Below, in pieces: positions 1 to 64,000 of a DNA stretch of 64,000 bases (positions are counted from its first letter, which is position 1; every line of letters begins with the position of its first letter). Location of the stretch: positions 1,467-65,466 of the forward strand of contig CASIBY010000001.1 of the NCBI GenBank assembly GCA_949373095.1, read 5' to 3'. The notes beneath the pieces are model-generated. The model did not search any database, had not been told where the DNA came from, and was given only the letters and a program-made list of their open reading frames with translations. The stretch comes from Candidatus Poseidoniaceae archaeon. Its GTDB lineage: Archaea > Thermoplasmatota > Poseidoniia > Poseidoniales > Poseidoniaceae. The translations under genes were made by a program, and so were the position numbers.

Positions 1-1
1 G

Positions 2-883
2 CCTGATGCATACGCTGGAGCGCCCGGACCCGTCGCAGGTGTTCTTGCTACAGCAAGCAAAGCAATGGGAATTGTAGGGCTTCTACGCATTCTTCTGGTG
101 GTTGCAGCTCCTGAAGGCATGGAGGATGCAACGACGGTGTGGCTCATCGCTCTGGCGGTCTTGTCCGTCATTACCATGACTTGGGGAAATATTGCAGCTC
201 TTGGTTCAACCAATCCAAAGCGAATGCTTGCTTACTCGTCTGTTGCTCATGCTGGATACATGCTTGCGGCTATTACAGCAATTGGTGCCTTGAACTGGGA
301 TGCCGCTCATGCTGATACGAGCAGAACTGCAGCACTTGCAGTTGTTACAGCGTTGATGTTCCATCTTGTTGTTCTGGTCTGTTTCAAACTTGGAGCCTTC
401 TTGGTTCTCTCTCTTTTGGAATCCGAAAACGGAGGGCACACCCTCGAGTCGTTGGGTGGCTTGGTCAAGCGAGAACCCTTCATCGCCGTTGCTATGTTCA
501 TCTTCATGATGTCTTTAGCAGGTGTTCCACCGCTTGCAGGTTTCCTCTCAAAGCTGCTCGTAATAATGGGTATCGTCAAGGCAGCACTCATCGAATCAAC
601 TGCCTCTGGCAATGTTACGTTTAGTGAAATCCACTGGATTTGGTATCTAGCCCTTATCATGGTAATCAATTCAGCAATTTCAGTCTTCTACTACCTCCGA
701 GTTGGCTTGGTGATGTTCTTCAACGAACCCGAAGAAGGCCGAGAGGGACCGCTTCCACGTGGGACTTCAGTCCGCTTAGCAATCGTAGCCTGTGTGGCTT
801 CAACGATTTACTTCGGTGTTGGCGCAGGGCAACTCATTGCACTATGCGAATCAGCAGCGAATGCCCTTGTTGGGGCATGGTGA
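2..883 (+). CDS. nuoN: NADH-quinone oxidoreductase (complex I) subunit N, C-terminal part; the 5' end lies upstream of the window
   Basis: The frame is open from base 2 (PDAYAGAPGPVAGVLATASKA...). KRMLAYSSVAHAGYMLAAI is the conserved NuoN/ND2 motif. The protein is hydrophobic with several TM helices. Confidence 0.85.
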   Translation, partial: PDAYAGAPGPVAGVLATASKAMGIVGLLRILLVVAAPEGMEDATTVWLIALAVLSVITMTWGNIAALGSTNPKRMLAYSSVAHAGYMLAAITAIGALNWDAAHADTSRTAALAVVTALMFHLVVLVCFKLGAFLVLSLLESENGGHTLESLGGLVKREPFIAVAMFIFMMSLAGVPPLAGFLSKLLVIMGIVKAALIESTASGNVTFSEIHWIWYLALIMVINSAISVFYYLRVGLVMFFNEPEEGREGPLPRGTSVRLAIVACVASTIYFGVGAGQLIALCESAANALVGAW

Positions 884-967
884 ATACATCACGCAGGCGC
901 CCAAAACGCCTTCTTTAGGTGATGACTTCAAGAGGGGTAGGCCGATAGCACAGACAGGTGAGACTGA

Positions 968-1633
968 TTGGGTCGCAGACATGAGGAAAAAGTAGACGTG
1001 GAAGAACTCGCACGTCTTGAGAATCCTGAAGGCTCAAATGACGGTAAAATCCGTGTCAAAATGCCCAACAAGAAAGTGAACGAAATGTTCGCTCTTGCTT
1101 CACAAATCCTCGGAGGTCGTCGTGTGACCGTTCTCTGTGCTGACGGCGAAACCCGAATGGCCCGAATTCCAGGAAAAATGCGACGCCGACAATGGGTCCG
1201 TGAAGGAGACTTGATCATCGTTTGGCCTTGGGACTTCCAAGACGCAAAGGCTGACGTCAAGCACCGCTATACCAAAACTCAAGCAATGTATCTGTCACGA
1301 AAAGGCGTCCTTCCAGACGATGTTGACATGTTCGGAATGAGCACACGCTATGATGATGATGACGAGCACGATGATTTGTTCAGTTCAGCGGGTTCACCTT
1401 CCGAAGAAGTTGCTCAACCCGTAAAGGAAGAGTCAGAAGACCTCTTTGCCGATGACGATGATAGTGACGATCTTTTTGCTGACGACGATGAGGGCGGCGA
1501 CGACTTGTTTGCTGATGAAGAAGAATCAAAGCCTGAAGTTGCTGCTGCTCCAGTTGAGGAATTCCCAGAAGAAGCAAGCGGCGATGACGACGACGACGAT
1601 GACGACGATGACATTGATGCCGTCTTCGCCTGA
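968..1633 (+). CDS. eif1a: Translation initiation factor aIF-1A (S1/OB fold) with a long acidic C-terminal extension
   Basis: The core RVKMPNKKVNEMFALASQILGGRRVTVLCADGETRMARIPGKMRRRQWVREGDLIIVWPWDFQD is the eIF1A/aIF1A OB-fold signature. The ORF opens on TTG at 968 and the true start is uncertain (GTG at 995 is possible). Confidence 0.9.
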   Translation: MGRRHEEKVDVEELARLENPEGSNDGKIRVKMPNKKVNEMFALASQILGGRRVTVLCADGETRMARIPGKMRRRQWVREGDLIIVWPWDFQDAKADVKHRYTKTQAMYLSRKGVLPDDVDMFGMSTRYDDDDEHDDLFSSAGSPSEEVAQPVKEESEDLFADDDDSDDLFADDDEGGDDLFADEEESKPEVAAAPVEEFPEEASGDDDDDDDDDDIDAVFA

Positions 1634-1656
1634 ACTTGATTCAATGAGGTGCCAGC

Positions 1657-2655
1657 ATGGCCAAGGACGATGAATGGGAAGAACTCGCCCGTCGTCAATC
1701 ACGTAAGCGTCGTCCTCTCAAGAAGGATAAGAAGGGGTCTAAAGAAGAGCAACTTGATTCTGACTTTGAACGTAAGGAGCAAAACGAATTTGTTCGTGAT
1801 TTGGAAGAAAAATCATCAAAGTACGCATGGATGAAAGAAAAGCGTTTCAGCACGATGTTTCGTGATATTGAAGAGAAAATTCAGGGAGCGATGGGTACGG
1901 GTTCCTTCGATTGGGTTGACCGTCGTGTGTTTGATCAAGTGTTCGACCGTTTGACGCTCATGGCCCTTTACAAATTAATGAAAACTGGGGTCATTGACAC
2001 ACTTGACTTTCCAGTTGCACGTGGAAAAGAAGCGCACGTTTTCCATGGGACAAGTCTCTCAGGGGAGCCCGTAGCCGTCAAAATTTTTCACACTTCAAAC
2101 GCTGTATTCAAGAATCTCGTACAGTACATTGAGGGTGACCCCCGCTTCACAGGTTTAAGGCGCAAGCACCGTGATCTGGTTGAAGTATGGGTCCGTAAGG
2201 AACATCGCAACCTCACTCGATTGGCTCGTTGGGGATTGAATGTCCCAATCCCAAGAGGTATCCACAAGAACGTTCTCATCATGGATTATCTTGGTACCAA
2301 AAATTCTCCTTCACCAAAACTTCGTGAAGTTCTTGTTGATGACCCTCAGTCTGTATACGAAGATTTGCTCGAATTCCTTGCCGTTTCATGGCAGAAGGCA
2401 AATTTGGTTCACGGAGATTTTTCTCCGTACAATATTCTCTGGCATGACGGCCGTGCAAAAGTGATTGATGTCGGGCAAGGTGTGGTTGAAAGCCATCCCA
2501 AATCACAAGAATTCCTCGTTAGGGATGTAACTCGGCTTGTTGAATGGGGGCAGAAAAACAATCTAGATGTAGACCTTCCAGAAGCGATGTATGAGGTTCT
2601 TAACATGGATTTGTCTCACGTGAAACAAATTGAACTTCCAGAAGAATGGAATTGA
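1657..2655 (+). CDS. rio1: RIO-type serine/threonine protein kinase (Rio1)
   Basis: Contains the RIO winged-helix region (LMALYKLMKTGVID), the ATP-binding motif GKEAHVF, and the catalytic and metal loops LVHGDFSPYNILW and VIDVGQ. It follows aIF-1A on the same strand. Confidence 0.9.
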   Translation: MAKDDEWEELARRQSRKRRPLKKDKKGSKEEQLDSDFERKEQNEFVRDLEEKSSKYAWMKEKRFSTMFRDIEEKIQGAMGTGSFDWVDRRVFDQVFDRLTLMALYKLMKTGVIDTLDFPVARGKEAHVFHGTSLSGEPVAVKIFHTSNAVFKNLVQYIEGDPRFTGLRRKHRDLVEVWVRKEHRNLTRLARWGLNVPIPRGIHKNVLIMDYLGTKNSPSPKLREVLVDDPQSVYEDLLEFLAVSWQKANLVHGDFSPYNILWHDGRAKVIDVGQGVVESHPKSQEFLVRDVTRLVEWGQKNNLDVDLPEAMYEVLNMDLSHVKQIELPEEWN

Positions 2656-3405
2656 TCATTCTTCTTCCCAGTTGACTGTCTCGTCTTCTGCCAGTTCCAT
2701 CATATCTGAAACGGCATCACCATCTTCGGGGTCAACCTGTGATGCTCGCATTCTGCGATGATTTCGGCTATCTGATATTTCAGCAAGACCGGGGACGAGA
2801 CTGTCAAAGCCTGATGTAGGACGTTGTGTGTCTTCTCGCTCTTCAAATGCGTCAAGTGATTTAGATTCAAGACGTGCTCGTTTGCGATCCCGTTCAAGGA
2901 AACTGATGACACTGCCGTGTTCCGAGCCGCCCGCTAACATCTCAATGGCGTGTCGGGCTGAGTACAATCCACCTTCCTCTCCAACGAGGACCACGGTTGA
3001 ATTGTAGATGCTGATTTGAGTCTGTGTCAGATTCTCAATGAGTTTCCGAATCTTCCCTTCCCGCCCAATAATTCGGGCACGAATTCGCCGTTGTTGGTTG
3101 GACCGCTTTCCGACGAAATCGCGAAGGTCAATAATTTCGAAAAAGTGGTCATCTTCGAGAAGCGTAACGGCTGCGTTCGGCGCCATGCCCCGACCGATCG
3201 CTTTGACAACATCTGGGAGTTTCATAGCCTTGACGGGGTCGTAAGAGCCTACATCGCCCCAGAGAACTTCAATATCCCCATGGTCCGAATCAATGTTGAA
3301 CTCTTTACAACCTGCAGCCTTCCTGATGGCTCTCGCTGTTTCACCCTTGGCTCCAATGATAACCGCAATGCGGTCTTTGGGCACCCGTGGTAGGGACTGT
3401 CGCAT
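2656..3405 (-). CDS. Two-KH-domain RNA-binding protein (archaeal Dim2/Pno1-like) with an acidic C-terminal tail
   Basis: Two KH GxxG motifs are present (VIIGAKGETARAI and RIIGREGKIRKLI). The start was moved to the ATG at 3405 (MRQSLPRV) because the longer ORF would overlap the end of the upstream surface-protein gene. Confidence 0.8.
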   Translation of the reverse strand: MRQSLPRVPKDRIAVIIGAKGETARAIRKAAGCKEFNIDSDHGDIEVLWGDVGSYDPVKAMKLPDVVKAIGRGMAPNAAVTLLEDDHFFEIIDLRDFVGKRSNQQRRIRARIIGREGKIRKLIENLTQTQISIYNSTVVLVGEEGGLYSARHAIEMLAGGSEHGSVISFLERDRKRARLESKSLDAFEEREDTQRPTSGFDSLVPGLAEISDSRNHRRMRASQVDPEDGDAVSDMMELAEDETVNWEEE

Positions 3406-3430
3406 GGCTAACCCTGCGGCCCTTCTCTTT

Positions 3431-5296
3431 TCAATCCCTTGTCTTCCGCTGGAGCAAGGACAACCCAAACCCAACAAGGATGATGAGGAGTAATGATGGG
3501 GCAAACGAAGGAACGGTTCCAGGGGCGTCGAGGGACGCTCCGGTTACAACGAGATAATTCGCATTGTTGCTTTCATCGAATTCATCAATAACGTTTGCAA
3601 AATCGATGACAAGACGCAAATCAAACTGTCCCGATGTTGGGACAGTATAGTACCATGTCACGGTCTCTGTACTGTTTGAGAGCGTACCCAAGGGAAGATT
3701 TCGGGTTTCCATTACCGTCCACTCAACCGTTGAGGAACGGTCGGCAGGAGCTGATTCCAGGCGAACGATAACGCTCCCTGGATAATCTTGATTTGATTCG
3801 AGTACGCTCGTAATGGTGATGTTTCCGTTTTGTTCTCCTGGTCGTACGACCAATCGGTCAAGATTTGTTTGAGTTGCATTCCAATAGAGGTCTAATCCAG
3901 GGAGGATTTGGAAGGAAGCGGATTCAGTGGTGTAGGTATTGCCTGCCTCATCTTGTAAGAACGCCCTTAGCATAATGTGCTGGCGGGATTTTGTCACCCA
4001 GCTGGACAGGCCAATCTGTCCGTCAAGTCCGTTGACGCCTAAATTCAACCATCGGCCTGAAATATCCGGAGTTTGACCAACACCGTTGGAATCGAATCCA
4101 TACTGAATGTAGGAGGAAACATTATCCATTCCAGAACCGAGGTCTTCAGCGCTAAAAGAAACGTTTGCTGGACCGATTCTGCTGGTTGTAAGTTCGTCAA
4201 CAGTCCATCCGAGTGGTATAGGGTCCGTTTCATCTACGTTAATTTCAATCGTTTGGTTAGCACCAATATTCCCTACACGGTCAATGGCTCGAACAATGAG
4301 TTCATGGGTTCCCTCGGCAAAGGAGAGAGTCAATGAGTCGCTCGTTGTAGTGGTCCAAGATGAAGCTCCTGTGGCCATGTATTGGATGCTCTCAACCCCG
4401 GAACCTTGTCCGTCGTTGGCTGAAGTCATGATGTTACTGAGGGTGATGCTTCCAGAACGGTGCCATGTTGAGCCGTCACCAACAGTAATCGCTCCAATAG
4501 ATGGCCCTGTACGGTCAATGCCAATGTGGAATGTTGAGGTGTTAGAAAGTCCGGATTGGTCGTATACAGTGAGTCGGGGGGACCATGTGCCTTCGGGCAT
4601 ATTGCCTGAAGCCCAATCCCATCCATACGCCAGCGAAGTAGGCCCGTCGGTTGCTGGAGTTCCCGGTCCTGGGACCGTTGTGAGTGTTGCCTGTTTCAAA
4701 TCATCGTCGTTTGCACCCCAGCGGAAAGAAATTGTTCCTTGAGCGGGTATGTTGAACCATGCACGGTCGTTGATCGAGCTACCATTGCCAGCATTGGGGT
4801 TTAGCGCCGTGAAGATGGTAATCTCGGGAACCTGATTTGTGATATTGAAGGAGCCAGAAAGAGTGGTCGTATTGGCTTCTGCATCACTGTCCCAGCCGGT
4901 TGCTCGTAAGGTGTAACTTCCGTTCGTGTAATCGGTGCTGTCGAACGGGTACATCCAAGGCGTCTCGGTCAGGTTGACGACCGAACTGTAAACGGGTGTT
5001 GAGGTTGAGATGTCGTCATCGGTAATTTCGAGTAACAGGGAATCCAGTGTTCCGGTTCCAGTGATGCTGAAGGTTAGCGTTTGAAGCCCGGTAATGTTAT
5101 CATCTTGTGTGGGGCCATTTGAGAATGCAATAGAAAGACTCGAGGAGCCACTTTCAAAGGGCATAATGGCATCAGAGAGGGGCGATGTGTCTCCTTGCTG
5201 GGGCAGTGGAGCAGTCCCAGCGAAGAGGATGAGCACAAGCAAGATGCCCATACGACTCCGTCCCATGCATTCACGACAGGTGCGATTGTCCTTCAA
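3431..5296 (-). CDS. Secreted, C-terminally membrane-anchored surface protein with Ig-like/CARDB-like beta domains
   Basis: It has an N-terminal hydrophobic signal (GILLVLILFAGTAPL) and a C-terminal TM helix (LLLIILVGFGLSLL) followed by QRKTRD. A CARDB-like signature (NVIDEFDESNNANY) precedes the anchor, and NxS/T sequons are frequent. Confidence 0.6.
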   Translation of the reverse strand: MKDNRTCRECMGRSRMGILLVLILFAGTAPLPQQGDTSPLSDAIMPFESGSSSLSIAFSNGPTQDDNITGLQTLTFSITGTGTLDSLLLEITDDDISTSTPVYSSVVNLTETPWMYPFDSTDYTNGSYTLRATGWDSDAEANTTTLSGSFNITNQVPEITIFTALNPNAGNGSSINDRAWFNIPAQGTISFRWGANDDDLKQATLTTVPGPGTPATDGPTSLAYGWDWASGNMPEGTWSPRLTVYDQSGLSNTSTFHIGIDRTGPSIGAITVGDGSTWHRSGSITLSNIMTSANDGQGSGVESIQYMATGASSWTTTTSDSLTLSFAEGTHELIVRAIDRVGNIGANQTIEINVDETDPIPLGWTVDELTTSRIGPANVSFSAEDLGSGMDNVSSYIQYGFDSNGVGQTPDISGRWLNLGVNGLDGQIGLSSWVTKSRQHIMLRAFLQDEAGNTYTTESASFQILPGLDLYWNATQTNLDRLVVRPGEQNGNITITSVLESNQDYPGSVIVRLESAPADRSSTVEWTVMETRNLPLGTLSNSTETVTWYYTVPTSGQFDLRLVIDFANVIDEFDESNNANYLVVTGASLDAPGTVPSFAPSLLLIILVGFGLSLLQRKTRD

Positions 5297-5401
5297 TCCT
5301 CCCCTCCGTTTCTGCCTTCATTTACTCTTTCGGGCTTTCATACACCCTCCCGTATAATGTATTCAACGAAGAAGCACTGCGCTTAAACGGGCCAAGAAGA
5401 G

Positions 5402-8263
5402 ATGGGTTCAAGTGCTTTGCATGTGCAAGTGTTATCCATGCAGAGAACACCGAAGGCCGCCATCATCGTAGCCTTGTTATTGGTCACTTTGATTCCACTC
5501 CCCGTTCAAGCCGGCGACAGTGGAGGAGTTCAATCGTCTGTAGCTCAACTTGCATTGACTCCAGAAAACCCTGTCATGGGGGGCTCTGTGGACATCGAAG
5601 TTGGATTGTATAACAGCGCCCTAAGCGATGCGTTTGACGTCCAAGTTGCTTTTTACAAAAACTCAATTGCGACTCAGAACCGTCTTCTTCAAGATGAAAT
5701 AAACATTCCTGGAGAAAGTTTTGTCACGGTAAGTGTCACGTGGAATGGATTGACGGAAGGAGTGCAAAAGGTTTGGTTTGAATTTAGTGCTGGAGGCGAT
5801 ATTCCGGTTTCATTTAAAGAAGAATTTACAGTTCAGGGCCTACCTAACCTTCGAATTGATACCGCTTCAGTTGACCAAACTCAAGCGGTTTATTCTGGCG
5901 ATACCGTTGACTTCTCTGCTCTCGTGTTGAATTCAGGTTCGGTAGACGCAGGAGCTAGTAATATGTTGCTTAGCGTTCCAGAATCTGCCGATGTGATTCT
6001 CTCAACACCAGCACTTGTCGCAGGTTCTTCTGCTTGGGTCAACACCACCATTACCGCTCCTAGCAGTGGAATACATATGATTGAGGCAACACCAGATATT
6101 GACAATTTAATTTACGAGGCCTCAGAAATCGGAAAAACAGAGTCCGTTCAGTTGGTTGTTTCTAGCCGGATGGACCTTTCGTTCAAAGACGGTCTAACCG
6201 TTACAAGTGACGCGGAAGCACTCGAAGGGCCATGGTTGATTTCGGGAACGATTGTTCGCACTAATGGGACTGGAGCAGCAAACATCCCGATGGTTCTTGA
6301 AATCAACAACCCACTTGGCGGGGTAGTCATGGGCGCTCCCTTCACGGTACAAATTTTAGGAACAGGCTATGCAGAACAAGCCTTTTCGGCAGAACTGAAT
6401 TCCTCAACCATCGGTTCTCTACCCGACGGGGACCACGTTGTCACAGCGCGAATTAATCCGTTTGACGAAGTTGGTTTTGAACAAGAGTCAACCGATAATG
6501 ATGAAGCTTCTGGCATGCTTACTATCTCTCCAATTCCAGATGTGAACGTCGATCCTCCGCTTTGTACTGCATGTACCGTTCAATCGGGTGATGATGTTGA
6601 ATGGCGTATCACCGTAACCAATACTGGAGATAAAGCCGTACGAGGATACATTGAGTATACATTTGACGGAATTAACGGACAATCGCCTCAAATCACCCTT
6701 ACTGACGGAGAGATTCTGACTTGGACCGTAAGTTTACCAACCAACTTAGGAGAGCATGAAGCACTCTTCAACGGCAATTGGGTTGCGGCAGAAGGAAGTT
6801 GGGATGACAACAAGCAAAACTCGAAGTTTTCAACATCTGCTCAAGTTGAATCAAAATTGAAGTTAAGTTGGGAATATGCCTCCTTACAAATCATTGATGC
6901 TGACAACCAGTCAGTTGGAAGTCCTCTTCAGGACGGAGCAGCATACACGCTTTCTATCAATATGACAAGTAAAGAAACGGGTAGTGCAAATTTCACATGT
7001 GCTGACGGGTCGGGAAATATCCTCGCAACCTTGGCGACAAATGTTGCAGAGCGTGGAGATCGTGTGTCTCTATCATGCACCTTTACAGCAACTGCAGCAA
7101 TGACAACCCTCCGTATTATTCCAGATGAAACCAGTATTGCCGACCTCTTTAGCATGTCCTTTACGACATTAGCTTCAACCGAGGGTGCAGATGATGCAGG
7201 CTCATCAGAAGCAGGAACTATGACGCTGTTTGGTATTGGAGCCCTCATTCTTGTTGCCGTTCTCGTTGCAGCCATTCTCCTCACCCGGGAGCGCGAGGAA
7301 GAGGTTGAGCGAGACATCTTCGACTACTGCCCTTCCTGCGATGGAGAACTCGAAGGAACCGAGGACAAATGTCCCCACTGTTCCTTCAACCTCAAGAAAG
7401 CCCGAAGTCAGTTCCACGATTGCAAGGAATGTGGAGAATCAATTCCCGACTTGTTGGACAATTGCGCATACTGTGGAGCGGAGCAAGATGTTTCGTCTTA
7501 CTTTGAACAACGAGAACGCAAAGAACGTAAGGAAGTCGTCAAAGAGACGGTTGCCCTTCCAGAGGAAGAAGACGAAGATAGAATCGTTACCGGAACTCAA
7601 AACTTTGCTGAGACCGTCAAAGAATTCGGATTTGATGAAGAACACCTCGAGGAAGAGTGGGATGCAAATATCGAAGCTGCTGAAGCTGAAGTTGAGGCTG
7701 CATATGACCGCCGCTATGCTGACGAGATTGCCCTAGAAGATATGACTGAAGAAGAGGTTGAAACCTACAAGTCTCAAGTCGTTACAACACTCAAGTCGTC
7801 CCGGGATGAATCGCCCGATCACGACTTTGAGGCGATTCTCGCATCCAAGGGTGAATTGCGTTCATTGGCTAAGGAAGATGGGGAATTAAGCGCATCAGAT
7901 GCTAGTATCAGAGAACGTTTGTTCGAAATCACCGGTGAAGACGGTGTTTTGCCCGGTGAGAAGGTTACGGTCGGCATGACCCTTACCGACTCTGCTCTTG
8001 CTGGTAATGAAGTGGCTGAAGCAACGACAAACTTCTCGTTTGAAGATGATGATTTGCCCCTCTCGGCCTCTACCAAGACGGCTGACGAGCAACGAGAGGA
8101 TTCCAAAGCACGCAAACCTGTTCGCCGCCGAAGTGCACGTCAACGCAAGAAGGAAGAAGCAGGAAAAGATGTTGCTGAACAAACTTCCGAATGTGGAGCT
8201 TGTGGCGCAGAACTACCTCTTGATGCGGAGGAATGTGGGACCTGCGGTGCACGGTTTAGTTGA
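5402..8263 (+). CDS. Type I membrane protein: CARDB-like ectodomain repeats, one TM helix, and a cytoplasmic acidic region with three zinc-ribbon motifs
   Basis: The signal peptide is AAIIVALLLVTLIPLPVQA, so the likely true start is the ATG at 5438. CARDB-like motifs occur (FEQESTDNDEASG). The TM helix lies at about 7222-7295. It is followed by CPSC..CPHC, CKEC..CAYC and a terminal CGAC..CGTC. Confidence 0.65.
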   Translation: MGSSALHVQVLSMQRTPKAAIIVALLLVTLIPLPVQAGDSGGVQSSVAQLALTPENPVMGGSVDIEVGLYNSALSDAFDVQVAFYKNSIATQNRLLQDEINIPGESFVTVSVTWNGLTEGVQKVWFEFSAGGDIPVSFKEEFTVQGLPNLRIDTASVDQTQAVYSGDTVDFSALVLNSGSVDAGASNMLLSVPESADVILSTPALVAGSSAWVNTTITAPSSGIHMIEATPDIDNLIYEASEIGKTESVQLVVSSRMDLSFKDGLTVTSDAEALEGPWLISGTIVRTNGTGAANIPMVLEINNPLGGVVMGAPFTVQILGTGYAEQAFSAELNSSTIGSLPDGDHVVTARINPFDEVGFEQESTDNDEASGMLTISPIPDVNVDPPLCTACTVQSGDDVEWRITVTNTGDKAVRGYIEYTFDGINGQSPQITLTDGEILTWTVSLPTNLGEHEALFNGNWVAAEGSWDDNKQNSKFSTSAQVESKLKLSWEYASLQIIDADNQSVGSPLQDGAAYTLSINMTSKETGSANFTCADGSGNILATLATNVAERGDRVSLSCTFTATAAMTTLRIIPDETSIADLFSMSFTTLASTEGADDAGSSEAGTMTLFGIGALILVAVLVAAILLTREREEEVERDIFDYCPSCDGELEGTEDKCPHCSFNLKKARSQFHDCKECGESIPDLLDNCAYCGAEQDVSSYFEQRERKERKEVVKETVALPEEEDEDRIVTGTQNFAETVKEFGFDEEHLEEEWDANIEAAEAEVEAAYDRRYADEIALEDMTEEEVETYKSQVVTTLKSSRDESPDHDFEAILASKGELRSLAKEDGELSASDASIRERLFEITGEDGVLPGEKVTVGMTLTDSALAGNEVAEATTNFSFEDDDLPLSASTKTADEQREDSKARKPVRRRSARQRKKEEAGKDVAEQTSECGACGAELPLDAEECGTCGARFS

Positions 8264-8412
8264 GCGTCTGTCAGCGTTCATAGGGTTCGTCATCGCCGTG
8301 GCTCGGCCTTGTGCTCGCTTCATTCAGACATCGGCCGGTTGCCCTTCATCCACTTGAACTCAACGGAAACACTCTGTCGCGGAATTGATAGGGGCCATCA
8401 TCTTCGGTAGGC

Positions 8413-8958
8413 ATGATGAGGCAACAAGGTAAGGTCTTGGCGTTGTTGTTAACAGCCCTGCTTTGCTCTATGTCCGGATGCTTGAGTTTAATTGCGGCAA
8501 GAGAAACCGTGGAGAATTTGAGGCCTGAGGCATATGAGAGTCTTGATTATACCAAAATTGAGGTCGCTCATACATTCACTGTTGTGAGTTTTGAAGAATT
8601 CACCAACCGTTCCACCTTCCTTGTAGACGGTTCTACGACAGAGGTTCGCATTTACTTCAAGGCAAGTTTTTCGTTTTCCGATACCCTGCCGTCCGACAAT
8701 ACCACTCGCTATGTCCGTGCAACTCTAACCGATGGTGACGGAAACATTGCCTGGGAACAGGACGTAAGTGAGGATTCCTCGCCACTTGAAGAACGGCTTT
8801 CGCCAAACCCCACTTTTGCTGAAGGTGATTGGGTACTGGACGTTAAGGCTCGCGGATGGGGAGAGAGCACCTTTGGAACGATTCAAGACAACTTCAATAT
8901 TCTCGTAACTGTAACAAATACTTGCATGCAATATCCTCTTGTTGAAGAGTGCTCCTGA
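8413..8958 (+). CDS. Small secreted lipoprotein, function unknown
   Basis: A signal peptide with a lipobox-like LLCSMSGC is present. The remainder is beta-rich, and I recognise no catalytic motif. Confidence 0.5.
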   Translation: MMRQQGKVLALLLTALLCSMSGCLSLIAARETVENLRPEAYESLDYTKIEVAHTFTVVSFEEFTNRSTFLVDGSTTEVRIYFKASFSFSDTLPSDNTTRYVRATLTDGDGNIAWEQDVSEDSSPLEERLSPNPTFAEGDWVLDVKARGWGESTFGTIQDNFNILVTVTNTCMQYPLVEECS

Positions 8959-8976
8959 TTCGTATTGATATGCGTC

Positions 8977-9459
8977 TTAGGAATCTGTTGGTCGCATTAA
9001 CATCGTAACCGATTTGGTATCGTGATGGAGAACTCCAACCTCTTCAAACAGAAATCTTGAGTGAAAGCGCATCGAGCCAGGGTTTGGAGGCTTCAGGCTC
9101 ACCTCTGCTGCAACGGGTGCACTGATGTTCATGGCTATCTCAACAACGAAGTCGTACAGGAGGGTCCCTATGTTCTTGTTTCTATGCTGCTTTGAAACTG
9201 CAATACGGTCCACATAAACGAACGAATCGTATTTGTCATTGAACCAAGAATAATTCGGACTAGCATACTGGGTTCCTGGAGGCATGCAAATCACAAAACC
9301 AAGAAGTTCATCATGCTCAAAGATTCCAACTGCAAATGAAGCTAATCTGAGCAACTCCTCTAGTTCTTCATGGCTCACCTCCCCAGTCCCGGGTAAGCCT
9401 TGTTGATTGATTTTCCAAATAGCCGAGATGTCCTTTTCCCTCAACTCTTTGATCTCCAT
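8977..9459 (-). CDS. GNAT-family N-acetyltransferase
   Basis: The acetyl-CoA-binding motif A is present (VDRIAVSKQHRNKNIGTLLYDFV). The size of about 160 aa is typical of GNAT proteins. Confidence 0.8.
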   Translation of the reverse strand: MEIKELREKDISAIWKINQQGLPGTGEVSHEELEELLRLASFAVGIFEHDELLGFVICMPPGTQYASPNYSWFNDKYDSFVYVDRIAVSKQHRNKNIGTLLYDFVVEIAMNISAPVAAEVSLKPPNPGSMRFHSRFLFEEVGVLHHDTKSVTMLMRPTDS

Positions 9460-9712
9460 GCGAAAGTCTCGGGATTGGAGTATATTGCTTCTCTCTCCTG
9501 TAGTGTTGTTATCGGGGTCACTTCAGGCCATTTATTCCTGTTCAGCCGGTATTGCGTCAGCCCGATTAAGCACTCAATCAAACAATGATTCGTTGAGCAT
9601 TGACAGTACCACGGGGGATACTCGTCCATTGATGTAGAGATGCTACCAGGTACCTCTATGAAATCGCACCTCGTAGTCAAACCCGTATGTCTGCGATCTC
9701 CTGGAAAAAAAT

Positions 9713-9991
9713 TTGGTGACCTTACTTGGTAAATCCTATGTTTTCGAGATGCTTTATTTTATGAATACTCGTAATAAACCTGTCAGATTTAATGAACTAA
9801 AGCGAGAATTGTCAATAACGGCAACGACCCTAAGTCGAAGACTTGATGAATTTGCATACAGTGATCTTCTGATTAGAGAAGTGTTTGCTGAAGTCCCAGC
9901 TCGAGTTGAATATTCGCTCTCAGAGAAAGGCAAATCCCTTGGTCCTGTGCTCAAGAATCTGTTCAGTTGGGTTGAAAGTAATCATTCCTGA
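9713..9991 (+). CDS. HxlR-family winged-helix transcriptional regulator
   Basis: RFNELKRELSITATTLSRRLDEF...PARVEYSLSEKGKSL is the HxlR/DUF24 signature. The ORF starts on TTG. Confidence 0.8.
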   Translation: MVTLLGKSYVFEMLYFMNTRNKPVRFNELKRELSITATTLSRRLDEFAYSDLLIREVFAEVPARVEYSLSEKGKSLGPVLKNLFSWVESNHS

Positions 9992-10011
9992 GTATCAATC
10001 CAGGATGTCCG

Positions 10012-11214
10012 TCATGAGCCTAACGGGTCAGGGCAAGCGTAGCGACGTGAACAATTTCTACATTTTCCCTCTCTTGAGTGGTTTCGTGATGCTCCGCCTT
10101 TGGCCATGGCTTCTTGAATGGTTTTGACCCGTTCGAAGAGAGAACTCTTTGTCTTCGCATTCCAATCGATGACATGTAAATCATCTTCACCATACCTGAG
10201 AATGCCGTAGGGAGGAGTTCGCCCAGTCGTGGTCTCAATGAGGTGAGCATAGGCCAGCACTTGCATCGAATGAGATTCATGAGGGCGTTTTGGAACCTTC
10301 CCTGTTTTTTGTTCCACGGGAATAAATTCTCCGTCAATAATGACGATTTGGTCTGGCCTGCCTCTGAGTCCAGTCTCTATGTCAATGAGCAAATCACTGC
10401 TTGATTCATCGTCAGAATATGCGACATCAGTCCCGACCGTGATGTTGTTTTGGTCTGCTATGTCCAAGGATTTACTGTTGGCCACCAGCGCTCGCTGAAG
10501 TTGGAAGGAAGCCAAGAGCGTCCAACAGATGGCGATGAATGCAAAAACGTAGGCAGCCTGCTCTTTATCGCTTGCAAAGCGTAGAGCCATGGAATGGAGT
10601 GCCATGACGATAGCCGCCATGAAAAATGCCACCTCAATACGGCCTCCTTCAAACCATCCGCCCTCGAAGCCTTTTGGTTCAAAATAAGGCTCAACTACAG
10701 CCTTATTCTCTGCACTGAAGTGGATGGTCGATTCTTGATGGATTTCCATTCCAATAAGTTGTCGCCAAGGAAGAAGCAGTGCGCTAATTCCTACCACTAG
10801 GCAAGATAGGGCCCATGTTGCAAGTAATTTTGAGAATTCATCAGTGTCAAAATTTGAACGACTAAATCCTCGGAACAACACGGCATCAATTACCAACACG
10901 AGAACTACGGCATACCACCACTGCCAGATGAGCAAATTGCGCTTCGTTTGAATTCTCAGATGTTGGTATTCGGAATAGATGTGATGAATTGCCTTGTGAC
11001 TTTCCTGACCCTTTACGATCTCTTCACCTTTTCCGGCATGACCATGTGCCGCTAGCGACCAAGAAAGAGGGCAATAGGTGTAACGCTCTAAGTCACTAGC
11101 ACTAACCGGCAAGAATTCCCCATTTTCCGCCATCCAGTACCCTTCGTCGGTAACCGTGGCGTTCGGGTCGGTAGGTTCGTAGGCCACTGCCTTTTCTTCA
11201 GCGCCCTCCCCCAT
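10012..11214 (-). CDS. Cas4-like PD-(D/E)xK nuclease with a 4-Cys Fe-S cluster, interrupted by a four-TM-helix insertion
   Basis: The N-terminal part has the YTYCPLSW...GQESHKAIH (C48) motif. The core has GRPD(288)...VE(301)QK(303), then QVLAYAHL (QxxxY) and the C-terminal C385-x2-C388-x5-C394. Residues about 93-245 contain four hydrophobic helices (LLIWQWWYAVVLVLVIDAVLF, LLATWALSCLVVGISALLLPW, IEVAFFMAAIVMALHSMALRF, AAYVFAFIAICWTLLASFQLQ). Confidence 0.75.
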   Translation of the reverse strand: MGEGAEEKAVAYEPTDPNATVTDEGYWMAENGEFLPVSASDLERYTYCPLSWSLAAHGHAGKGEEIVKGQESHKAIHHIYSEYQHLRIQTKRNLLIWQWWYAVVLVLVIDAVLFRGFSRSNFDTDEFSKLLATWALSCLVVGISALLLPWRQLIGMEIHQESTIHFSAENKAVVEPYFEPKGFEGGWFEGGRIEVAFFMAAIVMALHSMALRFASDKEQAAYVFAFIAICWTLLASFQLQRALVANSKSLDIADQNNITVGTDVAYSDDESSSDLLIDIETGLRGRPDQIVIIDGEFIPVEQKTGKVPKRPHESHSMQVLAYAHLIETTTGRTPPYGILRYGEDDLHVIDWNAKTKSSLFERVKTIQEAMAKGGASRNHSREGKCRNCSRRYACPDPLGS

Positions 11215-11348
11215 GAGATGCCCTGCTGCGTTCTCTTTTTGATACCTTTTCCCTCGTTGATTTCACCAAAAGCCCGAAGTCTCATGAACGCTTTTGGGAC
11301 GAAGCGGTTTAATACAGGGGGTCTGTGGGCGGCTTACTGTGGTCTATT

Positions 11349-11957
11349 ATGTCCGATGAAGGAAGTTTGTTAGTCTCCGCCGAAGCCTATGAGGAGAGCG
11401 CCGTAAACATCGGGACTCAACAGAAGAGTGCCGACATGGGCCGCTTCATTGACCGAGTCCGTGAAGACGGTCTTTACCTTCTTGATATTCACATCACAGA
11501 CGCCCGAATTCGCTCAATTGCAGCTTTCCTGAACACCTTTGATGCGCCATCAATCATGATTGTCAGCGCTCGCCAATATGGACAACGCCCCGCTCGTAAA
11601 TTTGCAGAAGCAGTTGGAGCTCACTCGGCTGTTGGCCGATTTATCCCAGGATCTTTGACCAACCCGGCACTACGTTCCTACCTTGAACCAGATGTCTTGT
11701 TCGTTACCGACCCTGCAGCAGATCAGCAAGCCCTTCGTGAAGCAGTTGCTACCGGCCTACCTATCGTAGGTATCGTCGATGCAAACAACCATCTTCGAAA
11801 CGTCGATATCGCTCTTCCTGCAAACAACAAAGGTCGTCGCTCACTCGCTTTGATTTACTGGCTCCTCGCCCGTGAAGTTCTCAAGGTTCGTGGAGAAACC
11901 ACTGATGAGGCATGGGCAGAGTCCAACGACCTCGAAGACTGGGAATCCACCTTCTGA
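11349..11957 (+). CDS. rps2: 30S ribosomal protein uS2
   Basis: LLVSAEAYEESAVNIGTQQK...FVTDPAADQQALREA...LPIVGIVDANN matches the archaeal/eukaryotic uS2 (SA) pattern. The start was placed at the ATG at 11349, inside the longer GTG-initiated ORF. Confidence 0.9.
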   Translation: MSDEGSLLVSAEAYEESAVNIGTQQKSADMGRFIDRVREDGLYLLDIHITDARIRSIAAFLNTFDAPSIMIVSARQYGQRPARKFAEAVGAHSAVGRFIPGSLTNPALRSYLEPDVLFVTDPAADQQALREAVATGLPIVGIVDANNHLRNVDIALPANNKGRRSLALIYWLLAREVLKVRGETTDEAWAESNDLEDWESTF

Positions 11958-11960
11958 GTA

Positions 11961-12986
11961 TTACACTCCGTTGGCCAAGTAGATGCTAATTGCATCAGCC
12001 ATTGCTCTAGGTGTATTTTGCTCATGCATAATGTTCCTAACTTTTTTTGCATTGGGTAAACCCTTGGTGAATGCAATAGCATGCCGCTTCATCCAACGGG
12101 CTTGAATACCAACCGTTTCTTCACACAAATCGATGTAACGGTCCCAGCACCACCTTCGTGATGCAAAGGATTGTTGGACATCATCTAACTCATACCATTC
12201 CTCATTGGAAGTAATCCAAGGTAATTCCTCTTCTTTCATCCACCCCAGGCCAACTTTGATGTCGGCAAATACGGATGGGCGTCCAATTGCACCTCGCCCA
12301 ACCATGAGTCCTGCTGCCCCTGTTTGCTCCAAGCATGCAGCCGCAGAAGCGGCATCTACAACGTCCCCATTAGCGATGACTGGGACCTCTACAGCCTCTA
12401 CAGCTTGCTTGATTGAAGTCCAGTCTGCAACACCGGTATATCTCTGGCGCAGGGTTCGTCCGTGGATGCAGAGTCGTTGTGCGCCCACCTCTTCCAAGCG
12501 CTTACAAATTTCAGTAGCGTTGTTTTGACCACTACCGGTTCCAAGTCGCATTTTAGCGGTCACTGGTGTATCTACACGTTGAACGATATCATTGACCATC
12601 CCAACCAGACGTTCTGGTTCACCCATGAGGGCAGCTCCAGCACAAATATTGGTTACTTTTGGTGCAGGGCAACCAAAATTTAGGTCGATGATGTCAGCAC
12701 TCGGTGCAAGCATTTCAGCTGCAGTAGCCATGTCTCCCGGGTCGCCTCCAAAGATTTGAGGAATGAACGGGACTTCGGCATCATGCGTTTCCATGCGACG
12801 CCATGATGTCGCCGCTTCTCGGGTTAGCGCAGTTGAGTTCGTAAATTCCGTGATGGTTACATCCGCACCACATTCCTTTGATAGCAACCGGAACGGCAAA
12901 TCCGACACTCCCGACATTGGAGCTAGAAAAAGAGGACGAGCATCACCATCCCAAGGCCCTGGGGCGGGTTGGATGTGCTCGGTCAT
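11961..12986 (-). CDS. tRNA-dihydrouridine synthase (Dus family, FMN TIM barrel)
   Basis: The Dus motifs LAPMSGVSDLPFRLL, DLNFGCPAPKV, VTAKMRLG, IHGRT and VIANGDV are all present. Confidence 0.9.
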   Translation of the reverse strand: MTEHIQPAPGPWDGDARPLFLAPMSGVSDLPFRLLSKECGADVTITEFTNSTALTREAATSWRRMETHDAEVPFIPQIFGGDPGDMATAAEMLAPSADIIDLNFGCPAPKVTNICAGAALMGEPERLVGMVNDIVQRVDTPVTAKMRLGTGSGQNNATEICKRLEEVGAQRLCIHGRTLRQRYTGVADWTSIKQAVEAVEVPVIANGDVVDAASAAACLEQTGAAGLMVGRGAIGRPSVFADIKVGLGWMKEEELPWITSNEEWYELDDVQQSFASRRWCWDRYIDLCEETVGIQARWMKRHAIAFTKGLPNAKKVRNIMHEQNTPRAMADAISIYLANGV

Positions 12987-13010
12987 GGTTTTGGCTCAAT
13001 TGAAATTGTT

Positions 13011-14141
13011 TCAAGCATTTCCCTCATCCCTTGAGGTTTCAAGGGCTTCATCGAGTAAGTTGGCGACTCGGACCATTCTCCGGAGCACACGGTCCATACG
13101 CTCCTGAACACGTCGCTGGAGGGCTTGAGGCGAGGGGCCTGAGAGGCGATATCCCATCGGAAGGCGACCGCCGAGAAGGTTTAGGAGTAACATCTGGTCC
13201 CGGGCTTCCATGGATTCCAAATGTGTTCCAACATCATCCACATTGAGAGTTTCCTTGTTCAAGGATTGGAGGAGGGTGTTTTGCTGTTTATTGCTAAGCA
13301 AACGCTGAAATCCCCCTTTTTTCAACATCCAATCTTCACCTCGTCGCTGATATTGTGTGGTCATTGCGGTCCATAACGCGACGCTTAGTCGGTCTGTACG
13401 GGCAACTCTCTCAACCATGCCAGACGCTCTGAACCGGTCTAAAATCCGCCCAATGCGAGCCTTTTGTCCTCCATGGGATTCAACTGCTTCATCAAGAGAA
13501 AGAGGGAGGTCTCGTTCCAATAGTGTCGTCATCAAGCGAACGGATAACGAATCTGCAGTAATTTCTTGGCCGGGGCGCTCACCAAGCATCCCCAAATCAT
13601 TCATCCAATGGGAAAGGACAGTTCCGTTGGAATCGTTGGGTATTGGCCTGTGGTCGGTTAAGCCAAGCATGAAGGGAGCATGTTCGGGTTCGGGCAGTTC
13701 CACTTCCATCGGTTCACCTGTTCGTTTCCAATACGGTTCCAATGCGGCCATTCTCTGGGTGAGGATAAGAGAGCAATTTTGCTGGAAAAACGCAACAGCA
13801 TTGCTCAATGAACCGCCTCTAAGGAAATAACGGCGCCATCCCTTTCCTTCATTGGTGTAGCCTACAATTCCGCTTTCTACAAGCCGTGTCAGGTGATGAT
13901 TGAGGGAGGCAGGCATTAAGGCGAGTTCATCAGCTAGCATTTGAGCGTCCCAAGCGGTATTGGGTTGACCAAACAAATGGTCTCGCAACAGTCGGTGAAC
14001 CGGGCCAGCTCTGCCATTATCGGCCATAGCATCTCCTCGCTTTCGAACCAGACAAAGAGTGTCAGTCATCCATTCGACGAGGGCGTCAACCTCGCGGTCG
14101 GTTGAGGGAAGGGGGAGTTCAACCATTCGTACCGAGAACAT
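13011..14141 (-). CDS. Multi-winged-helix (ArsR/MarR-like) DNA-binding protein, function unknown
   Basis: Two wHTH-like segments are visible (MLADELALMPASLNHHLTRLVESGIV and KARIGRILDRFRASGMVERV). No enzymatic motif is seen. Confidence 0.5.
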   Translation of the reverse strand: MFSVRMVELPLPSTDREVDALVEWMTDTLCLVRKRGDAMADNGRAGPVHRLLRDHLFGQPNTAWDAQMLADELALMPASLNHHLTRLVESGIVGYTNEGKGWRRYFLRGGSLSNAVAFFQQNCSLILTQRMAALEPYWKRTGEPMEVELPEPEHAPFMLGLTDHRPIPNDSNGTVLSHWMNDLGMLGERPGQEITADSLSVRLMTTLLERDLPLSLDEAVESHGGQKARIGRILDRFRASGMVERVARTDRLSVALWTAMTTQYQRRGEDWMLKKGGFQRLLSNKQQNTLLQSLNKETLNVDDVGTHLESMEARDQMLLLNLLGGRLPMGYRLSGPSPQALQRRVQERMDRVLRRMVRVANLLDEALETSRDEGNA

Positions 14142-14238
14142 TCTGGCTACCGAAGAGAAGCCAGTGGCGGAAGCCTTTGAAGTCTATGCAGTAAATGCCG
14201 CTCAAGCGATAGATTTCAAAAGAAGTTCAGAGGAGCGG

Positions 14239-14907
14239 TCACGCCGTCCTTCGTTCGTCCTTCCATTCGTAATCCACGCTACCATGGGGTTGCCAGCACA
14301 TATCAAGGTCAATATGTGGCATGAGTTCAATGCGGTCATCTCGCAAAATACCACGTCGTCGTAGTACCTTTACAGCACTGTGCACGGTAGCCCGAGTTCT
14401 TCCGAGACGTCGGGCAAGTTCTGCTTGTGATCTGGGGACGCCCTCACGATCAATGTTTTCCAAAATTAAGCGTTGTACGAGCGAAAGCCCAATCGGGAGA
14501 CTTTGGGCCATTCTTTCTTCTCCGATCACTGTGCTTCGGAGAACTTCAACTTGACTTGGTGCTCCTGCAAAATAGCATGTTCGGCCGTTGACTGGAAGAA
14601 TTGTGACTGATTTATGAGTTTGGAGAACGTCAAGATGGTGTCTCAATGTTCCATTGGCGGTATTCATTGCAGTTTGTAATTCACGGTAGCACAAGCCGGG
14701 ATGTGCCTCTAAGGTGGAAAGGATTCTTCGCCGCAACGGGTGCTCATGGTGGGTTGCTTTGGTTCGGATTCCCCCCATTGTCATAGCGCCAACGGCACCT
14801 GCTGCTGCAGCCACACCTCCAGCCAGCCCGGTAACACTGCTGGCCGCTCCAGCCAAACCAGCAGCTAGCCATGGTCGCTGACGCACCCATTGGGAGAGGA
14901 GAGGCAT
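14239..14907 (-). CDS. Membrane-tethered double winged-helix transcriptional regulator
   Basis: It has an N-terminal Gly/Ala-rich hydrophobic segment (AAGLAGAASSVTGLAGGVAAAAGAVGAM). This is followed by an ArsR-like wHTH (RRRILSTLEAHPGLCYRELQ...TLRHHLDVL) and a MarR/Lrp-like HTH (SQAELARRLGRTRATVHSAVKVLRRRGIL). Confidence 0.55.
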   Translation of the reverse strand: MPLLSQWVRQRPWLAAGLAGAASSVTGLAGGVAAAAGAVGAMTMGGIRTKATHHEHPLRRRILSTLEAHPGLCYRELQTAMNTANGTLRHHLDVLQTHKSVTILPVNGRTCYFAGAPSQVEVLRSTVIGEERMAQSLPIGLSLVQRLILENIDREGVPRSQAELARRLGRTRATVHSAVKVLRRRGILRDDRIELMPHIDLDMCWQPHGSVDYEWKDERRTA

Positions 14908-15020
14908 ACGCTGAGGTTGGTCTTCTCCTCCCTTAAACCATCGCCGTTTTGAGTCGCACTTTCACTGCTTGAATAAGCCGTTAATATACCCTTGAAAGCG
15001 TTAACTTATGGTAGAATTTT

Positions 15021-15836
15021 ATGATAAAAAACAAGAGAAATGAAACGATTGAATCCCAGTTACAATCAGCGTTGGACCAAGGAGCAAACGTGTGGGTCAT
15101 CGGAGATATTCACGGATTTTATCAAAGTTTTATTTCGCTCCTTGAACAGTTGAATCTTGGAATAAACGACCGAGTAGTTTTGTTGGGCGACCTCATTGAC
15201 CGAGGCCCGAATTCTTACGGTGTTATACACACTGCACGAACAAATGAACAGATGTTCTGCGTAAAAGGAAATCACGAGGCTATGATGGCAGAAAATTTCT
15301 CATTTGAGCAACTGGAAAATCCAAACATAGACATGTTAGTTTGGATGAATAACGGCGGGAATACAACCATTCGTTCGTATCTGGATGCCTTCAACAATGC
15401 GTCGACGACATCGGATCGTCAAGTCATGGAAAAACAACTCCAGAATGATATCAAATGGATTGAAACTCTCCCTCTCCATATTGTCCTCAAGAACTGGCGA
15501 TTGATACATGCAGGTTACAGCCCCAACCTTCCGCTTGATGAACAAACAGAAGAAGAATACTTGTGGGTGAGGAAGGAATTTCACCAGGCTCCTGAACCTG
15601 TTGATGCCGAACGAACTGTTGTGTTTGGTCATACTCCAACGGTGAGCCTTCCAGGGCACACAGAGCTATCGTGGGGAAAAGTATGGCGTAATGAAGTGTG
15701 TCTGGAAAACAGCCGACCGGCATCAATAGGCATTGATACGTGTTTGTATCATGGAAAGCATGGGATGCCTGCAGTCTTAACCGCCTTCAACCTTCAGGAC
15801 GAGAGTGTAGTTCAGCAAAATAGAGTTGAGCCTTGA
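15021..15836 (+). CDS. Metallophosphoesterase (PPP-family Ser/Thr phosphatase or ApaH-like)
   Basis: The canonical motifs GDIHG, GDLIDRGP and GNHE are present, followed by a later GH motif (VVFGHTP). Confidence 0.85.
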   Translation: MIKNKRNETIESQLQSALDQGANVWVIGDIHGFYQSFISLLEQLNLGINDRVVLLGDLIDRGPNSYGVIHTARTNEQMFCVKGNHEAMMAENFSFEQLENPNIDMLVWMNNGGNTTIRSYLDAFNNASTTSDRQVMEKQLQNDIKWIETLPLHIVLKNWRLIHAGYSPNLPLDEQTEEEYLWVRKEFHQAPEPVDAERTVVFGHTPTVSLPGHTELSWGKVWRNEVCLENSRPASIGIDTCLYHGKHGMPAVLTAFNLQDESVVQQNRVEP

Positions 15837-15838
15837 CT

Positions 15839-16348
15839 TCATTCAGGTTGAACTGAGCCCATCTTCACTTTGAGGTGTGCTACTAGCGGCGAGAGAAGTC
15901 TGCCGCAAGTCAAGCCGTGCTGGCTGAGTTCGTAATTGACTTTGACAGGAGGTCCTTCGGTAACCAGGCGCAAGACCAGCCCTTCCTCGGTTAGAAATCG
16001 CAACTTATCCGAAAGCGTTCTGCTTGAAATACCACTAAGCATGTTCTTCATTTCATTGAATCGGCGAGGGCCAGTAATGTACAATGTTGCAAGAATCTCG
16101 ATGGTCCATCGGGACCCGAATACGTGAAGAGCTTCTACTGCTGCTTCAACTTCCCAATCTGCGTTAAAGGGCCCTTGATTGGAGTAATTAGCCAGGGTTG
16201 AACGAATGATTTTGCCGTTGGTGAGTGTACTCTCGATGTTATTTTGAAGAGATTCAAATGCATCGGTTGGAATTTTCATCGGTGGCGTTGGCATGGGATT
16301 CAAATGGCCACAGGTGCCACCACTACTTGATTTCTTTTCCACACTCAA
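15839..16348 (-). CDS. HxlR-family winged-helix transcriptional regulator with an N-terminal extension
   Basis: FGSRWTIEILATLYITGPRRFNEMKNMLSGISSRTLSDKLRFLTEEGLVLR...VNYELSQHG is the HxlR signature. Confidence 0.8.
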   Translation of the reverse strand: MSVEKKSSSGGTCGHLNPMPTPPMKIPTDAFESLQNNIESTLTNGKIIRSTLANYSNQGPFNADWEVEAAVEALHVFGSRWTIEILATLYITGPRRFNEMKNMLSGISSRTLSDKLRFLTEEGLVLRLVTEGPPVKVNYELSQHGLTCGRLLSPLVAHLKVKMGSVQPE

Positions 16349-16427
16349 TGTCGCTCTGCGTCTAGATGCACGTCATGACGAAATCTTCAGGTGATTCTTT
16401 CAAGAAGTCCAGCACCTTCCCCAGTTC

Positions 16428-17612
16428 ATGGCTCAAGACAAGGACACGCACCCTAAGCGGCGCGTGTTGCTTGTCCGTGGAGGAATACTCTCACGCTATT
16501 CCGGGCTTGGAGGTGCCTTTCACGATCTAAGAACTTCGCTTCAAGAAGGTCAAATTAGAGACTGGGAATGTGCTGGTACAGAAGAGTACAACCTTCCTGC
16601 AGGCGCTTCGGGATTGCGACGTATTATGAAACGCTGGTTCGGACATCCAAAGCAAATAGGGCGAAGCGTTCGTAACTTGCACAATACCGGTTCGCTTGAC
16701 TTAATTCATGTAGCTGACCAGGAACAGGCTCATTTGATTCCGAAGCATTCTCCTGTTCCTGTAGTTGTTTACATCCACGATTTCTTTCACCTTTTCCCGG
16801 AAACGATTTCCCTCAATGGAGAGCGTATTGAAGTGGGGGAGCAACGGCCACCTTTGTACAGGCGCTCTGATTTGAAACGTTTGATGAAAGGGATCGGTCG
16901 AGCCAACGCTATCATCTGTAACACGCAAGCAACGGAGTCGTTGTGTCGGAAGCATTTCCCTGACAAACCCCTCTATCGTATCCCCTATGGGTTGGATACT
17001 GCAAAATTCGCTCCTGTCTCACCTCTGCCTTCTCCACCAAGTGGACTTTCATCGGCGAATTGCAACCTTTTGATAGTTGGAAGTCACGACCCAAGAAAGC
17101 GTTTGAAGTTCCTTATTAGAATGTTAAGCAAATTACCTGAAGAACTTCTTCAGTCATTGATGGTTCATCACATCGGCGGCGATTTCTGCCCCTATGGAGG
17201 TATGGCTGCAAGCGAATATGCATCTCAGCATAGTGTTCCTTGGACTCAAGTTGGGGGTGACATCAGCGATAACGTACTCAATCATTATCGATGGCACACT
17301 GAGGCCCTTCTGTTTCCTTCGGGGGCTGAAGGGTTTGGCTACCCTCCTGTTGAATCCATGGCTGCAGGTCAACCCGTTCTTGCGTCGAATCGACCAGCGC
17401 ACAACGAATTGATGCCGGATGGACAATGCATTGATGCTGAAGACGAAGATGCTTGGCGAGAAGCAATTCAAGAGATTCATGCCCGTTGGGTGGCTCGGAG
17501 CGGAGCAGACCGCGAACCCGACCAGAACCTCATCAAACACGTTGAATTTCTATCACCAGAGCGTTTCCATCGAGATATGAGCGATGCTTGGGCCGAGATT
17601 TCGTCATTGTGA
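16428..17612 (+). CDS. Glycosyltransferase, GT-B fold (GT4-like)
   Basis: The C-terminal GT1/GT4 signature is present (LLFPSGAEGFGYPPVESMAAGQPVLASN). The N-terminal Rossmann-like half begins VLLVRGG. Confidence 0.75.
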   Translation: MAQDKDTHPKRRVLLVRGGILSRYSGLGGAFHDLRTSLQEGQIRDWECAGTEEYNLPAGASGLRRIMKRWFGHPKQIGRSVRNLHNTGSLDLIHVADQEQAHLIPKHSPVPVVVYIHDFFHLFPETISLNGERIEVGEQRPPLYRRSDLKRLMKGIGRANAIICNTQATESLCRKHFPDKPLYRIPYGLDTAKFAPVSPLPSPPSGLSSANCNLLIVGSHDPRKRLKFLIRMLSKLPEELLQSLMVHHIGGDFCPYGGMAASEYASQHSVPWTQVGGDISDNVLNHYRWHTEALLFPSGAEGFGYPPVESMAAGQPVLASNRPAHNELMPDGQCIDAEDEDAWREAIQEIHARWVARSGADREPDQNLIKHVEFLSPERFHRDMSDAWAEISSL

Positions 17613-17655
17613 ACCATCCGTATGCTTCATGAGCATCGTTTGATTGCGCAGTAAC

Positions 17656-19725
17656 ATGCAACCTATTCAGCGTGTAGCCGTCGTCGGCGCAGGAAACATG
17701 GGATCGGGAATTGCCCAGAAAAGTGCTCAAGAAGAATTTGATGTCCAAATGGTGGACCGCGAAGCACAATGGGTTGAACGTGGCCAGTCCATTATTACCA
17801 ACTTCCTCTCCGAAGCAGTCGAACGTAGAATTTTCTCCCCTCAGCAAGTAGAAGACATTCAAGGCCGCATAACAGGCGTTATCGGAGTTGATAAAACAGC
17901 AGTAGATACCGACCTGGTCATTGAAGCAGTTTTCGAAGATTTTGACGTGAAGACAGCAGTATTTGCTACGCTTGACAAGGCGTGCGGGCCAAACACTATC
18001 CTTGCATCAAACACATCTTCACTCTCAGTCAACGCTCTTGCTGAAGCGACTGGCCGCCCTGACCGTTTTGTTGGCCTCCATTTCTTCTATCACCCAGCGA
18101 AAAATCGCTTGGTCGAAGTGATTCCTGCTCAATCTTCAAGCCAAGAAACCATCGATAAGGTTGTTCAGTACTGCAAGATGCTCGGTAAGGTTGTCATCGT
18201 TTGTGCTGACCGACCAGGATTTGTCGTCAATAGATTCTTCGTTCCGTGGCTGAATGAAGCCTGTTTGCTTTTGGAAGAAGGTGCAGGGTCGGCAGCTCAA
18301 ATTGACGCTATTGCTTGCAAAGCCTTCCGAATCGGTCTCGGTCCGTTTGGTTTGATGAACCTCACAGGACCTCCTATTGCGCTGCATTCAACCGACTATC
18401 TCGCAGAGCAATTGAACACGCCTCGATACACTGGGGCTCAAAACCTCAGAGATTTGATTGAAGCAAATGCTCAATGGGACGTTTCCGGTGAAGCAGACTT
18501 TTCCGAGGACCAATATACTGCAGTTTCAGAACGTCTCCTTGGCGTTGTTTTTGGGGTTGCAGCACAAATCGTTGATGAAGACATTTGCAGCATGGAAGAC
18601 GTTGACCGCGGTGCAAAGGTTGGCCTCCGCTGGGCTCGTGGACCTTTTGAATTGATGAATAAAATCGGCGTTGAAGAAGCACATAGAATGGCCATGAAGT
18701 ACGCTGATGTGGCTGGAGAAGGCTGGAATGTTCCTGCATTCTTTACTCAACAAGGCAAAAGCAGTTGGGACTTTTCATATGTTGATACAACCGTTACAAA
18801 CGGCATCGCAACCATAACTATCAACCGGCCTGAAGCCATGAATGCACTCAATGTCACCGTTGTAGAGCAACTGACAACGGCTGTTGAAGCAGCTAACTCA
18901 GATGCTTCCGTTCATACCATTGTTCTTGATGGGGCCGGAAAGGCATTTGTTGCTGGAGCTGACGTCAAATTCTTTGTTGACAAAATCCGTGCAGATGCTA
19001 TTCCAGAAATTTACGATTTCACTGCAGACGGCCACACCATGCTTGACATGCTTGAAAACTCCTCCAAAACAACCGTGGCTCTTACGACCGGCCTCGCTCT
19101 CGGTGGTGGACTTGAACTCGCTCTTGCATGCGATTACCGAATCGGAACCCGAAGAACGCAATTCCGCTTCCCAGAGACTTCCATCGGAATCTACCCGGGA
19201 CTTGGAGGTTCACAACGGCCCGCACGAATATGTGGTATTCCCGCAGCCCGCTGGGCTGTATTAGCTGGGAATTTCATGAATGCACAAACTGCAAAGGATC
19301 TTGGCTTGATTACCCACCTCGTGGACGTTGCTAGCGTTGATTCTTGCGTAGCATCCCTTTCTTCGGAAGGAAAGCCAGCCAACAAATATCCAGGGCGACC
19401 GTCAAACCCTGAATCAAAAGTAGCTCAATTTGCATCTTCATTCTACTCGGATGCGAACATGCCTGCTCTCATGAGCGGAACTTGTCCGGAAGGGTTTGAA
19501 ACGGAAGACAAAACGGTTTCGCGTCAAATCAAGAGCTTGTCGTTTACAGCACCTATTGGTCTGAGAATGGCTAGTGACCTCATCAACGCCACAGCGTCAA
19601 CTTCCCTCGGAGACGGGTTACAGATGGAACTGGATGGGTTGGATACGATTTTCTCAACCAAAGATGCTCTAGAAGGCCTGTCTGCACTTATTGAGAACCG
19701 CAGGGCGACCTACAACAACGAGTGA
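17656..19725 (+). CDS. Fused 3-hydroxyacyl-CoA dehydrogenase (N-terminal) / enoyl-CoA hydratase (C-terminal), beta-oxidation
   Basis: It has the NAD-binding motif VAVVGAGNMGSGIAQ and the HCDH core (ILASNTSSL, GLHFF.P). The crotonase region follows (ATITINRPEAMNALN...GAGKAFVAGADV...GGGLELALACD). The ORF opens on TTG at 17644. Confidence 0.9.
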   Translation: MQPIQRVAVVGAGNMGSGIAQKSAQEEFDVQMVDREAQWVERGQSIITNFLSEAVERRIFSPQQVEDIQGRITGVIGVDKTAVDTDLVIEAVFEDFDVKTAVFATLDKACGPNTILASNTSSLSVNALAEATGRPDRFVGLHFFYHPAKNRLVEVIPAQSSSQETIDKVVQYCKMLGKVVIVCADRPGFVVNRFFVPWLNEACLLLEEGAGSAAQIDAIACKAFRIGLGPFGLMNLTGPPIALHSTDYLAEQLNTPRYTGAQNLRDLIEANAQWDVSGEADFSEDQYTAVSERLLGVVFGVAAQIVDEDICSMEDVDRGAKVGLRWARGPFELMNKIGVEEAHRMAMKYADVAGEGWNVPAFFTQQGKSSWDFSYVDTTVTNGIATITINRPEAMNALNVTVVEQLTTAVEAANSDASVHTIVLDGAGKAFVAGADVKFFVDKIRADAIPEIYDFTADGHTMLDMLENSSKTTVALTTGLALGGGLELALACDYRIGTRRTQFRFPETSIGIYPGLGGSQRPARICGIPAARWAVLAGNFMNAQTAKDLGLITHLVDVASVDSCVASLSSEGKPANKYPGRPSNPESKVAQFASSFYSDANMPALMSGTCPEGFETEDKTVSRQIKSLSFTAPIGLRMASDLINATASTSLGDGLQMELDGLDTIFSTKDALEGLSALIENRRATYNNE

Positions 19726-19727
19726 AT

Positions 19728-19964
19728 CTAAGCCCACTCAGACATCAAACTGTTGAGTGACTCAACAATTGATGCGATGTCAACGGATTCCCCGTTCTCT
19801 TGAGCGAGTTGTAACCGGTTACGAACGGCTTCTATGGTTTCCTCAGATGGCGCAGAGCCGGTAATTTCCTCGATGACTTCACCGATGCTTTTCCCTCGTC
19901 CCTCCTCAATGGCTAGGAGCGCCTTGACGAATTCTTCTTCGTCCTTTGGTCGCCGAGCACTCAT
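19728..19964 (-). CDS. Hypothetical 78-aa acidic, predicted all-helical protein; last gene of the E1/JAMM operon
   Basis: The ORF starts 9 bp downstream of the JAMM gene stop on the same strand. The composition looks strongly helical (EEFVKALLAIEE, EETIEAVRNRLQLAQE). There is no C-terminal GG. Confidence 0.4.
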   Translation of the reverse strand: MSARRPKDEEEFVKALLAIEEGRGKSIGEVIEEITGSAPSEETIEAVRNRLQLAQENGESVDIASIVESLNSLMSEWA

Positions 19965-19973
19965 GCTTCCACC

Positions 19974-20513
19974 TCAACTGCAATGTTGTTTGTTCCTGTA
20001 CCACGAATGCCAGGGAGTTGGTTCTTCATTGGTCCAATTTGAGAGGGGTCCTTTGGAGGAAATGAACGGCGCTTCTAGTTGTTCATTGAACGTTGAATTG
20101 CTCGTGAATTTTGGGCCAGGTTCGCCCAAGACCATTGCGGTCTCTAGGATCATAGTGCCTAGAGATAGACTGTTGGTATCGGTAGTGCTCCAATACGCTG
20201 CAAAGTCCGGGTGAGTGTGGACCCACAACTTGAACGGACTTTTTGCCCCGACTGGGGGTTGGAGGGTCACTTGGCCAGCTGTTCCCCAATCGATGTAGAT
20301 GCAGTCTTCAGCGTCGATGAGAACAGATGTTTCCAAGCCTGCAAGAACAGACAAAATATACACGCCATCCCAACGGCTGTGAGCAGCCAATGTTTCTTGC
20401 GCTGAAAGGAGTTGAGGATTTCCAACCTGGCGTTCACTTGCTGCGAGACAGGCTTCATCCCACGTGGCTTCATCCAAACCAGTGTTGACAAATTCTGGGA
20501 GTTCAATCATCAT
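19974..20513 (-). CDS. JAMM/MPN+ (JAB) family metalloprotease
   Basis: A complete JAMM motif is present: H99-T-H101-PDFAAYW-S109-TT-D112 (HxHx7Sx2D). Its ATG overlaps the stop of the upstream E1-like gene by 4 bp (20510-20513). Confidence 0.7.
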   Translation of the reverse strand: MMIELPEFVNTGLDEATWDEACLAASERQVGNPQLLSAQETLAAHSRWDGVYILSVLAGLETSVLIDAEDCIYIDWGTAGQVTLQPPVGAKSPFKLWVHTHPDFAAYWSTTDTNSLSLGTMILETAMVLGEPGPKFTSNSTFNEQLEAPFISSKGPLSNWTNEEPTPWHSWYRNKQHCS

Positions 20514-21139
20514 GCTATCACCTCTGGAAATGAAAGAGCACCGTAGGTGATGCTACCCATAGTTTGAGTCGGGGAAGGCTTTCCTCGCAATTCTTGCATG
20601 GCCCATTGTGAACCAATGGCTGCTGCGACAGCAAATCCAAACTCTAGGTTTCCAGAGTCCAATGCCCCATCAACCTGGCAACTCTTCGGCTCATGGTCAG
20701 GTGTCATCTTTTGGACCAAACTTTGCGAGCTTTGAGATGTGAGGGCGACCCAACCATCTCCAGAACATCGCAAATCAATCCAAGGGACGTCAAGACCATG
20801 AACCAAGCGACGGGGCTCTGGCCTGTCAACGCAGACCACGACCAAATCAAAATCGTCGAGTTGGTTGGCTTGTCTCAAATTTTCTGGAAGACCTGTAACA
20901 TTGACATGTTCTGAATTAAGTCGTTGAGCCAGCTGGATGACTTTATGATGGCCAACATCGGTCAAACTGTAGCGTTGATGACCAAGATTGGTTGGTTCTA
21001 CGGTGTCAGCATCCATGATGGTCACTGAGCAGGGTAGCGAGACTCTCGTGATGGCTGGAATCAGGTTTTCCAAAAGACTTGCACCGATGCCACCGGCTCC
21101 GACGACAAGCAGTTTTTTCACGGGGGGTTCAGCGTTCAT
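20510..21139 (-). CDS. ThiF/MoeB/E1-like adenylyltransferase (short, 209 aa, no rhodanese or extra domains)
   Basis: It has a Rossmann GxGxxG motif (LLVVGAGGIGASLLENL) and the E1 signature DADTVEPTNLGHQ. It also has the VVVCVDRPEPR segment typical of the ThiF family. Confidence 0.8.
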   Translation of the reverse strand: MNAEPPVKKLLVVGAGGIGASLLENLIPAITRVSLPCSVTIMDADTVEPTNLGHQRYSLTDVGHHKVIQLAQRLNSEHVNVTGLPENLRQANQLDDFDLVVVCVDRPEPRRLVHGLDVPWIDLRCSGDGWVALTSQSSQSLVQKMTPDHEPKSCQVDGALDSGNLEFGFAVAAAIGSQWAMQELRGKPSPTQTMGSITYGALSFPEVIA

Positions 21140-21175
21140 GAGAAATAAATCCCGTCACGCTTTATGAAGAAATCA

Positions 21176-22462
21176 TCATCGAGTTAACATCTGCTCTAAT
21201 GCCGCAATTTGAACTGGGAGTGTGAAATTCTCTTCGACATACGGCCGCCCAGATTTTGCCCACTGCTTGCGTAGGGATTCGTCCTCTAATGAAGCGTAAG
21301 CATTGTTCCAAGCCTCTTCATCATCCCTTCGCAAAAGTCTTCCAGACTCAACGGGTGTCATCGTGCATTGAAATCCGCCTTCATCTACCATTAATGCAGG
21401 GGTACCCACCGCCATTGCCTCAATTGGAGTCAATCCAAACGGTTCGTGATGCGCATGACTGACCATCGCTTTTGCACCCCGAATCAATCCACACAATGCA
21501 GGTTGAGACAGTCGCGGCATGCAATGGACGGGCACTCCAATTCGTTTTCCTTCCTGAATTAATGTGGCTCGGTCTTCATCAGTTCCGCCTCCGACTTGAA
21601 CCAGTTCCAAGCCTGTTCCTACGAGGGATTGCAATGTCTCCCAAGTCCCTTTCACATGCGAAATTTGTCCGATTGTCACCACATATGGCATTTCAGTGAG
21701 GTTGATTCCTGATACTTCCTTTTCTTCTTCAGAATCTGGTTCTAATGGCCATTGCTTCATATCAATAACATGCATGAGATGGGTTGCTTCTAGAGGCCTA
21801 CCCTTTGCGTCCCTTTTGGGAGGTTCCCCATTTTCTTTGGTCGGGTCTGACGATAATCCGTAGACAGATTTTATTCTTCGTTGGATCCACATTGAATTTC
21901 CAGAAATTGATGACTTCGGACGAGCAAAAAGCTGGCGAACATAGGCTCTATCCCGTCGGCGTTGCCTTGTGAACAAAAGTTTCGTCAACCAAAGCGGGCG
22001 TTTTAGTTTCCCGTTGAGTTGGCGGTGAAGGACATCCTCATACAACCATCTCGGAGGCTCAAGGCAATGATAGTGGATTGGAAGGTGAGGGGGTATGTGC
22101 GGCAAGAGTTCCAGCGTTCCCTTACACACAGAAAGATGCACTGCGTCATAGTTTTCCCACGGGATCTCAACGGTAGCCCAGGCCTTTTCCGCTTCTCGGC
22201 TTAAGCGAGCCGAGACTTCCGATAGGGCGCCAGTATGCCAAGTAATACTGGTCGCAGGGTGAAATACTGGGACGTTGGCAGTTCCAAGCAGCGTTTCAGC
22301 ATCATCGGTCATTTTCAGCGTAGCCAATCCAAGCGTCCATCTTCCATATGTTGCCCTCATGAGTTGGAGCAATTCCCGTTCCGCCCCGCCTAAACTTGCA
22401 AAGGAACCCCGAACAATGAGAACTCGCAGCGGTGCTGCTCCCTCATGGTTGGACTTAGCCAT
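21176..22462 (-). CDS. Glycosyltransferase, GT-B fold (GT4-like)
   Basis: The N-terminal part reads RVLIVRGSFASLGGAEREL and the C-terminal signature is HHEPFGLTPIEAMAVGTPALMVDEGG. It ends 36 bp upstream of the E1-like gene on the same strand. Confidence 0.75.
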   Translation of the reverse strand: MAKSNHEGAAPLRVLIVRGSFASLGGAERELLQLMRATYGRWTLGLATLKMTDDAETLLGTANVPVFHPATSITWHTGALSEVSARLSREAEKAWATVEIPWENYDAVHLSVCKGTLELLPHIPPHLPIHYHCLEPPRWLYEDVLHRQLNGKLKRPLWLTKLLFTRQRRRDRAYVRQLFARPKSSISGNSMWIQRRIKSVYGLSSDPTKENGEPPKRDAKGRPLEATHLMHVIDMKQWPLEPDSEEEKEVSGINLTEMPYVVTIGQISHVKGTWETLQSLVGTGLELVQVGGGTDEDRATLIQEGKRIGVPVHCMPRLSQPALCGLIRGAKAMVSHAHHEPFGLTPIEAMAVGTPALMVDEGGFQCTMTPVESGRLLRRDDEEAWNNAYASLEDESLRKQWAKSGRPYVEENFTLPVQIAALEQMLTR

Positions 22463-22579
22463 GAATTTGAGGTACCCTCACCTCCCCTTTCAAATCCACC
22501 CACATTTGAGGTGGTTTGCCGTTGTTTCTACCTTGACTTGGACGCGACGATTGAAAAAGGGAGGCGCTCACGGTGAGTT

Positions 22580-23644
22580 ATGAGCGGAAAGACTGCCATG
22601 ATAACAGGCCTCACAGGACAAGACGGGTCTTATTTGGCCGAATTGCTTCTTGACAAAGGATACATAGTCCATGGTTTGGTTCGCCGAGTTTCTCAACCCA
22701 CCTCTGGACGAAGCCTCATCAATCACCTGATGGAGCACGAAAACTTTCATCTCTTGAACGGAGATCTGGCCGACCAGAATTCCATTGACAATGCAGTTGC
22801 TCAAACACAACCAGATGAATTCTACAACCTCGGAGCAATGTCCTTTGTTCCAGAATCATGGCGTTCTCCAATGATGACCGCTGATATCACTGGCCTTGGG
22901 GCGCTACGCTGTCTTGAAGCCATCCGGAAGCATGCTCCAAGCTGCCGTTTTTACCAGGCTGGCTCGTCTGAACAATACGGTAAAGTTCGTGATGTTCCCC
23001 AAACAGAGTTGACTCCATTCCATCCACGTTCTCCGTATGGATGCGCAAAGGTGTTCGCCTTTGAGATCACTCGGAACTACCGTGAATCTTACGATATGTT
23101 CGCTTGTACTGGAATCCTCTTCAATCACGAAAGTCCACGACGTGGATTGGAATTTGTTACTCGTAAAGTGACCATGACCGCAGCCCGAATTTCCCAAGGA
23201 TTTGATGAATGCCTTTGGATAGGAAACGTTGATGCAAAGCGTGACTGGGGATTCGCTGGAGACTACGTCGAGATGCAATGGCGGATGCTCCAACAAGATA
23301 AGCCAGGAGATTATGTCGTTGCTACAGGCCGAACTCACAGCGTTCGTGATATGATTACCCTTGCCTTTTCACACGTCGGGATGAGTCTAACCTGGTCTGG
23401 AGAAGGTGTTGACACCATCGCTACTGACCAAGATGGCAATGTTCGTGTCCGTACCAATCCCAAGTTCTTCCGTCCAGCAGAAGTTGATTTGTTGATTGGG
23501 GACCCTTCCCTTGCCGAAAAAGAACTTGGCTGGGTTCCTGGTACGTCGTTTGAAGAATTGGTTCAAATGATGGTCGATTCAGATATGACCATTGTCAAAG
23601 AAGCAGTTGCTGGTGGATACGCACCTCCGATTCCACCAGAGTGA
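22580..23644 (+). CDS. gmd: GDP-mannose 4,6-dehydratase
   Basis: ITGLTGQDGSYLAELLLDKGY, SSEQYG, SPYGCAKV and FNHESPRRG are highly characteristic Gmd/SDR motifs. Confidence 0.95.
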   Translation: MSGKTAMITGLTGQDGSYLAELLLDKGYIVHGLVRRVSQPTSGRSLINHLMEHENFHLLNGDLADQNSIDNAVAQTQPDEFYNLGAMSFVPESWRSPMMTADITGLGALRCLEAIRKHAPSCRFYQAGSSEQYGKVRDVPQTELTPFHPRSPYGCAKVFAFEITRNYRESYDMFACTGILFNHESPRRGLEFVTRKVTMTAARISQGFDECLWIGNVDAKRDWGFAGDYVEMQWRMLQQDKPGDYVVATGRTHSVRDMITLAFSHVGMSLTWSGEGVDTIATDQDGNVRVRTNPKFFRPAEVDLLIGDPSLAEKELGWVPGTSFEELVQMMVDSDMTIVKEAVAGGYAPPIPPE

Positions 23645-23809
23645 ATTGAGAGCGGCCTCTTCTCCGCAGATGATTCAGTTTTCAGTGTTGATTTCGTTAT
23701 ACGCCAAAGCGATTTTAATTTGGTTCACGAATGAGTAAAAGGGGTAGAACCCTCAAGATTGTTACTTTGAGGTTAAAAATATTATAACTCGTTGGAATTA
23801 TTTAATTTC

Positions 23810-25135
23810 ATGGCGGAAGGTCTTGACTTACTGGATGACATCGGATTGATTCTTAGCATCTTCATTCTTCTCTTCATCTCATACTTTCACCTTCGTGCTC
23901 TTGATGACAAACGAACATGGGACCGAAAGTTAGGTGCCGCCCTGGTAATTTGGCTTTTGTTATACTTCATTCTTCGTCGTTTGCAGGAGCTCGTCCCTTC
24001 TGTAGGAATTGACAACCCCGATGTGAGTGGATTGATTGTTGAACTTTCTGCTTATTCATCATCAATGAATTTCTATTATATCCATCTCTTTTTGATGCTC
24101 TTAGTTCCGATTCCATTCTTGAGAAATGGTTGGCAAATTGGTGCTGTTGGTTTCATTGTTGTCTTGATTACCTACATCGACCGTTCAGCGGTTAGCGCCG
24201 ATGCAGATCCGTTTTACAATTCACTGCTGCTTTTTTGTATGATTTTACTTGCTTGTTTGGTGTGTTTCACCGTCGGATTGAGGTTTCTACTCTTCCCACC
24301 ACCTCTTGAAGACAAGAGCGAAGAGGCTCTGGCTTTGCGCCGTTCCGGATACTTCGCCTTAGGAACAATTGCTGTGGTCATGGACAACATGATATTTCGC
24401 TCCATTGGATTTCTTGATGGGTCGGCCAATGCTTGGTGGACCTTCCCAACGGTCAACTATTCTGCAGCAACATCTGGATACAATTACGCCATGGTGACCT
24501 TGGCTGAAATGACCTTTGTATTGGGTGTATTTTCGTTCATGATGCTGTCATTTGCTGTAGGCTGCACTTACCATATCGTTCAATGCCTCAGGAAAAAGCA
24601 CCCAGTCAGTCTTGCAACTGTTTTTTCAGGGTACATACTCTTTATTTGGGCCCTCATAATTTTCCGTCATTGGGCATTTGTAACCGGCTATGCAACTTGG
24701 GATATGGCGGAAAATCCGCTTGATTCAAATGCCGAAATAATTACTGCTCTCAGCGATGGGTTCAGTTTTCATCTGATTTATCCGACCATCGCTTTATTGC
24801 ACGCAGTTAAGTTTGGGCTCATTACCATTGAGACAGATCGTGACAGAAAGGTTCTCCGCATCGTTTCTCTCGGTGTGATGGTGGCGATTACCGCAGTGTT
24901 CACAACGTTACTGGAAGTCATCATTCCGGTTCCAGATATCGTTCTCGCCGTTCTCTGTGGTCTTGTTCTTGCAACGGGATGGGAGCGTTATCTCATCGAT
25001 GCCTTGGAGCCCGATGAGGAAATGAAAACTGTCTCATGGGCCTGGCCCGGTAATGAGCGTAGCATGATTTGGGGAGTCAATCTTATGATTGGAATTCCCT
25101 TTGTCATCAAACTTCTAGCAGGGGTGATTTGGTGA
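23810..25135 (+). CDS. Polytopic integral membrane protein (about 10-12 TM helices), function unknown
   Basis: Hydrophobic helices run through the whole protein. The ATG at 23810 lies about 25-30 nt downstream of an AT-rich TATA-like box. The stop overlaps the ATG of the next gene (TGATG at 25133-25137). Confidence 0.6.
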   Translation: MAEGLDLLDDIGLILSIFILLFISYFHLRALDDKRTWDRKLGAALVIWLLLYFILRRLQELVPSVGIDNPDVSGLIVELSAYSSSMNFYYIHLFLMLLVPIPFLRNGWQIGAVGFIVVLITYIDRSAVSADADPFYNSLLLFCMILLACLVCFTVGLRFLLFPPPLEDKSEEALALRRSGYFALGTIAVVMDNMIFRSIGFLDGSANAWWTFPTVNYSAATSGYNYAMVTLAEMTFVLGVFSFMMLSFAVGCTYHIVQCLRKKHPVSLATVFSGYILFIWALIIFRHWAFVTGYATWDMAENPLDSNAEIITALSDGFSFHLIYPTIALLHAVKFGLITIETDRDRKVLRIVSLGVMVAITAVFTTLLEVIIPVPDIVLAVLCGLVLATGWERYLIDALEPDEEMKTVSWAWPGNERSMIWGVNLMIGIPFVIKLLAGVIW

Positions 25136-26676
25136 TGCGTACCGAAAAAGAACTCATGAGTCTCAAAAAGAACGAATTAGTCGCCATTGCCGAAGAGTAT
25201 GACTTGTCATCCACGGGGACGAAAGAGGAGATTACAAAGCGTATTGTGGTTCATCAAATGGAACGCTACGACCAGGAAACAGAACGCCTAGAAGATGTGT
25301 TGTACCATAACCCTGAGGAAGGAGAGGGGCTGTTGGTGCCATCCCAAGCAATGAATGATAGTGAAGTAAAACCGGATTCAATCACATTTGGAGCACTTGG
25401 TTCGGACGCTAGTGAAACCAATCTAGAAACAGTAAATGCTGTAGAATCTGTATCAAATCACAATGTCTTCAAAGAACTTCCATCACGAACCTTCGTTGCA
25501 GGAGGCTATGCGTTCAAACCTTATCTTGCAACACTTACAGTTGTTTTCCTCATGATGTTTGGCTATGGCTTCCAGGATTACTACGGAAGTAATTTCTCTT
25601 ACCCGGGAGACGATAAGGCCACTGTTGACTGCATCCGAGTATCGTATTACGTGGACGGAAATGGTAACGATTCAGGTTATGACCCTATGAGTCAAGCTAA
25701 TCTTGATTGTGCAGAAGTATTGGACATCTCTCCAAATTGGTGGCAGGAAGATATGGACGCTTGGGTCCAAAGTCTCCTCAATTCAGCTACTTCGGACGGC
25801 AATCACTCCGGGTTCGTATGGACCCAGCCTGGAATTGATACAATGGCGTATCTCGGCGCTACGACCTTTAATACAAACATGAGTGTTTTTGGAGACCCTC
25901 TCGCAGGAGACGAGTTCACTGAGCAGCATCTTGCAATTTGGAACGGCTTTGGAGCAACATTCCCTGGCGGTGGGAACGATTCCATCGAAAGTTTGCTCCA
26001 AGGGGGAAACAGTCCCTTCTCAATTTACATGCCTGCAGGAATCGTAGACCACAGACCTACAGGTTATTTGTGGACTCAATCTGGAATCGACACCATGGCT
26101 TACCTGGGTGCTACCACGTTCAATACGAACATGAGTGTCTTTGGAGACCCTGTCGCAGGTGATGTATTTACTGAGCAACACCTTGCTGTTTGGAACGGAT
26201 TTGGTGGGATGTTCCCAGGTGGAGGAAACGACAGTATTGCAGATTTGCTCCCAGGCGGGGCAAGTCCCTTTGCCGTTTACATGCCTACAGGAATTGTTGA
26301 AGATGCCCCAACGGGGTATCTTTGGAGCCACCCTGGGGTCCCCACAATGAGCAATCTTGGTTCTTCCACATTCGGGGCCAACATGAGCGTTTACGGTGAT
26401 CCAGTCCCGGGGGACGTCTTTACTGAAGCCCACCTTGCTGTTTGGAACGGCTTCACGCTCGCCCTTGGAGGAGGAAACGACAGCATTGCGAGTTTGCTCC
26501 CCGGCGGAAACAGCCCGTTTTCGATTTACATGCCCAGTGGAATTGTCATCACGCAAGTGGAATGGGACAACCAAACGCCATCGGCGAGCAATGTCACTCT
26601 CTCTGTAAACAATTCGACTACACCTTCGGTGTATTCGCTCAACTATGTGTTTTATGACGGGCAAAATGGATACTGA
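25135..26676 (+). CDS. HeH/SAP-like N-terminal domain, single TM helix, extracellular region with three 84-aa tandem repeats
   Basis: The N-terminal LMSLKKNELVAIAEEYDLSSTGTKEEITKRIV fits the SAP/HeH (Rho_N-like) pattern. The TM helix lies at about 25513-25575. The three repeats read W(T/S)QxGIDTMAYLGATTFNTNMSVFGDPxAGDxFTEQHLAxWNGF...GGGNDSI..LL.GG.SPF..YMPxGIV. Confidence 0.65.
   Translation: MRTEKELMSLKKNELVAIAEEYDLSSTGTKEEITKRIVVHQMERYDQETERLEDVLYHNPEEGEGLLVPSQAMNDSEVKPDSITFGALGSDASETNLETVNAVESVSNHNVFKELPSRTFVAGGYAFKPYLATLTVVFLMMFGYGFQDYYGSNFSYPGDDKATVDCIRVSYYVDGNGNDSGYDPMSQANLDCAEVLDISPNWWQEDMDAWVQSLLNSATSDGNHSGFVWTQPGIDTMAYLGATTFNTNMSVFGDPLAGDEFTEQHLAIWNGFGATFPGGGNDSIESLLQGGNSPFSIYMPAGIVDHRPTGYLWTQSGIDTMAYLGATTFNTNMSVFGDPVAGDVFTEQHLAVWNGFGGMFPGGGNDSIADLLPGGASPFAVYMPTGIVEDAPTGYLWSHPGVPTMSNLGSSTFGANMSVYGDPVPGDVFTEAHLAVWNGFTLALGGGNDSIASLLPGGNSPFSIYMPSGIVITQVEWDNQTPSASNVTLSVNNSTTPSVYSLNYVFYDGQNGY
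25810..26562 (+). repeat. Three in-frame tandem repeats of 252 bp (84 aa) inside the CDS 25135-26676
   Basis: Repeat units start at 25810, 26062 and 26314, so the period is exactly 252 bp. Many differences between units are synonymous third-position changes (for example atgagtgtttttggagaccct / atgagtgtctttggagaccct / atgagcgtttacggtgatcca). Confidence 0.9.
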
Positions 26677-26854
26677 TAACTCAACCGTTGAATGGTTTGT
26701 CAACGGAACATATGTGGCAAACACGACCACCTACGGCGCAAACCTCGCCAACGGTTCTACAATTATGTGCATCCTGACACCATACGACGATATGTACTGG
26801 GGTGTTCCTGTAGAATCTAACACTCTGTTGATTGCTGTTGAAAACCAATCGTGA
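26669..26854 (+). other. Out-of-frame (+1) continuation of the repeat-protein gene: a beta-sandwich-like C-terminal segment
   Basis: The frame-2 translation DTDNSTVEWFVNGTYVANTTTYGANLANGSTIMCILTPYDDMYWGVPVESNTLLI reads as the second half of the domain begun by ...SVYSLNYVFYDGQNG in frame 1. The frame-1 stop is at 26674-26676. Confidence 0.5.
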
Positions 26855-26916
26855 TGGCCTCCAACTTCCCTAAAATGAAGTGGAGTCTTTTTAGGAGTCC
26901 GAGATAAGTTCTCATC

Positions 26917-28981
26917 ATGGCACAGTCTTGGAGGTTCGATGGTTTTCCCGGGCGCGTGCTTTGGGTTGATTTGACCAAAGGAACTTGTGAAGAGCGAATC
27001 ATTCCACACGAATGGTGTCTTTCGTCGATGGGAGGCAAGGCACTTGCCACCAAACTTCTTGTTGAATGGGATACAACTGACTACGTTTCTGCGACAAAAC
27101 AGATTCATCCTGTAACTGGAAAAATGGATGCTGCATCGCACCCGACGACCCCACTTTTGTTCATGACGGGCCCTTACCAAGCTTCCAAGATTGGGTCCTC
27201 AGGGCGCGCTGTGGTCGTCACTCGGTCTCCCTTAACCGAGTGTTATATTGACACTTACATCGGAGGCAACATTGGTCATGACCTGCGAAAAGCAGGATGG
27301 GACGGTCTCTTTATCACTGGTGCAAGCGAACGCTGGGTGCGCCTTGAAATCAATGACGAGCAAGCTCGACCTCCATGATGCAGAACCGTTGCTGGGGCTT
27401 TCCACCTGGGAAGTTGAGAAACATCTTGATGAACTCGGCGAATGCCTTTCTATCGGTCCTGCGGGTGAAAACGGAATTCGCATTGCGTCCCCTTTGACCG
27501 CTGGAAGGCGTGCGGCAGGGCGCGGAGGAACGGGCGCTTCATTCGGATTCAAACGTCTCAAAGCCGTTACTATCAAAGCAAGTTCTGAATCTTCATCCAT
27601 GGTCCGGTATTCAAACGATTTTTCCCTTGGCGATGCTGTCAAAAAGCAGCGGAGTGAAATGGGTTTGCGCAGGAAGTCGGGGGACCCATTCTACAGTTTT
27701 GGGACAAGTCGAGGCCCACTCTATGCTGCTGAGAACGGGCGAATGCCAACCGCAAATTACGCATCAACAGACGCACAAATGCCCGACCTCTCTACGCTCA
27801 AAGCAGGAGGAGGCAAAGGTGGCCAAACGGCAGAGGCAGTTCGAAAGGGAGCAACTCCAGTTCCAATTCAAACCAAACTATCAACTCATGAACTCTCAGG
27901 TGAACACTGGCACGAATCATTGCCCAACGCCAAACAATCAGGATGCTGTGCCCCATGTCCTATTGCTTGTGAGGCTGCTGACCGTCCGGTCATTGACGGG
28001 AAGAAATTCCGCGGCCGACCGGTTCATATGAATCGTGTTGACCGGCCTGAATACGAAACCTTGGCGATGTTGGGTTCCAATCTTGGCATCGGTTCTAGTC
28101 TTGATGTGATGGATGGAAACGATGCGTGCAACCGGCTGGGTATGGATACCATTTCCTCTGGTGCTGCGCTCTCATTTGTATGCGAGGCAACAGAACGAGG
28201 ATGGCTGCATGACTCCTGGGCTGACCATTTCCATGCACCATTTGATTTCGGTTCGTTCAAGGAGGGAGATGTTGTTCCATGGCGGTTTGGTATTCCAGAA
28301 TTACCGCCATTAGCTCTTCATCTCTTGGCTCATGCAACTCCAGGGGATGGGACGCTCTTTGGAACACTCACTGCGGGTGCTGTCGGTATGAGTGAGTGGA
28401 TGGAGAATGAAACTGGCCATCCAACCACACGCCTAACCGCTCACTGCAAAGGGCTAGATTTGCCGGCTTGGGATCCACGTGGGAAGCGTGGAAATGCCAT
28501 GGCGTACATGACGTCTAACGTTGGGGCCAATCACATGCGTGCGAATTACAAGGATCCAACAGGACTTCCAAATCGCTCTGCAGTTGACCTCATGGGTGAA
28601 CTTGTCATCAGCCAGCACAGCATTGTGATTCGTGATTCTATGATTTTGTGTGCCTTTGCAAAAGGCGCTACGCCCGACCACATCATGCTTGATGCATGGA
28701 ATGCAATTACGGGTGAGGGTTGTGAATGGAGTGACCTCATGCAGCGGGCTCAAGTTCAGTGGGACGCTGCCCGTCAGTGGAATGTGGACCATTGGTTGCG
28801 CCAAGGTAAAGATGCAAAACAAGAGGACCTGCTTTCATGGCGACTGCGGAATGAACCCGTAACGAGTGGCGTTGCATCAGGGATGGTTTCATTCGTCGAT
28901 GAATCTGATGAAGAAGCGTGCATGGCCGAATATTACAGGTACCGAAAATGGAGTCCGGGAGGGTTGCCCATTGGAGCCTGA
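26917..28981 (+). pseudogene. Aldehyde:ferredoxin oxidoreductase (tungsten/molybdopterin AOR family) interrupted by a single-base (+1) frameshift near 27364
   Basis: The N-terminal AOR domain is in frame 1 (26917-27363, ...GWDGLFITGASERWVRLEINDEQ). After base 27364 is skipped, frame 2 continues colinearly (LDLHDAEPLLGLSTWEV...IGPAGENGIRIASP...AAGRGGTGASFGFKRLKAV). The Fe-S ligand motif CAPCPIAC (CxxCxxxC) is present downstream. Confidence 0.8.
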
Positions 28982-29480
28982 AGAAGACATTGAATCCGCA
29001 TCAAAAATCAAACGTAATGCGTTGATTGTTTTCGCTTTGCTTTCTCCTCTTCTCTTGGTGCAGGCATGGATTCTCGGAGCGGCTCCCGATGTACCCTTTG
29101 CAACCATGCCTTCGTGTGAATCGAACAGTCAAAATTGCGCTCACTTAGGTGGAGGAGACACCTTCCGAATGGATGTGGCGCTTAACACAACAAACAATGT
29201 TGAACTGAACACATCCCTTGCCGCTCTTACAGATTGGGTTGTGGAACACGACCTCCGAATACTTGTTGAAGAGTCCGTAGATGGCGAGGAGTACTATATC
29301 CATGCAGTAGCTATTACTCCATTTTGGAGGTTTCCCGACGACGTCGTTGTTCAATTGCGCCAACTGAGTACTGGCGGGACAGAATTTGAACTCCACTCTC
29401 AATCACGGCTCGGGCAGGGCGACCTCGGAGTCAATCCTGACCGCTTGCTTGAATTGCATGCGATTCTAGAAGATGCCTAA
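28971..29480 (+). CDS. DUF1499-like membrane-anchored protein
   Basis: It has an N-terminal TM helix (ALIVFALLSPLLLVQAWILGA) and the C-terminal DUF1499-type signature FPDDVVVQL...HSQSRLGQGDLGVNPDRL. The start is uncertain: the ORF opens at GTG 28866 inside the AOR gene, and TTG 28971 was chosen to limit the overlap. Confidence 0.55.
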   Translation: MEPEEDIESASKIKRNALIVFALLSPLLLVQAWILGAAPDVPFATMPSCESNSQNCAHLGGGDTFRMDVALNTTNNVELNTSLAALTDWVVEHDLRILVEESVDGEEYYIHAVAITPFWRFPDDVVVQLRQLSTGGTEFELHSQSRLGQGDLGVNPDRLLELHAILEDA

Positions 29481-29486
29481 CCTGGC

Positions 29487-30314
29487 TCATCCTTGGACAG
29501 TTTCCAATCCTTCCGTTCCCATATCCCATCCGTAGGGCCATCCCTGTTCATCTACGAACACAATGTTGACGCCATGTCCTGATTTATGAAATCCAATGAG
29601 TTGAATTTCATGGATGCTATGACCACTTGGGGCTTTTCCAAGAATAGGTAGGCGATGGCGTGCGAAGAATGAACGTTTTCGGGGGACGTTTTCTTTGCCT
29701 ACTGCTTTCATTGAGCGACGAGTTCCCTCAACATCATCAAACCATGGAAGAGGGCCTTCAGGAGAAAACCTCAATCCCAAAATCATGTCAATTCCACTGG
29801 TTTCTTGCGCAGCATCTGCATCGGGTCCACTTGGAATCGCTGGTGCGTTTGGATGTGTGTGGAGCCAATGTGTAAATCGTCCCGCTCTTGAGCCCCGCTC
29901 ACTCGAGAACATGTCGTCCGTCCAATCCTCTGGAAGATGATGGACTGAGTAAGAATCTCCCCGATTTACAATGTGTGCTTCACTGATGACGTAGCCCTGC
30001 CCTTGGAACAAATTTCTATGAACTTCATCACCTGAAAAATACTCATCGACTTGAGGTTTATGGGGTTGATTCGGGTCAATGTCGATCCCAACAAGAATTT
30101 CGTCTGGAAGCGCCTGTAAGGCCCACCAAACGAGCGACTGAAATACATGTCCTGGGACATGAACTTGAGCCATGTAACCGCTACGCTGCTCGTAAGAATC
30201 CCGGTTGTAAGACATCATCAATGCCCCTAACCATTCCTCCACCATGAACTGCCCAAGGAGAAGTTCATCATCAAGGGTCCGACGAGGACAATCTTTGAAA
30301 AAGGGTAATGTCAA
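29487..30314 (-). CDS. Stand-alone JAMM/MPN+ (JAB) metalloprotease with extended N- and C-terminal regions
   Basis: A complete JAMM motif is present: HTHPNAPAIPSGPD (HxHx7Sx2D). An alternative start at M24 (30245) would widen the 9-bp gap to the divergent neighbouring gene. Confidence 0.75.
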   Translation of the reverse strand: MTLPFFKDCPRRTLDDELLLGQFMVEEWLGALMMSYNRDSYEQRSGYMAQVHVPGHVFQSLVWWALQALPDEILVGIDIDPNQPHKPQVDEYFSGDEVHRNLFQGQGYVISEAHIVNRGDSYSVHHLPEDWTDDMFSSERGSRAGRFTHWLHTHPNAPAIPSGPDADAAQETSGIDMILGLRFSPEGPLPWFDDVEGTRRSMKAVGKENVPRKRSFFARHRLPILGKAPSGHSIHEIQLIGFHKSGHGVNIVFVDEQGWPYGWDMGTEGLETVQG

Positions 30315-30323
30315 GGATAAGCC

Positions 30324-31058
30324 ATGGCGAAGAAGAAGGGTGGATTCGGGCGGTTTCTCGGGGCAATCACCGGTAGCCCTTACGAAAAGCTGTTGAAACA
30401 GGTCGACAAACTGACTGAACAGTACAGCGAGGAAGAAGAAGAACTCGCTTCACATCTCGAAGCACTGGTCGACCAAGCAGGCGACCTTTTCGAAGCTGAG
30501 GAAATTGATGAAGAAGAGCATGATCTGCTTATCGAAGCCATTGAAGAAGCCGACCCAGAAGGCCGTGTATTCGGGAAACTAGGGACTGAAGAGGATGCAT
30601 TTTATGCAGGCGACGTACCAAATGCACCCGAACTTGAGATGGGGAAGCGGATTGATCTGGACGACCTCATGAAATCCAAGGGTGACGAATTCACCGGAAG
30701 TTTTGGAAAAGAAGAGTTTGATGAATTTCGTGAAAAAATGACCGATGATTTCTATCAAGAGTCTGACAATGCTATACGTCAAGGTGATCACCAAGCAGAG
30801 ATTCGAACAACAAACCGTGTGTTTGGAGGTGCCGAATCAGATGTTGACGATGCTAAGCGCCGTATTGCCGAAGAATCGGGAATGGCGAACCCCACTGCCG
30901 CCGAAGAAGTTGAGGAAGTTGTTGAAGAAGAATACGAAGACGAAGGTGATGAAAATTATTCCATCGACGAAAACGGTGTTGAATGGTTTGAGGATGAAGA
31001 TGGCTACTGGTGGTATCGAGAAGAAGGCCAGGCTGACTGGCAACCTTACGAAGAGTGA
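30324..31058 (+). CDS. Highly acidic hypothetical protein with a WW-like C-terminal motif
   Basis: It has a basic N-terminus (MAKKKGGFGRF) and a long Glu/Asp-rich body. The C-terminus reads NGVEWFEDEDGYWWYREEGQADWQPYEE. Confidence 0.5.
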   Translation: MAKKKGGFGRFLGAITGSPYEKLLKQVDKLTEQYSEEEEELASHLEALVDQAGDLFEAEEIDEEEHDLLIEAIEEADPEGRVFGKLGTEEDAFYAGDVPNAPELEMGKRIDLDDLMKSKGDEFTGSFGKEEFDEFREKMTDDFYQESDNAIRQGDHQAEIRTTNRVFGGAESDVDDAKRRIAEESGMANPTAAEEVEEVVEEEYEDEGDENYSIDENGVEWFEDEDGYWWYREEGQADWQPYEE

Positions 31059-31396
31059 CCGGGCCAAATGCCCAGTTGTGTCACATTGAATTTGACTGTT
31101 CCATAATTCGCACCGAGTTCAACCATTGCTTGATTTTTAGAGGATTCACTCGACATTGCAACGATGATATCCGGTCTCATGACTTGAGATTCAAGGAGTT
31201 TTTCTAAAACCTCATAACCACTGAGTGGGGCCATAAAATGGTCAAGAAGCAGCACGTCTGGACTGAAGGATTCAATGTGTTCAAGAGCATCACTGGAATC
31301 CCAACGTTGTTGAAATGTCACACCGCTCAAGTCAATTCCTGCAGATACAAACATGGCTTCCATGTCATAGATGTCTTCAAACGCGAGAACTCGCAT
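31046..31396 (-). CDS. Stand-alone response-regulator receiver (CheY-like REC) domain protein
   Basis: It shows an alternating beta/alpha pattern. The putative phospho-acceptor is in PDVLLLDHFMAP and a conserved Ser/Thr position is in IIVAMSS. The N-terminal acidic pair is ED rather than DD. Confidence 0.6.
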   Translation of the reverse strand: MRVLAFEDIYDMEAMFVSAGIDLSGVTFQQRWDSSDALEHIESFSPDVLLLDHFMAPLSGYEVLEKLLESQVMRPDIIVAMSSESSKNQAMVELGANYGTVKFNVTQLGIWPGHSS

Positions 31397-31405
31397 AAGG
31401 TTCCC

Positions 31406-33394
31406 TCATTCTGGAATTGGCTGCTGTTCCCACCATGGTGGAGCAAAGAACCACCGTTCATCGTCCACCGGCCGGTCAATCAATGGCAGACTGAGGGTTG
31501 AAGACGAATCAAAGTTCACATTTAGCCCAATAGTTGCGCACGGGCTAGGAAGGTAGTCTTCTCCGCTCTCGGTAAGGACGATTTCAAGTTGTGAGCCCGC
31601 AGTCAATACGACGTCCATGGGGTTGAATTCCATGAGCATCGTATAGGTTTGGAACGGTAGAGCAGTTTTTGCTTCATAGCCTCCGTCACGATAACGAACA
31701 TCCATTGTTGCATGGCCAAGTCGCAGGCCGTCTCCGTACATGGTTGCAAAGATTTGGCCACCCTGGCACGCTAGTGTATCAACAGAGAGGTGGAGTGTAG
31801 GCATTCCAGAGATGTGAATCGCTTCTTCAAAAGGCTCGAGTTGGAACGAACGTTGATTGTTGGCATTGACCGTACCTCCCGATCCGTCGGCGGTGTCCAG
31901 CGTTACGGGCCACCACGTCATGTCTTCTGGTGGCCAAGTTTCCTCAACGTGCCATTTCCCATCATTTGTTTGGATTTGCACCATAGGTTCAGGTTCCTCT
32001 CCGATATCCTTGAGATAGTAGTTGAACCAAGCAAAGAGTTCGACTGCCCAATCCATTCTGCTCATGTTGGGGTATGCTTCTCTCCCGTAGCCAGACGATA
32101 GTTCGCTGTGTCGGTCTGGCTGGTCTGGGTAATTGTGTGCCCACTGGCCTGAAATTGCTCGGGCATTGATTCCGGCATCCCGAAGCAGCTGATACGTGGG
32201 GAAGGCATGATACGGGTCAACGTTCCAATCTTGAAGTCCCCATACCAAATACACACTTCCTCGATAGTTCTCAAGAACATCTGGAAGGTGGCGTCGTTCG
32301 TCCCAGTAATCGTTCCATTCAGCCCCGCCAAATTCTGCTCCGGCCCATGTGGAAAACGGGTTTAGAGGGCCGATGAGGTCGTCGCTGCACATGCGCATGT
32401 CATCGGTTGTCCCGTCAGTTGTTGCACCCTCGTATAGAGCGTCGTAGAGCATGGCTCTGGATTCTGAGGAGCCGTTACGATAGAACATTTCTTGCACTCC
32501 GATAGAACCGGAAATAGGTACGATCGTCTTCAGATGTTCTGATGGTTGTTGTGCAGCTTCCCAGTTGGTTGTTCCAGCATATGATTTGCCCATCAAGCCT
32601 ACATTACCATTGGACCACTCCTGCTCACCGAGCCAGTCGACAACGGCTTGTATTCCAGTTTGTTCCCCCAAGCCTTTCACATCTTGGCAGTGTGTTGATT
32701 GCCCTGTTCCAAATGTTGAGGCTTGAGCCAAGGCGTATCCGTGAGGGACAAAGGTATCGTAAACCCATTTTCCAACACCGCCGTCAGGCACGGTGTTAGG
32801 GGAGGAGTCATCGCCTACTACCCCTTCTCCACCGAAGTCATAGTACGGATGAATGGTCATGATGACCGGAATTTTCTCGCCTTCTGGGACGTCAGGAAGC
32901 CATAGAGCGACATGCATCAGTGCGTCCCCTGGAAATCCAAGGTCTTGTTCACTTGCAGGCAGGTCAACTTCGATGAAATGTTCCTCGTAAGGTAGGGCCT
33001 CATAGGTTCCATTCACGGGGAGTTGGGCCCGTAGTGTGTCCATAGGGAGGTCCATTGTGTGACGAAGTTCCAGAGGAGTTTCCCACCACTCACCAGAAAA
33101 CGCACCGTTTTCTTTGGCAGATTGAGTGAGGTTTGTACCAAGCGTCATGGCGAGCATGAGGAAAACGATAGAGATGGCTATAGTCGCCCCAGCGGAGAGG
33201 TTCAATTGTCGCCTTCCTTTTCCTTCAACCGGCTCAAATGGAGCCGCTTCGGAGGTCGGAGTTTCAATAAGGTCAGCATCGAGCGTCAAACTCGCACTGA
33301 TGACCTTCCCTACGGCGCTCATGCTACGACGAACGAGTTCAGTCTCAAGAGGCTGACGCTTTGGAGTTTCACGCTGTAGGGTCAGCATCAACAC
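31406..33394 (-). CDS. Membrane-anchored CocE/NonD-family hydrolase (X-Pro dipeptidyl-peptidase, S15-like)
   Basis: It has an N-terminal TM anchor (ATIAISIVFLMLAMTLG). The alpha/beta-hydrolase nucleophile elbow is GLMGKSYAGTT (GxSYxG). A C-terminal beta-sandwich-like region follows. Confidence 0.8.
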   Translation of the reverse strand: MLMLTLQRETPKRQPLETELVRRSMSAVGKVISASLTLDADLIETPTSEAAPFEPVEGKGRRQLNLSAGATIAISIVFLMLAMTLGTNLTQSAKENGAFSGEWWETPLELRHTMDLPMDTLRAQLPVNGTYEALPYEEHFIEVDLPASEQDLGFPGDALMHVALWLPDVPEGEKIPVIMTIHPYYDFGGEGVVGDDSSPNTVPDGGVGKWVYDTFVPHGYALAQASTFGTGQSTHCQDVKGLGEQTGIQAVVDWLGEQEWSNGNVGLMGKSYAGTTNWEAAQQPSEHLKTIVPISGSIGVQEMFYRNGSSESRAMLYDALYEGATTDGTTDDMRMCSDDLIGPLNPFSTWAGAEFGGAEWNDYWDERRHLPDVLENYRGSVYLVWGLQDWNVDPYHAFPTYQLLRDAGINARAISGQWAHNYPDQPDRHSELSSGYGREAYPNMSRMDWAVELFAWFNYYLKDIGEEPEPMVQIQTNDGKWHVEETWPPEDMTWWPVTLDTADGSGGTVNANNQRSFQLEPFEEAIHISGMPTLHLSVDTLACQGGQIFATMYGDGLRLGHATMDVRYRDGGYEAKTALPFQTYTMLMEFNPMDVVLTAGSQLEIVLTESGEDYLPSPCATIGLNVNFDSSSTLSLPLIDRPVDDERWFFAPPWWEQQPIPE

Positions 33395-33830
33395 TTGGAA
33401 TCGCTCGCAAGAGTGCCATGGTATGAAGGAGAATCCCCATGGCGAGGACCGCGTGAATCAACGAAACCCAATGCATCTTAGCAAACATCTCTCCCATGCC
33501 GTATTGAATAACCCACACGAAAAGCAATCCAAACGACATACCCTTGACCTTGGAATTATCAGTCCTAGACATGATGACGAGCGCCACCAAAGCGAGGCAG
33601 GCTAACAAGCCGATTTGAGCGGTCCATGCATGGCTGGAGGCAGTATTGTAATCGTACATTGATGACAAACCGGTCGATGCTTGACTGAGAGTTGTTATAA
33701 TGACGAGGATGACCATCCATCTGGCGTATTTGAGCGTGTTTAGATTGGTTGAAGATTCTTCCATGCTCTGAAATACAACTCCTGCTTTTTGTGTGTAGCG
33801 GTCTTTTCTCTCATCACCCGCACGATTCAT
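33369..33830 (-). CDS. Small four-TM membrane protein, function unknown
   Basis: Four hydrophobic helices are present, with conserved-looking His residues (SSHAWTAQIG, HWVSLIHAVLAMGILLH). It overlaps the start of the downstream peptidase gene. Confidence 0.45.
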   Translation of the reverse strand: MNRAGDERKDRYTQKAGVVFQSMEESSTNLNTLKYARWMVILVIITTLSQASTGLSSMYDYNTASSHAWTAQIGLLACLALVALVIMSRTDNSKVKGMSFGLLFVWVIQYGMGEMFAKMHWVSLIHAVLAMGILLHTMALLRAIPSVDADPTA

Positions 33831-33854
33831 GGGGGAGATGCTCCTAGGACAACC

Positions 33855-34838
33855 ATGACTCGCCCGATGGTGATACGGTCGCTCCTTATGGTGAGCCTGT
33901 TTCTAACCGTCTTGCTCCCCTCAACCATAGGGGCGCAACAACCCCAACCGTTGTGGCGCAGTAACGGCCTTGACCCAACGCAATGGGAGGACCGCCCTGA
34001 GACAGAAGATTCACCGATGATGGATTCGTACAAAGGAAATGCTATCATCAAACTTCAAGTGACCTATCAAGAAGGACATTTATCGGGACAAACCGAGGGG
34101 ACCATCATCATTGAATTGTTTGAACAGTGGGCTCCCATTACAACGGATAACATGATTTCCCATGTTGAATCGGGATTGTATGATGGTATCTTTTTCCACC
34201 GGGTCATCAATGATTTTGTAACTCAGTCGGGTGACCCCACATGCAAAACCGTCGGCGCCTATCCTGCTACAAACCCATCCTGTGGGAGCGGGGGTACAGG
34301 CGAGACCATTCCCCTTGAACTCAACGACAACCTTTCTCACGTAGATGGTGCCCTTGGAATGGCTCGTGGCCAAGAACCAGATTCAGCAGACGCACAATGG
34401 TACATCGCTGAAACAGAGGCCCACAATTTAGACCCTGAAAACCGAGATGACGAAGGCTATGCTACCTTCGGAATCGTCCGGGACGGAATGACACACATCC
34501 GAGCAATTGCTGAGACTCCAACATCAGATGAACCGACAGGAACCGATGTTGACAATCCGTTTTCCTCTGCTGGAAGGCCCCTTTATCAAGCAAAAATCAA
34601 CTCGATGCAAATGATTGGAGTTGCAGACCCAGACGGCACAATTCAGAACCCTCCTGCGGATGAAGTTGAGAGCAATTCCATTGTTGAAACAGCTGTGAAG
34701 GTCCTTACCATCCCGCTTGTTTTGCTGCTATTGGCTGCGATTCCATTTTTTGTCTATCGCGGGCGCAGTGATAATCCTTTAAATATGTACAAAGATGCTG
34801 TTATTATTGATGCAGAACTTGTTGATGACGGGCCGTGA
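33855..34838 (+). CDS. Secreted, membrane-anchored cyclophilin-type peptidyl-prolyl cis-trans isomerase
   Basis: The signal peptide is IRSLLMVSLFLTVLLPSTIGA. The cyclophilin core is FFHRVINDFVTQSGDP...LGMAR. The C-terminal TM helix is LTIPLVLLLLAAIPFFVY. Confidence 0.9.
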   Translation: MTRPMVIRSLLMVSLFLTVLLPSTIGAQQPQPLWRSNGLDPTQWEDRPETEDSPMMDSYKGNAIIKLQVTYQEGHLSGQTEGTIIIELFEQWAPITTDNMISHVESGLYDGIFFHRVINDFVTQSGDPTCKTVGAYPATNPSCGSGGTGETIPLELNDNLSHVDGALGMARGQEPDSADAQWYIAETEAHNLDPENRDDEGYATFGIVRDGMTHIRAIAETPTSDEPTGTDVDNPFSSAGRPLYQAKINSMQMIGVADPDGTIQNPPADEVESNSIVETAVKVLTIPLVLLLLAAIPFFVYRGRSDNPLNMYKDAVIIDAELVDDGP

Positions 34839-34842
34839 TCTT

Positions 34843-35412
34843 ATGGAATTCTCAAATCGGTTCACTCTAGGCTTGGTACTTTGCCTGCTTCTCTCTGGTT
34901 GTATCTCTTCTGAACCAGTTTTAGAGCAACGTGAGAATGCGATGGATGAACCACCTATTGCAGAAGCACAAGGTGTACCCGAATGGACGGCAACTGCCCA
35001 TAATAGTACTCAATTTAACCGAACGATGATGTCACAAGGAGCGTACATCGCTTATTTCTCAGCACCATGGTGTTCACATTGTGAAGCCACCCTCGATGCT
35101 TACGACCACGTGATTCCGAATGGCCAAATGATGGTTTTTTCCCAAGATGATGATCCGGAATTTTCCAACATGAGTGCGTGGCACGAAACTACAGAATCCA
35201 ATCTCAATCGGTCCATTGAACGACCGTTCATGCTCATGCCGGAGTTTGCGACTGAAATGGGTGTTATGTCAATCCCCCACGTCGCTTTTGTCAACGAACA
35301 AGGGTATATTTTCCAAACCGAAATTGGAAAGCGAACGAATCAAACCATGATCGGAGAGATATGGAATGCAACATTGAACTCAAGCTATAACACAACAACT
35401 GGATGGTCATGA
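34843..35412 (+). CDS. Thioredoxin-fold lipoprotein (extracytoplasmic thiol:disulfide oxidoreductase)
   Basis: It has a lipobox (LVLCLLLSGC) and the thioredoxin active site FSAPWCSHCEA (WCxxC). Confidence 0.75.
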   Translation: MEFSNRFTLGLVLCLLLSGCISSEPVLEQRENAMDEPPIAEAQGVPEWTATAHNSTQFNRTMMSQGAYIAYFSAPWCSHCEATLDAYDHVIPNGQMMVFSQDDDPEFSNMSAWHETTESNLNRSIERPFMLMPEFATEMGVMSIPHVAFVNEQGYIFQTEIGKRTNQTMIGEIWNATLNSSYNTTTGWS

Positions 35413-36570
35413 TTCCTTAGGTCGACATTCAACATCAAATACTACGTGACGGACATGAGGGGCATACCATTTAACGCGTTCAAGATGGTCGCCTCGAATT
35501 GAAAACCCAAGCTCCATAGCATCACTTAGGGATTGAAATTGGTTAATTGCACTGTCTTTCCAATCCTCAATTTCTTCTTCTTTCACATTCATGTGGACAT
35601 GTAACCATCCCCCCGTTGTCTTGAGAGCTTGTAGGGACATCCCCCAAACGGCTTCTGATGATGGAATTAAGCCAAGATGACAGCGGTCAGCGATTCCTTT
35701 GAGTTGTGGGAGTGAGACCTGATTATCTCCCTGATAAACGGTAATCTTGTCAGCAATGCCGTTCGCTTCCGCTCCGCGAAGCAAACCATCGATGGATGGT
35801 GGATTCATTTCGCACGCATGCACATGATTTGCACCCGCATTGATGAGCATAGGGAAGGAGTAGTATCCAATTCCTGCATAAGCATCAACGATGGTTTCTC
35901 CATTCATGTCCATTGCACCTATTCGTCGACGTTCTGTGACATTGCCGGAAGAAAACATGACTTTGCACGCATCAAACTCATAGTGAATTCCATGGTCAAT
36001 GAAGTTCACATATGAACTGCCGAGAAGAAGAACAGCCTGGGATGAACGAACGGTATCCTTGGCAACAGGTGATTGGATGCCAACACTTGTTACATTCAGG
36101 GCGGAAGCAACGGCACGCCAAAGTTCATATCGTTCTTCGTTAGAGGTTTCCGTCCAAATGTTTTGACCGAAACTACCCGAGGGAAAGAGAATAAGTTCTC
36201 CAAGGCGCTCCCATTTATTGGGAAGTGTATCCAAGAATGCTTGCTGGTTTGCTAAGGCTTCGTTAGAAGCCAGATGCTTCAGCCAATTTCTCACAACCTC
36301 TTGAATTCGGGTGTGTGGGTCAACCTTTTCCATCATGTGGGGGGTGTGTTTTATCAGCCGCAGAGGTTGATTTGTTATGGCTGAAATCTCGTTCTTCAAG
36401 AGTTCCGAGAACTCCACTGAACGAAGAGGGAAAGCAATGAAATCCTTTTCATGTTCAACCGGAGAGATATGTGGATGTAAGACTTCATTCGATTTGAGCA
36501 GAGCATGAATACGCTCTCCTAGAATCCGATGAACAGCAAGGAACGGATGACCGCTTTCCTCATGGTTCAT
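35407..36570 (-). CDS. Trm5/Taw2-family (Met-10+ like) SAM-dependent tRNA methyltransferase/aminocarboxypropyltransferase
   Basis: The SAM-binding motif is IVDAYAGIGYYSFPM, followed by ACEMNPPSI (the NPP motif) and an N-terminal D1/D2-like region. This architecture is typical of archaea and eukaryotes. Confidence 0.75.
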   Translation of the reverse strand: MNHEESGHPFLAVHRILGERIHALLKSNEVLHPHISPVEHEKDFIAFPLRSVEFSELLKNEISAITNQPLRLIKHTPHMMEKVDPHTRIQEVVRNWLKHLASNEALANQQAFLDTLPNKWERLGELILFPSGSFGQNIWTETSNEERYELWRAVASALNVTSVGIQSPVAKDTVRSSQAVLLLGSSYVNFIDHGIHYEFDACKVMFSSGNVTERRRIGAMDMNGETIVDAYAGIGYYSFPMLINAGANHVHACEMNPPSIDGLLRGAEANGIADKITVYQGDNQVSLPQLKGIADRCHLGLIPSSEAVWGMSLQALKTTGGWLHVHMNVKEEEIEDWKDSAINQFQSLSDAMELGFSIRGDHLERVKWYAPHVRHVVFDVECRPKES

Positions 36571-36621
36571 GGTAGGGGCATGAGGGGAACTCCTTTCAAG
36601 TTCCCGTTCTTAGCCGGTACG

Positions 36622-39600
36622 ATGTCGGAACTAATCTTCGGGAAGAATCGCTCCAATCCGCTCATTCCAACTCTTCTTGTCGGATTTCTTTTCCTTCAGA
36701 TTTGGGCCCCTCTTGCGAGTGCTGCTGGTATGCAATCCTGCAGTTCTCTTGGTGGTGAGTGTGACGAATACGACCACGCAGAGGATATGACTCCTAATCG
36801 GCAGGATTGGGTAGAAGGAATGTATGTTTTTGATTTGGTTTCAACCCAAACCATCGAACTTGAACTCACCTGGGCTGTTCGTGAATTCGAGCGAGATTCG
36901 CTTGGGCTTGGTTCAGGAACAATCATAGGGAACACTCTTGAAAATACCGATGGACTTGATTCTAATGACGGAGCACCTGCTGATTTAATTCGTGAAATGT
37001 TTAACACAGAAACTGGTGGAAGTGGAACTCCAACGGTGGGTCAAAAACTGAAAAACGAAGTTAATAATGCCATCGAAGAAGCTCTTACCAGCGGGTTTGG
37101 AACCGTGACGAGCTTGAGTACAAATTATGTGAATCAATACACCAATGCAGGCACGGTCACGCAATGTTCAACTGATGAAGCAACCGACTCTGCCGCTGAA
37201 GGGGCCAGTCAAGACAACGTGTTTGAACCCCCTTTGTGCTTTACAGCGGTAGCTTCTGTAGAATTGATCTCCTCGAATTTCAATCTCGCCGGCAATGAAA
37301 ATTTAGACCTTGAGCGCACCTACAAGGGGCTTTTGACCATGGGTGCAGACATTAACACCGGGTTTGAGTTGACGACACAACCGGGTCACAAAGCAGACTT
37401 CATCATCAATCCCCCAGCCTACTCTACGGTCTTGTCAGTTGACGATAACGGGTCGCTTGTTGCCCGTAATGGACCTCCTAGTTATTGGGCTGCAGAATGG
37501 TCCATGAACCACCTCACTGCTCAAGAAGTGGACACTGATTTGCTTCAAACAGTTGACCTGAAAATGGGCCATCGCAACTCATCACAAACCCCTACGGTTT
37601 GGGTGGCTGAAGGAACAAAAGCCCTTGACCTGAACCTTGTTTTGGATTTACGGGATGAAAATGCGGCCACGATTGATTTTGTAGCAGGCTTGTATTATCT
37701 GGATGAAGCCACGCTCTCCGATTGGGGGATTAACATGTTTGAAGTTTCATCGGATGCCAGTATTCCATTGATTACTTCCGATGGAATACGTCTCGCATAC
37801 CATAACGGCATTGTTGACCTTACACAGTTTACCGACCAATTTCCGATTGGGGATATTGTGGAGGGAATTGGTTCTACGGTAGCAGGTGTGGGAGACATCA
37901 CAATGAGTGACCTTGAATGGGTTTCTGAATCGGATGGAACCGGGAATTTCGAACAGCCTGGAGGGCTTAATTACACCCACTCTGCAGGTTGCTCAGAACC
38001 TGTTTTATCAGGTCAAGAGTTGAATTATTGCCTCGAAGGTTCGGTTGCAATGGATGCAACATATCCTGTTTACCTTCAAACAACAAGTGCACCGATTCAG
38101 AACATGAGCTTGATTAGCATTCTCAAGGAATACAACTCCAATGCAATGGTAGATGACTTCCTTGGTGGGGTGCAGCAAAACGATTTGGAGCGTTTGATGA
38201 ACTCAGGAATCACACTTGAAACTGTTCTCGACTCAAGTTACCTCGACGACATTATACCAGATGGTCTTCCGCCATCTGAACTAACCGTTGAAATCCTTGT
38301 CCCTTCTTGGATCACAACCATGGATGGTAGTTCGAAAATCATCTTGACAAAAACGATTGAAGGAACTCAGAGCACAGATGTTTCGTTTACTGGAACAGGC
38401 CCTTCCTATTCGTGGGAAAGTGAAATCAAGAACGATGAAGGTGATGTTCTTTGTTATGCAAATCAAACCACATGCATTAGTAGTAAAATTGACATGGATT
38501 GGGAGAAATTCAGTTTGAACGAATGGAGTCAATCCGTTAGTTTCACCTTTGCCTTGGATGCCGAACTCAGTATTTACAGAATAGGAATCCCTCTTGATGA
38601 CCTCCCACAAGATGAAAAGACCAAAGTTACCATGGAAGCAATTCCATCAGACCTGATTCGCCTCATCATTGACCTGTCCAGTAGGATGGACGAGCCTCTG
38701 GAGACAACAGTTCCGCTTGATGACGAAGAGATCACGATGACGGCTACACGGCAGGGAATGAAAGACTTCACCGAACTTTTCGGAGAAACCATAACAGACC
38801 AGATTCATAAAATAGGAACCGAGATTGAATCAAATGAGAGTATAGAGAAAATGGATTTAAGTGGTTTTGAATTGAAAACTAAAATATCCGGAATCGAGGC
38901 TCCTGATGAAACTATTTCTGACGAAGAACCCATTACGCTGAAGGTTACAATACCAAGAGTTACGTTCACAATTGGACTGGATGTTAATACAGATGAAATA
39001 GGAACTGACGATAATAATCCCCTTTTAGGAGTCGGTATAAGCGTTGTCGCAGATGCCTTGACGACCTCATTTGTTCAACCGATGGAATGGGCAGCTAATG
39101 CCCTTACCTCTGGAATCACCAACTCTATGTTCAACATGAAGGGCATCAGTTATCCTCAAGAATTTAGCACTCCGGCTGTCAATACGACCGTTGAGGATGA
39201 TTATGGCATTGAAATGTCGGGGCCGATATCTTTTACACTCCCTTGGGGAGTTGAAATTCAGGATTGGAATTCAACATCAGGTAATCTCAAAGTGACAGAA
39301 GATGGGGGCCGCCAAACCGTAACTTACCTGATCCCACCAGGTACATTTAGCGATGATATTTCATATACAATACATGTCAGTTGGATGTATTTCTTACTTC
39401 AATTCTGGATTTATCCAACCATCGTAATTCTTCTTTTGGTCCTGTTTATACGACGTCGTCGCAGAAAGAAGAAGGCCAAAAAGAATCGTTTGAAGCAGCG
39501 AGAAAACAACATCAACAAGGCTCAACTTGGAGACAGTGAATTTTCTGACCTCGTAGGGTTTTCCAGTCCAGGACTTCGGCATGGTGAGTCCATAGAGGAC

Positions 39601-39624
39601 ATGGCTTCAATAGACGATTACTGA
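36622..39624 (+). CDS. Large secreted surface protein with a C-terminal TM anchor and a basic/acidic cytoplasmic tail
   Basis: The signal peptide is LIPTLLVGFLFLQIWAPLASAAG and the ATG at 36622 was chosen as the start. The ectodomain is long and rich in Thr/Asn/Asp. The C-terminal TM helix (FWIYPTIVILLLVLFI) is followed by RRRRRKKKAKKNR. Confidence 0.6.
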   Translation: MSELIFGKNRSNPLIPTLLVGFLFLQIWAPLASAAGMQSCSSLGGECDEYDHAEDMTPNRQDWVEGMYVFDLVSTQTIELELTWAVREFERDSLGLGSGTIIGNTLENTDGLDSNDGAPADLIREMFNTETGGSGTPTVGQKLKNEVNNAIEEALTSGFGTVTSLSTNYVNQYTNAGTVTQCSTDEATDSAAEGASQDNVFEPPLCFTAVASVELISSNFNLAGNENLDLERTYKGLLTMGADINTGFELTTQPGHKADFIINPPAYSTVLSVDDNGSLVARNGPPSYWAAEWSMNHLTAQEVDTDLLQTVDLKMGHRNSSQTPTVWVAEGTKALDLNLVLDLRDENAATIDFVAGLYYLDEATLSDWGINMFEVSSDASIPLITSDGIRLAYHNGIVDLTQFTDQFPIGDIVEGIGSTVAGVGDITMSDLEWVSESDGTGNFEQPGGLNYTHSAGCSEPVLSGQELNYCLEGSVAMDATYPVYLQTTSAPIQNMSLISILKEYNSNAMVDDFLGGVQQNDLERLMNSGITLETVLDSSYLDDIIPDGLPPSELTVEILVPSWITTMDGSSKIILTKTIEGTQSTDVSFTGTGPSYSWESEIKNDEGDVLCYANQTTCISSKIDMDWEKFSLNEWSQSVSFTFALDAELSIYRIGIPLDDLPQDEKTKVTMEAIPSDLIRLIIDLSSRMDEPLETTVPLDDEEITMTATRQGMKDFTELFGETITDQIHKIGTEIESNESIEKMDLSGFELKTKISGIEAPDETISDEEPITLKVTIPRVTFTIGLDVNTDEIGTDDNNPLLGVGISVVADALTTSFVQPMEWAANALTSGITNSMFNMKGISYPQEFSTPAVNTTVEDDYGIEMSGPISFTLPWGVEIQDWNSTSGNLKVTEDGGRQTVTYLIPPGTFSDDISYTIHVSWMYFLLQFWIYPTIVILLLVLFIRRRRRKKKAKKNRLKQRENNINKAQLGDSEFSDLVGFSSPGLRHGESIEDMASIDDY

Positions 39625-39627
39625 CGC

Positions 39628-41352
39628 TCAGTGCAGCGAATCGTAGATTCGTTGAGCCAATGATGGGCCAATGCCGGGCACGGTAAGTAATTCGTTGACG
39701 GCAGCGTGTTCGATGCCTTTTCTTCCTCCAAAATGGCGAAGAAGAGTTTGCAACTTTTTGGCACCCAACCCTTCAACGGTTTCAAGCGGGTCTGCCAACC
39801 GGTTTCGACTTCGCCGTTTGCGATGAAACGTATTGACAAAGCGGTGGGCTTCGTCTCTCGCATGGACCATTACCCTTCCTTGCCGGTCAAGAACCAATGG
39901 CTCATGGCCGTCCCGATAAATGGTTTCTTCACGTTTGGCCAAGGCTGCTAAAGGAAAGCGTCCAGCCCAACCGTGCTCTTCTAGTGCCTTTTTGATCGTG
40001 CTGAGGTGAGTTTCTCCACCGTCGATGAGAAGAAGGTCAGGCCATTCTTCTTGTCGCTTCGCCCATCTTACTACCACTTCTTTCATCATCCGTAAATCGT
40101 CGATAGCGTCGCCTTTGACCACGTATTTACGATATTCATCTTTGGCAGGCCGTCCATTTCTCATAACGACACTTGCACCAACCCGTTCACTACCAAGAAG
40201 TTGAGCCATGTCAAAACAAACGACGTGATTTAATTGGTCCAATCCTAATACCGCCGCTCCATCATCTGCAGCTCGTTGCTCAAGGGAGCCACTTGTTTTT
40301 GTTGCCATCCGTTGAAGTTGGATTTCAGCATTCTGGCGAGCAAGTGTGGCCAAATTTTCAAGGTCACCTCGTTGAGGTGTACGAACCTCTACCAAACTTC
40401 CTCTTCGTTGATTTAACCACGATTGAAGTCCATCAAAGATAGGCACGGGGCTCAAGAGAAGTCTTGGTGGCCTTCGGTGAGTATAATGTTCTGAAATAAA
40501 CATGGAAATCGTTTCACCAATATCGCCTCCATAGACCACCGGCCAGGCTTCTTGACCTTGGACCATGCCTTCGTCTGCATGCAATACAACAACAGCAGCC
40601 AACTCTCCTTGGGTAGCAAGGCCAATGGCGTCGCAATCACGGTAGACTTTGCTTGAGACGACATGTTGACTGGTTGTGGCCCGCACGGCCCGAATGGTAT
40701 CTCTGTATCTTGCCGCTTCCTCAAAGGCTTCACGAGCGGAAGCATCCTCCATAGAAGCAACCAGTTCGTCGGTTAGAGAGGCAGCGTTTCCGTTCAGAAT
40801 TTGGCGGACGTTCCTGACGTTTTCGTTGTAGCCTTCAGGCGAGACACAAGGACCCGCACACAATCCAATATGCATGGAAAGGCATCCTTGGGGGAGCAGT
40901 TCCTTGCAGTCACGAATTCCAAACTGTCGTCGTAATAACTGCATGACCTGTTTTGCAGCCCCAGCATTTGGGAAGGGGCCCCATTGCTCGGAATTCTTTG
41001 GAGGATAACGCGTGTACATGATGCGTGGGAACTCATGATTGGTCAGGACGAGGTAGGGGAATGATTTGCCGTCCTTGAGCATTGAATTGTAACGCGGCAT
41101 ATGCTCTCGAATTAATTGTCTTTCGAGGATGAGGGCGGCTTGGGGTGTCTGGGTCACGATACACTCGATATCGTCGGCTTTTGTGACGAGTTCTGGAATC
41201 ATTTGTCGGTCTGGATTGGATGCGAAATACGACCGTATTCGTTCGTTAAGACGCGTTGCTTTTCCGACATAGAGGACCCTTCCCTCTGCGGTTTTGAACA
41301 AATAAACACCCGCCTCCTTGGGGAGGTTAGCCGAACTGAGGTCGACGGGCAT
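39628..41352 (-). CDS. uvrC: Excinuclease ABC subunit C
   Basis: It has the GIY-YIG domain (GVYLFKTAEGRVLYVGKATRLNERIRSYF), a UVR domain (AREAFEEAARYRDTIRAV), an RNase H-like endonuclease region, and a C-terminal (HhH)2 (LLTVPGIGPSLAQRI). Confidence 0.95.
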   Translation of the reverse strand: MPVDLSSANLPKEAGVYLFKTAEGRVLYVGKATRLNERIRSYFASNPDRQMIPELVTKADDIECIVTQTPQAALILERQLIREHMPRYNSMLKDGKSFPYLVLTNHEFPRIMYTRYPPKNSEQWGPFPNAGAAKQVMQLLRRQFGIRDCKELLPQGCLSMHIGLCAGPCVSPEGYNENVRNVRQILNGNAASLTDELVASMEDASAREAFEEAARYRDTIRAVRATTSQHVVSSKVYRDCDAIGLATQGELAAVVVLHADEGMVQGQEAWPVVYGGDIGETISMFISEHYTHRRPPRLLLSPVPIFDGLQSWLNQRRGSLVEVRTPQRGDLENLATLARQNAEIQLQRMATKTSGSLEQRAADDGAAVLGLDQLNHVVCFDMAQLLGSERVGASVVMRNGRPAKDEYRKYVVKGDAIDDLRMMKEVVVRWAKRQEEWPDLLLIDGGETHLSTIKKALEEHGWAGRFPLAALAKREETIYRDGHEPLVLDRQGRVMVHARDEAHRFVNTFHRKRRSRNRLADPLETVEGLGAKKLQTLLRHFGGRKGIEHAAVNELLTVPGIGPSLAQRIYDSLH

Positions 41353-41425
41353 AGAGATGCCTTAGAGACGGTGGCTCAAAAGGGCAACCCCGTGAAGAGA
41401 AGGGTTCACGCAACCAATGGGATGA

Positions 41426-43660
41426 TTGATGAAGGAGAAGCAGGAAGTGCATTATGGAAGAGATATGCTTAGTCGTTCGCAGGAGAAGTTGCTCCGATAC
41501 CTCGGTACCTTTCCAGAGGCCTTGGATCAAGCCTGGGATGTTCCTCGTGACCTGTCCCTCCCAGGCCTTGCCGAAGCGATGGGCGTTGTACGCTCGGGGT
41601 TGAACCGACCTCTCAGTTTATTGGAATCTGAACAATTGATTGCCGTTCGTATTGCTCACGTCATCGGGGGAGGTTCTCGCCGACGGCAGGTTTACCACGC
41701 CTCTGAAAAAGGTCGTTTATGGCTGCTTGAACACCCTGAAATTGCTGAAGTTGAGAAGGGAGAAGACGAAAACAAGCAAAACCATCCATCAACCGAACTC
41801 ATTGGTCGTAAGGACACACTTCTGGATTTGGAATCTCTTTTTGGCCATCATGAGCCCGTTTTTCTTGGAGGCTTATCGGGGATCGGAAAGACAACCGTGG
41901 CGCAAGCCCTTACGGGCCGTGCCTCAGTTGAAGGCACGTCCACTCATTCAGCAGTCGTCAATGAGTTCTCTGACTTGAGAGATATTATTCAACAATGGTT
42001 TCCAACCGTCAACCCACTTCCACACGATACAGAGGCATTGGCATCGCTTCTGGAGGCCTCAGATAAGAAGCAAATGTTTGTGATTGATGATGTCCATTTG
42101 ATTTCACAAAGGCACGCATCGAAAATTAAAGACATGATCGCAACATTCCAATGTGACAACTCAACGACACTTCTTCTTGTTGGCCGAACCCCGCTCCCGT
42201 TCAATATTGATTGTGAATACCGACAATTGCCCGCTCTTGACCCTGAAGATGCCACTCAATTGTTGGGAGAGCATTTGGACTTGGAACACCGCCTTTCGGT
42301 TGCAAAAGCCCTGGGTGGCCATCCAATGGCTCTGCAGTTATACTCGGAAGGAACACCGCTTCCAGAGGCTGGAGAAGACATTCAGAATTTTGTTGAGCAA
42401 ACGATTCTGCAAAACCTTGGGGACGAGGAGTTGGCTGCCTTGGACCACTTTGTTCTCTTCCCCAGGCCACTTGCCTCAAAAGAGGTCCCTCATCAAGATG
42501 AAATCGCAGATTTGGATGTGCATGCCCTCTTGCGGTGGGAACATGATAACACGAAACTTGAGATTCAACACTTGGTCCGAAATGTTCGTCGGACAATGTT
42601 CTCCTCAGACCGGCTCAAAGAACTCCATCAACAATCCCTGAACCACTGGCTCATGTGTGAAGACACTCCGGATTCACAAATTCTTCGCCTGTACCATCAA
42701 CTCGCCCTTGATGACCCCGACTTTCATCCACAAATTGAACGTCAAGTTGAACGTCTCCTTCCTGCCCAAGGCGCTGCGATCGCCGTCATTCTAAACCGTG
42801 CGGTTGAACAAAAACCAGATGATGAGATGCTTCACTATTGGGCGGGTAAAGTCGCCCTCCACCGTCATGAAACCGACCAAGCTCAGATTCATCTTGATTC
42901 GCTATCGGACGAAAGTCTCCGAAGCGAATTGGCGTATCAAAAAGCACTTCTTGAGGGCAATGAGACAGAATCTAAACTATTGTTGAATGCCGTTCTCGCT
43001 CAAGCCAACGATGTGGAGGCTGCGCGCACCTTGCTCTCTGCAGCGGTACAACAACTCGAAGACCGTTTGTTTGACGAACCATCAGATACAGTGTCTTCCT
43101 CAATTCATTCTCTTCTTCAAGACGTCAAACTCCCTCAACGGCAAGAATATCGCACTGCGATGATGGTGAGTCTATCGATGATTCAACATGCAGTGTCTTT
43201 GTTTGAGGGAGATTCCCAACGAGCAAACGAACTTCGTGATGCACTCGCTTCCATCAGTGATGAGCATGACCCCTTCGTTCGACTGCTCAAACTAAAGGCA
43301 TCCTTCCGTTTCCATTCTTCTGGTAGTCTTGAAGAACTAATTGCAGAAGCAGAAGCTGTCATCCAACTGCAACCAACCGATTTTCACAAGGCCGCTTTAG
43401 GATTGACTCTTGCTGAATTTCTATGGATTCATGATTCACAGAGAGCACAATCCGTGTTTGCAGATGTTCCACAACCCGACACACTTCAATCCAAAGGAGT
43501 AGCTCAACAGCGCTATGCTGGGCGATGGTGGTATTTGCATTCAAAATTGTCACCGAACCAAGCTCTTATGTCAATGCGAGAAGCAAGTCGTTGCTTCCGT
43601 TCAGCAGGTTGTCATTCAGCCAGCCGTAAACTTGTCAAACGAATGCATCGTTTGTTGTGA
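41426..43660 (+). CDS. wHTH + P-loop NTPase + helical/TPR-like repeat protein (STAND/MalT-like putative regulator)
   Basis: The N-terminal winged helix is LPGLAEAMGVVRSGLNRPLSLLESEQLI. Walker A is GGLSGIGKTT (about 41866-41895) and Walker B is MFVIDDVH. The C-terminal region of about 400 aa is helical. Confidence 0.65.
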   Translation: MMKEKQEVHYGRDMLSRSQEKLLRYLGTFPEALDQAWDVPRDLSLPGLAEAMGVVRSGLNRPLSLLESEQLIAVRIAHVIGGGSRRRQVYHASEKGRLWLLEHPEIAEVEKGEDENKQNHPSTELIGRKDTLLDLESLFGHHEPVFLGGLSGIGKTTVAQALTGRASVEGTSTHSAVVNEFSDLRDIIQQWFPTVNPLPHDTEALASLLEASDKKQMFVIDDVHLISQRHASKIKDMIATFQCDNSTTLLLVGRTPLPFNIDCEYRQLPALDPEDATQLLGEHLDLEHRLSVAKALGGHPMALQLYSEGTPLPEAGEDIQNFVEQTILQNLGDEELAALDHFVLFPRPLASKEVPHQDEIADLDVHALLRWEHDNTKLEIQHLVRNVRRTMFSSDRLKELHQQSLNHWLMCEDTPDSQILRLYHQLALDDPDFHPQIERQVERLLPAQGAAIAVILNRAVEQKPDDEMLHYWAGKVALHRHETDQAQIHLDSLSDESLRSELAYQKALLEGNETESKLLLNAVLAQANDVEAARTLLSAAVQQLEDRLFDEPSDTVSSSIHSLLQDVKLPQRQEYRTAMMVSLSMIQHAVSLFEGDSQRANELRDALASISDEHDPFVRLLKLKASFRFHSSGSLEELIAEAEAVIQLQPTDFHKAALGLTLAEFLWIHDSQRAQSVFADVPQPDTLQSKGVAQQRYAGRWWYLHSKLSPNQALMSMREASRCFRSAGCHSASRKLVKRMHRLL

Positions 43661-43906
43661 TTAGAGTTCTGCTCCAATCAATGTCTTTGTGTCAGCAATG
43701 CCGCTAAGAGAGCGGATGTCCTCAACAATGCATCGGGTAAGTGCATATTCTTCATCGGCCTGAACACGAGCGATGATATCGTATTCGCCAAACAGCATCC
43801 ATCTGTTGGTCACTAAAGCGATGTTATCAAGCGCAGTACGGACGTTGTTCTCTTCGCCGGGGAGGGTGGTAATCAATACGAATCCAATAGCCATTTCATC
43901 ACTCAT
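43661..43906 (-). CDS. Stand-alone Lrp/AsnC-type ligand-binding (RAM) domain protein
   Basis: It is about 80 aa with an alpha/beta-sandwich pattern (FVLITTLPGEENNV...GEYDIIARVQA...IADTKTLI) and has no HTH. Confidence 0.65.
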   Translation of the reverse strand: MSDEMAIGFVLITTLPGEENNVRTALDNIALVTNRWMLFGEYDIIARVQADEEYALTRCIVEDIRSLSGIADTKTLIGAEL

Positions 43907-44136
43907 CCTTCAACTGCGATCAGCGTTTGTGTTTCTTTGACGCCTGTTATCTTACGAAATGTATTCATCACGAGGTCAGAAAGCCGTTTGGAATTGGGTG
44001 CAGTAATGCGCACCAAGAGATCAAACTCGCCGTAGAGTGCATGAACCTCTGCGACATCCCCGTGTCCGGTAAGTGCGAGGTACACTTCACGCTCATGGGT
44101 AGGTTCAGTTTTGAACAGAATAAAAGCCTCAGGCAT
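43903..44136 (-). CDS. Stand-alone Lrp/AsnC-type ligand-binding (RAM) domain protein
   Basis: AFILFKTEPTHEREV...YGEFDLLVRITAPN...ITGVKETQTLIAVE is the RAM pattern. It overlaps the downstream paralogue by 4 bp (ATGA). Confidence 0.65.
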   Translation of the reverse strand: MPEAFILFKTEPTHEREVYLALTGHGDVAEVHALYGEFDLLVRITAPNSKRLSDLVMNTFRKITGVKETQTLIAVEG

Positions 44137-44241
44137 GTATGTTGGAATGAAAGTCGGGATTTATGGCTTCCTCTTAGTGCGTTTCCTCTTCCGATACATA
44201 GCAGCGAACCATTGAAAGGGTATTGCAGGTGATTCCGAGAT

Positions 44242-47200
44242 ATGACAGCGTCTTCTCGTAGTGGTTCGCGGGTAATTTTTGTCACACTTCTCTTCCTTTT
44301 ACCGTTGTTGACAGCAATTCATCCCCTCAATGAATCTGAATCAGTTGACCCCATGGTTCAGAATACTGGAGCTCGGGCTCAAGTCACCTGGTCGGGCACT
44401 AAGGTCCTCTCAGCCACCTACACCGTCCCTGTTTCGGATGAATTGGTCATTCAGGCCTGTACAGTGGTCCAGATGGGCGGGGGAGTGCGCATTATTGTCG
44501 ACGGTCGCCTCACCGTACAGGGGACTCAAAGTTGTCCTGTAACCCTCGAAGCGAGCGGACTTTCAGACCACGAAGGCATTCAATTCAATGCTTCCTCCTC
44601 AGGACGCGGTTCCTTTATCCAAAATTTAACGATTGAGGATTCCATTTACGGAATGACGATTTACAGTTCAAATCCCGTTATTGAAAATTTGACTGTGGCC
44701 AATCCAGACCGAGTGGGCGTTGACATGTTCAACAACGCTGCTCCAAGAATCACAGATTTATTCATCGATCAAGCCGGACGAGAATTGGCCTTTCAAGGTG
44801 ACTGGCGTTATGGTATTGGTCTTTCAATCGGCGCAGGCTCTACCCCAATTGTTACACGCGCAGTCTTCAGTGATGTTTTGACACGGGGAGTGAACATTTG
44901 GGGCGCATCAGGCGGACTTGTACAGGGGATTACCATTGACAATTGTTCAGGGTCAAGTTGGGCTATGGCTGCTGGGGTTTGGGTTGAAGACAGCCAACCT
45001 CTTCTCACAAACGTCTCTATTGACAAATCAGATACAGGCATGGTCATTCGTCATATTGACGACGGAGGCTATACTCGTGCAGTTGTCCGCGATGCAACGA
45101 TTACAAATTCAATGTACCGCGGCGTCTATGTTGACAAAAACAATCACACCAATTATACCAATTATGAGACCGCCGATTTCACAAACCTAACCATTCGTGG
45201 GACGGGAACGAGCGGAGCAACAACAGCGAACATTGGTTTTGCAGCACTTGAAGTCAACGCCACCGGTGCGTGGTTTGACAACACCCTCATTGAAGATTCA
45301 ACAACCGTTGGTGTGCGTTTGTACTTCGTCGATGATACCACCACCTTCCGAAACCTGACGATACGAGATTCAGGAGACCCGGGTCAAGGACCTCATGAAG
45401 CTGGACTTGCTGTCAGGTCGTCGTTTTTCGCACCTCACTTTGAGGAAATGGAAATTACGGGCTCAGTTGGACCAGGCATCTCTTCAACCTCAGGAGGGGC
45501 CATGCAAGGATTTGATTGGAACTTACACAATAATTCACAGCAGGGGTTGTTGATTGATAGAGCCACTGTGGTGGTCAATGAACTGGAACTCAACGACAAC
45601 GGACAGTCCGGTGCACATGTTCTAAATGCAAGATATGTGACATTTGAAAACCTCACTGCAGCAAATAACGGCGGAGATGCAACAAGTAATCCATTGCCGC
45701 AAAACCAAGCGGGCTTGTATTATGATGAATCCAACGATATGGAATCAGAATCAGGTGATGTTCGTTGCAGGAACTGTACGGTATCAGGGTCTACCGGAGC
45801 CGGTATTTTGGCTGAAAACTCAGTTGACTTGTGGCTTGAGGGCCTCACACTCTACGGGAACAGCGCAGATGTTCCCGCGCTCAGCGTCAATAATGAGGAC
45901 ACTATGCCTGCAGGTGCTAGTGGACGCATCAACATTCTCCAAGCGAGCATTGGTGCAGAAAGCCCAGGGCAGCCAGCCGTTGAACTGTTGCGAACAGCAG
46001 CCCACATCGAGGGGTTGTCTATGGTTGGAAACCATACTGGCTTAAATTGGAGTGGTGACAATAATGGAAACTTTGCATCAACAATTTCCGACAGCGAATT
46101 TTCAGGAACCTCCTGCGTCAAATTAACTAATCATCCCAACCTTGGTGGCCAAGGAAATACCATCACATCATCATGTTTTGGTTTTGTCCAACTGATCAAC
46201 AGTCAAGTGAATTGGTCAAACCTTGAAGATGAATTAGGTACGACAATGATTCAACTTGATGACACTTCCGACCTCCATCTTCATCAGCCCATTAATGTTG
46301 ATTTGAACTTGGCTTCCTTTTCAGGAACAGCGACCGTTGATGTTGCCTGGGACCTCACCATATGGGTTGTAAACAACTTCACAAACGGTGTTCCAAACGC
46401 AAACGTTGATGCAACATTCACAGACTATGAGCCATCAGTACAAGAGTATACGAACGATTTAGGCTATGTTTTCCTATCGGATTTCATAGGGCAACAGTGG
46501 ACTTCCTCAGGAGCATCTTCCTTCAACACTGTCACCGTTCAATGCGGCTACGATAGCATCACGAATTCAACCAGCGCAACACTCGACCAGAATAGGTTTG
46601 TGAATTGTTTACTACCCCTTGACAATCAAGCCCCGTTCTTGATGTGGACCTCGCCTCTGGATGAAACGATTTATCCCTCTCAAGGCGAAGTGATGTTCAA
46701 CGCAAGCGATTCTTGGGACCTTGATGATGATGAACTCACGTTCACATGGAGCAGTGACCTCGATGGTGATATTGTGGCGTCATGTACCGGACAGGGGCAT
46801 GGCAACGGGCAGGGGATTACTCAACAAGATATGACCAATGGAGTTCCATTCACAGTCAATACAAATTATCTGAATATGGGGTGCCAATTATCCGATGGGA
46901 TTCACCTCATCACACTTGAAATCTGCGATGATGCAGGTCATTGTGTATCCGAGGTTCGGACCATTGAATTGGTGAATCTCGCTCCAATTCTTGTCGTTGA
47001 CTTTGAACCCTCTTTGAATCCGTGGAGTGAACTCATCATGCCGCAAACCGGGACCGTGGTCATCAACACCACGGGCACATTTGATCCAGAAGGTGATGAT
47101 TTCGCATGCGTCATCGATTTCAACGGCGAAGGCGCCGGTTGGGGCAACCAGTGGGTGTGTCCCGAGGAACTCACGTACACCTTCGATTATACCACCGAGG

Positions 47201-49029
47201 ACCCGCCAGCGTCTGCCTCGTTGACGGTCATGGCTTTTGATGCCGTAGGCAACAATGCGACATATACCGTGGACGTGATTCTGTTCAATGAAATACCTGA
47301 ACCAATATTTGAGGTTCAGCGTCAAGGAAACGAAAGTGAACAATTGGTCACATTGGAAGGAAGCGCGACTTCAGACCCAGAAGGTGATGACATGGTCGTG
47401 ACCTACCGTTCCAGCCTTGATGGTGTGTTGGCTGAACTCACGAATGGCTCAACAACTTGGTCAGGATATCTTTCTCGGGGAGTCCACACGATCACAATGG
47501 AAGTTACTGATGACCAAGCTGAACATGTCAATCAAAGTGCATCATCATCCGTTTTGGTGACGGTTGACAACTCGTTTCCAATCGCCATGATCGCCTCACC
47601 TTCGTTGACAACGTTCGATTCCTCTGAATTAATTGAGTTCTCAGCGAACGGCTCAGGGGATTTCGATGCAGCATGCGACACCTTCCCAGAAGAAGGAACA
47701 TGGCATTGTGCTCCGTTCTCACCTTATGGCGGCTCAGAGTTTTTGGTGGTTACATGGACGAGTGACCTTGATGGTCGTCTCACTCCTGAAGGTGAAGATT
47801 GGTTGATGTTTGAATCACGATTGAGTACCGGGACCCACACCATTACATTGAGTTTGGATGATGGAATCCATGAACCTGTCATCTCAACAATAAGTTTAGA
47901 GATTGTTCCTTCTGCTCCAGTTCTCGGTTTGCTGAGTCCCATTGATGGTTCAAGCCACTCCTCTTCTGCTATTCTGATGTTTGACGCATCGCAAAGCATA
48001 GATTACGACAATGATAGTTTTGTTTTAACACTACGAACTTCACTTGAGGACGACCCAATTCTCGTTGATATATTACCAAGTGAAAGCCACGCTTTGACCT
48101 TGCGTGCAGGCAATCATATTCTCACCGTGACATTAACTGATGATACCGGAATGTCCCGGGATGAAACCTTCACGCTCACCATCAATGAATCTGGCCCAAC
48201 AATGGTGCTCATCTCGCCCGAAAATCGGCAGTCCATCGCTCCTGGAGGCGTTGTGATACTGGAAGAAGCCTCGTTTGATGCGGACAATGACCTGGTCGTA
48301 CGAGAATGGCGCCGCTGGTCGGATGGAATGAGTCTCCCTGAAGTTATCTCAACGAGTTCAATTGATGAAATTACAAACTTGATGCCGGGGGAGTACCATC
48401 TCTCACTTTACGTTGAGGACTCTCAAGGGAACTGGCTCGAAGAGCACGTGAACATAACGATTCAATCCAGCCTTCCTTCATTTGACAGAGACTCGTTGGT
48501 TCTCAGTGAAACCACCTTTGTTGCGGGGGAACTGTCTCAACTCAATATTTCAATTCGACTTGATGATGCCGACGGCACTACAAAGGACGTACGAGCAAAT
48601 TTGACACACAACATTCAGCAATGGGAAATCAATCTTACCGATGATGACGGGGACGGTGTCTGGGAAGGAATCCTCGAATGGCGCCCTGAAGAAACAGGGA
48701 GTCCAAGTTTGAAATTAGTTGCACGTGACGGTGAGGGGCAAAACGCCAATATTGACATCTTTACGAGTACGTTAACCGTTGAAGAATCTGAAGACGATCA
48801 GCGAATCCTGTTTTTCGCCCTAGGTGCTACTGGCCTCTTTGGTGGATTTGGTTTGCTGGCATTTATCGCTATGCGCCGTCGTCGGGCCTTATCAGATATT
48901 GACCTCATCGCTTCTTGGGATGCATTTAGAGCGCCGGAAAAGACTGCTGAAGTTGAGCAACGTCCGTTAGAAGAGAACATCATGGACGGTACTGAAGAAG
49001 TTCAGAGTGACCTAGACGGTTTACTTTGA
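44242..49029 (+). CDS. Giant (1595 aa) surface protein: N-terminal right-handed beta-helix (PbH1/NosD-like) region, multiple PKD/Ig-like domains, C-terminal TM anchor
   Basis: The signal peptide is VIFVTLLFLLPLLTA. Repetitive beta-helix turns occur (NLTIEDSIYGMTIYSSNPVIENLTVAN..., GITIDNCSGS...). PKD-like modules carry D.DDD.LTFTWSSDLDG and DPEGDD motifs. The TM helix (ILFFALGATGLFGGFGLLAFIAM) is followed by RRRR. Confidence 0.7.
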   Translation: MTASSRSGSRVIFVTLLFLLPLLTAIHPLNESESVDPMVQNTGARAQVTWSGTKVLSATYTVPVSDELVIQACTVVQMGGGVRIIVDGRLTVQGTQSCPVTLEASGLSDHEGIQFNASSSGRGSFIQNLTIEDSIYGMTIYSSNPVIENLTVANPDRVGVDMFNNAAPRITDLFIDQAGRELAFQGDWRYGIGLSIGAGSTPIVTRAVFSDVLTRGVNIWGASGGLVQGITIDNCSGSSWAMAAGVWVEDSQPLLTNVSIDKSDTGMVIRHIDDGGYTRAVVRDATITNSMYRGVYVDKNNHTNYTNYETADFTNLTIRGTGTSGATTANIGFAALEVNATGAWFDNTLIEDSTTVGVRLYFVDDTTTFRNLTIRDSGDPGQGPHEAGLAVRSSFFAPHFEEMEITGSVGPGISSTSGGAMQGFDWNLHNNSQQGLLIDRATVVVNELELNDNGQSGAHVLNARYVTFENLTAANNGGDATSNPLPQNQAGLYYDESNDMESESGDVRCRNCTVSGSTGAGILAENSVDLWLEGLTLYGNSADVPALSVNNEDTMPAGASGRINILQASIGAESPGQPAVELLRTAAHIEGLSMVGNHTGLNWSGDNNGNFASTISDSEFSGTSCVKLTNHPNLGGQGNTITSSCFGFVQLINSQVNWSNLEDELGTTMIQLDDTSDLHLHQPINVDLNLASFSGTATVDVAWDLTIWVVNNFTNGVPNANVDATFTDYEPSVQEYTNDLGYVFLSDFIGQQWTSSGASSFNTVTVQCGYDSITNSTSATLDQNRFVNCLLPLDNQAPFLMWTSPLDETIYPSQGEVMFNASDSWDLDDDELTFTWSSDLDGDIVASCTGQGHGNGQGITQQDMTNGVPFTVNTNYLNMGCQLSDGIHLITLEICDDAGHCVSEVRTIELVNLAPILVVDFEPSLNPWSELIMPQTGTVVINTTGTFDPEGDDFACVIDFNGEGAGWGNQWVCPEELTYTFDYTTEDPPASASLTVMAFDAVGNNATYTVDVILFNEIPEPIFEVQRQGNESEQLVTLEGSATSDPEGDDMVVTYRSSLDGVLAELTNGSTTWSGYLSRGVHTITMEVTDDQAEHVNQSASSSVLVTVDNSFPIAMIASPSLTTFDSSELIEFSANGSGDFDAACDTFPEEGTWHCAPFSPYGGSEFLVVTWTSDLDGRLTPEGEDWLMFESRLSTGTHTITLSLDDGIHEPVISTISLEIVPSAPVLGLLSPIDGSSHSSSAILMFDASQSIDYDNDSFVLTLRTSLEDDPILVDILPSESHALTLRAGNHILTVTLTDDTGMSRDETFTLTINESGPTMVLISPENRQSIAPGGVVILEEASFDADNDLVVREWRRWSDGMSLPEVISTSSIDEITNLMPGEYHLSLYVEDSQGNWLEEHVNITIQSSLPSFDRDSLVLSETTFVAGELSQLNISIRLDDADGTTKDVRANLTHNIQQWEINLTDDDGDGVWEGILEWRPEETGSPSLKLVARDGEGQNANIDIFTSTLTVEESEDDQRILFFALGATGLFGGFGLLAFIAMRRRRALSDIDLIASWDAFRAPEKTAEVEQRPLEENIMDGTEEVQSDLDGLL

Positions 49030-49032
49030 GGT

Positions 49033-49809
49033 TCACTTCTTCTGTTCAGGAAGGTCGCCTTTGGTTGAATCTGGGTTTTCATCACGGCCACCCCATGGAG
49101 TCAAGGTCTTGTTTAGACCAACTCTGCGAGAAAAGAGGAACTTCAAGTTCTTCCATCCGTCTCCCCAGGTGTGGATTTCAGCATCACCGACACGTGGGCG
49201 GTATGGGACTGAGATTTCAACAGCTTTCTTCTTTCCAAGATGTCGGCGTGTGATGATTTTCATTTCCTCACTTAGAGGCATGCCATCATTGGTTGGGCGA
49301 AGTTTTTCATCTTCGAAAATAGATTTCTTAAAAACCCACATTCCGGATTGAGAATCTTTAATCCCGTATCCAAACAAGAGGCGTGCAGTAAACGAAAGCA
49401 CCCAATTTCCAAATCCGTGAAGTCCAGACATGGACCCGTCCTCGGCCATTGATAAGCGGTCACAAGTAATGAATTCCAAATCATCATCAATGAGTCGCTT
49501 GACGAGTTCAGGAACAAGTTCAGCAGGGTAGGTGCAATCTGCGTCCATGGTGACGATGATGTCGTTTGATGCAACATCAAATCCAGTTCTGTATGCGCGT
49601 CCGTAACCTTTCCGGCCTTCGAGATGGACGCGAATTTCTTTTTCAAGGGCAATTTCACGAGTTCGGTCGGATGAGTTCCCATCCACAATCATGATTTCCA
49701 AATCCTTACACCATCCACGGGGGATTGCATCAATAGTTGGTCCTAGCGCTTCTTCCTCGTTCCGGGTAGGGAGGATAACTGTCACGGTCACGGGTAACAC
49801 ATCGGGCAT
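49033..49809 (-). CDS. GT2-family glycosyltransferase (dolichyl/polyprenyl-phosphate hexosyltransferase, Dpm1/AglD-like)
   Basis: The GT-A motifs VILPTRNEEE, VDGNSSDRT and MDADCTYP (DxD) are present. Confidence 0.85.
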   Translation of the reverse strand: MPDVLPVTVTVILPTRNEEEALGPTIDAIPRGWCKDLEIMIVDGNSSDRTREIALEKEIRVHLEGRKGYGRAYRTGFDVASNDIIVTMDADCTYPAELVPELVKRLIDDDLEFITCDRLSMAEDGSMSGLHGFGNWVLSFTARLLFGYGIKDSQSGMWVFKKSIFEDEKLRPTNDGMPLSEEMKIITRRHLGKKKAVEISVPYRPRVGDAEIHTWGDGWKNLKFLFSRRVGLNKTLTPWGGRDENPDSTKGDLPEQKK

Positions 49810-49914
49810 GATGTCCCCACCGTTTGGGTGGACTTGAAAGGTTTGGCTTTATTCTCAACAGAAGCAGGCACATCTTCAATGACATTCAAATGCCCGTTGG
49901 TCTTGGTTATCTTG

Positions 49915-51180
49915 ATGCACATCGCCATGGTCTCAGGCGAATATCCTCCTCGTTGGGGGGGTATTGGCTCGGTTGTATTCCACCTGGCTGGTCATCTCGC
50001 TCAGCGAGGTCATGACGTCACCGTTATCACTAGGACCCACCAAAAGCGTACACCTAAGCAACCTGGAGTCAGCGTCCTTCATGTGCCTTGGCTCAAAGCA
50101 CCCATGGCCTTTACCCGCTCATATGGAAAACATGCGCTTACTTCGCTACGCAGGCTTCATTTGGAAAAGCCGGTAGATGTTGTCCATACACTTCTTCCGC
50201 TGGTGAGTTGGAACGAGCGAGAGTATGAATGGGTTGAAGAGAACATTGGCCCCGTCGTTTCAGCCCTTAATGGGAGTTGGATTGGTGAACGTGAGGGAAT
50301 GAAACTTGCTGCACGCCATAACGAATCAGCAACTTGGAAGAATCCTAATGATTTGGCCATTCTTCTTACTGCAAAGCATTACGCGAAGTACGAACAAGCC
50401 GGGATTACAGGTTCGACCATTAGCGTAGCAATTTCCGAATCAACCAAAAATGAATTTGAGCAATGGTACCAACCTCCAGAGGATTGGGATTGCGAAACAG
50501 TCCTCTATGGCGTTGACCACAAAGTGTTCCGGCCAGTGAATCATGATGATGAAGAAGACCAACTGGCCTATGAGGCCATCCGGACCAAGTATGGCGCTGA
50601 TGATGAAGCGGCCCTTATTGGCAGGGCAGATACAGAAACTCCTCTTTTGCTTGCCGTTGGAAGATTAGTCGCTCGTAAGGGCCATCGAACCCTGTTGCGA
50701 GCCATGCCTGAAATTCTCAAAGTCCATCCTGGGGCAAAATTGGTTGTCATCGGAAGAGGCCACATGCGTAAGACGCTGATGCGGCAAGCTAAACGCTTGG
50801 GTATCGGTCATGCAGTTTCAATTCAGCCTGGAATGAGTTTTGATCGCCTTGCGTTGCATTTCCGTTCAGCAGATTTGGTCATCTATCCCTCTTATTATGA
50901 AGGTCAAGGCCTCATCCCTCTCGAGGCGCTCGCAAGTGGAACACCAGTCGTGACAGTCAACCAACCTCCACTGACGGAGATGATTGACTCTACGGTTGGT
51001 GGGCTTTTCGCTTGCGGCGACCCCGCTGATCTGGCTCAAAGTGTGATTGAATCTCTTAACGTTCCCGAAGCACGACAGAATCAAGCAGAGTTGGGCCGAG
51101 AGCGAGTGTTGAGTATGTATACTTACGAGCACAATGCAGAGGCCTATGAGGCCATTTACCAACGAGCAATCAATCTTTAA
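49915..51180 (+). CDS. Glycosyltransferase, GT-B fold (GT4)
   Basis: MHIAMVSGEYPPRWGGIGSVV is the classical GT4 N-terminus. The C-terminal motif is YPSYYEGQGLIPLEALASGTPVV (E-x7-E). The ORF opens further upstream at 49828. Confidence 0.8.
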   Translation: MHIAMVSGEYPPRWGGIGSVVFHLAGHLAQRGHDVTVITRTHQKRTPKQPGVSVLHVPWLKAPMAFTRSYGKHALTSLRRLHLEKPVDVVHTLLPLVSWNEREYEWVEENIGPVVSALNGSWIGEREGMKLAARHNESATWKNPNDLAILLTAKHYAKYEQAGITGSTISVAISESTKNEFEQWYQPPEDWDCETVLYGVDHKVFRPVNHDDEEDQLAYEAIRTKYGADDEAALIGRADTETPLLLAVGRLVARKGHRTLLRAMPEILKVHPGAKLVVIGRGHMRKTLMRQAKRLGIGHAVSIQPGMSFDRLALHFRSADLVIYPSYYEGQGLIPLEALASGTPVVTVNQPPLTEMIDSTVGGLFACGDPADLAQSVIESLNVPEARQNQAELGRERVLSMYTYEHNAEAYEAIYQRAINL

Positions 51181-51214
51181 CACTTCACATCCGCCCTCTT
51201 TTGTCTTGACTTTT

Positions 51215-51231
51215 ATGCGGAAGGTCATTAT
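51215..51231 (+). promoter_or_regulatory. Conserved 17-mer ATGCGGAAGGTCATTAT exactly 40 nt upstream of the ATG of the first BNR lipoprotein gene (putative BRE/TATA-like promoter of a leaderless mRNA)
   Basis: The same 17-mer occurs at 52740-52756 with identical spacing to the paralogous gene's ATG. Confidence 0.4.
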
Positions 51232-51254
51232 TGGACGAGAGATTGGCGATAGAC

Positions 51255-52730
51255 ATGCAGGTTAAGGCATTCCTTCTCGCACTCCTTGTAGCGACGGTTT
51301 CGTTGTCCGGTTGTTTCGGAGAAGAAATTGAAGAAGCAGTTGTCGTGGAAATCGAGGAAGAGGACAAACGAACCTTTGTTACCGACAAAAACGGACAGCC
51401 TGTGTCAGACGCACTTTTGGACCTGGAGTTCATGTTCAGTGATGTTGGTGAAACCGGAAAGGAGCCCAGCATCGGTATCACTTCAAGCGGTTGCATCTTT
51501 TTCATTGCTATGGAGAAAGTGATGAGGTCCTGCGATGGAGGTGGTGCGTGGGAAGAAACTCAAGATCCGATTCAATGCTCTCCAACAACCAGCGACCCAT
51601 ACGGTTGGGTTGACCCGATTACAGATCGAGTTTTCAATGTCCAAATGATCGGTTTGGAAACATCATGGATCTGCTGGAGCGATGACGATGGGGAGTCTTG
51701 GCTCGGCAATCCACATGACTCTGGGACTACTCCAATCAATGACCACATCAAACTAGCAAGCGGGCCTTGGACAAGTTCCGGCTATGGGGCATTGGGACAA
51801 TTTACCTCGAACTTTTATGAAACAGCCGTGTATTATTGTTACAATAAACTTGCAGGAATCTTCTGTTTCACAAGTTTTGACGGCGGTGCTACATTTGAGA
51901 CGGGCGGTCAGATTATTGGTCTGGCCACAGCGAACGGCGGTTTACACGGGGCGATTTCAACGGCCCCAGACGGGACCGTATACGTGACCCCAAGAGTCGA
52001 AACCCCAACGGTTATCGTTTCGCATGATAATGGATATTCTTGGTTTGAGCAATCAATGGGCCAAGATGTTGGAACCCCAAACCCCAGGAAAAATTCTGAA
52101 GTTTCAACCGATACCGATTCCAATGCCTACCATATTTGGACGGGCGGAGACGAAGGGATCTACATGTCAAGGTCAACTGATTCGGGAGAAAGTTGGGAAC
52201 AAGAGAGTATTCGTATCTCTCCAAACCAGGTGATTTCCACGGTGTTCCCCCAAACCGATGCTGGCGACCCAGGACGAATCGCTGTAACCTACCTGGGTAG
52301 TGAGAATTCCGAGATGTTGAATCAATCCAATCTTGATGGAAGCCCCTGGGACGGGAATGCACACTATGCTCCAAACAATGCTACCTACCACCTTTACATC
52401 ACATACAGCTTGAATGCGTTGGATGATGAACCGATTTTCCACACCTACCGGGTAACCGATGACCCCGTTCAAATCGGTTCAATTTGTTTGAATTCAGGGG
52501 ATTGCAGGGATATTGGGGGTTCAAATCGGAATCTGCTGGATTTCAATGATTTACACATTGACCGCGAAGGAAGGGTGTATGTCGCATTTGCAGATGGATG
52601 TACGGGCGATTGCGCTACCGGCGGAAATTCCACTGCGGAGGACTCTCGGGACGGGCGCGGTTCGGTATATTACCTCGCTAAAGGCCCCAGTCTTCTCTTG
52701 GAAAATGGTGAACTTTCACCACTGGTTTGA
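51255..52730 (+). CDS. Secreted lipoprotein with BNR/Asp-box repeats (sialidase-like beta-propeller)
   Basis: It has a lipobox (ATVSLSGCFGEE). Five Asp-box motifs are present (SCDGGGAW, SDDDGESW, SFDGGATF, SHDNGYSW, STDSGESW). Confidence 0.7.
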   Translation: MQVKAFLLALLVATVSLSGCFGEEIEEAVVVEIEEEDKRTFVTDKNGQPVSDALLDLEFMFSDVGETGKEPSIGITSSGCIFFIAMEKVMRSCDGGGAWEETQDPIQCSPTTSDPYGWVDPITDRVFNVQMIGLETSWICWSDDDGESWLGNPHDSGTTPINDHIKLASGPWTSSGYGALGQFTSNFYETAVYYCYNKLAGIFCFTSFDGGATFETGGQIIGLATANGGLHGAISTAPDGTVYVTPRVETPTVIVSHDNGYSWFEQSMGQDVGTPNPRKNSEVSTDTDSNAYHIWTGGDEGIYMSRSTDSGESWEQESIRISPNQVISTVFPQTDAGDPGRIAVTYLGSENSEMLNQSNLDGSPWDGNAHYAPNNATYHLYITYSLNALDDEPIFHTYRVTDDPVQIGSICLNSGDCRDIGGSNRNLLDFNDLHIDREGRVYVAFADGCTGDCATGGNSTAEDSRDGRGSVYYLAKGPSLLLENGELSPLV

Positions 52731-52739
52731 TATCAGTCC

Positions 52740-52756
52740 ATGCGGAAGGTCATTAT
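52740..52756 (+). promoter_or_regulatory. Second copy of the 17-mer ATGCGGAAGGTCATTAT, 40 nt upstream of the ATG at 52780
   Basis: It matches 51215-51231 exactly. It starts 10 nt after the stop of the upstream paralogue. Confidence 0.4.
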
Positions 52757-52779
52757 CCCAATGACGATTCGGCTTTACT

Positions 52780-54225
52780 ATGCAAGCAAGAGCATTGTTT
52801 CTCTCTCTCATGGTGGTAACCCTCTCCTTGTCGGGTTGCTTTGGCGAGGAGGAGGAGAATAAATCCATTGAGGAACCAACTCCTTTTGATTCGCTTCCAA
52901 GTATGACTACCTGGTATCATTACCCTGGCGGTGTTAACGCAACGAATGCTTCTATTGGCTTTGATAACCTAACCGGTAATTCAACGCCATACCCCGCTTT
53001 AGGGACCTACTACGGTATTGGTGATACTACCTTTGAACCCACCATTGGTGTTACTTCGACCGGTGGAATCCACTATTCATCCTTTGGAGGGGCAGGCTCT
53101 GGAACCATGGTTTACACTTCAATGGATCAGGGTCAGACATGGAACAATATGGGCCCTTTCAATCCGATATTACCAATTGAGGTCGGGCAAGTCCCATCAT
53201 CCAACGATCCATACATTTACGTTGACAAGTGGACAGACCGAATCGTCAAATTTGACATGCATGCGCTCACTGCCATGTTCGTAGAATATTCTGATGATGA
53301 CGGTAACACATGGTCCATACCATTCTCTGCGGAAGGCTACTACAGCCCACAAGACCACCAATCGATTGCTTCAATGCCTGATGTTGATGGAATTGGATTT
53401 TACGACACCATCTATGTATTTTGTATCAACACTGGAAGTTCAGCAGCTGGCCCCCAATGCTCACGATCACTTGATGGGGCCCACACATGGGACATCCAGC
53501 GCCCAGGATATCCAACAGATACTGCTCAGTGTTCAGGATTGCACGGGCACCTTGCAGGTTCCAACGATGGTGCAATTTACCGAGGCAACCCATCTTGTGA
53601 TGGTCCTGCTGTATATCGGAGCATTGACGGAGGCTATTCATGGACTGAACACACCATTACTACAGATGTCCCCATGCAGGACGGATGGCACAGTCACGAA
53701 GTCGCTGTTGCAACCGATGAAGCAGGAAATCTTTTTGCATCCTGGATTAGCGTAGACCAGATGCCTTGGATGGCATATTCAAGGGACCAAGGAGATACTT
53801 GGTCTGAACCAATGATGGTTGCACCCCCAGAAGTAACCGAAACGGGCTTCCCGACGATTTTTGCCGGAGATGAAGGGCGCGTTGTTGTAGGATACATCGG
53901 GGAAAGCGTGGATAACGGCGGCTGGTCCGGCTACATGTCGGTCATGACCGATGCGTTCGCAGACAATCCTCTCATCACATCAGTAGCAGTGAATGCTCCT
54001 GACGACCCTCTGGACTCCACCGATGATTGTGGTAACGTCCGTTGTGGCGGGTTTGGAGATTTCATAGATGTTGAATTGGACGATGAAGGCCGTCCATGGA
54101 TTGCTCTTTCACACAATGTCAATGGTGACCTTGGAATCGTAGGGACCTATGTGTACGGCCCTTCTTTGTACGGTGACTTGGTACTTCTTCCAGAGATTAC
54201 TGCCGGTGGGCCCTCAACGTTGTGA
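52780..54225 (+). CDS. Secreted lipoprotein with BNR/Asp-box repeats (sialidase-like beta-propeller), paralogue of 51255-52730
   Basis: It has a lipobox (VTLSLSGCFGEE). Five Asp-box motifs are present (SMDQGQTW, SDDDGNTW, SLDGAHTW, SIDGGYSW, SRDQGDTW). Confidence 0.7.
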   Translation: MQARALFLSLMVVTLSLSGCFGEEEENKSIEEPTPFDSLPSMTTWYHYPGGVNATNASIGFDNLTGNSTPYPALGTYYGIGDTTFEPTIGVTSTGGIHYSSFGGAGSGTMVYTSMDQGQTWNNMGPFNPILPIEVGQVPSSNDPYIYVDKWTDRIVKFDMHALTAMFVEYSDDDGNTWSIPFSAEGYYSPQDHQSIASMPDVDGIGFYDTIYVFCINTGSSAAGPQCSRSLDGAHTWDIQRPGYPTDTAQCSGLHGHLAGSNDGAIYRGNPSCDGPAVYRSIDGGYSWTEHTITTDVPMQDGWHSHEVAVATDEAGNLFASWISVDQMPWMAYSRDQGDTWSEPMMVAPPEVTETGFPTIFAGDEGRVVVGYIGESVDNGGWSGYMSVMTDAFADNPLITSVAVNAPDDPLDSTDDCGNVRCGGFGDFIDVELDDEGRPWIALSHNVNGDLGIVGTYVYGPSLYGDLVLLPEITAGGPSTL

Positions 54226-54229
54226 GTCA

Positions 54230-54469
54230 ATGGCACTGCTGAATCTTTGGTCACTATCCCACTTTGCGATTTGGTCTATCGCAGGTCGTTGGACGAACTT
54301 GAATTGGACCATGTTCTTCGTACTCTCAATTTCTTGGGAATGCTTTGAGTGGGCCATTGACGGTCAATCATGGGCTTCCTTCGCTGTTGAGCCCCTAGAG
54401 AATAAACTCTCAGACCTGGTTGTGAATACAGTCGGGTTTTGGGTGGGTAAGCGTTTGAAAATCGATTGA
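54230..54469 (+). CDS. Small (79 aa) two- to three-TM membrane protein, function unknown
   Basis: The ATG lies 5 nt after the stop of the upstream gene. Hydrophobic segments include LLNLWSLSHFAIWSIAG and MFFVLSISWECFEWAI. Confidence 0.4.
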   Translation: MALLNLWSLSHFAIWSIAGRWTNLNWTMFFVLSISWECFEWAIDGQSWASFAVEPLENKLSDLVVNTVGFWVGKRLKID

Positions 54470-54520
54470 GGGCACTGGTGAGGCTATCTTCTGGATTGCT
54501 CCAGTGTTGGAAGGCTTCGC

Positions 54521-55516
54521 TCAAGAGGTAAACAATCGGGCTTTGACCTTTCGAAGGTTGAGTCTAGCACCAAGGAGAATTTTACGCCAGAGTGAGAGTC
54601 GGACAGGTTGGCTGAAGACATCACCGGAGCGTCGGACAATCTCGTTGAGAATGGATTGGTAAGCGTCGGACATGATTTGAGGCTGGACGCGGGCACGTGC
54701 GCCCAGGTATCCAAACAGATGGTTGGCGGATTCACGATGGCGTTTAATCATCTCAACATATTCAATGATGAATCCTTTCCATGAGGGCGATTTGGCGACA
54801 TTAGGTCGCTGCAAGTCATCAATTGAGATGCCATGAGATGCAAGAATTTCCAGAGGGAGATAGATTCGCCCACGCTCAATATCCTCATTGATATCTCGTA
54901 ATACATTGATCAACTGCATTTGAATTCCAAGGTCTACTGCGTGGAGTTGGGCTGCTCTGTCTTCATAGCCATATATTTCAATCAAAATGAGGCCAACGGC
55001 AGAGGCAACCTTGTAACAGTAGGAGCGGAGTTCATCCCAAGTTTTGTTTTGAACGGGGTAAAGGTCGTCTTCCATTCCTTCAAGGACGGTTTCAAAGTCA
55101 TGAATCTTGATTGGAAATCTTCCGAATACATCTTGCAAGGCAATGAAAATTGGATGGTCACTTGACGTGATTTTGTTTTCTTTGGCTTTGTTGATTTTTA
55201 TTCGTATGTCGACGAGGGCCATTAGGCGTCGGCGATGTTCATCATCGGGGAGAGTCGGCACTTTTCCATCATGGATTTCGCTAATGATGCGTTGACGTGC
55301 CTCAGTCGCTTCTCGCAGGGAGTTTGTTTCCAGAATTGAAGGTTCTTCATCTCCGTCAACGATGTCATCAACCCACCGGCAGAGTGCGTAGACTGCATGT
55401 ACTGCTCTTCTCTTGTCGTACTGGAGAGCCGAAAATGACGAGAAGAAGGTGGTGGACGCTTCGCGGCATGCGGCTTCGCAATAGCCGTACGCATTGTCAA
55501 CCAGCAACTGCTTCAT
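54521..55516 (-). CDS. crtB: Phytoene synthase (squalene/phytoene synthase family)
   Basis: The motifs YCEAACREASTTFFSSF, YALCRWVDDIVDG (first DxxxD region) and LINVLRDINEDIERGRIYLP (second Asp-rich region) are present. Confidence 0.9.
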   Translation of the reverse strand: MKQLLVDNAYGYCEAACREASTTFFSSFSALQYDKRRAVHAVYALCRWVDDIVDGDEEPSILETNSLREATEARQRIISEIHDGKVPTLPDDEHRRRLMALVDIRIKINKAKENKITSSDHPIFIALQDVFGRFPIKIHDFETVLEGMEDDLYPVQNKTWDELRSYCYKVASAVGLILIEIYGYEDRAAQLHAVDLGIQMQLINVLRDINEDIERGRIYLPLEILASHGISIDDLQRPNVAKSPSWKGFIIEYVEMIKRHRESANHLFGYLGARARVQPQIMSDAYQSILNEIVRRSGDVFSQPVRLSLWRKILLGARLNLRKVKARLFTS

Positions 55517-55525
55517 GATGATCCC

Positions 55526-57139
55526 TCAAGCGCTTGTTGGTGTTCCAGGAACGTTTTCCTTTCGCTTTTGTTTGAGAGCATTTCGCCCTTGCTTTGAGCG
55601 CTTTCGGCTCTCAAACCACGTGTCAACGCCGTTCCAGTCCGGGATAATTCCAAGACTGTCGAGAAGCAATTTACTGCTGATTCGGGCTGACTCGTAGATG
55701 ACTGGTAGTCCGCTTCCGGGGTGTGTTCCTCCACCGACGAGGTACAAATTAGCGATTTCGTCAAACTTGTTCTTTGGTCGGCGCCATAGCATTTGGTCAA
55801 GTCCGTGAGCCAAGTTGAAAACAGCTCCACGGTAACAGTGGTCGCCCCAATCTTCAGGGGTAATGACAAGTTCGGTTTGGATATGTTCACGAATGTTTTC
55901 AAAACCGAGTTTAGCTTCTATTTGGTCAATGATTCGGTCACGATATGCGTCCTTTTCATCTTCCCAGTTGATGTTTTCGTGAATATGAGATACCGGGACA
56001 AGAGCGTAAATGGTTGAACATCCCTCCGGAGCAAGACCAGGGTCGGTTACACACGCATTTTGAACATAGACTGATGGGTCATCCCATGTGATCCTGTGAT
56101 GGTTTTCGATATCATCAAGATTTGATTCGTAGTTTTCCGAGGCGTAAATTTGGTGATGTGGAAGGTCGTCAAACGTCTTGTTGACTCCAATATAGAGCAT
56201 GAAGGTTGAGCAAGAGTACTTTTTCTTGTCCAATTTTTTGTTGTTCCACTTCTTTCTTGACTTGTCTGGGAACAACTGGGTCATTCCGTTGGCGAAGTCG
56301 GCGTTCATGATGACTCGGTCAGCAAGGAAGTCACCTTCTTTTGTGGTAACGCCTTTGATGGCTTTTCCATCCATGATCACTTTCTCAACTTCTTCTTCCA
56401 TGCGGAAGGTTACGCCAAGGTCACGTGCGATGCCAGCCATGCGTTCGCTGACGCTACCGAGTCCGCCCATTGGGTGAAAGATACCGTATTCGTACTCGAG
56501 GTAGGCAAGCATGGTGAAGAGGCTAGGGCAGTTGAAAGGAGACATTCCAAGGTATTTGGTTTGGAACGACATAGCGAGCATGAGTCGGTCGTCGTCAAAG
56601 AGTTTCATCAAATCGCCAGCTACACTTCGCTGTGGGCGAAGTACACTTGCGACGCGAAACGCTCTCTTTGAAAGAAGGTCTGTTGGACCGTACCATGGCT
56701 CTTGGAGACATGCTTTTGACTTGTTGAGTTTGTTGCTATTGTCCTCAACGTACCGCTTGAATGCTTCCGCATTACTGTCTCCAGAGAGAGTTCGTATTCG
56801 TTCTGTCATTTCAGTAAGGTCACTTGTGCAATCCAATTGACCGCCTTGTCCAAAGATGAGACGGTAGTTCATGTCGAGTTTGTTCAATTTGAGTTCCTCG
56901 TGCGCATCCATTCCGATGGCCTTGAAAATGTCTTCAATGACCTCAGGATAGTGGAAAAATGTCGGGCCGAGGTCGAATTTGTATCCGTCTCGCTCAAACA
57001 CCTTATTCCGGCCACCAACAGTCTTTGAACGCTCAAAAACGGTAACATCTACGCCGGATTTAGCAAGCAATAGGGATGATGCAAGACCTCCAGGTCCTGC
57101 TCCGATGATAGCCACCTTCGGTCGTGCGCTTGTGCTCAT
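55526..57139 (-). CDS. crtI: Phytoene desaturase (FAD-dependent, CrtI family)
   Basis: VAIIGAGPGGLASSLLLAKSGVDVTVFERSKTVGGR...FDLGPT is the N-terminal FAD fold. The C-terminal signature is LYLVGGGTHPGSGLP. Confidence 0.9.
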   Translation of the reverse strand: MSTSARPKVAIIGAGPGGLASSLLLAKSGVDVTVFERSKTVGGRNKVFERDGYKFDLGPTFFHYPEVIEDIFKAIGMDAHEELKLNKLDMNYRLIFGQGGQLDCTSDLTEMTERIRTLSGDSNAEAFKRYVEDNSNKLNKSKACLQEPWYGPTDLLSKRAFRVASVLRPQRSVAGDLMKLFDDDRLMLAMSFQTKYLGMSPFNCPSLFTMLAYLEYEYGIFHPMGGLGSVSERMAGIARDLGVTFRMEEEVEKVIMDGKAIKGVTTKEGDFLADRVIMNADFANGMTQLFPDKSRKKWNNKKLDKKKYSCSTFMLYIGVNKTFDDLPHHQIYASENYESNLDDIENHHRITWDDPSVYVQNACVTDPGLAPEGCSTIYALVPVSHIHENINWEDEKDAYRDRIIDQIEAKLGFENIREHIQTELVITPEDWGDHCYRGAVFNLAHGLDQMLWRRPKNKFDEIANLYLVGGGTHPGSGLPVIYESARISSKLLLDSLGIIPDWNGVDTWFESRKRSKQGRNALKQKRKENVPGTPTSA

Positions 57140-57230
57140 AATTTATGTGGACTCGGTTGGGCATATAAAGGCAGGTTTTTCGCCGCAAATTTTTGAGGCA
57201 AAAAAATATCATTATCTGTGGCCAAAGAGG

Positions 57231-58460
57231 TCACTTGATGATTGAATGGGGGTCGATTAAAACTGAGAATTCATCGAGATATGGGCCCATGGAGCTGATA
57301 AGGTCAACTTCAGGGTGCCCTTTGAGTACCATTCCGTCCATGTACATGAGGGAACGGATAATTGGAAATGCTTCTTCGCCGAAGGAGCAACCGGCCAGTA
57401 CCGAAGCCTTGACCGTCTTCATCATCTGTTCAGTAAGGGACACTTCACTTACCGAAGTTCCAACAAACCCATCGTAGAGTTCGTTCATGGAGTCATAGTA
57501 TGTCTGAAGGGTTTTCCCTGTGGGTTGTACATCCGCCATAGTAAGCATTGCATCGTAAGCATGGCTCAATTCGCCCTTTGCAAGGAAGTAGAAGAACCCA
57601 AACAACGCATTGCGAACATGGTCAGGAGCGTTACATATGGCCCCTGTATCAATAAAAATGAAGTTGCCTTTGTCGTCCATCATCGCATTTCCAGGGTGAA
57701 GGTCACCGTGGAATGTGCCGATTCCGAACATAAATGCTCCGTGAATACGGAACAGTGCAAGCATGTCGGGCCAACTGAGTGTTCCTTCTTCCAGATGTTG
57801 TTCAAGAGTCGGATGAATAATTTCTTCCATGACTAATACGTGACGGTTTGAGAGTTCGTCCCACATTTTCGGGAATTGAAGTTTGGGCATGGAGAAGTTT
57901 TTCTCGATTTCACTTGCCTTTGAAATCAAATCATTCCTGCCAGAAATTTCGTTTGTGAGGTCCAATTCACGAAGAGTATAGTCCTCAATGTGGGCCAATA
58001 GACCGATTGGGTTCCCGACCTTCCTTAGTTTGCGGCGGAAGAAGAGGCCGATAGTGATCCACCGCTTCATCCGTCGGACATCGCGCTTGAATGAAGCTTC
58101 AAAATCTGCTTTGATAATCTTGACAACAACCTTCGTGTCATCGTTAAGAACGCCACGATGTATTTGTCCAATGCTTGCAGCCGCAAAGGGTTCCTCATCC
58201 AGTGATTTGAAATTATCCAAGAATCCGTCGGGAGCAAAGCGCTGGATTAGATTTTGGGAATCTTCTGTTGGTATAGTCGCTCCTCTGCTGTACAATTGTT
58301 GGAGTTCAATGCATCGGTCTGGGTCAATAAGGTCTGGTCTAAGGGCAAAGATTTGCCCGAGTTTGACCGCCAGCAATCCCATGGATTGAATGGCGTCAAC
58401 ATCAATTGGTTTTTTGCCCTTTAATTGCCTAAAGAACCTGAGGAACGTCAAGAGTTTCAT
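57231..58460 (-). CDS. ABC1/UbiB-family atypical protein kinase
   Basis: LLAVKLGQIFALRPDLI is the ABC1 signature. AAASIGQIHRG and FHGDLHPGN are kinase-like catalytic motifs. Confidence 0.85.
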   Translation of the reverse strand: MKLLTFLRFFRQLKGKKPIDVDAIQSMGLLAVKLGQIFALRPDLIDPDRCIELQQLYSRGATIPTEDSQNLIQRFAPDGFLDNFKSLDEEPFAAASIGQIHRGVLNDDTKVVVKIIKADFEASFKRDVRRMKRWITIGLFFRRKLRKVGNPIGLLAHIEDYTLRELDLTNEISGRNDLISKASEIEKNFSMPKLQFPKMWDELSNRHVLVMEEIIHPTLEQHLEEGTLSWPDMLALFRIHGAFMFGIGTFHGDLHPGNAMMDDKGNFIFIDTGAICNAPDHVRNALFGFFYFLAKGELSHAYDAMLTMADVQPTGKTLQTYYDSMNELYDGFVGTSVSEVSLTEQMMKTVKASVLAGCSFGEEAFPIIRSLMYMDGMVLKGHPEVDLISSMGPYLDEFSVLIDPHSIIK

Positions 58461-58477
58461 GGGCGTTCACCTTCAGT

Positions 58478-59878
58478 TTATTCAAGTAATTCAACGGATT
58501 TCAATTCATGACGATGAATGAGGTAGTGCCAGAGGTTATCGGGGGTTCCCTTTCCTTCAACACGTTGGATGACAACATTAGCGTCCTTGGTAAACCGAGT
58601 GGAGAGGGCTCCTTCGATGATTCCATCGTCCATCTCCCACATCGGGAGTGCATCTGGATCTGACACTGGCGGATGATTAAGACCGACAATGACATGGAAC
58701 TGAGGGTCGACATCGTATTCTAGCATGCCCAATCCGGCATGCTCCCACCAATCCATCATCTCGTCAAGAAATTCGATATCATTTTCTATGGAGCGTAGTG
58801 AAAAGGCGATTTCACGCCCGACACGGTTTCCAATTTGGCGTAGCATTCGGCCCAAATCAATTCCCAACACCTTGAGGTTGGAAAGTTTTCCTTCTGTGAG
58901 TCGCTTTCGTGCTTCGTTGACTTCCTGGCCAGCGGCAAAGAAGGCATCTGGGTCAAACGGAGTGTCCTCTTCAGGGAATTCTCCATCAAATCCAAGAGCA
59001 ACTGAGACGTTCTTAAGGAACGAACCTTCGCCAATAGTCAAACGTAGAGGGTCGTTAATTTGATTCTCAGTAAATCGGGCCCGAGCGGTTTCTAGAGGTA
59101 CAGCTGCCTCCCATATTGCATCAATAAGGTGAAGATGTGCTTGCGAGAACGGAGACGACTCAATGATGAGTGCTGCGTCTTCTTTTCCACGGCCAACTGG
59201 ATTGTCTTCAATGTTCAGATATTGAATAACTTCGGACTGGTCCTGCACGAAGCCGAGGGAATCCAATTCGTCAGAGTGGCGTACGTCAATACTAGAGTTA
59301 AGTTGGTCAAAGAATCGTAGTGTGCGGCCATCGAGATGCGTTATGATTTGAACAACCACGCCACGAACAGCTGCAGTGTTCACAGCTTCCAAGGCGTCGG
59401 GGTTACGGCAAAGGTGGAGAATACCAAATTGACCAAGGAGGAGAATCAATCGCTCTTCAGATTCATTTGCCATCTTTTGCAGTCTATTATAGATGTGAGT
59501 TCGTTCTTTGAGTACAGCAAACCGTGGGTCATCGATGTCCCGTCGTTGTTTCTCGTAGGATGCATCAGTCTCAGTAATTCCCTGGGATAGGTCTTCAAAG
59601 CCACCTACCAATCGGTCAAGTTGTTGCTTTCGGGATTGAATGATGTGCTCCATGGCTTCGTTAACACGCAGGCTAGAGAAGAGCATAGGGCGATCAGCGG
59701 TAGCCGTGACAATGCCCATTTCTTGCAGTCGAGAGAGGCTGTTGTATGCGTCCAGTCGTGTAGTGTTGAGTTCCTTTGCGAGTTCGGAGGCTTTCATTCT
59801 GGGGCGAGAACCGAGAATAAGTATAGAGCGGACTTCACGTTCGTTAAGTCCCGCTTCGAGGAGGAGTTCTTCCCACAT
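58478..59878 (-). CDS. TrmB-like winged-helix transcriptional regulator with a large C-terminal sensor region
   Basis: The N-terminal GLNEREVRSILILGSRPRMKASELAKELNTTRLDAYNSLSRLQEMGIV fits the TrmB HTH. The start was placed at the ATG at 59878, directly abutting the stop of the upstream gene. Confidence 0.65.
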   Translation of the reverse strand: MWEELLLEAGLNEREVRSILILGSRPRMKASELAKELNTTRLDAYNSLSRLQEMGIVTATADRPMLFSSLRVNEAMEHIIQSRKQQLDRLVGGFEDLSQGITETDASYEKQRRDIDDPRFAVLKERTHIYNRLQKMANESEERLILLLGQFGILHLCRNPDALEAVNTAAVRGVVVQIITHLDGRTLRFFDQLNSSIDVRHSDELDSLGFVQDQSEVIQYLNIEDNPVGRGKEDAALIIESSPFSQAHLHLIDAIWEAAVPLETARARFTENQINDPLRLTIGEGSFLKNVSVALGFDGEFPEEDTPFDPDAFFAAGQEVNEARKRLTEGKLSNLKVLGIDLGRMLRQIGNRVGREIAFSLRSIENDIEFLDEMMDWWEHAGLGMLEYDVDPQFHVIVGLNHPPVSDPDALPMWEMDDGIIEGALSTRFTKDANVVIQRVEGKGTPDNLWHYLIHRHELKSVELLE

Positions 59879-59879
59879 C

Positions 59880-60347
59880 TCAGTTGCCTCCACTGACCTT
59901 TGAAATGTCTCCAAGAATCTTAGCAACGTGGCGGCGGGGCCTGAACAGCCAATCGTAGACATAGTGAATGGTGTTATCAGGCCCGATCAGGAACGATGAC
60001 TTGGCAGGGAATTGGCCGAGATGCATTGGTACATTGTACATCGTCCCCACGACTCTTTCAGGATCTGCCAGTAAGGGGAAGGGTAGGTCGCCGAGTTCGA
60101 GTTTGAACGATGCTTGCTCTTCAACAGTGCCTGGACCAATACCAACGATTGAACATCCAGCGGACTGGAACAAGTCGTGTTGTTGTTTGAACGTGAGACA
60201 CCCTCTTTTACAGGTGGGTGAATTGTGTCTTGAGTAGAAAAAGACGACGCGCCATGTCCCGTTGAGGGAGGCGCTATCAAAAAGTTCCCCAGTGTCCGTT
60301 TCAAGTTTAAACTGGGGTGCAGGTTGGCCAACGAGATTTATTTTCAT
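59880..60347 (-). CDS. bcp: Thioredoxin-fold peroxiredoxin (Bcp/PrxQ, AhpC-TSA family)
   Basis: GQPAPQFKLETDTGE...VVFFYSRHNSPTCKRGC has the peroxidatic Cys in the PxxxTxxC context. A later LLADP segment is also present. Confidence 0.75.
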   Translation of the reverse strand: MKINLVGQPAPQFKLETDTGELFDSASLNGTWRVVFFYSRHNSPTCKRGCLTFKQQHDLFQSAGCSIVGIGPGTVEEQASFKLELGDLPFPLLADPERVVGTMYNVPMHLGQFPAKSSFLIGPDNTIHYVYDWLFRPRRHVAKILGDISKVSGGN

Positions 60348-60356
60348 GAGAATTCC

Positions 60357-60968
60357 TCAGACCGGTAGGATGTGGCCCATTCGAGCCGCCTTGGTGAGCA
60401 GGTATGAACGATTCTGTGCGCAATGCCCTACAATGATCGGCACCCGAGACTTGACTTCGATGCCGTGGTCCATCAGTTGGGTTTTCTTATCGGGGTTGTT
60501 TGTTATCAATTCTACCGAAGTAACGCCCATGGAATAAAGCATCTCCGCAGCGAAATCGTAGCTTCGGCCATCGGCAGGTAGGCCGAGCGCCAAATTTGCA
60601 TCAAGTGTATCATATCCAACATCTTGTAAAGCATAGGCTTGCATTTTTGCGTAGAGGCCAATTCCTCTTCCTTCCTGGCGTAGGTAGACGATCGCTCCGC
60701 TTCCAGATTCCTGAACTGCCTTCATTGAGGCTTGAAGTTGTGGGCCACAGTCACACCGTAGCGACCCAAAAGCGTCGCCCGTCAAACACTCGGAGTGCAT
60801 GCGTACGAGAGGAGTTCCCTTGGATATGTCTCCCACATACAATATGGAATGTTCCTTACCGTCGCTGGGGTCCCTGAATGCGCGAATTCTGAACTCACCG
60901 TGTTCAGTGGGTAGGACAGCGTCCGCATCTGGTTGTGTGTCTAATGGCTGTACGTTGGTTCCGAGCAT
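60357..60968 (-). CDS. ribA: GTP cyclohydrolase II (riboflavin biosynthesis)
   Basis: VRMHSECLTGDAFGSLRCDCGPQL is the zinc-binding signature, followed by YLRQEGRGIGL, AYALQD.GYDT and LITNNP.K. The ORF extends to 61121, but the AT-rich stretch 60969-61065 looks intergenic. Alternative starts are 60986 and 61067. Confidence 0.85.
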   Translation of the reverse strand: MLGTNVQPLDTQPDADAVLPTEHGEFRIRAFRDPSDGKEHSILYVGDISKGTPLVRMHSECLTGDAFGSLRCDCGPQLQASMKAVQESGSGAIVYLRQEGRGIGLYAKMQAYALQDVGYDTLDANLALGLPADGRSYDFAAEMLYSMGVTSVELITNNPDKKTQLMDHGIEVKSRVPIIVGHCAQNRSYLLTKAARMGHILPV

Positions 60969-61065
60969 GATAAAAAAATTCTTCATTTTTCCATATAAAC
61001 CCCTGTTCATATCCGCCCAAGGGTCTAAACGGTTCTTGATATACTGAGTGATAAGATTTGGACTC
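60969..61065. promoter_or_regulatory. AT-rich divergent promoter region between ribA (-) and the NUDIX-photolyase operon (+)
   Basis: The sequence ataaaaaaattcttcatttttccatataaac...ttgatatactgag contains several TATA-like boxes. Its composition differs from the flanking coding sequence. Confidence 0.35.
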
Positions 61066-61569
61066 ATGGGGCGGTTAATGTGTGACTTAGGAGTCGCAGC
61101 GAGAGTTGTCCATGACAACAAAATTTTGTTGGTTCAAGAAGCAAGAGGTAGGTATTCGGGATGCTGGGGGCTTCCCAAAGGACATGTTGAAACGGGTGAA
61201 AGTCCTGAACAAGCTGTTCTGAGGGAACTTGTTGAAGAAACCGAACTCGAAGGAGTCGTCCTGGGACTTGCAGCTGTTCGCACAGCACTCAAGCGTGACG
61301 ACCCTGCGGTGTTCTTGTGCTATGATGTGTCTGGCAATACAACTACGATCATCGACAAGTCTGACGAAATCTCAGCCGCTGGCTGGTACTCTCTTACTGA
61401 ACTAAATCAACTCAATTGGGTCTCTGAGACCATGCAACAACTCGCTATCGACGGCTTGAGTCAACGAAAAACGATGGAAGCAACCAACGGCCTGACCTTG
61501 CGGAACACTCCTTATGCAGTATACCGGTCAAACCGAAATCTCAGTGCTAACACGGGGGTCACTCTATGA
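61066..61569 (+). CDS. NUDIX hydrolase
   Basis: The Nudix box GHVETGESPEQAVLRELVEETELE (Gx5Ex7REUxEExGU) is present. The ORF opens at GTG 61048, and ATGs occur at 61066 and 61078. Confidence 0.85.
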   Translation: MGRLMCDLGVAARVVHDNKILLVQEARGRYSGCWGLPKGHVETGESPEQAVLRELVEETELEGVVLGLAAVRTALKRDDPAVFLCYDVSGNTTTIIDKSDEISAAGWYSLTELNQLNWVSETMQQLAIDGLSQRKTMEATNGLTLRNTPYAVYRSNRNLSANTGVTL

Positions 61570-63110
61570 TTCCTCCAGGCAGACTCAACGTCCATGGAGC
61601 GTTAAACACAAACGGAAGTTTTGTCGTTTATTGGATGACATCAGCCCGTCGCGCACACTGGAACCATGCACTCGAACATGCAGTCGACTTGGCGAATCAG
61701 CACCAACAACCCCTTGTTGTGATAGAATGCCTTGCTCTCAACCATCGGTGGGCAAACGACCGTATCTCTACATTTGTCCTCCAGGGTATGATTGACAATA
61801 GGGCTGCTTTCGCCCAAACAGGAGTCACTTACATTCCATATGTTGAAACACGCCCCAAAGAAGCCTCAGGACTTCTCGAAGTTTGGCTGAAACAAGCAAC
61901 TGCATGCGTCATAGATGATTTCCCAACGTACTACCCGCGACATGTACTTGAAACGGCCCTTCAATTCAACACATGCGAACTTCACGTCGTTGACTCGAAT
62001 GGATTCATGGCCATGCGAGCCCAAGGCCGTGATTTCACCACAGCATATTCGCTTCGCCGTCACCTCCACAAAACTATTCTTGAACACATGTATGAATTCC
62101 CACTAGCCAACCCGCTGGACAATGCTCGTGACCTCCCTATGATCGATGCAACCCTCATAGAGGACATATTTGCCAAAAGCAACACTCCGCTCACTCCTTA
62201 CGAATACCTGTGGCGGGTTGCAGAGGGAGGAGATGTCGGGAAAAGTGCTCTATCAACCCTCAAAATAGACCATACCGTTCCTCCTGTTCTAACCAAAAAA
62301 GGTGGAAGTGTTGAAGCACGCCGACGATGGAAGACATTCCTCAGAGAGCGTCTTGTCAACTATAACGAGATGCGCAACCAACCACAGGAAAACGGTGCGA
62401 GCGGAATTTCGCCATGGCTTCATTTTGGCCATATCGGTGTTCATCAAATTATCAACGAAATTTTCACCGCATACAGATGGGATGTCTCGATGGTCACTCC
62501 GCCTAATGACGGACGACGAAACGGCTGGTGGGGGCTTCCAGAACCCGTTGAGGCGTTCCTTGACCAAATTATCACGTGGAGAGACATTGGATTCATTCAT
62601 TGTGCAATGATACCGAATCACACAGAATTCTCCTCTCTCCCTCAATGGGCCCAAACCACGCTTGCAGAACATGCAAACGACGAGCGTCCTTACGTTTACA
62701 CACTTGAACAATTTGAAGAAGCGAAAACTCACGACCCGCTCTGGAATGCAGCCCAGCAACAACTGAGGCAAGAGGGTATCATCCACAACTATCTGCGAAT
62801 GCTTTGGGGCAAAAAGATACTGGAATGGTCTCCCGACCCCCAAACCGCAATGAAATGGATGATCGCTCTCAACGATAGATGGGCCCTCGACGGCCGTGAC
62901 CCAAACTCATACACCGGTATCGGATGGGTGTTGGGCAAGTTTGACCGCGGCTGGACTGAGCGTGATGTCTTCGGAAAAATCCGTTGCATGACCAGCGCCT
63001 CAACCATGCGTAAATTCAAAACCAAGGCCTACATCGAAAAATACAGTCAAGGCAACACTCAACAAACTGTCCTGGGTTCAGGCCCCTCTCTTTACACCGC
63101 TCACCAATGA
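61566..63110 (+). CDS. phr: Deoxyribodipyrimidine (CPD) photolyase, class II
   Basis: FVVYWMTSARRAHWNHAL is the class II N-terminus. The C-terminal FAD-binding region reads THDPLWNAAQQQL...GIIHNYLRMLWGKKILEW...LNDRWALDGRDPNSYTG. Its start overlaps the NUDIX stop (ATGA). Confidence 0.9.
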   Translation: MIPPGRLNVHGALNTNGSFVVYWMTSARRAHWNHALEHAVDLANQHQQPLVVIECLALNHRWANDRISTFVLQGMIDNRAAFAQTGVTYIPYVETRPKEASGLLEVWLKQATACVIDDFPTYYPRHVLETALQFNTCELHVVDSNGFMAMRAQGRDFTTAYSLRRHLHKTILEHMYEFPLANPLDNARDLPMIDATLIEDIFAKSNTPLTPYEYLWRVAEGGDVGKSALSTLKIDHTVPPVLTKKGGSVEARRRWKTFLRERLVNYNEMRNQPQENGASGISPWLHFGHIGVHQIINEIFTAYRWDVSMVTPPNDGRRNGWWGLPEPVEAFLDQIITWRDIGFIHCAMIPNHTEFSSLPQWAQTTLAEHANDERPYVYTLEQFEEAKTHDPLWNAAQQQLRQEGIIHNYLRMLWGKKILEWSPDPQTAMKWMIALNDRWALDGRDPNSYTGIGWVLGKFDRGWTERDVFGKIRCMTSASTMRKFKTKAYIEKYSQGNTQQTVLGSGPSLYTAHQ

Positions 63111-63122
63111 GGACGATCCCAA

Positions 63123-64000
63123 ATGCCTACCTACGAACACATTGGCGAGTTTGAGATGCCTGTTGACCGAGTATGGCAGTGGTATGACAGCCCTGGGGCA
63201 TTCCGAAGAATCATGCCTGAATGGGAAGGAATCACTCCACTGCGAGCTGGAGCCCTCAAAGACGGGGAGGAAACCAAGTTCAAGGTCAGCATAGGGCCCA
63301 TCAAGCGGAAATGGATTGCTCGCCACCACGATGTAGTCGATGGAGAAGTCTTTCACGACCGGATGGTCAAAGGCCCCTTTGGTGCTTGGGAGCACGAACA
63401 TCGTTTTCTTCCGGTTGACGGTACATCTTCTAAGATTCACGACACGGTCCAGTGGAAATTACCTCTCCACATGTTGACATGGTGGACTGCTCCGTTCACG
63501 GTCAAGGGTCGAATGAACCAGATGTTCGCATATCGGACACAACGCGTACAATCTGATCTGTCTCGTATCGCCATGTTTGACCACATGCCTCGCCAAAAGG
63601 TGTTGGTCAGCGGATCAACTGGGCTTATTGGGATGCAACTTTGCGCATTTCTAGCAGCAGCAGGACACGAGATAACACGGCTCGTACGACCGACAACAAA
63701 CCTTCCTCCGGATGCTTCAAATGACGCAGTGATTGTTTGGGATGATGTCAAGGGAGCGATTATCGAAGGAGATCTGAACGGCTTTGACACAGTTATTCAC
63801 CTTGCAGGAGCAGGAATTGGCGACAAGCGTTGGAACAAACAACGGAAGGAACTTATTGAAACGAGCAGAACCGTTCCAACGAAAAATTTGGCCACGCTCC
63901 TTGCTGGCCTTAACCAACCGCCGAAGACCTTCCTCTCTGGCTCTGCTATCGGTTTTTACGGAAACCGAGGCGATGAAGAACTCACTGAATCTTCCGAAGG
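63123..64000 (+). CDS. SRPBCC (START/polyketide-cyclase-like) domain fused to a TIGR01777/YfcH-like NAD-dependent epimerase domain; the 3' end lies outside the window
   Basis: I translated this frame by hand. It is open from the ATG at 63123 to the window end and is absent from the ORF track because it has no stop. The N-terminal SRPBCC-like region is MPTYEHIGEFEMPVDRVWQWY...GPFGAWEHEHRF. It is followed by the Rossmann motif KVLVSGSTGLIGMQL and HLAGAGIGDKRW. Confidence 0.8.
   Translation, partial: MPTYEHIGEFEMPVDRVWQWYDSPGAFRRIMPEWEGITPLRAGALKDGEETKFKVSIGPIKRKWIARHHDVVDGEVFHDRMVKGPFGAWEHEHRFLPVDGTSSKIHDTVQWKLPLHMLTWWTAPFTVKGRMNQMFAYRTQRVQSDLSRIAMFDHMPRQKVLVSGSTGLIGMQLCAFLAAAGHEITRLVRPTTNLPPDASNDAVIVWDDVKGAIIEGDLNGFDTVIHLAGAGIGDKRWNKQRKELIETSRTVPTKNLATLLAGLNQPPKTFLSGSAIGFYGNRGDEELTESSE

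What the first reader, a model, noticed from the sequence alone, without database searches (positions are those of the whole stretch)
1304..1633. aIF-1A with a roughly 100-residue eukaryote-like acidic tail containing repeated DDLF(A/S) motifs
After a normal OB-fold core the protein continues with a tail of about 100 residues. The tail carries four DDLF motifs (HDDLFSS, EDLFADDDD, SDDLFADDDE, GDDLFADEEE), a run of ten Asp codons (1583-1612) and the terminus DIDAVFA. As far as I know, archaeal aIF1A proteins generally lack the long unstructured tails of eukaryotic eIF1A, whose acidic C-terminus (DIDDI) contacts eIF5B. The DDLF repeats also recall the acidic, hydrophobic-tipped C-termini of ribosomal stalk P proteins that recruit translational GTPases. 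The neighbouring Rio1 (…ELPEEWN) and KH protein (…ETVNWEEE) also end in acidic, aromatic-containing tails.
Basis: partly seen in the sequence, partly recalled or inferred. Interest (0 to 1): 0.55.

Follow-up and report, generated by a model that had tools for sequence, protein, structure and literature searches.

The report
Archaeal aIF1A with stalk-like acidic tail
In the abundant marine archaea Poseidoniales, the translation initiation factor aIF1A has a conserved, disordered, very acidic tail of about 100 residues that reviews say archaeal aIF1A lacks; its tip resembles the factor-recruiting end of the ribosomal stalk, so it probably tethers a translational GTPase such as aIF5B to the small subunit.

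Summary
Window 968-1633 (+) encodes a 221-aa aIF1A: a normal OB core and the normal archaeal end (..LPDDVDMFG), followed by 98 extra residues. The extra part holds four [DE][DE]LF motifs (0 of 100,000 shuffles reach four), a run of ten Asp, and the terminus IDAVFA.

The tail is not an artefact and not drift. All 119 Poseidoniales genomes with a hit (3 families, 20 genera) show a long frame. All 54 distinct tails extracted are acidic, and 51 end in acidic run + hydrophobic-x-x-hydrophobic-Phe-Gly/Ala, kept through synonymous codon change. About 120 other Thermoplasmatota, including the sister order, end 10-30 residues after the core.

AlphaFold2 predicts the tail to be disordered. Its tip matches the C-terminus of this lineage's own stalk proteins aP1 and P0 (GLG[SD]LFG) at the residues published as essential for binding aIF5B, aEF1A and aEF2. 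In position and style it also parallels the eukaryotic eIF1A tail.

Most likely it is a flexible tether that recruits aIF5B. The partner and binding site are inferred, not shown. No paper in the library describes it. This scan has reported the same feature before on other Poseidoniales genomes. New here: a fixed-position proximal motif, a proteome-wide control, and aIF5B signatures.

The parts
968..1633 (+). aIF1A gene, 221 aa. TTG start at 968 with a GGTGA 7 nt upstream; an alternative GTG start lies at 998. Stop codon at 1631-1633.
   Evidence: Homologues cover the query from residue 1. The ESM Atlas record starts at residue 11. The gene is single-copy in the genome.
1079..1267 (+). OB-fold core (PF01176 match, residues 38-100).
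   Evidence: E 5e-19. AlphaFold2 pLDDT is about 90 over residues 30-120. It aligns to solved aIF1A structures 1JT8 and 5JB3.
1304..1336 (+). Canonical archaeal C-terminal end, GVLPDDVDMFG. Other Thermoplasmatota aIF1A stop here or within 1-20 further residues.
   Evidence: Solved archaeal aIF1A end at the equivalent point.
1337..1630 (+). Acidic tail of 98 residues, predicted disordered.
   Evidence: composition; pLDDT 44-65, no secondary structure. Orthologous tails are present in all Poseidoniales sampled.
1370..1381 (+). Proximal DDLF motif, 16 residues after the canonical Phe. The position is conserved in all three Poseidoniales families (DDLF, GLF, GIF or DLW).
1436..1510 (+). Three further acidic-LF repeats (EDLF 1436-1447, DDLF 1466-1477, DDLF 1499-1510). 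This kind of repeat is typical of family Poseidoniaceae only.
1550..1570 (+). Pro/aromatic element PVEEFPE ahead of the poly-Asp run. Relatives carry PVEEYP or PEPEPL at this place.
   Evidence: Conservation is weaker than at the terminus.
1583..1612 (+). Run of ten Asp codons.
   Evidence: Asp is at 74-96% frequency at positions -12 to -5 from the final Phe in 170 relatives, a set dominated by genus Poseidonia.
1613..1630 (+). Terminal motif IDAVFA, of the form hydrophobic-D-x-hydrophobic-F-small. It resembles the stalk tip GLGSLFG.
   Evidence: 51 of 54 distinct relatives; five Leu codons used; stalk proteins; published key residues.
1657..2655 (+). Rio1 kinase gene, the conserved downstream neighbour. 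It is context only, not part of the tail feature.
2656..3504 (-). KH-domain (Dim2/Pno1-like) gene, convergent on rio1. It is context only.

Best explanation
The gene encodes a functional aIF1A to which the ancestor of Poseidoniales added an intrinsically disordered, poly-acidic C-terminal tail. The tail carries short linear motifs: a proximal acidic-[LI][FW] motif at a fixed distance from the fold, extra acidic-LF repeats in Poseidoniaceae, and an invariant tip made of a poly-Asp run followed by hydrophobic-D-x-hydrophobic-F-[GA] at the C-terminus. aIF1A sits in the A site of the small subunit. From there the tail most likely acts as a flexible tether whose tip, built like the factor-binding tip of the ribosomal stalk (aP1/P0), captures a translational GTPase. 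The most plausible partner is aIF5B, the known late-initiation partner of aIF1A. The tail would concentrate aIF5B on the 30S initiation complex before the large subunit, with its own stalk, joins. This would be a convergent counterpart of the eukaryotic eIF1A tail-eIF5B contact. Shown here: the tail's existence, its conservation under purifying selection, predicted disorder, motif architecture, and the match to the stalk tip. Inferred: the partner, the binding site (G-domain groove as for the stalk, or domain IV as in eukaryotes), and the effect on initiation.
For: The tail is present in all 119 Poseidoniales genomes with an aIF1A hit (3 families, 20 genera). It is absent from about 120 other Thermoplasmatota genomes of more than 40 families, including the sister order G144. 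In 51 of 54 distinct Poseidoniales sequences the tail ends in [ILV]-[DNE]-x-[LFV]-F-[GA] plus 0-2 residues. At the conserved positions Leu uses five codons, Phe two and Gly four, which indicates purifying selection on the amino acids. The tail is predicted disordered next to a confident OB core. The lineage's own aP1 and P0 end invariantly in an acidic run followed by GLGSLFG or GLGDLFG. Published mutagenesis names L103, L106 and F107 (and G102) of aP1 as essential for binding aIF5B, aEF1A and aEF2 (PMC5887453), and the tail tip matches the three hydrophobic positions and the final small residue. aIF5B is present and canonical in relatives (38 of 41 genomes). aIF1A is the only protein of this genome with three or more [DE][DE][LIVM]F motifs, and acidic C-termini are rare (9 of 1552 crude genes), so the tail is not a general feature of the proteome. 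The C-terminal region of aIF5B that touches the aIF1A C-terminal helix in P. abyssi (PMC9226500) carries Poseidoniales-specific, more basic residues. That last point is weak support.
Against: No binding was or could be tested, because no multimer prediction tool was available. The equivalent of aP1 G102 is Asp in the tail. In family Thalassarchaeaceae two residues (PA) follow the LFG, and one family-f2 genome ends in ..GLWSSD instead. The window's own tip has Val where 97% of relatives have Leu. The internal repeats lack the first hydrophobic position. Lineage-specific substitutions in aIF5B are not concentrated in domain IV or in any one patch. A stalk-like tip could equally bind aEF1A, aEF2 or ABCE1. 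aIF5B was not found in this (81.8% complete) assembly itself.
Confidence: 0.5

Rival explanations
1. The tail works mainly like the eukaryotic eIF1A C-terminal tail does on the ribosome and on eIF1A itself. As an acidic nucleic-acid mimic it folds back on the rRNA-binding face of the OB domain and/or reaches toward the P site. This would tune aIF1A affinity for the 30S subunit and the fidelity or kinetics of start-site selection. The Phe motifs would play the part of the Phe-containing repeats of yeast eIF1A.
For: The tail starts at the same place as the eukaryotic tail. HMMER aligns the proximal DDLF region with the yeast segment NFGFESDEDVNFEFG, though without significance beyond the core. 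The proximal motif keeps a fixed distance from the fold across the order, as expected for a contact near the OB domain. PMC5009744 reports that the eIF1A tail contacts the OB ribosome-binding surface and that deleting it raises 40S affinity, and it draws the parallel with the acidic tail of the OB-fold protein T7 gp2.5.
Against: Archaea do not scan. The most conserved element is the extreme C-terminal tip, 60-120 residues from the fold, which looks like a docking motif rather than a charge mimic. Linker length and sequence vary freely (58-135 residues).
Confidence: 0.2
2. The acidic-LF motifs dock to a partner outside translation initiation. This could be a general hub that recognises acidic, Phe-tipped C-termini, or a ribosome-biogenesis partner such as the neighbouring Rio1 or KH proteins.
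For: A few unrelated proteins of the same genome also end in DDLF-like tips: a TIM-barrel AP_endonuc_2 protein, a HEAT-repeat protein and two predicted membrane proteins. Four C-terminal [DE][DE][LIVM]F motifs are seen against 0.74 expected. The aIF1A-Rio1-KH gene cluster is conserved.
Against: The enrichment is small. The conservation of those other tips was not tested. The Rio1 C-terminus is not conserved, and non-tailed Thermoplasmatota keep the same gene cluster. The match of the tip to the stalk proteins is much more specific.
Confidence: 0.12
3. The tail is a tolerated low-complexity expansion (GAY codon slippage) with no specific function beyond solubility or charge.
For: The region contains codon-level repeats (period 3 and 9). 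Linker length and repeat number vary between genera. Public assemblies often carry frameshifted versions.
Against: The tail is retained in every Poseidoniales lineage sampled. The terminal motif and poly-Asp run are conserved with synonymous turnover, and the proximal motif keeps a fixed position. The motif count is far above chance. Acidic tails are rare in the rest of the proteome.
Confidence: 0.08

Closest known systems
Canonical archaeal aIF1A (M. jannaschii 1JT8; P. abyssi in 30S initiation complexes 5JB3 and 7ZAG)
   Same: Same OB-fold core and C-terminal helix region, with 45-55% identity over the core. Same aIF1A-Rio1-KH gene neighbourhood. Single copy in the genome.
   Different: The solved proteins and all non-Poseidoniales Thermoplasmatota sampled stop within about 10-30 residues of the core. 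This one continues for 98 residues. [quoted passage not shown]
C-terminal tail of eukaryotic eIF1A (acidic, disordered; Phe-containing repeats; terminal DIDDI that binds eIF5B domain IV)
   Same: It emerges at the same point after the helical subdomain. It is acidic and disordered. It carries Phe motifs close to the fold and a terminal (D)ID-x-hydrophobic motif after an Asp run.
   Different: It is two to three times longer. The tip is ..IDxLF[GA], not DIDDI. There is no significant sequence similarity in the tail alone. It was gained independently inside Thermoplasmatota, since sister lineages lack it. Archaea do not scan.
C-terminal domain of the archaeal ribosomal stalk proteins aP1 and P0 (acidic run + GLxxLFG-COOH, which recruits aIF5B, aEF1A, aEF2)
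   Same: Both have a flexible linker, an acidic run, then hydrophobic-x-x-hydrophobic-Phe-small residue at the C-terminus. The last four residues are identical (SLFG or DLFG) in many Poseidoniales aIF1A. The three hydrophobic positions correspond to L103, L106 and F107 of P. horikoshii aP1 (PMC5887453).
   Different: It has no stalk dimerisation or P0-binding domain. Gly102 is replaced by Asp. The acidic residues are Asp rather than Glu. It is attached to a small-subunit A-site factor rather than to the large subunit. It carries several extra internal LF motifs.
Acidic, Phe-tipped C-terminal tails of OB-fold single-strand-binding proteins (T7 gp2.5, as discussed in PMC5009744)
   Same: An OB fold is joined to an acidic disordered tail that can both shield the nucleic-acid-binding face and recruit a partner.
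   Different: The family, the nucleic-acid ligand (rRNA A site) and the partner are all different. This is an analogy only.

Membership tests
aIF1A/eIF1A (PF01176) | S1-like OB-fold domain scoring above the Pfam gathering threshold | tested here: met
   68.1 bits against a cut-off of 30.2, E 5e-19. The best PDB match is 1JT8 aIF1A, E 1.5e-27. The AlphaFold2 core has pLDDT about 90.
aIF1A/eIF1A (PF01176) | Single essential copy in the conserved archaeal aIF1A-Rio1-KH neighbourhood | tested here: met
   There is one hit in the genome. Rio1 and the KH protein are adjacent. Rio1 lies downstream in relatives across the phylum.
Eukaryotic-type eIF1A C-terminal tail | Acidic, intrinsically disordered extension after the helical subdomain | tested here: met
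   44% D+E over the last 109 residues. pLDDT is 44-65 with no secondary structure.
Eukaryotic-type eIF1A C-terminal tail | Terminal DIDDI motif | tested here: not met
   The terminus is ..DDIDAVFA, and relatives end ..ID[AS]LF[GA]. Only the D-I-D part is shared.
Eukaryotic-type eIF1A C-terminal tail | Common descent with eukaryotic tails (sequence similarity in the tail; presence in intervening lineages) | tested here: not met
   The tail alone finds no eIF1A in the PDB (best hit E 0.38, unrelated). The sister order and all other Thermoplasmatota sampled lack a tail.
Eukaryotic-type eIF1A C-terminal tail | Binding of the tail to e/aIF5B domain IV | not testable with these tools
   No complex prediction or assay was available. 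aIF5B of relatives keeps the domain IV helical subdomain and the archaeal C-terminal helix region.
Ribosomal P-stalk C-terminal domain (aP1/P0) | Acidic run followed by C-terminal G-L-x-x-L-F-G, with L103, L106 and F107 essential | tested here: met
   The window has Asp10 followed by I-D-A-V-F-A. 51 of 54 relatives have [ILV]-x-x-[LFV]-F-[GA]. The lineage's own aP1 and P0 end GLG[SD]LFG. The key residues come from PMC5887453.
Ribosomal P-stalk C-terminal domain (aP1/P0) | Gly at the position of aP1 G102 | tested here: not met
   Asp occupies this position in 91% of relatives.
Ribosomal P-stalk C-terminal domain (aP1/P0) | N-terminal stalk dimerisation / P0-binding domain (PF00428) | tested here: not met
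   PF01176 is the only Pfam match in the protein. The genome's real aP1 is elsewhere, at G000:C17:28180-28422. The protein is therefore a mimic of the tip, not a stalk protein.
Ribosomal P-stalk C-terminal domain (aP1/P0) | Direct binding to aIF5B, aEF1A or aEF2 | not testable with these tools
   This needs binding assays or multimer modelling.

The most novel reading that the evidence does not exclude
Poseidoniales have independently evolved a small-subunit-borne 'mini-stalk'. The aIF1A tail would be a multivalent mimic of the P-stalk tip. It would pre-load aIF5B (or a small pool of translational GTPases) onto the 30S initiation complex, then hand the factor over to the true stalk when the 50S subunit joins, which would also help eject aIF1A. 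That would be a convergent and mechanistically distinct solution to the problem that eukaryotes solve with the eIF1A DIDDI-eIF5B contact.
Probability: 0.35. Interest if true: 0.75.

Novelty: new variant of a known kind. Interest (0 to 1): 0.6.

Why it matters
Reviews and structural papers on archaeal translation state that aIF1A is a bare OB fold of about 100 residues, and that the acidic C-terminal tail and its contact with eIF5B are eukaryotic inventions. Here a whole order of very abundant ocean archaea carries a conserved tail. Its tip resembles the stalk motif known to bind aIF5B, aEF1A and aEF2.

If the tail does recruit aIF5B, it is a natural, independent re-invention of tail-mediated coupling between the A-site factor and the subunit-joining GTPase. 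It would be a tractable system of short peptides and recombinant proteins for asking why such coupling evolves. It would also warn against generalising from Thermococcales and Sulfolobales models to uncultured archaea.

In practice, the GAY-rich region is often frameshifted in public assemblies, so annotation pipelines may truncate or garble this gene.

Tried and rejected
- **Other archaeal phyla.** A survey could not be completed. A 'longer' protein search with a diverse profile only looked at proteins of 271 aa or more and found three fusions or mis-calls. Cluster look-ups of three non-Poseidoniales representatives with 36-46-aa acidic tails gave no organism names. The statement 'rare elsewhere' therefore rests on the Thermoplasmatota sample, the top 150 of 2004 cluster representatives and the literature.
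- **Tail against PDB and ESM Atlas.** Searching the tail alone gave nothing usable.
- **aIF5B as a guide to the binding site.** I compared 15 Poseidoniales and 21 outgroup aIF5B for lineage-specific positions. The 23 signature positions are spread over domains I and II, with only three in domain IV, so the result is not decisive.
- **Co-variation with the stalk tip.** None is possible, because the stalk tip is invariant across the order.
- **DNA-level tandem duplication as the origin of the DDLF repeats.** Tandem Repeats Finder reports only the GAY run, not a 30-bp repeat, in this window.
- **General acidic shift of the proteome.** Rejected.
- **Minus-strand ORFs over the tail (for example 1414-1698).** These are Ser-rich mirror images of the GAY repeats, not genes.

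Full report
**What is there.** The open frame at window 968-1633 (+) gives a 221-residue protein. Pfam places the eIF-1a OB domain at residues 38-100 (E 5e-19). The best solved relatives are archaeal aIF1A from M. jannaschii (1JT8, E 1.5e-27) and P. abyssi. The gene sits in the usual archaeal aIF1A-Rio1-KH(Dim2-like) cluster and is the only PF01176 hit in the 1.87-Mb assembly. Source names on near-identical proteins identify the organism as Poseidonia, Marine Group IIa, order Poseidoniales.

From residue 113 (nt 1304) the protein reads GVLPDDVDMFG and then continues for 98 more residues. These hold four [DE][DE]LF motifs (nt 1370-1381, 1436-1447, 1466-1477, 1499-1510), ten consecutive Asp codons (1583-1612) and the terminus IDAVFA (1613-1630).

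The last 109 residues are 44% Asp+Glu. Four of the five Leu in this stretch are followed by Phe. No shuffle out of 100,000 reaches four motifs (0.06 expected), and a terminal hydrophobic-x-x-hydrophobic-F-[GA] appears in 51 of 100,000 shuffles.

**Is it real and conserved?** A PF01176 search of 121 Poseidoniales genomes found the gene in 119 (three families, 20 genera), always in an open frame of 136-337 codons. I extracted the proteins from the fetched loci and measured what follows the core. Poseidoniales tails are 58-135 residues and 32-51% acidic; one 47-residue case is cut by a contig end.

The same measurement on about 120 other Thermoplasmatota genomes from more than 40 families gave only 10-30 residues, typically ..LPxxIDVF(G). 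This includes the one genome of the sister order in the same class (G144). The long open frames in some of those genomes are upstream read-through, not tails. The tail is therefore a gain at the base of Poseidoniales.

Among 54 distinct Poseidoniales tail DNA sequences, 51 end in [ILV]-[DNE]-x-[LFV]-F-[GA] plus 0-2 residues. The endings seen are IDALFA, IDSLFG, IDSLFGPA, INDLFG, LEDLFG, VDELFG and IDSFFG. Two family-f2 genomes end in DEDLFD and GLWSSD, and one sequence is cut by a contig end. At the conserved positions Leu is written with five different codons, Phe with both, Gly with four and Ile with three. The amino acids, not the DNA, are being kept. In 170 relatives, mostly genus Poseidonia, Asp is at 74-96% frequency at each of the eight positions before the motif.

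Several cluster representatives in public data switch into Ser/Thr/Arg-rich frames inside the tail. This region is prone to assembly frameshifts, but the window's copy is intact.

**Architecture.** A proximal motif, [DE][DE]x[LI][FW], lies 16 residues after the canonical Phe in all three families: DDLF in Poseidonia and its kin, DGLF in genus g3, AGIFG in Thalassarchaeaceae, and DDLW or DELW in family f2. Only genus g13 lacks it. The further acidic-LF, -MF or -VF repeats (0-5 beyond the proximal motif) are a Poseidoniaceae feature.

The order-wide plan is: fold, canonical end, proximal motif at fixed spacing, a variable acidic linker (with a weakly conserved Pro/aromatic element), a poly-Asp run, then the terminal motif. 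AlphaFold2 with a 57-sequence alignment gives pLDDT about 90 for residues 30-120 and 44-65 with no secondary structure for the tail, consistent with intrinsic disorder.

**What it resembles.** In the literature, P. horikoshii aP1 residues G102, L103, L106 and F107 (C-terminus GLSALFG) are essential for binding aEF2, aEF1A and aIF5B, but not aIF2-gamma (PMC5887453).

I recovered aP1 and P0 from 30 Poseidoniales genomes, including this one. Both end invariantly in a Glu run followed by GLGSLFG or GLGDLFG (GLGDMFG in two P0). The aIF1A tip puts Ile/Val/Leu, Leu/Val/Phe, Phe and Gly/Ala at the positions of L103, L106, F107 and G108, after an acidic run. In many genera its last four residues are literally SLFG or DLFG. 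The G102 position is Asp.

The second resemblance is to eukaryotic eIF1A. The tail leaves the fold at the same point, is acidic and disordered, has Phe motifs near the fold and ends in D-I-D-x-hydrophobic. HMMER extends the alignment with yeast eIF1A through the segment NFGFESDEDVNFEFG opposite the proximal DDLF, but without significance beyond the core. The tail alone finds nothing in the PDB.

Both resemblances are therefore analogies, not homology. The protein fails membership of the stalk family (no PF00428 domain) and of the eukaryotic tail by descent.

**Partner.** The structural papers say explicitly that archaeal aIF1A has neither DIDDI nor a long tail. They also say that aIF5B domain IV and its archaeal C-terminal helix touch the aIF1A C-terminal helix on the 30S subunit (PMC9226500; also PMC7531240 and PMC5009744).

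aIF5B was not found in this 81.8%-complete assembly. It is present in 38 of 41 Poseidoniales genomes, including 5 of 5 of the same genus, and it aligns end to end with P. abyssi aIF5B, including the C-terminal helix region.

I compared 15 Poseidoniales with 21 outgroup aIF5B. This gave 23 lineage-specific positions spread over domains I and II, with three in domain IV. Two of those three make the extreme C-terminus more basic (..HFWGR against ..PFWGM). That fits an acidic tail emerging next to it, but it is weak evidence and does not locate a binding site.

**Controls against a trivial explanation.** In a crude gene set of 1552 ORFs from the genome, only 9 have an acidic C-terminus, and aIF1A is the only protein with three or more [DE][DE][LIVM]F motifs. 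The tail is therefore not a proteome-wide acidic habit.

Four other proteins end in such a motif, against 0.74 expected. One is an AP_endonuc_2 TIM-barrel protein, one a HEAT-repeat protein and one a Pfam-less predicted membrane protein; the fourth (C5:231787-233067) was not examined. A second Pfam-less membrane protein (C6:7215-8318) ends in a looser variant. This keeps open a minor rival in which the motif serves a wider docking system.

**Verdict.** The best explanation (confidence about 0.5) is a disordered tether whose stalk-like tip recruits a translational GTPase, most plausibly aIF5B, to the 30S initiation complex. An eIF1A-like modulatory or fold-back role (0.2) may coexist with this. 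A non-translational partner (0.12) and neutral expansion (0.08) are less likely.

No paper in the searchable library mentions it. Within this scan the same feature has already been reported and followed up on other Poseidoniales genomes with the same reading, so this report is a replication on new DNA. It adds the proximal-motif, proteome-control and aIF5B observations.

Limits: other archaeal phyla could not be surveyed systematically. Among the top 150 cluster representatives, only three apparently non-eukaryotic, non-Poseidoniales proteins have acidic tails of 36-46 residues, and none has the Phe tip.

Noticed in passing
L208, L209, L210, L212 (aIF5B genes of genera g1 Poseidonia and g2): aIF5B carries a 31-residue insertion at the domain II/III junction with a CxxC...H..H...C pattern, which looks like a zinc finger. 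It is absent from the other Poseidoniales genera and from 21 outgroup Thermoplasmatota.
   Followed up: partly
L083-L088, L202-L212 (Poseidoniales aIF5B): Two order-wide aIF5B signatures were seen. One is a 6-residue insertion after the P-loop helix, ahead of switch 1. The other is a more basic extreme C-terminus (..HFWGR, extended by RHIG or a close variant in genus g4) where the outgroup has ..PFWGM. The latter is the region that touches the aIF1A C-terminal helix in the P. abyssi 30S complex.
   Followed up: partly
whole genome G000: No aIF5B gene was found in this assembly with either PF11987 or a Poseidoniales aIF5B protein query. The assembly is 81.8% complete and all five congeners have the gene, so this is most likely an assembly gap.
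   Followed up: yes
G000:C1:107198-108436 (-), C7:75711-76778 (+), C12:7696-9108 (+), C6:7215-8318 (+) (outside the window): Four unrelated ORFs end in acidic, Phe-tipped C-termini (..DDDDDLF, ..LDDLF, ..DEEMF, ..DDVFADL). They are an AP_endonuc_2 TIM-barrel protein, a HEAT-repeat protein and two Pfam-less predicted membrane proteins. Conservation of these tips in orthologues was not checked.
   Followed up: partly
window 1657-2655 (+): The Rio1 C-terminus ELPEEWN is specific to this genome.
   Followed up: yes
P0123-P0127, P0129 (public cluster representatives): Several database versions of Poseidoniales aIF1A shift frame inside the GAY-rich tail and end in Ser/Thr/Arg-rich nonsense. The region is error-prone in metagenome assemblies and gene calls.
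   Followed up: partly
window 968-1000: The start codon is ambiguous. TTG at 968 has a GGTGA 7 nt upstream and matches the MGRR start of homologues, whereas one public record begins at the in-frame GTG at 998.
   Followed up: partly
window 2655/2656: The KH (Dim2/Pno1-like) gene is on the opposite strand and abuts the rio1 stop with no spacer. In several other Thermoplasmatota (non-Poseidoniales) loci the KH gene is on the same strand as aIF1A.
   Followed up: no
window 3431-5296 (-): A 621-aa ORF has an N-terminal hydrophobic segment, many N-x-S/T sites and a C-terminal transmembrane-like segment. It is probably a glycosylated surface protein. It was not examined.
   Followed up: no

Follow-up and report, generated by a model that had tools for sequence, protein, structure and literature searches.

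Prokaryotic systems built from an E1-like enzyme, a JAB protease and a ubiquitin-like protein (Ubl) matter as the roots of eukaryotic ubiquitin signaling and as antiviral tools, such as CBASS and Bil. In a 64-kb stretch of DNA from a Poseidonia (Marine Group II) archaeon, here called the window, genes for an E1-like protein and a JAMM protease are followed by a third gene, encoding a small helical protein that we refer to as SM, and a previous reading made from the sequence alone had recognized neither a Ubl nor an E2 beside them. The locus therefore raises the question of what the two enzymes act upon, and of what SM contributes.

A conserved three-gene operon in Poseidoniaceae

The three reading frames lie where the sequence-only reading had placed them (Table 1), and the ATGA shared by the E1 and JAMM genes (20510–20513), the spacing to the upstream GT4 gene and the quoted motifs (GAGGIGASL, DADTVEPTNLGHQ and H99-T-H101-x7-S109-x2-D112) are all present as described. 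The adjacency of E1, JAMM and SM, for which a check across related genomes had been proposed, turned out to be universal: the gene order was the same in 86 of 86 related loci examined, which include 80 GTDB species representatives (those kept from 142 relatives), and the trio is fixed in essentially all sampled Poseidoniaceae, a dominant group of surface-ocean archaea. Values of dN/dS are 0.10 for E1, 0.14 for JAMM and 0.13 (median) for SM. A 4-bp overlap joins E1 to JAMM in 86 of 87 loci (with the window counted in) and JAMM to SM in 84 of 86. The 9-bp gap between JAMM and SM noted earlier is thus real in the window but specific to it. Indeed, a DNA alignment with the three closest relatives revealed a 1-nt insertion in an A-run (~19991), by which the last ~8 JAMM codons are shifted or replaced and the usual ATGA overlap with SM is lost; the catalytic domain of JAMM is unaffected. 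The insertion could reflect an error in sequencing or variation among strains.

Table 1. Positions of the trio and of adjacent features within the window
Feature	Position	Strand	Length or remark
E1-like gene	20510-21139	minus	209 aa
JAMM protease gene	19974-20513	minus	179 aa
SM (small helical protein) gene	19728-19964	minus	78 aa
GT4 gene upstream of the trio	21176-22462		36-bp gap to the E1 gene
TATA-like box TTCATAAAG	21161..21174	minus	about 22-35 nt upstream of the E1 ATG
1-nt insertion in A-run, JAMM 3' end	19989..19992	minus	alignment with the three closest relatives

Aligned by their start codons, the 60-nt stretches upstream of E1 from 80 distinct loci share a peak in A+T and a conserved box at −35 to −23. 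The box reads TTCTTTATAT or TATATAT in the relatives, and it is kept whether GT4 or gmd stands upstream. This TATA-like box is a putative promoter, and the trio would thus have its own, probably leaderless, transcript.

The neighbors of the trio are GT4, gmd and a 3-hydroxyacyl-CoA dehydrogenase/enoyl-CoA hydratase gene, and its nesting in a glycosylation locus had been offered as a clue to function. This clue did not hold. About 17 related species, one of them 91–95% identical to the window, lack the GT4 gene upstream of the trio, so the glycosylation setting describes the neighborhood and not the function; of the four-gene arrangement proposed earlier, the trio is conserved but GT4 is not. 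A functional tie to GT4 or gmd was rejected on account of the presence and absence of GT4 across species together with the trio's own box. Since more distant relatives, in addition, carry the module in unrelated contexts, the earlier suggestion of a glycan or cofactor pathway without Ubl chemistry is now unlikely.

The E1-like protein, the JAMM protease and SM

Pfam ThiF (PF00899) matches the E1-like protein over residues 9–190 with 61.5 bits (cut-off 28.1; E = 8.7e-17), and the GxGxxG loop of the ThiF superfamily (G14xGGIG19) is invariant in 76 sequences, as are D43 (in D43xD45), the His of NLGHQ55, K66, D105-R106 and C154 within TPDHxPxSCQ. The corresponding adenylation residues of MoeB are presumably D62 (ribose-binding), R73, K86 and D130 (Mg-binding), an equivalence judged by motif comparison; the ATP-contacting Arg of NLxRQ in MoeB-type enzymes is replaced here by an invariant His (NLGHQ). 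C154 is kept also in the fusion, mobile-element and viral relatives described below, and no C-terminal CxxC zinc motif was found in the E1 sequence. The best NCBIfam match is PRTRC_ThiF with 68 bits, below its cut-off of 144.75, and the equivalogs ThiF (42.8 bits, cut-off 159), MoeB (29, cut-off 266), UbaA (27.5, cut-off 450) and MoeZ (18.7, cut-off 647) all score far under theirs. Against solved structures, the family profile aligned over residues 5–110 only, with MccB, Uba1, Cap2 and MoeB all at 30–39 bits and MccB as the top match (E = 4e-9); the best single-sequence match was Cap2, of which residues 8–114 only aligned, and the C-terminal half matched no solved E1. Chains of TcdA (CsdL), the tRNA t6A dehydratase, aligned over residues 9–111 only (E = 2.6e-5), more weakly than MccB, Uba1 and Cap2, and no TcdA model was among the NCBIfam matches. 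These scores and partial alignments exclude orthology to the housekeeping enzymes MoeB, ThiF, UbaA or TcdA, an outcome in keeping with the sequence-only reading, and on these profile comparisons the protein is a short, putative adenylating enzyme of an orphan clade.

In the second protein, the residues of the JAMM catalytic motif E...HxHx7Sx2D (E61, H99, H101, S109 and D112) are at least 98% conserved in 79 distinct homologs, and the motif is kept in distant and viral relatives too. Its N-terminal extension is helical and carries an invariant R47-W48-D49. Pfam Prok-JAB matches it with 14.5 bits, below the 25-bit cut-off (E = 0.03). For the AlphaFold2 model (pLDDT 89.6), the first matches listed by Foldseek were Rpn11, Prp8-Jab1, AF2198 and AMSH, with probabilities of 0.9–0.97, weak E-values of 4e-3 to 0.1 and, for these JAB/MPN matches, TM-scores of 0.3–0.5; two marine viral proteins were matched as well (E = 9e-9 and 8e-8). 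Taking the motif together with the sub-threshold fold and Pfam matches, we regard the protein as a probable, divergent member of the JAMM/MPN+ metalloproteases. A tblastn search of GenBank phage records with the viral JAMM gave no match.

The 78-aa frame is a real gene, as its dN/dS and its orthologs in 85 related loci, with a length fixed at 78–79 aa, attest. SM is acidic (17 D+E versus 8 K+R), predicted to be all-helical, and ends in WA and not GG, all in agreement with what had been read from the sequence. Its AlphaFold2 model, of moderate confidence (pLDDT 66.7, shallow alignment), comprises helices at residues 9–23, 27–35, 41–56 and 63–76 and no strands. This predicted all-helical structure speaks against a Ubl fold and, together with the W-A end, sets SM apart from β-grasp modifiers. 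No fold match was obtained for the model, and no relatives were found in Pfam, NCBIfam or the PDB. Conserved features are an N-terminal R-x-P-x-D-x-x-E, G22 and the C-terminal W-A, of which only D8, E11, G22 and the terminal Ala persist across deep representatives (the Ala in 12 of 13). Among 85 Poseidoniaceae SMs the last residue is Ala in 80% and Val or Ile in about 17%; distant SMs all end in Ala (WA, NA, MA, QA), the protein of a probable mobile element (L170-type) ends in Gly, and the residues adjoining the terminal one vary. The SM stop codon overlaps no gene, which leaves the last residue free of constraint from a neighbor. In all cellular versions of the module, five non-syntenic contexts among them (L087, L089, L091, L172 and L174), SM comes after JAMM. 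SM contains no conserved Cys or Lys.

Two other identities for SM were considered. Its size, charge, four helices and weak AcpM/ACP matches recall acyl-carrier proteins, a reading rejected because S26, the equivalent of the phosphopantetheine-bearing Ser, varies (S/T/N/P/A/R). Segment 26–52 resembles a DNA-binding helix-turn-helix; the net charge of about −9 and the absence of a profile match speak against it.

Relatives linked to a Ubl-like gene

An exhaustive profile search uncovered distant relatives of three kinds, namely E1-JAMM fusion proteins (two clusters, P0282 and P0295, from many samples), the L170-type element and roughly 90-kb virus-like contigs. The fusions argue for a physical complex of the two enzymes. 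In the fusion archaea, the mobile element and the virus-like contigs, a gene for a Ubl-like protein of 66–92 aa is linked to E1 and JAMM: the family's E1 stands beside it on every contig that is long enough, and JAMM does so wherever the examined stretch reaches. All 38 distinct Ubl-like sequences carry GG followed by 1–2 variable residues, and in the L170 sequence, which comes on top of these, 8 residues follow it. The family aligns with ubiquitin from end to end (E = 1.2), Pfam ThiS, the family of ThiF partners, weakly matches 2 of 10 members (E = 0.019), and no Pfam model detects it above threshold. From the sequence pattern and these weak profile matches, we regard the linked GG-x protein as Ubl-like, with a putative β-grasp fold.

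In neighbor-joining trees, lineages with a linked Ubl are spread over several branches outside that of the Poseidoniaceae, and the linkage is therefore probably ancestral. For Poseidoniaceae themselves, the earlier statement that the window holds no E2 and no Ubl-like small frame ending in GG was borne out; neither a regular expression for frames ending in GG nor two HMM searches detected a Ubl in the 64-kb window or in up to 6 kb around the 86 loci. The idea that a canonical Ubl or E2 might belong to the same cluster thus came true in part, through the GG-ending Ubl-like gene of the fusion archaea, mobile element and virus-like contigs, but not in Poseidoniaceae. SM and a linked Ubl occur together in the fusion clade and the L170 element, and SM is therefore not simply a replacement of the Ubl. 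The viral versions consist of Ubl, E1 and JAMM without SM, and no consistent candidate for an SM analog was found 3′ of the viral JAMM.

We found no matching family in Pfam, NCBIfam, PADLOC or PHROGs, the last giving generic E1 matches only, and no earlier description in the literature on Poseidoniales or magroviruses with ThiF, JAB or ubiquitin. Complete Ubl, E1 and JAMM sets are present in roughly 90-kb magrovirus-like genomes, for which we likewise found no prior report in the magrovirus papers searched. On these sequence comparisons, the trio appears to be the Poseidoniaceae form of a wider, previously undescribed family in marine Thermoplasmatota, their mobile elements and viruses, and the occurrence of the same machinery beside a Ubl-like gene in related archaea, mobile elements and viruses would make it an undescribed branch of the prokaryotic ubiquitin-like systems.

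Possible functions and relation to described systems

The reading that we prefer, and consider moderately probable, is that of an E2-less module for Ubl activation and deconjugation in which SM is an obligatory third subunit and the Poseidoniaceae Ubl gene is unlinked or lost. A self-contained operon with its own TATA box, a probably leaderless transcript and translationally coupled genes would yield a stoichiometric complex of E1, JAMM and SM. In this complex E1, with ATP, would activate the carboxylate at the C-terminus of a small protein by adenylation; the acyl group would probably pass to the invariant Cys154 as a thioester and from there to an amine without an E2, as with archaeal UbaA and the SAMPs, and JAMM would trim precursors and hydrolyze the resulting (iso)peptide bonds. 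The ancestral activated protein would be the Ubl-like protein, with its conserved GG and 1–8 removable residues, whose gene would have left the Poseidoniaceae operon. The C-terminus of SM, the constant third subunit, may be read by one of the two active sites, as suggested by the terminal Ala/Gly and by the conserved acidic motif near the N-terminus; SM could then be a second substrate or a pseudo-substrate regulator.

Such a system would resemble SAMP/UbaA/HvJAMM1 of Haloferax volcanii, which is also archaeal, chromosomal and E2-less, with one E1-like enzyme and one JAMM that both matures and removes the small modifier. It would nevertheless be a distinct E2-less archaeal system. Unlike UbaA, the E1 described here is only 209 aa long, has no CxxC zinc motifs and falls far short of the UbaA equivalog cut-off; the JAMM is far from Pfam Prok-JAB, an extra helical subunit is present, the enzymes are encoded together and are fused in relatives, and the linked Ubl is a separate family.

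Alternatively, SM itself could be the modifier in Poseidoniaceae, with E1 adenylating its C-terminal Ala, SM being joined to target amines and JAMM removing it. We hold this possible, if rather unlikely; it would amount to conjugation without a β-grasp modifier, as by Cap2/Cap3 on cGAS, and would require an E1 with two substrates where a Ubl is present. The terminal Ala/Gly is retained while its neighbors vary, at a position that no adjoining gene constrains, and the 86 loci lack a linked Ubl, yet their E1 and JAMM catalytic residues are under strong purifying selection. Moreover, Cap2 is the best single-sequence match of E1 among solved structures, and a conserved C-terminal Gly/Ala restricted to Cap2/Cap3 operons is the signature by which cGAS was pinpointed as the Cap2 substrate (PMC10097602). 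By this analogy SM may be a C-terminal substrate, like cGAS in CBASS. On the other hand, the fusion clade and the L170 element have SM alongside a linked Ubl, and the share of Poseidoniaceae SMs ending in Val or Ile is difficult to reconcile with a modifier, given that a terminal Val abolished conjugation of cGAS (PMC10097602). In addition, the modeled terminus follows directly upon a helix, with 2–3 low-confidence residues and no long flexible tail, and the conserved C-terminus is equally explicable as a docking or pseudo-substrate motif. A related scenario, which we rate as somewhat more doubtful still, is a vertically inherited core operon in which a minimal E1 activates the four-helix SM at its C-terminal Ala for conjugation and a dedicated JAMM takes it off again, while viruses of the same hosts carry a GG-Ubl sister system; if true, the two systems would form a possible axis of host-virus interference.

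CBASS type II provides the precedent of a non-β-grasp E1 substrate with a conserved terminal Gly/Ala whose modification is reversed by a JAB protein, and PADLOC E1-E2 models do match the E1 domain, although nothing beyond it. The trio differs from CBASS type II in having no E2 domain in its short E1 and no CD-NTase or effector gene, and in being a core chromosomal operon and not a defense island. MccB, the microcin C7 synthetase and top profile match, is another E1-like enzyme that acts on a peptide C-terminus, a precedent for adenylation of C-termini that are neither Ubl nor Gly; only the Rossmann half aligns, and MccB differs in its N-terminal peptide-clamp domain and in not being paired with a JAB. 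SM would be a constant third subunit, matching no known fold family, that repeats the cGAS-revealing signature, and the compact module of three or four genes is open to in vitro reconstitution, which could show what guides E1s to particular C-termini and whether modifiers without a β-grasp fold occur beyond CBASS.

E1 and JAMM might instead serve the chemistry of sulfur carriers or cofactors, as in the synthesis of tungsten/molybdenum cofactor, of thiamine or, in the manner of CysO, of cysteine. The carrier would then be an unlinked protein of the MoaD/ThiS/SAMP type and SM an accessory. We consider this improbable. It is established that JAMM proteases trim sulfur carriers of the GG-x kind in the CysO/Mec+ and QbsE/QbsD systems. 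Such trimming is covered also by Iyer 2006. The CysO/Mec+/MoeZ and QbsE/QbsD/QbsC systems resemble the family in that JAMM cuts the residues after the carrier GG before E1 adenylation, and the GG plus 1–8 residues of the linked Ubl family is comparable to these carriers. The weak ThiS matches, and an aldehyde:ferredoxin oxidoreductase gene 3–6 kb away in Poseidonia loci, point the same way, but the latter neighborhood is limited to the genus Poseidonia. The E1s of the CysO and Qbs systems have a rhodanese domain and biosynthetic neighbors. Neither holds here, as no context yielded a rhodanese domain or a partner such as MoaE, ThiG or CysM; against the MoeB, ThiF, MoeZ and UbaA equivalogs the E1 stays far under the cut-offs, and virus-like contigs and a mobile element are unexpected places for cofactor sulfur chemistry.

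Slightly more improbable again is a virus-host conflict in which the host trio counteracts, or is mimicked by, the viral Ubl-E1-JAMM set or is itself antiviral like Bil or CBASS type II: the complementary sets (Ubl, E1 and JAMM without SM in virus-like contigs; E1, JAMM and SM without a linked Ubl in hosts) and the closest named E1 relatives, the conflict-system E1s Cap2 and PRTRC, would fit it, but defense systems are usually patchy and mobile, whereas the host trio occupies one constant place on the chromosome, among housekeeping genes (80 kept GTDB species representatives of 142 relatives), with no compositional anomaly or effector gene found there and PADLOC matches to the E1 domain alone, JAMM and SM giving none. 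Bil (BilABCD), the bacterial ISG15-like antiviral conjugation system, similarly encodes a JAB deconjugase in the same operon as an E1 and a Ubl, but it depends on an E2 (BilB). Here the E2 is missing, and so is a Ubl from the window and the 86 loci; again PADLOC matched the E1 domain only, and the context is not one of defense.

The closest described architecture is that of the class 6d operons of Iyer, Burroughs and Aravind, which comprise a Ubl, a JAB (JAB-N, with conserved Arg/Trp), an E1, an E2-like protein and an α-helical charged protein, and whose taxon list and E1 similarity suggest that they are the PRTRC cassette, in which a ParB-family protein and PRTRC proteins A–E accompany the ThiF-family protein. 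We compared every component by hhalign with two plasmid cassettes, including that of Novosphingobium. The JAMM family aligned with PRTRC protein A in the catalytic motif only (E = 0.019), and nothing was obtained for the Ubl against protein C or for SM against protein E or the 73-aa ORF. Membership in PRTRC was rejected, given an E1 under the cut-off and JAMM and SM without PRTRC matches other than this generic motif; the trio also has no E2-like protein and no ParB, and the family is found in archaea and their viruses, whereas PRTRC is carried by proteobacterial plasmids. The likeness to class 6d lies in a Ubl with a C-terminal Gly, an E1 without rhodanese, a small helical protein whose charged residues are conserved, and a JAB N-terminal extension with conserved Arg and Trp, to which R47-W48 correspond here.

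Gene structure and conservation of the operon

In the window, an E1-like protein, a JAMM protease and SM, a 78-aa acidic protein predicted to be all-helical, are encoded on the minus strand (see table), and the ATG of the JAMM gene overlaps the E1 stop codon as ATGA. Pfam identified ThiF in the E1-like protein (8.7e-17), whereas the Prok-JAB match to the JAMM protein remained below threshold (E = 0.03) and SM had no credible Pfam match. A GT4 gene lies 36 bp upstream of the trio and is followed by a divergent gmd, while a convergent 3-hydroxyacyl-CoA dehydrogenase/enoyl-CoA hydratase gene, with a second GT4 beyond it, occupies the other side. These ORFs, their motifs, the ATGA overlap, the 9-bp gap and the glycosylation-related neighbours are all exactly where the sequence-only reading had placed them.

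Coordinates of the features discussed (window positions, unless a locus of a relative is named)
Feature	Position	Strand	Description
E1-like protein	20510-21139	minus	209 aa; contains GAGGIGASL and DADTVEPTNLGHQ
JAMM protein	19974-20513	minus	179 aa; HTHPDFAAYWSTTD is HxHx7Sx2D
SM	19728-19964	minus	78 aa; begins 9 bp past the JAMM gene; C-terminus ...SEWA
A-run at the 3' end of the JAMM gene	~19989-19992	minus	1-nt insertion relative to the three closest relatives
GT4 slot	21176-22462	minus	compared with L008, L013, L020, L021, L025, L033, L044, L048, L065, L068, L071, L072, L075, L081 and L086 (loci of relatives)
Repeat protein	25069-26676	plus	535 aa; N-terminal SAP-like motif; three long near-identical internal repeats (...GYLWTQSGIDTMAYLGATTFNTNMSVFGDP...)
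AFOR gene	26917-28981	plus	two overlapping ORFs, 26917-27378 and 27248-28981
Very large ORFs	3431-8263 and 44242-49029		621, 953 and 1595 aa
Cassette of L170 (also in L171)	1-7265		T7-like single-subunit RNA polymerase (PF00940), AAA ATPase, Ubl-E1-JAMM-small acidic protein
Unannotated gene of L172	1-468	plus	at least 155 aa; ends exactly at the E1 start codon

The homologues found for each of the three proteins come from Marine Group II archaea, under the names Candidatus Poseidonia, Poseidoniaceae and Poseidoniales. Scanning one genome per GTDB species gave 142 JAMM relatives, and among the best 80 of these, which were kept, every one with a resolved name belonged to Poseidoniales. The E1-JAMM-SM order was invariant in these 80 GTDB loci and in six metagenome-assembly loci, wherever the contig shows it. 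The 4-bp overlap between the E1 stop and the JAMM start was present in 86 of 87 loci, window included, and the overlap of the JAMM stop with the SM start in 84 of 86, the window being one of the two exceptions. Here, a 1-nt insertion near 19991 alters the last ~8 JAMM codons and abolishes the usual ATGA overlap with SM. Median dN/dS values were low for all three genes (E1, 0.10; JAMM, 0.14; SM, 0.13) and SM had a constant length of 78–79 aa across Poseidoniaceae loci; together these values identify the 78-aa ORF as a genuine gene that is subject to purifying selection. The operon of E1, JAMM and 78-aa protein, which was the core of the sequence-only reading, stands.

Regardless of the upstream gene, ~80 distinct upstream sequences share a TATA-like box (TTCATAAAG in the window; TTCTTTATAT or TATATAT in other loci), placed roughly 35 to 23 nt before the E1 start codon (-35 to -23). 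From this we infer a separate promoter for the trio, which would be expressed as a leaderless tricistronic mRNA. Nearly all Poseidoniaceae loci have gmd upstream and the dehydrogenase gene downstream of the trio, as family-wide synteny would lead one to expect. About 17 species lack the GT4 next to the trio on its upstream side, and in these gmd and the E1 gene are 114–384 bp apart; L008 is one such locus, yet its trio is 91–95% identical to that of the window. This GT4 comes and goes among Poseidoniaceae, even between near-identical relatives, and its slot behaves as a variable glycosylation-gene site. In distant relatives, the module is found in other contexts (enolase/RNase H/GcvH; methylmalonyl-CoA mutase; FtsZ/HisRS). 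Given the variable GT4, the trio's own TATA-like box and these unrelated contexts, the glycan genes represent a neighbourhood and not a mechanism, and the position within a glycosylation locus does not hold as a clue to function.

Base composition showed no anomaly, and elsewhere the window carries the genes of an ordinary archaeal chromosome (eIF1A, RIO kinase, ribosomal protein S2, Dus, AFOR). The gene of AFOR, an aldehyde:ferredoxin oxidoreductase, is split, while in the related loci L001/L002 one intact gene encodes the 687-aa orthologue; a frameshift, reflecting either a sequencing error or a pseudogene, is probable. The gene of the 535-aa repeat protein comes after one for a 447-aa multi-pass membrane protein. 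CARDB and Big_13 Ig-like domains, which archaeal surface proteins typically have, occur in two of the very large ORFs (621 and 953 aa).

Properties of the three proteins

The E1-like protein scored far below the cut-offs of the NCBIfam equivalogs ThiF, MoeB, MoeZ and UbaA, which rules out a housekeeping enzyme and removes the orthology that could have overturned the initial proposal. Its best NCBIfam match was PRTRC_ThiF (68 bits against a cut-off of 144.75 bits), and PADLOC matches were limited to the E1 part of Cap2 models. Searched against solved structures, the single sequence retrieved Cap2 first (3e-7), and the family profile matched MccB, Uba1, a bacterial ThiF-type protein, Uba4, Cap2, MoeB, ThiF and TcdA at 23–39 bits, all confined to residues 5–120. 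The C-terminal half is family-specific but rich in invariant residues (W120, D122, R124, TPDH149, S153-C154-Q155 and GNLEFG), and the Arg of the NLxRQ motif is replaced by an invariant His. C154 lies ~49 residues past the Mg-binding Asp, which we take to be the position of the crossover-loop Cys of ThiF-type enzymes (C184 in ThiF). Unlike C103 and C125, C154 is kept in the relatives with a fusion, on the mobile element and in the virus-like contigs, and it is the candidate catalytic Cys.

In the JAMM protein, E61, H99, H101, S109 and D112 were at least 98% conserved among 79 sequences, and a helical N-terminal extension bears an invariant R47-W48-D49. Its AlphaFold2 model was confident (pLDDT 89.6, pTM 0.87), and the top Foldseek matches in the PDB were all JAB/MPN proteins (Rpn11, Prp8-Jab1, CSN5, AF2198 and AMSH), followed by cytidine deaminases; probabilities in this search were high but E-values weak. 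A viral structure library returned two unnamed proteins (E = 9e-9 and 8e-8). Judged by sequence and model, the protein is accepted as a divergent JAMM protease with intact catalytic residues.

For SM, four helices were predicted (9–23, 27–35, 41–56 and 63–76), with only moderate confidence (pLDDT 66.7) owing to a shallow alignment; by this model SM is not a β-grasp protein, and neither fold nor sequence searches found relatives. No Cys, Ser or Lys is conserved in SM. The positions that are conserved comprise R-x-P-x-D-x-x-E in the low-confidence N-terminal tail, G22-x-G24, N49-R50, E56 and the C-terminal W-A. Among 13 deep representatives, conservation is limited to D8, E11 and G22 together with the last residue, Ala in 12 of 13. 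The last residue in Poseidoniaceae is Ala (80%), Val (13%), Ile (3.5%) or, rarely, Ser or Gln, and it is Gly in the SM-like protein of the distant locus L170. As the SM stop codon overlaps no gene, an overlapping neighbour does not account for this terminal conservation. A matching pattern revealed cGAS as a Cap2 substrate: a C-terminal Gly/Ala is conserved there only in Cap2+Cap3 operons and the penultimate residues vary; in that system, however, a C-terminal Val abolished conjugation (PMC10097602). Two readings are therefore kept: the E1 might truly use the SM C-terminus as its substrate, or this C-terminus might serve an obligatory subunit for docking or as a pseudo-substrate. Of greatest interest is the possibility that the E1 acts on SM as a substrate lacking the β-grasp fold.

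Distant relatives and a linked ubiquitin-like gene

When the JAMM alignment was used for an exhaustive HMM search, 145 cluster representatives were found. P0262 (L091/L092) belongs to a divergent trio in Poseidoniaceae-like synteny, while P0273 (L087/L088), P0266 (L172) and P0278 (L174) are accompanied by E1 and a 79–82-aa SM homologue (SM HMM E-values of 7e-20 for L087, 5e-15 for L172 and 2.6e-21 for L174) in unrelated cellular contexts. The unannotated gene of L172 sits where other lineages have a ubiquitin-like modifier (Ubl) and may encode an additional lineage-specific partner. P0282 and P0295, found in many samples, are E1-JAMM fusions of 405–408 aa whose gene is followed, with a 4-bp overlap, by that of an 86-aa SM. 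P0267 (L170/L171) derives from short contigs that were binned with a Poseidoniaceae MAG and also encode an AAA ATPase and a T7-like RNA polymerase; on these, E1 and JAMM precede a 74-aa acidic protein ending in EEWG. Such contigs never exceed ~9 kb in the collection and may represent a small mobile element or virus. P0311-type proteins are encoded on recurrent 81–91-kb contigs (L093-L098, L108-L167), on which small ORFs are densely packed in one direction and genes for a ribonucleotide reductase, an RFC-like ATPase and a thermosome subunit are present. Several of them are IMG/VR viral contigs, and the gene content matches that of magroviruses (Philosof et al., PMC5434244). The E1 on these contigs, of 184 aa, shows the family motifs and is followed ~0.8 kb downstream by the JAMM gene, and no SM was found on the virus-like contigs examined.

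The fusion clade carries a 71-aa ORF ending in ...SLQGGH 113 bp upstream of the fusion gene, and its homologue on the virus-like contigs (pairwise E = 4e-9) has two variable residues after a ...IVGG. A metagenome scan expanded this Ubl-like family to 69 loci and 38 distinct sequences, in all of which an invariant GG is followed by 1–2 variable residues. Every long-enough locus has the family's E1, either directly downstream (fusion clade) or ~6.4 kb downstream (virus-like contigs), and a JAMM gene wherever the fetched stretch extends that far. L170 has a 92-aa homologue, ending in ...LVGG plus MNDNESQR, that overlaps the start of the E1 gene. Similarity to known modifiers is low (an end-to-end alignment with ubiquitin at E = 1.2; weak ThiS matches, E = 0.019, in two of ten members). 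In the CysO and QbsE systems, JAMM proteases trim precursors that bear this classic signature, a conserved GG and a variable extension behind it. The magrovirus-like contigs hold a complete set of putative Ubl (GG+2), short E1 and JAMM genes in conserved synteny, of which the magrovirus literature searched makes no mention.

In neighbour-joining trees of E1 and JAMM, the Poseidoniaceae clade was monophyletic and Ubl-linked lineages fell on several outer branches, suggesting that Ubl linkage is probably ancestral and was then lost from the Poseidoniaceae operon. Ubl HMM searches were negative for the whole 64-kb window, for the 86 Poseidoniaceae loci and their flanks out to 6 kb, and for L087, L091 and L172. 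The lack of a Ubl noted in the sequence-only reading is therefore borne out for the window and its close relatives, but the fusion clade, L170 and the virus-like contigs do have a putative one; the missing Ubl is explained at the level of the family, and in the window's lineage its gene would be either unlinked or lost. Since SM and Ubl coexist in the fusion clade and in L170, where SM is a weak homologue, SM is not simply a Ubl substitute.

Comparison with known systems

The trio is real and strongly conserved, and it represents a variant of prokaryotic Ubl machinery that had not been described before. Its JAMM protein, SM and the linked Ubl fall outside all Pfam, NCBIfam, PADLOC and PHROG families, and no description of the module was found in the Poseidoniales or magrovirus literature searched. 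The module departs from the PRTRC, Bil, CBASS and housekeeping E1 families in the defining features tested for each. Its predicted function is closest to that of the E2-less archaeal SAMP/UbaA/JAMM system, and its likeness to CBASS Cap2/Cap3 lies in the possible use of a non-Ubl C-terminus. The nearest described architecture is class 6d (Iyer et al. 2006), where a Ubl, an E1 and an E2-like protein occur together with a JAB that has a conserved Arg and Trp in its N-terminal domain and with a small α-helical protein whose charged residues are conserved. From its taxon list and E1 similarity, we take class 6d to overlap the PRTRC cassette.
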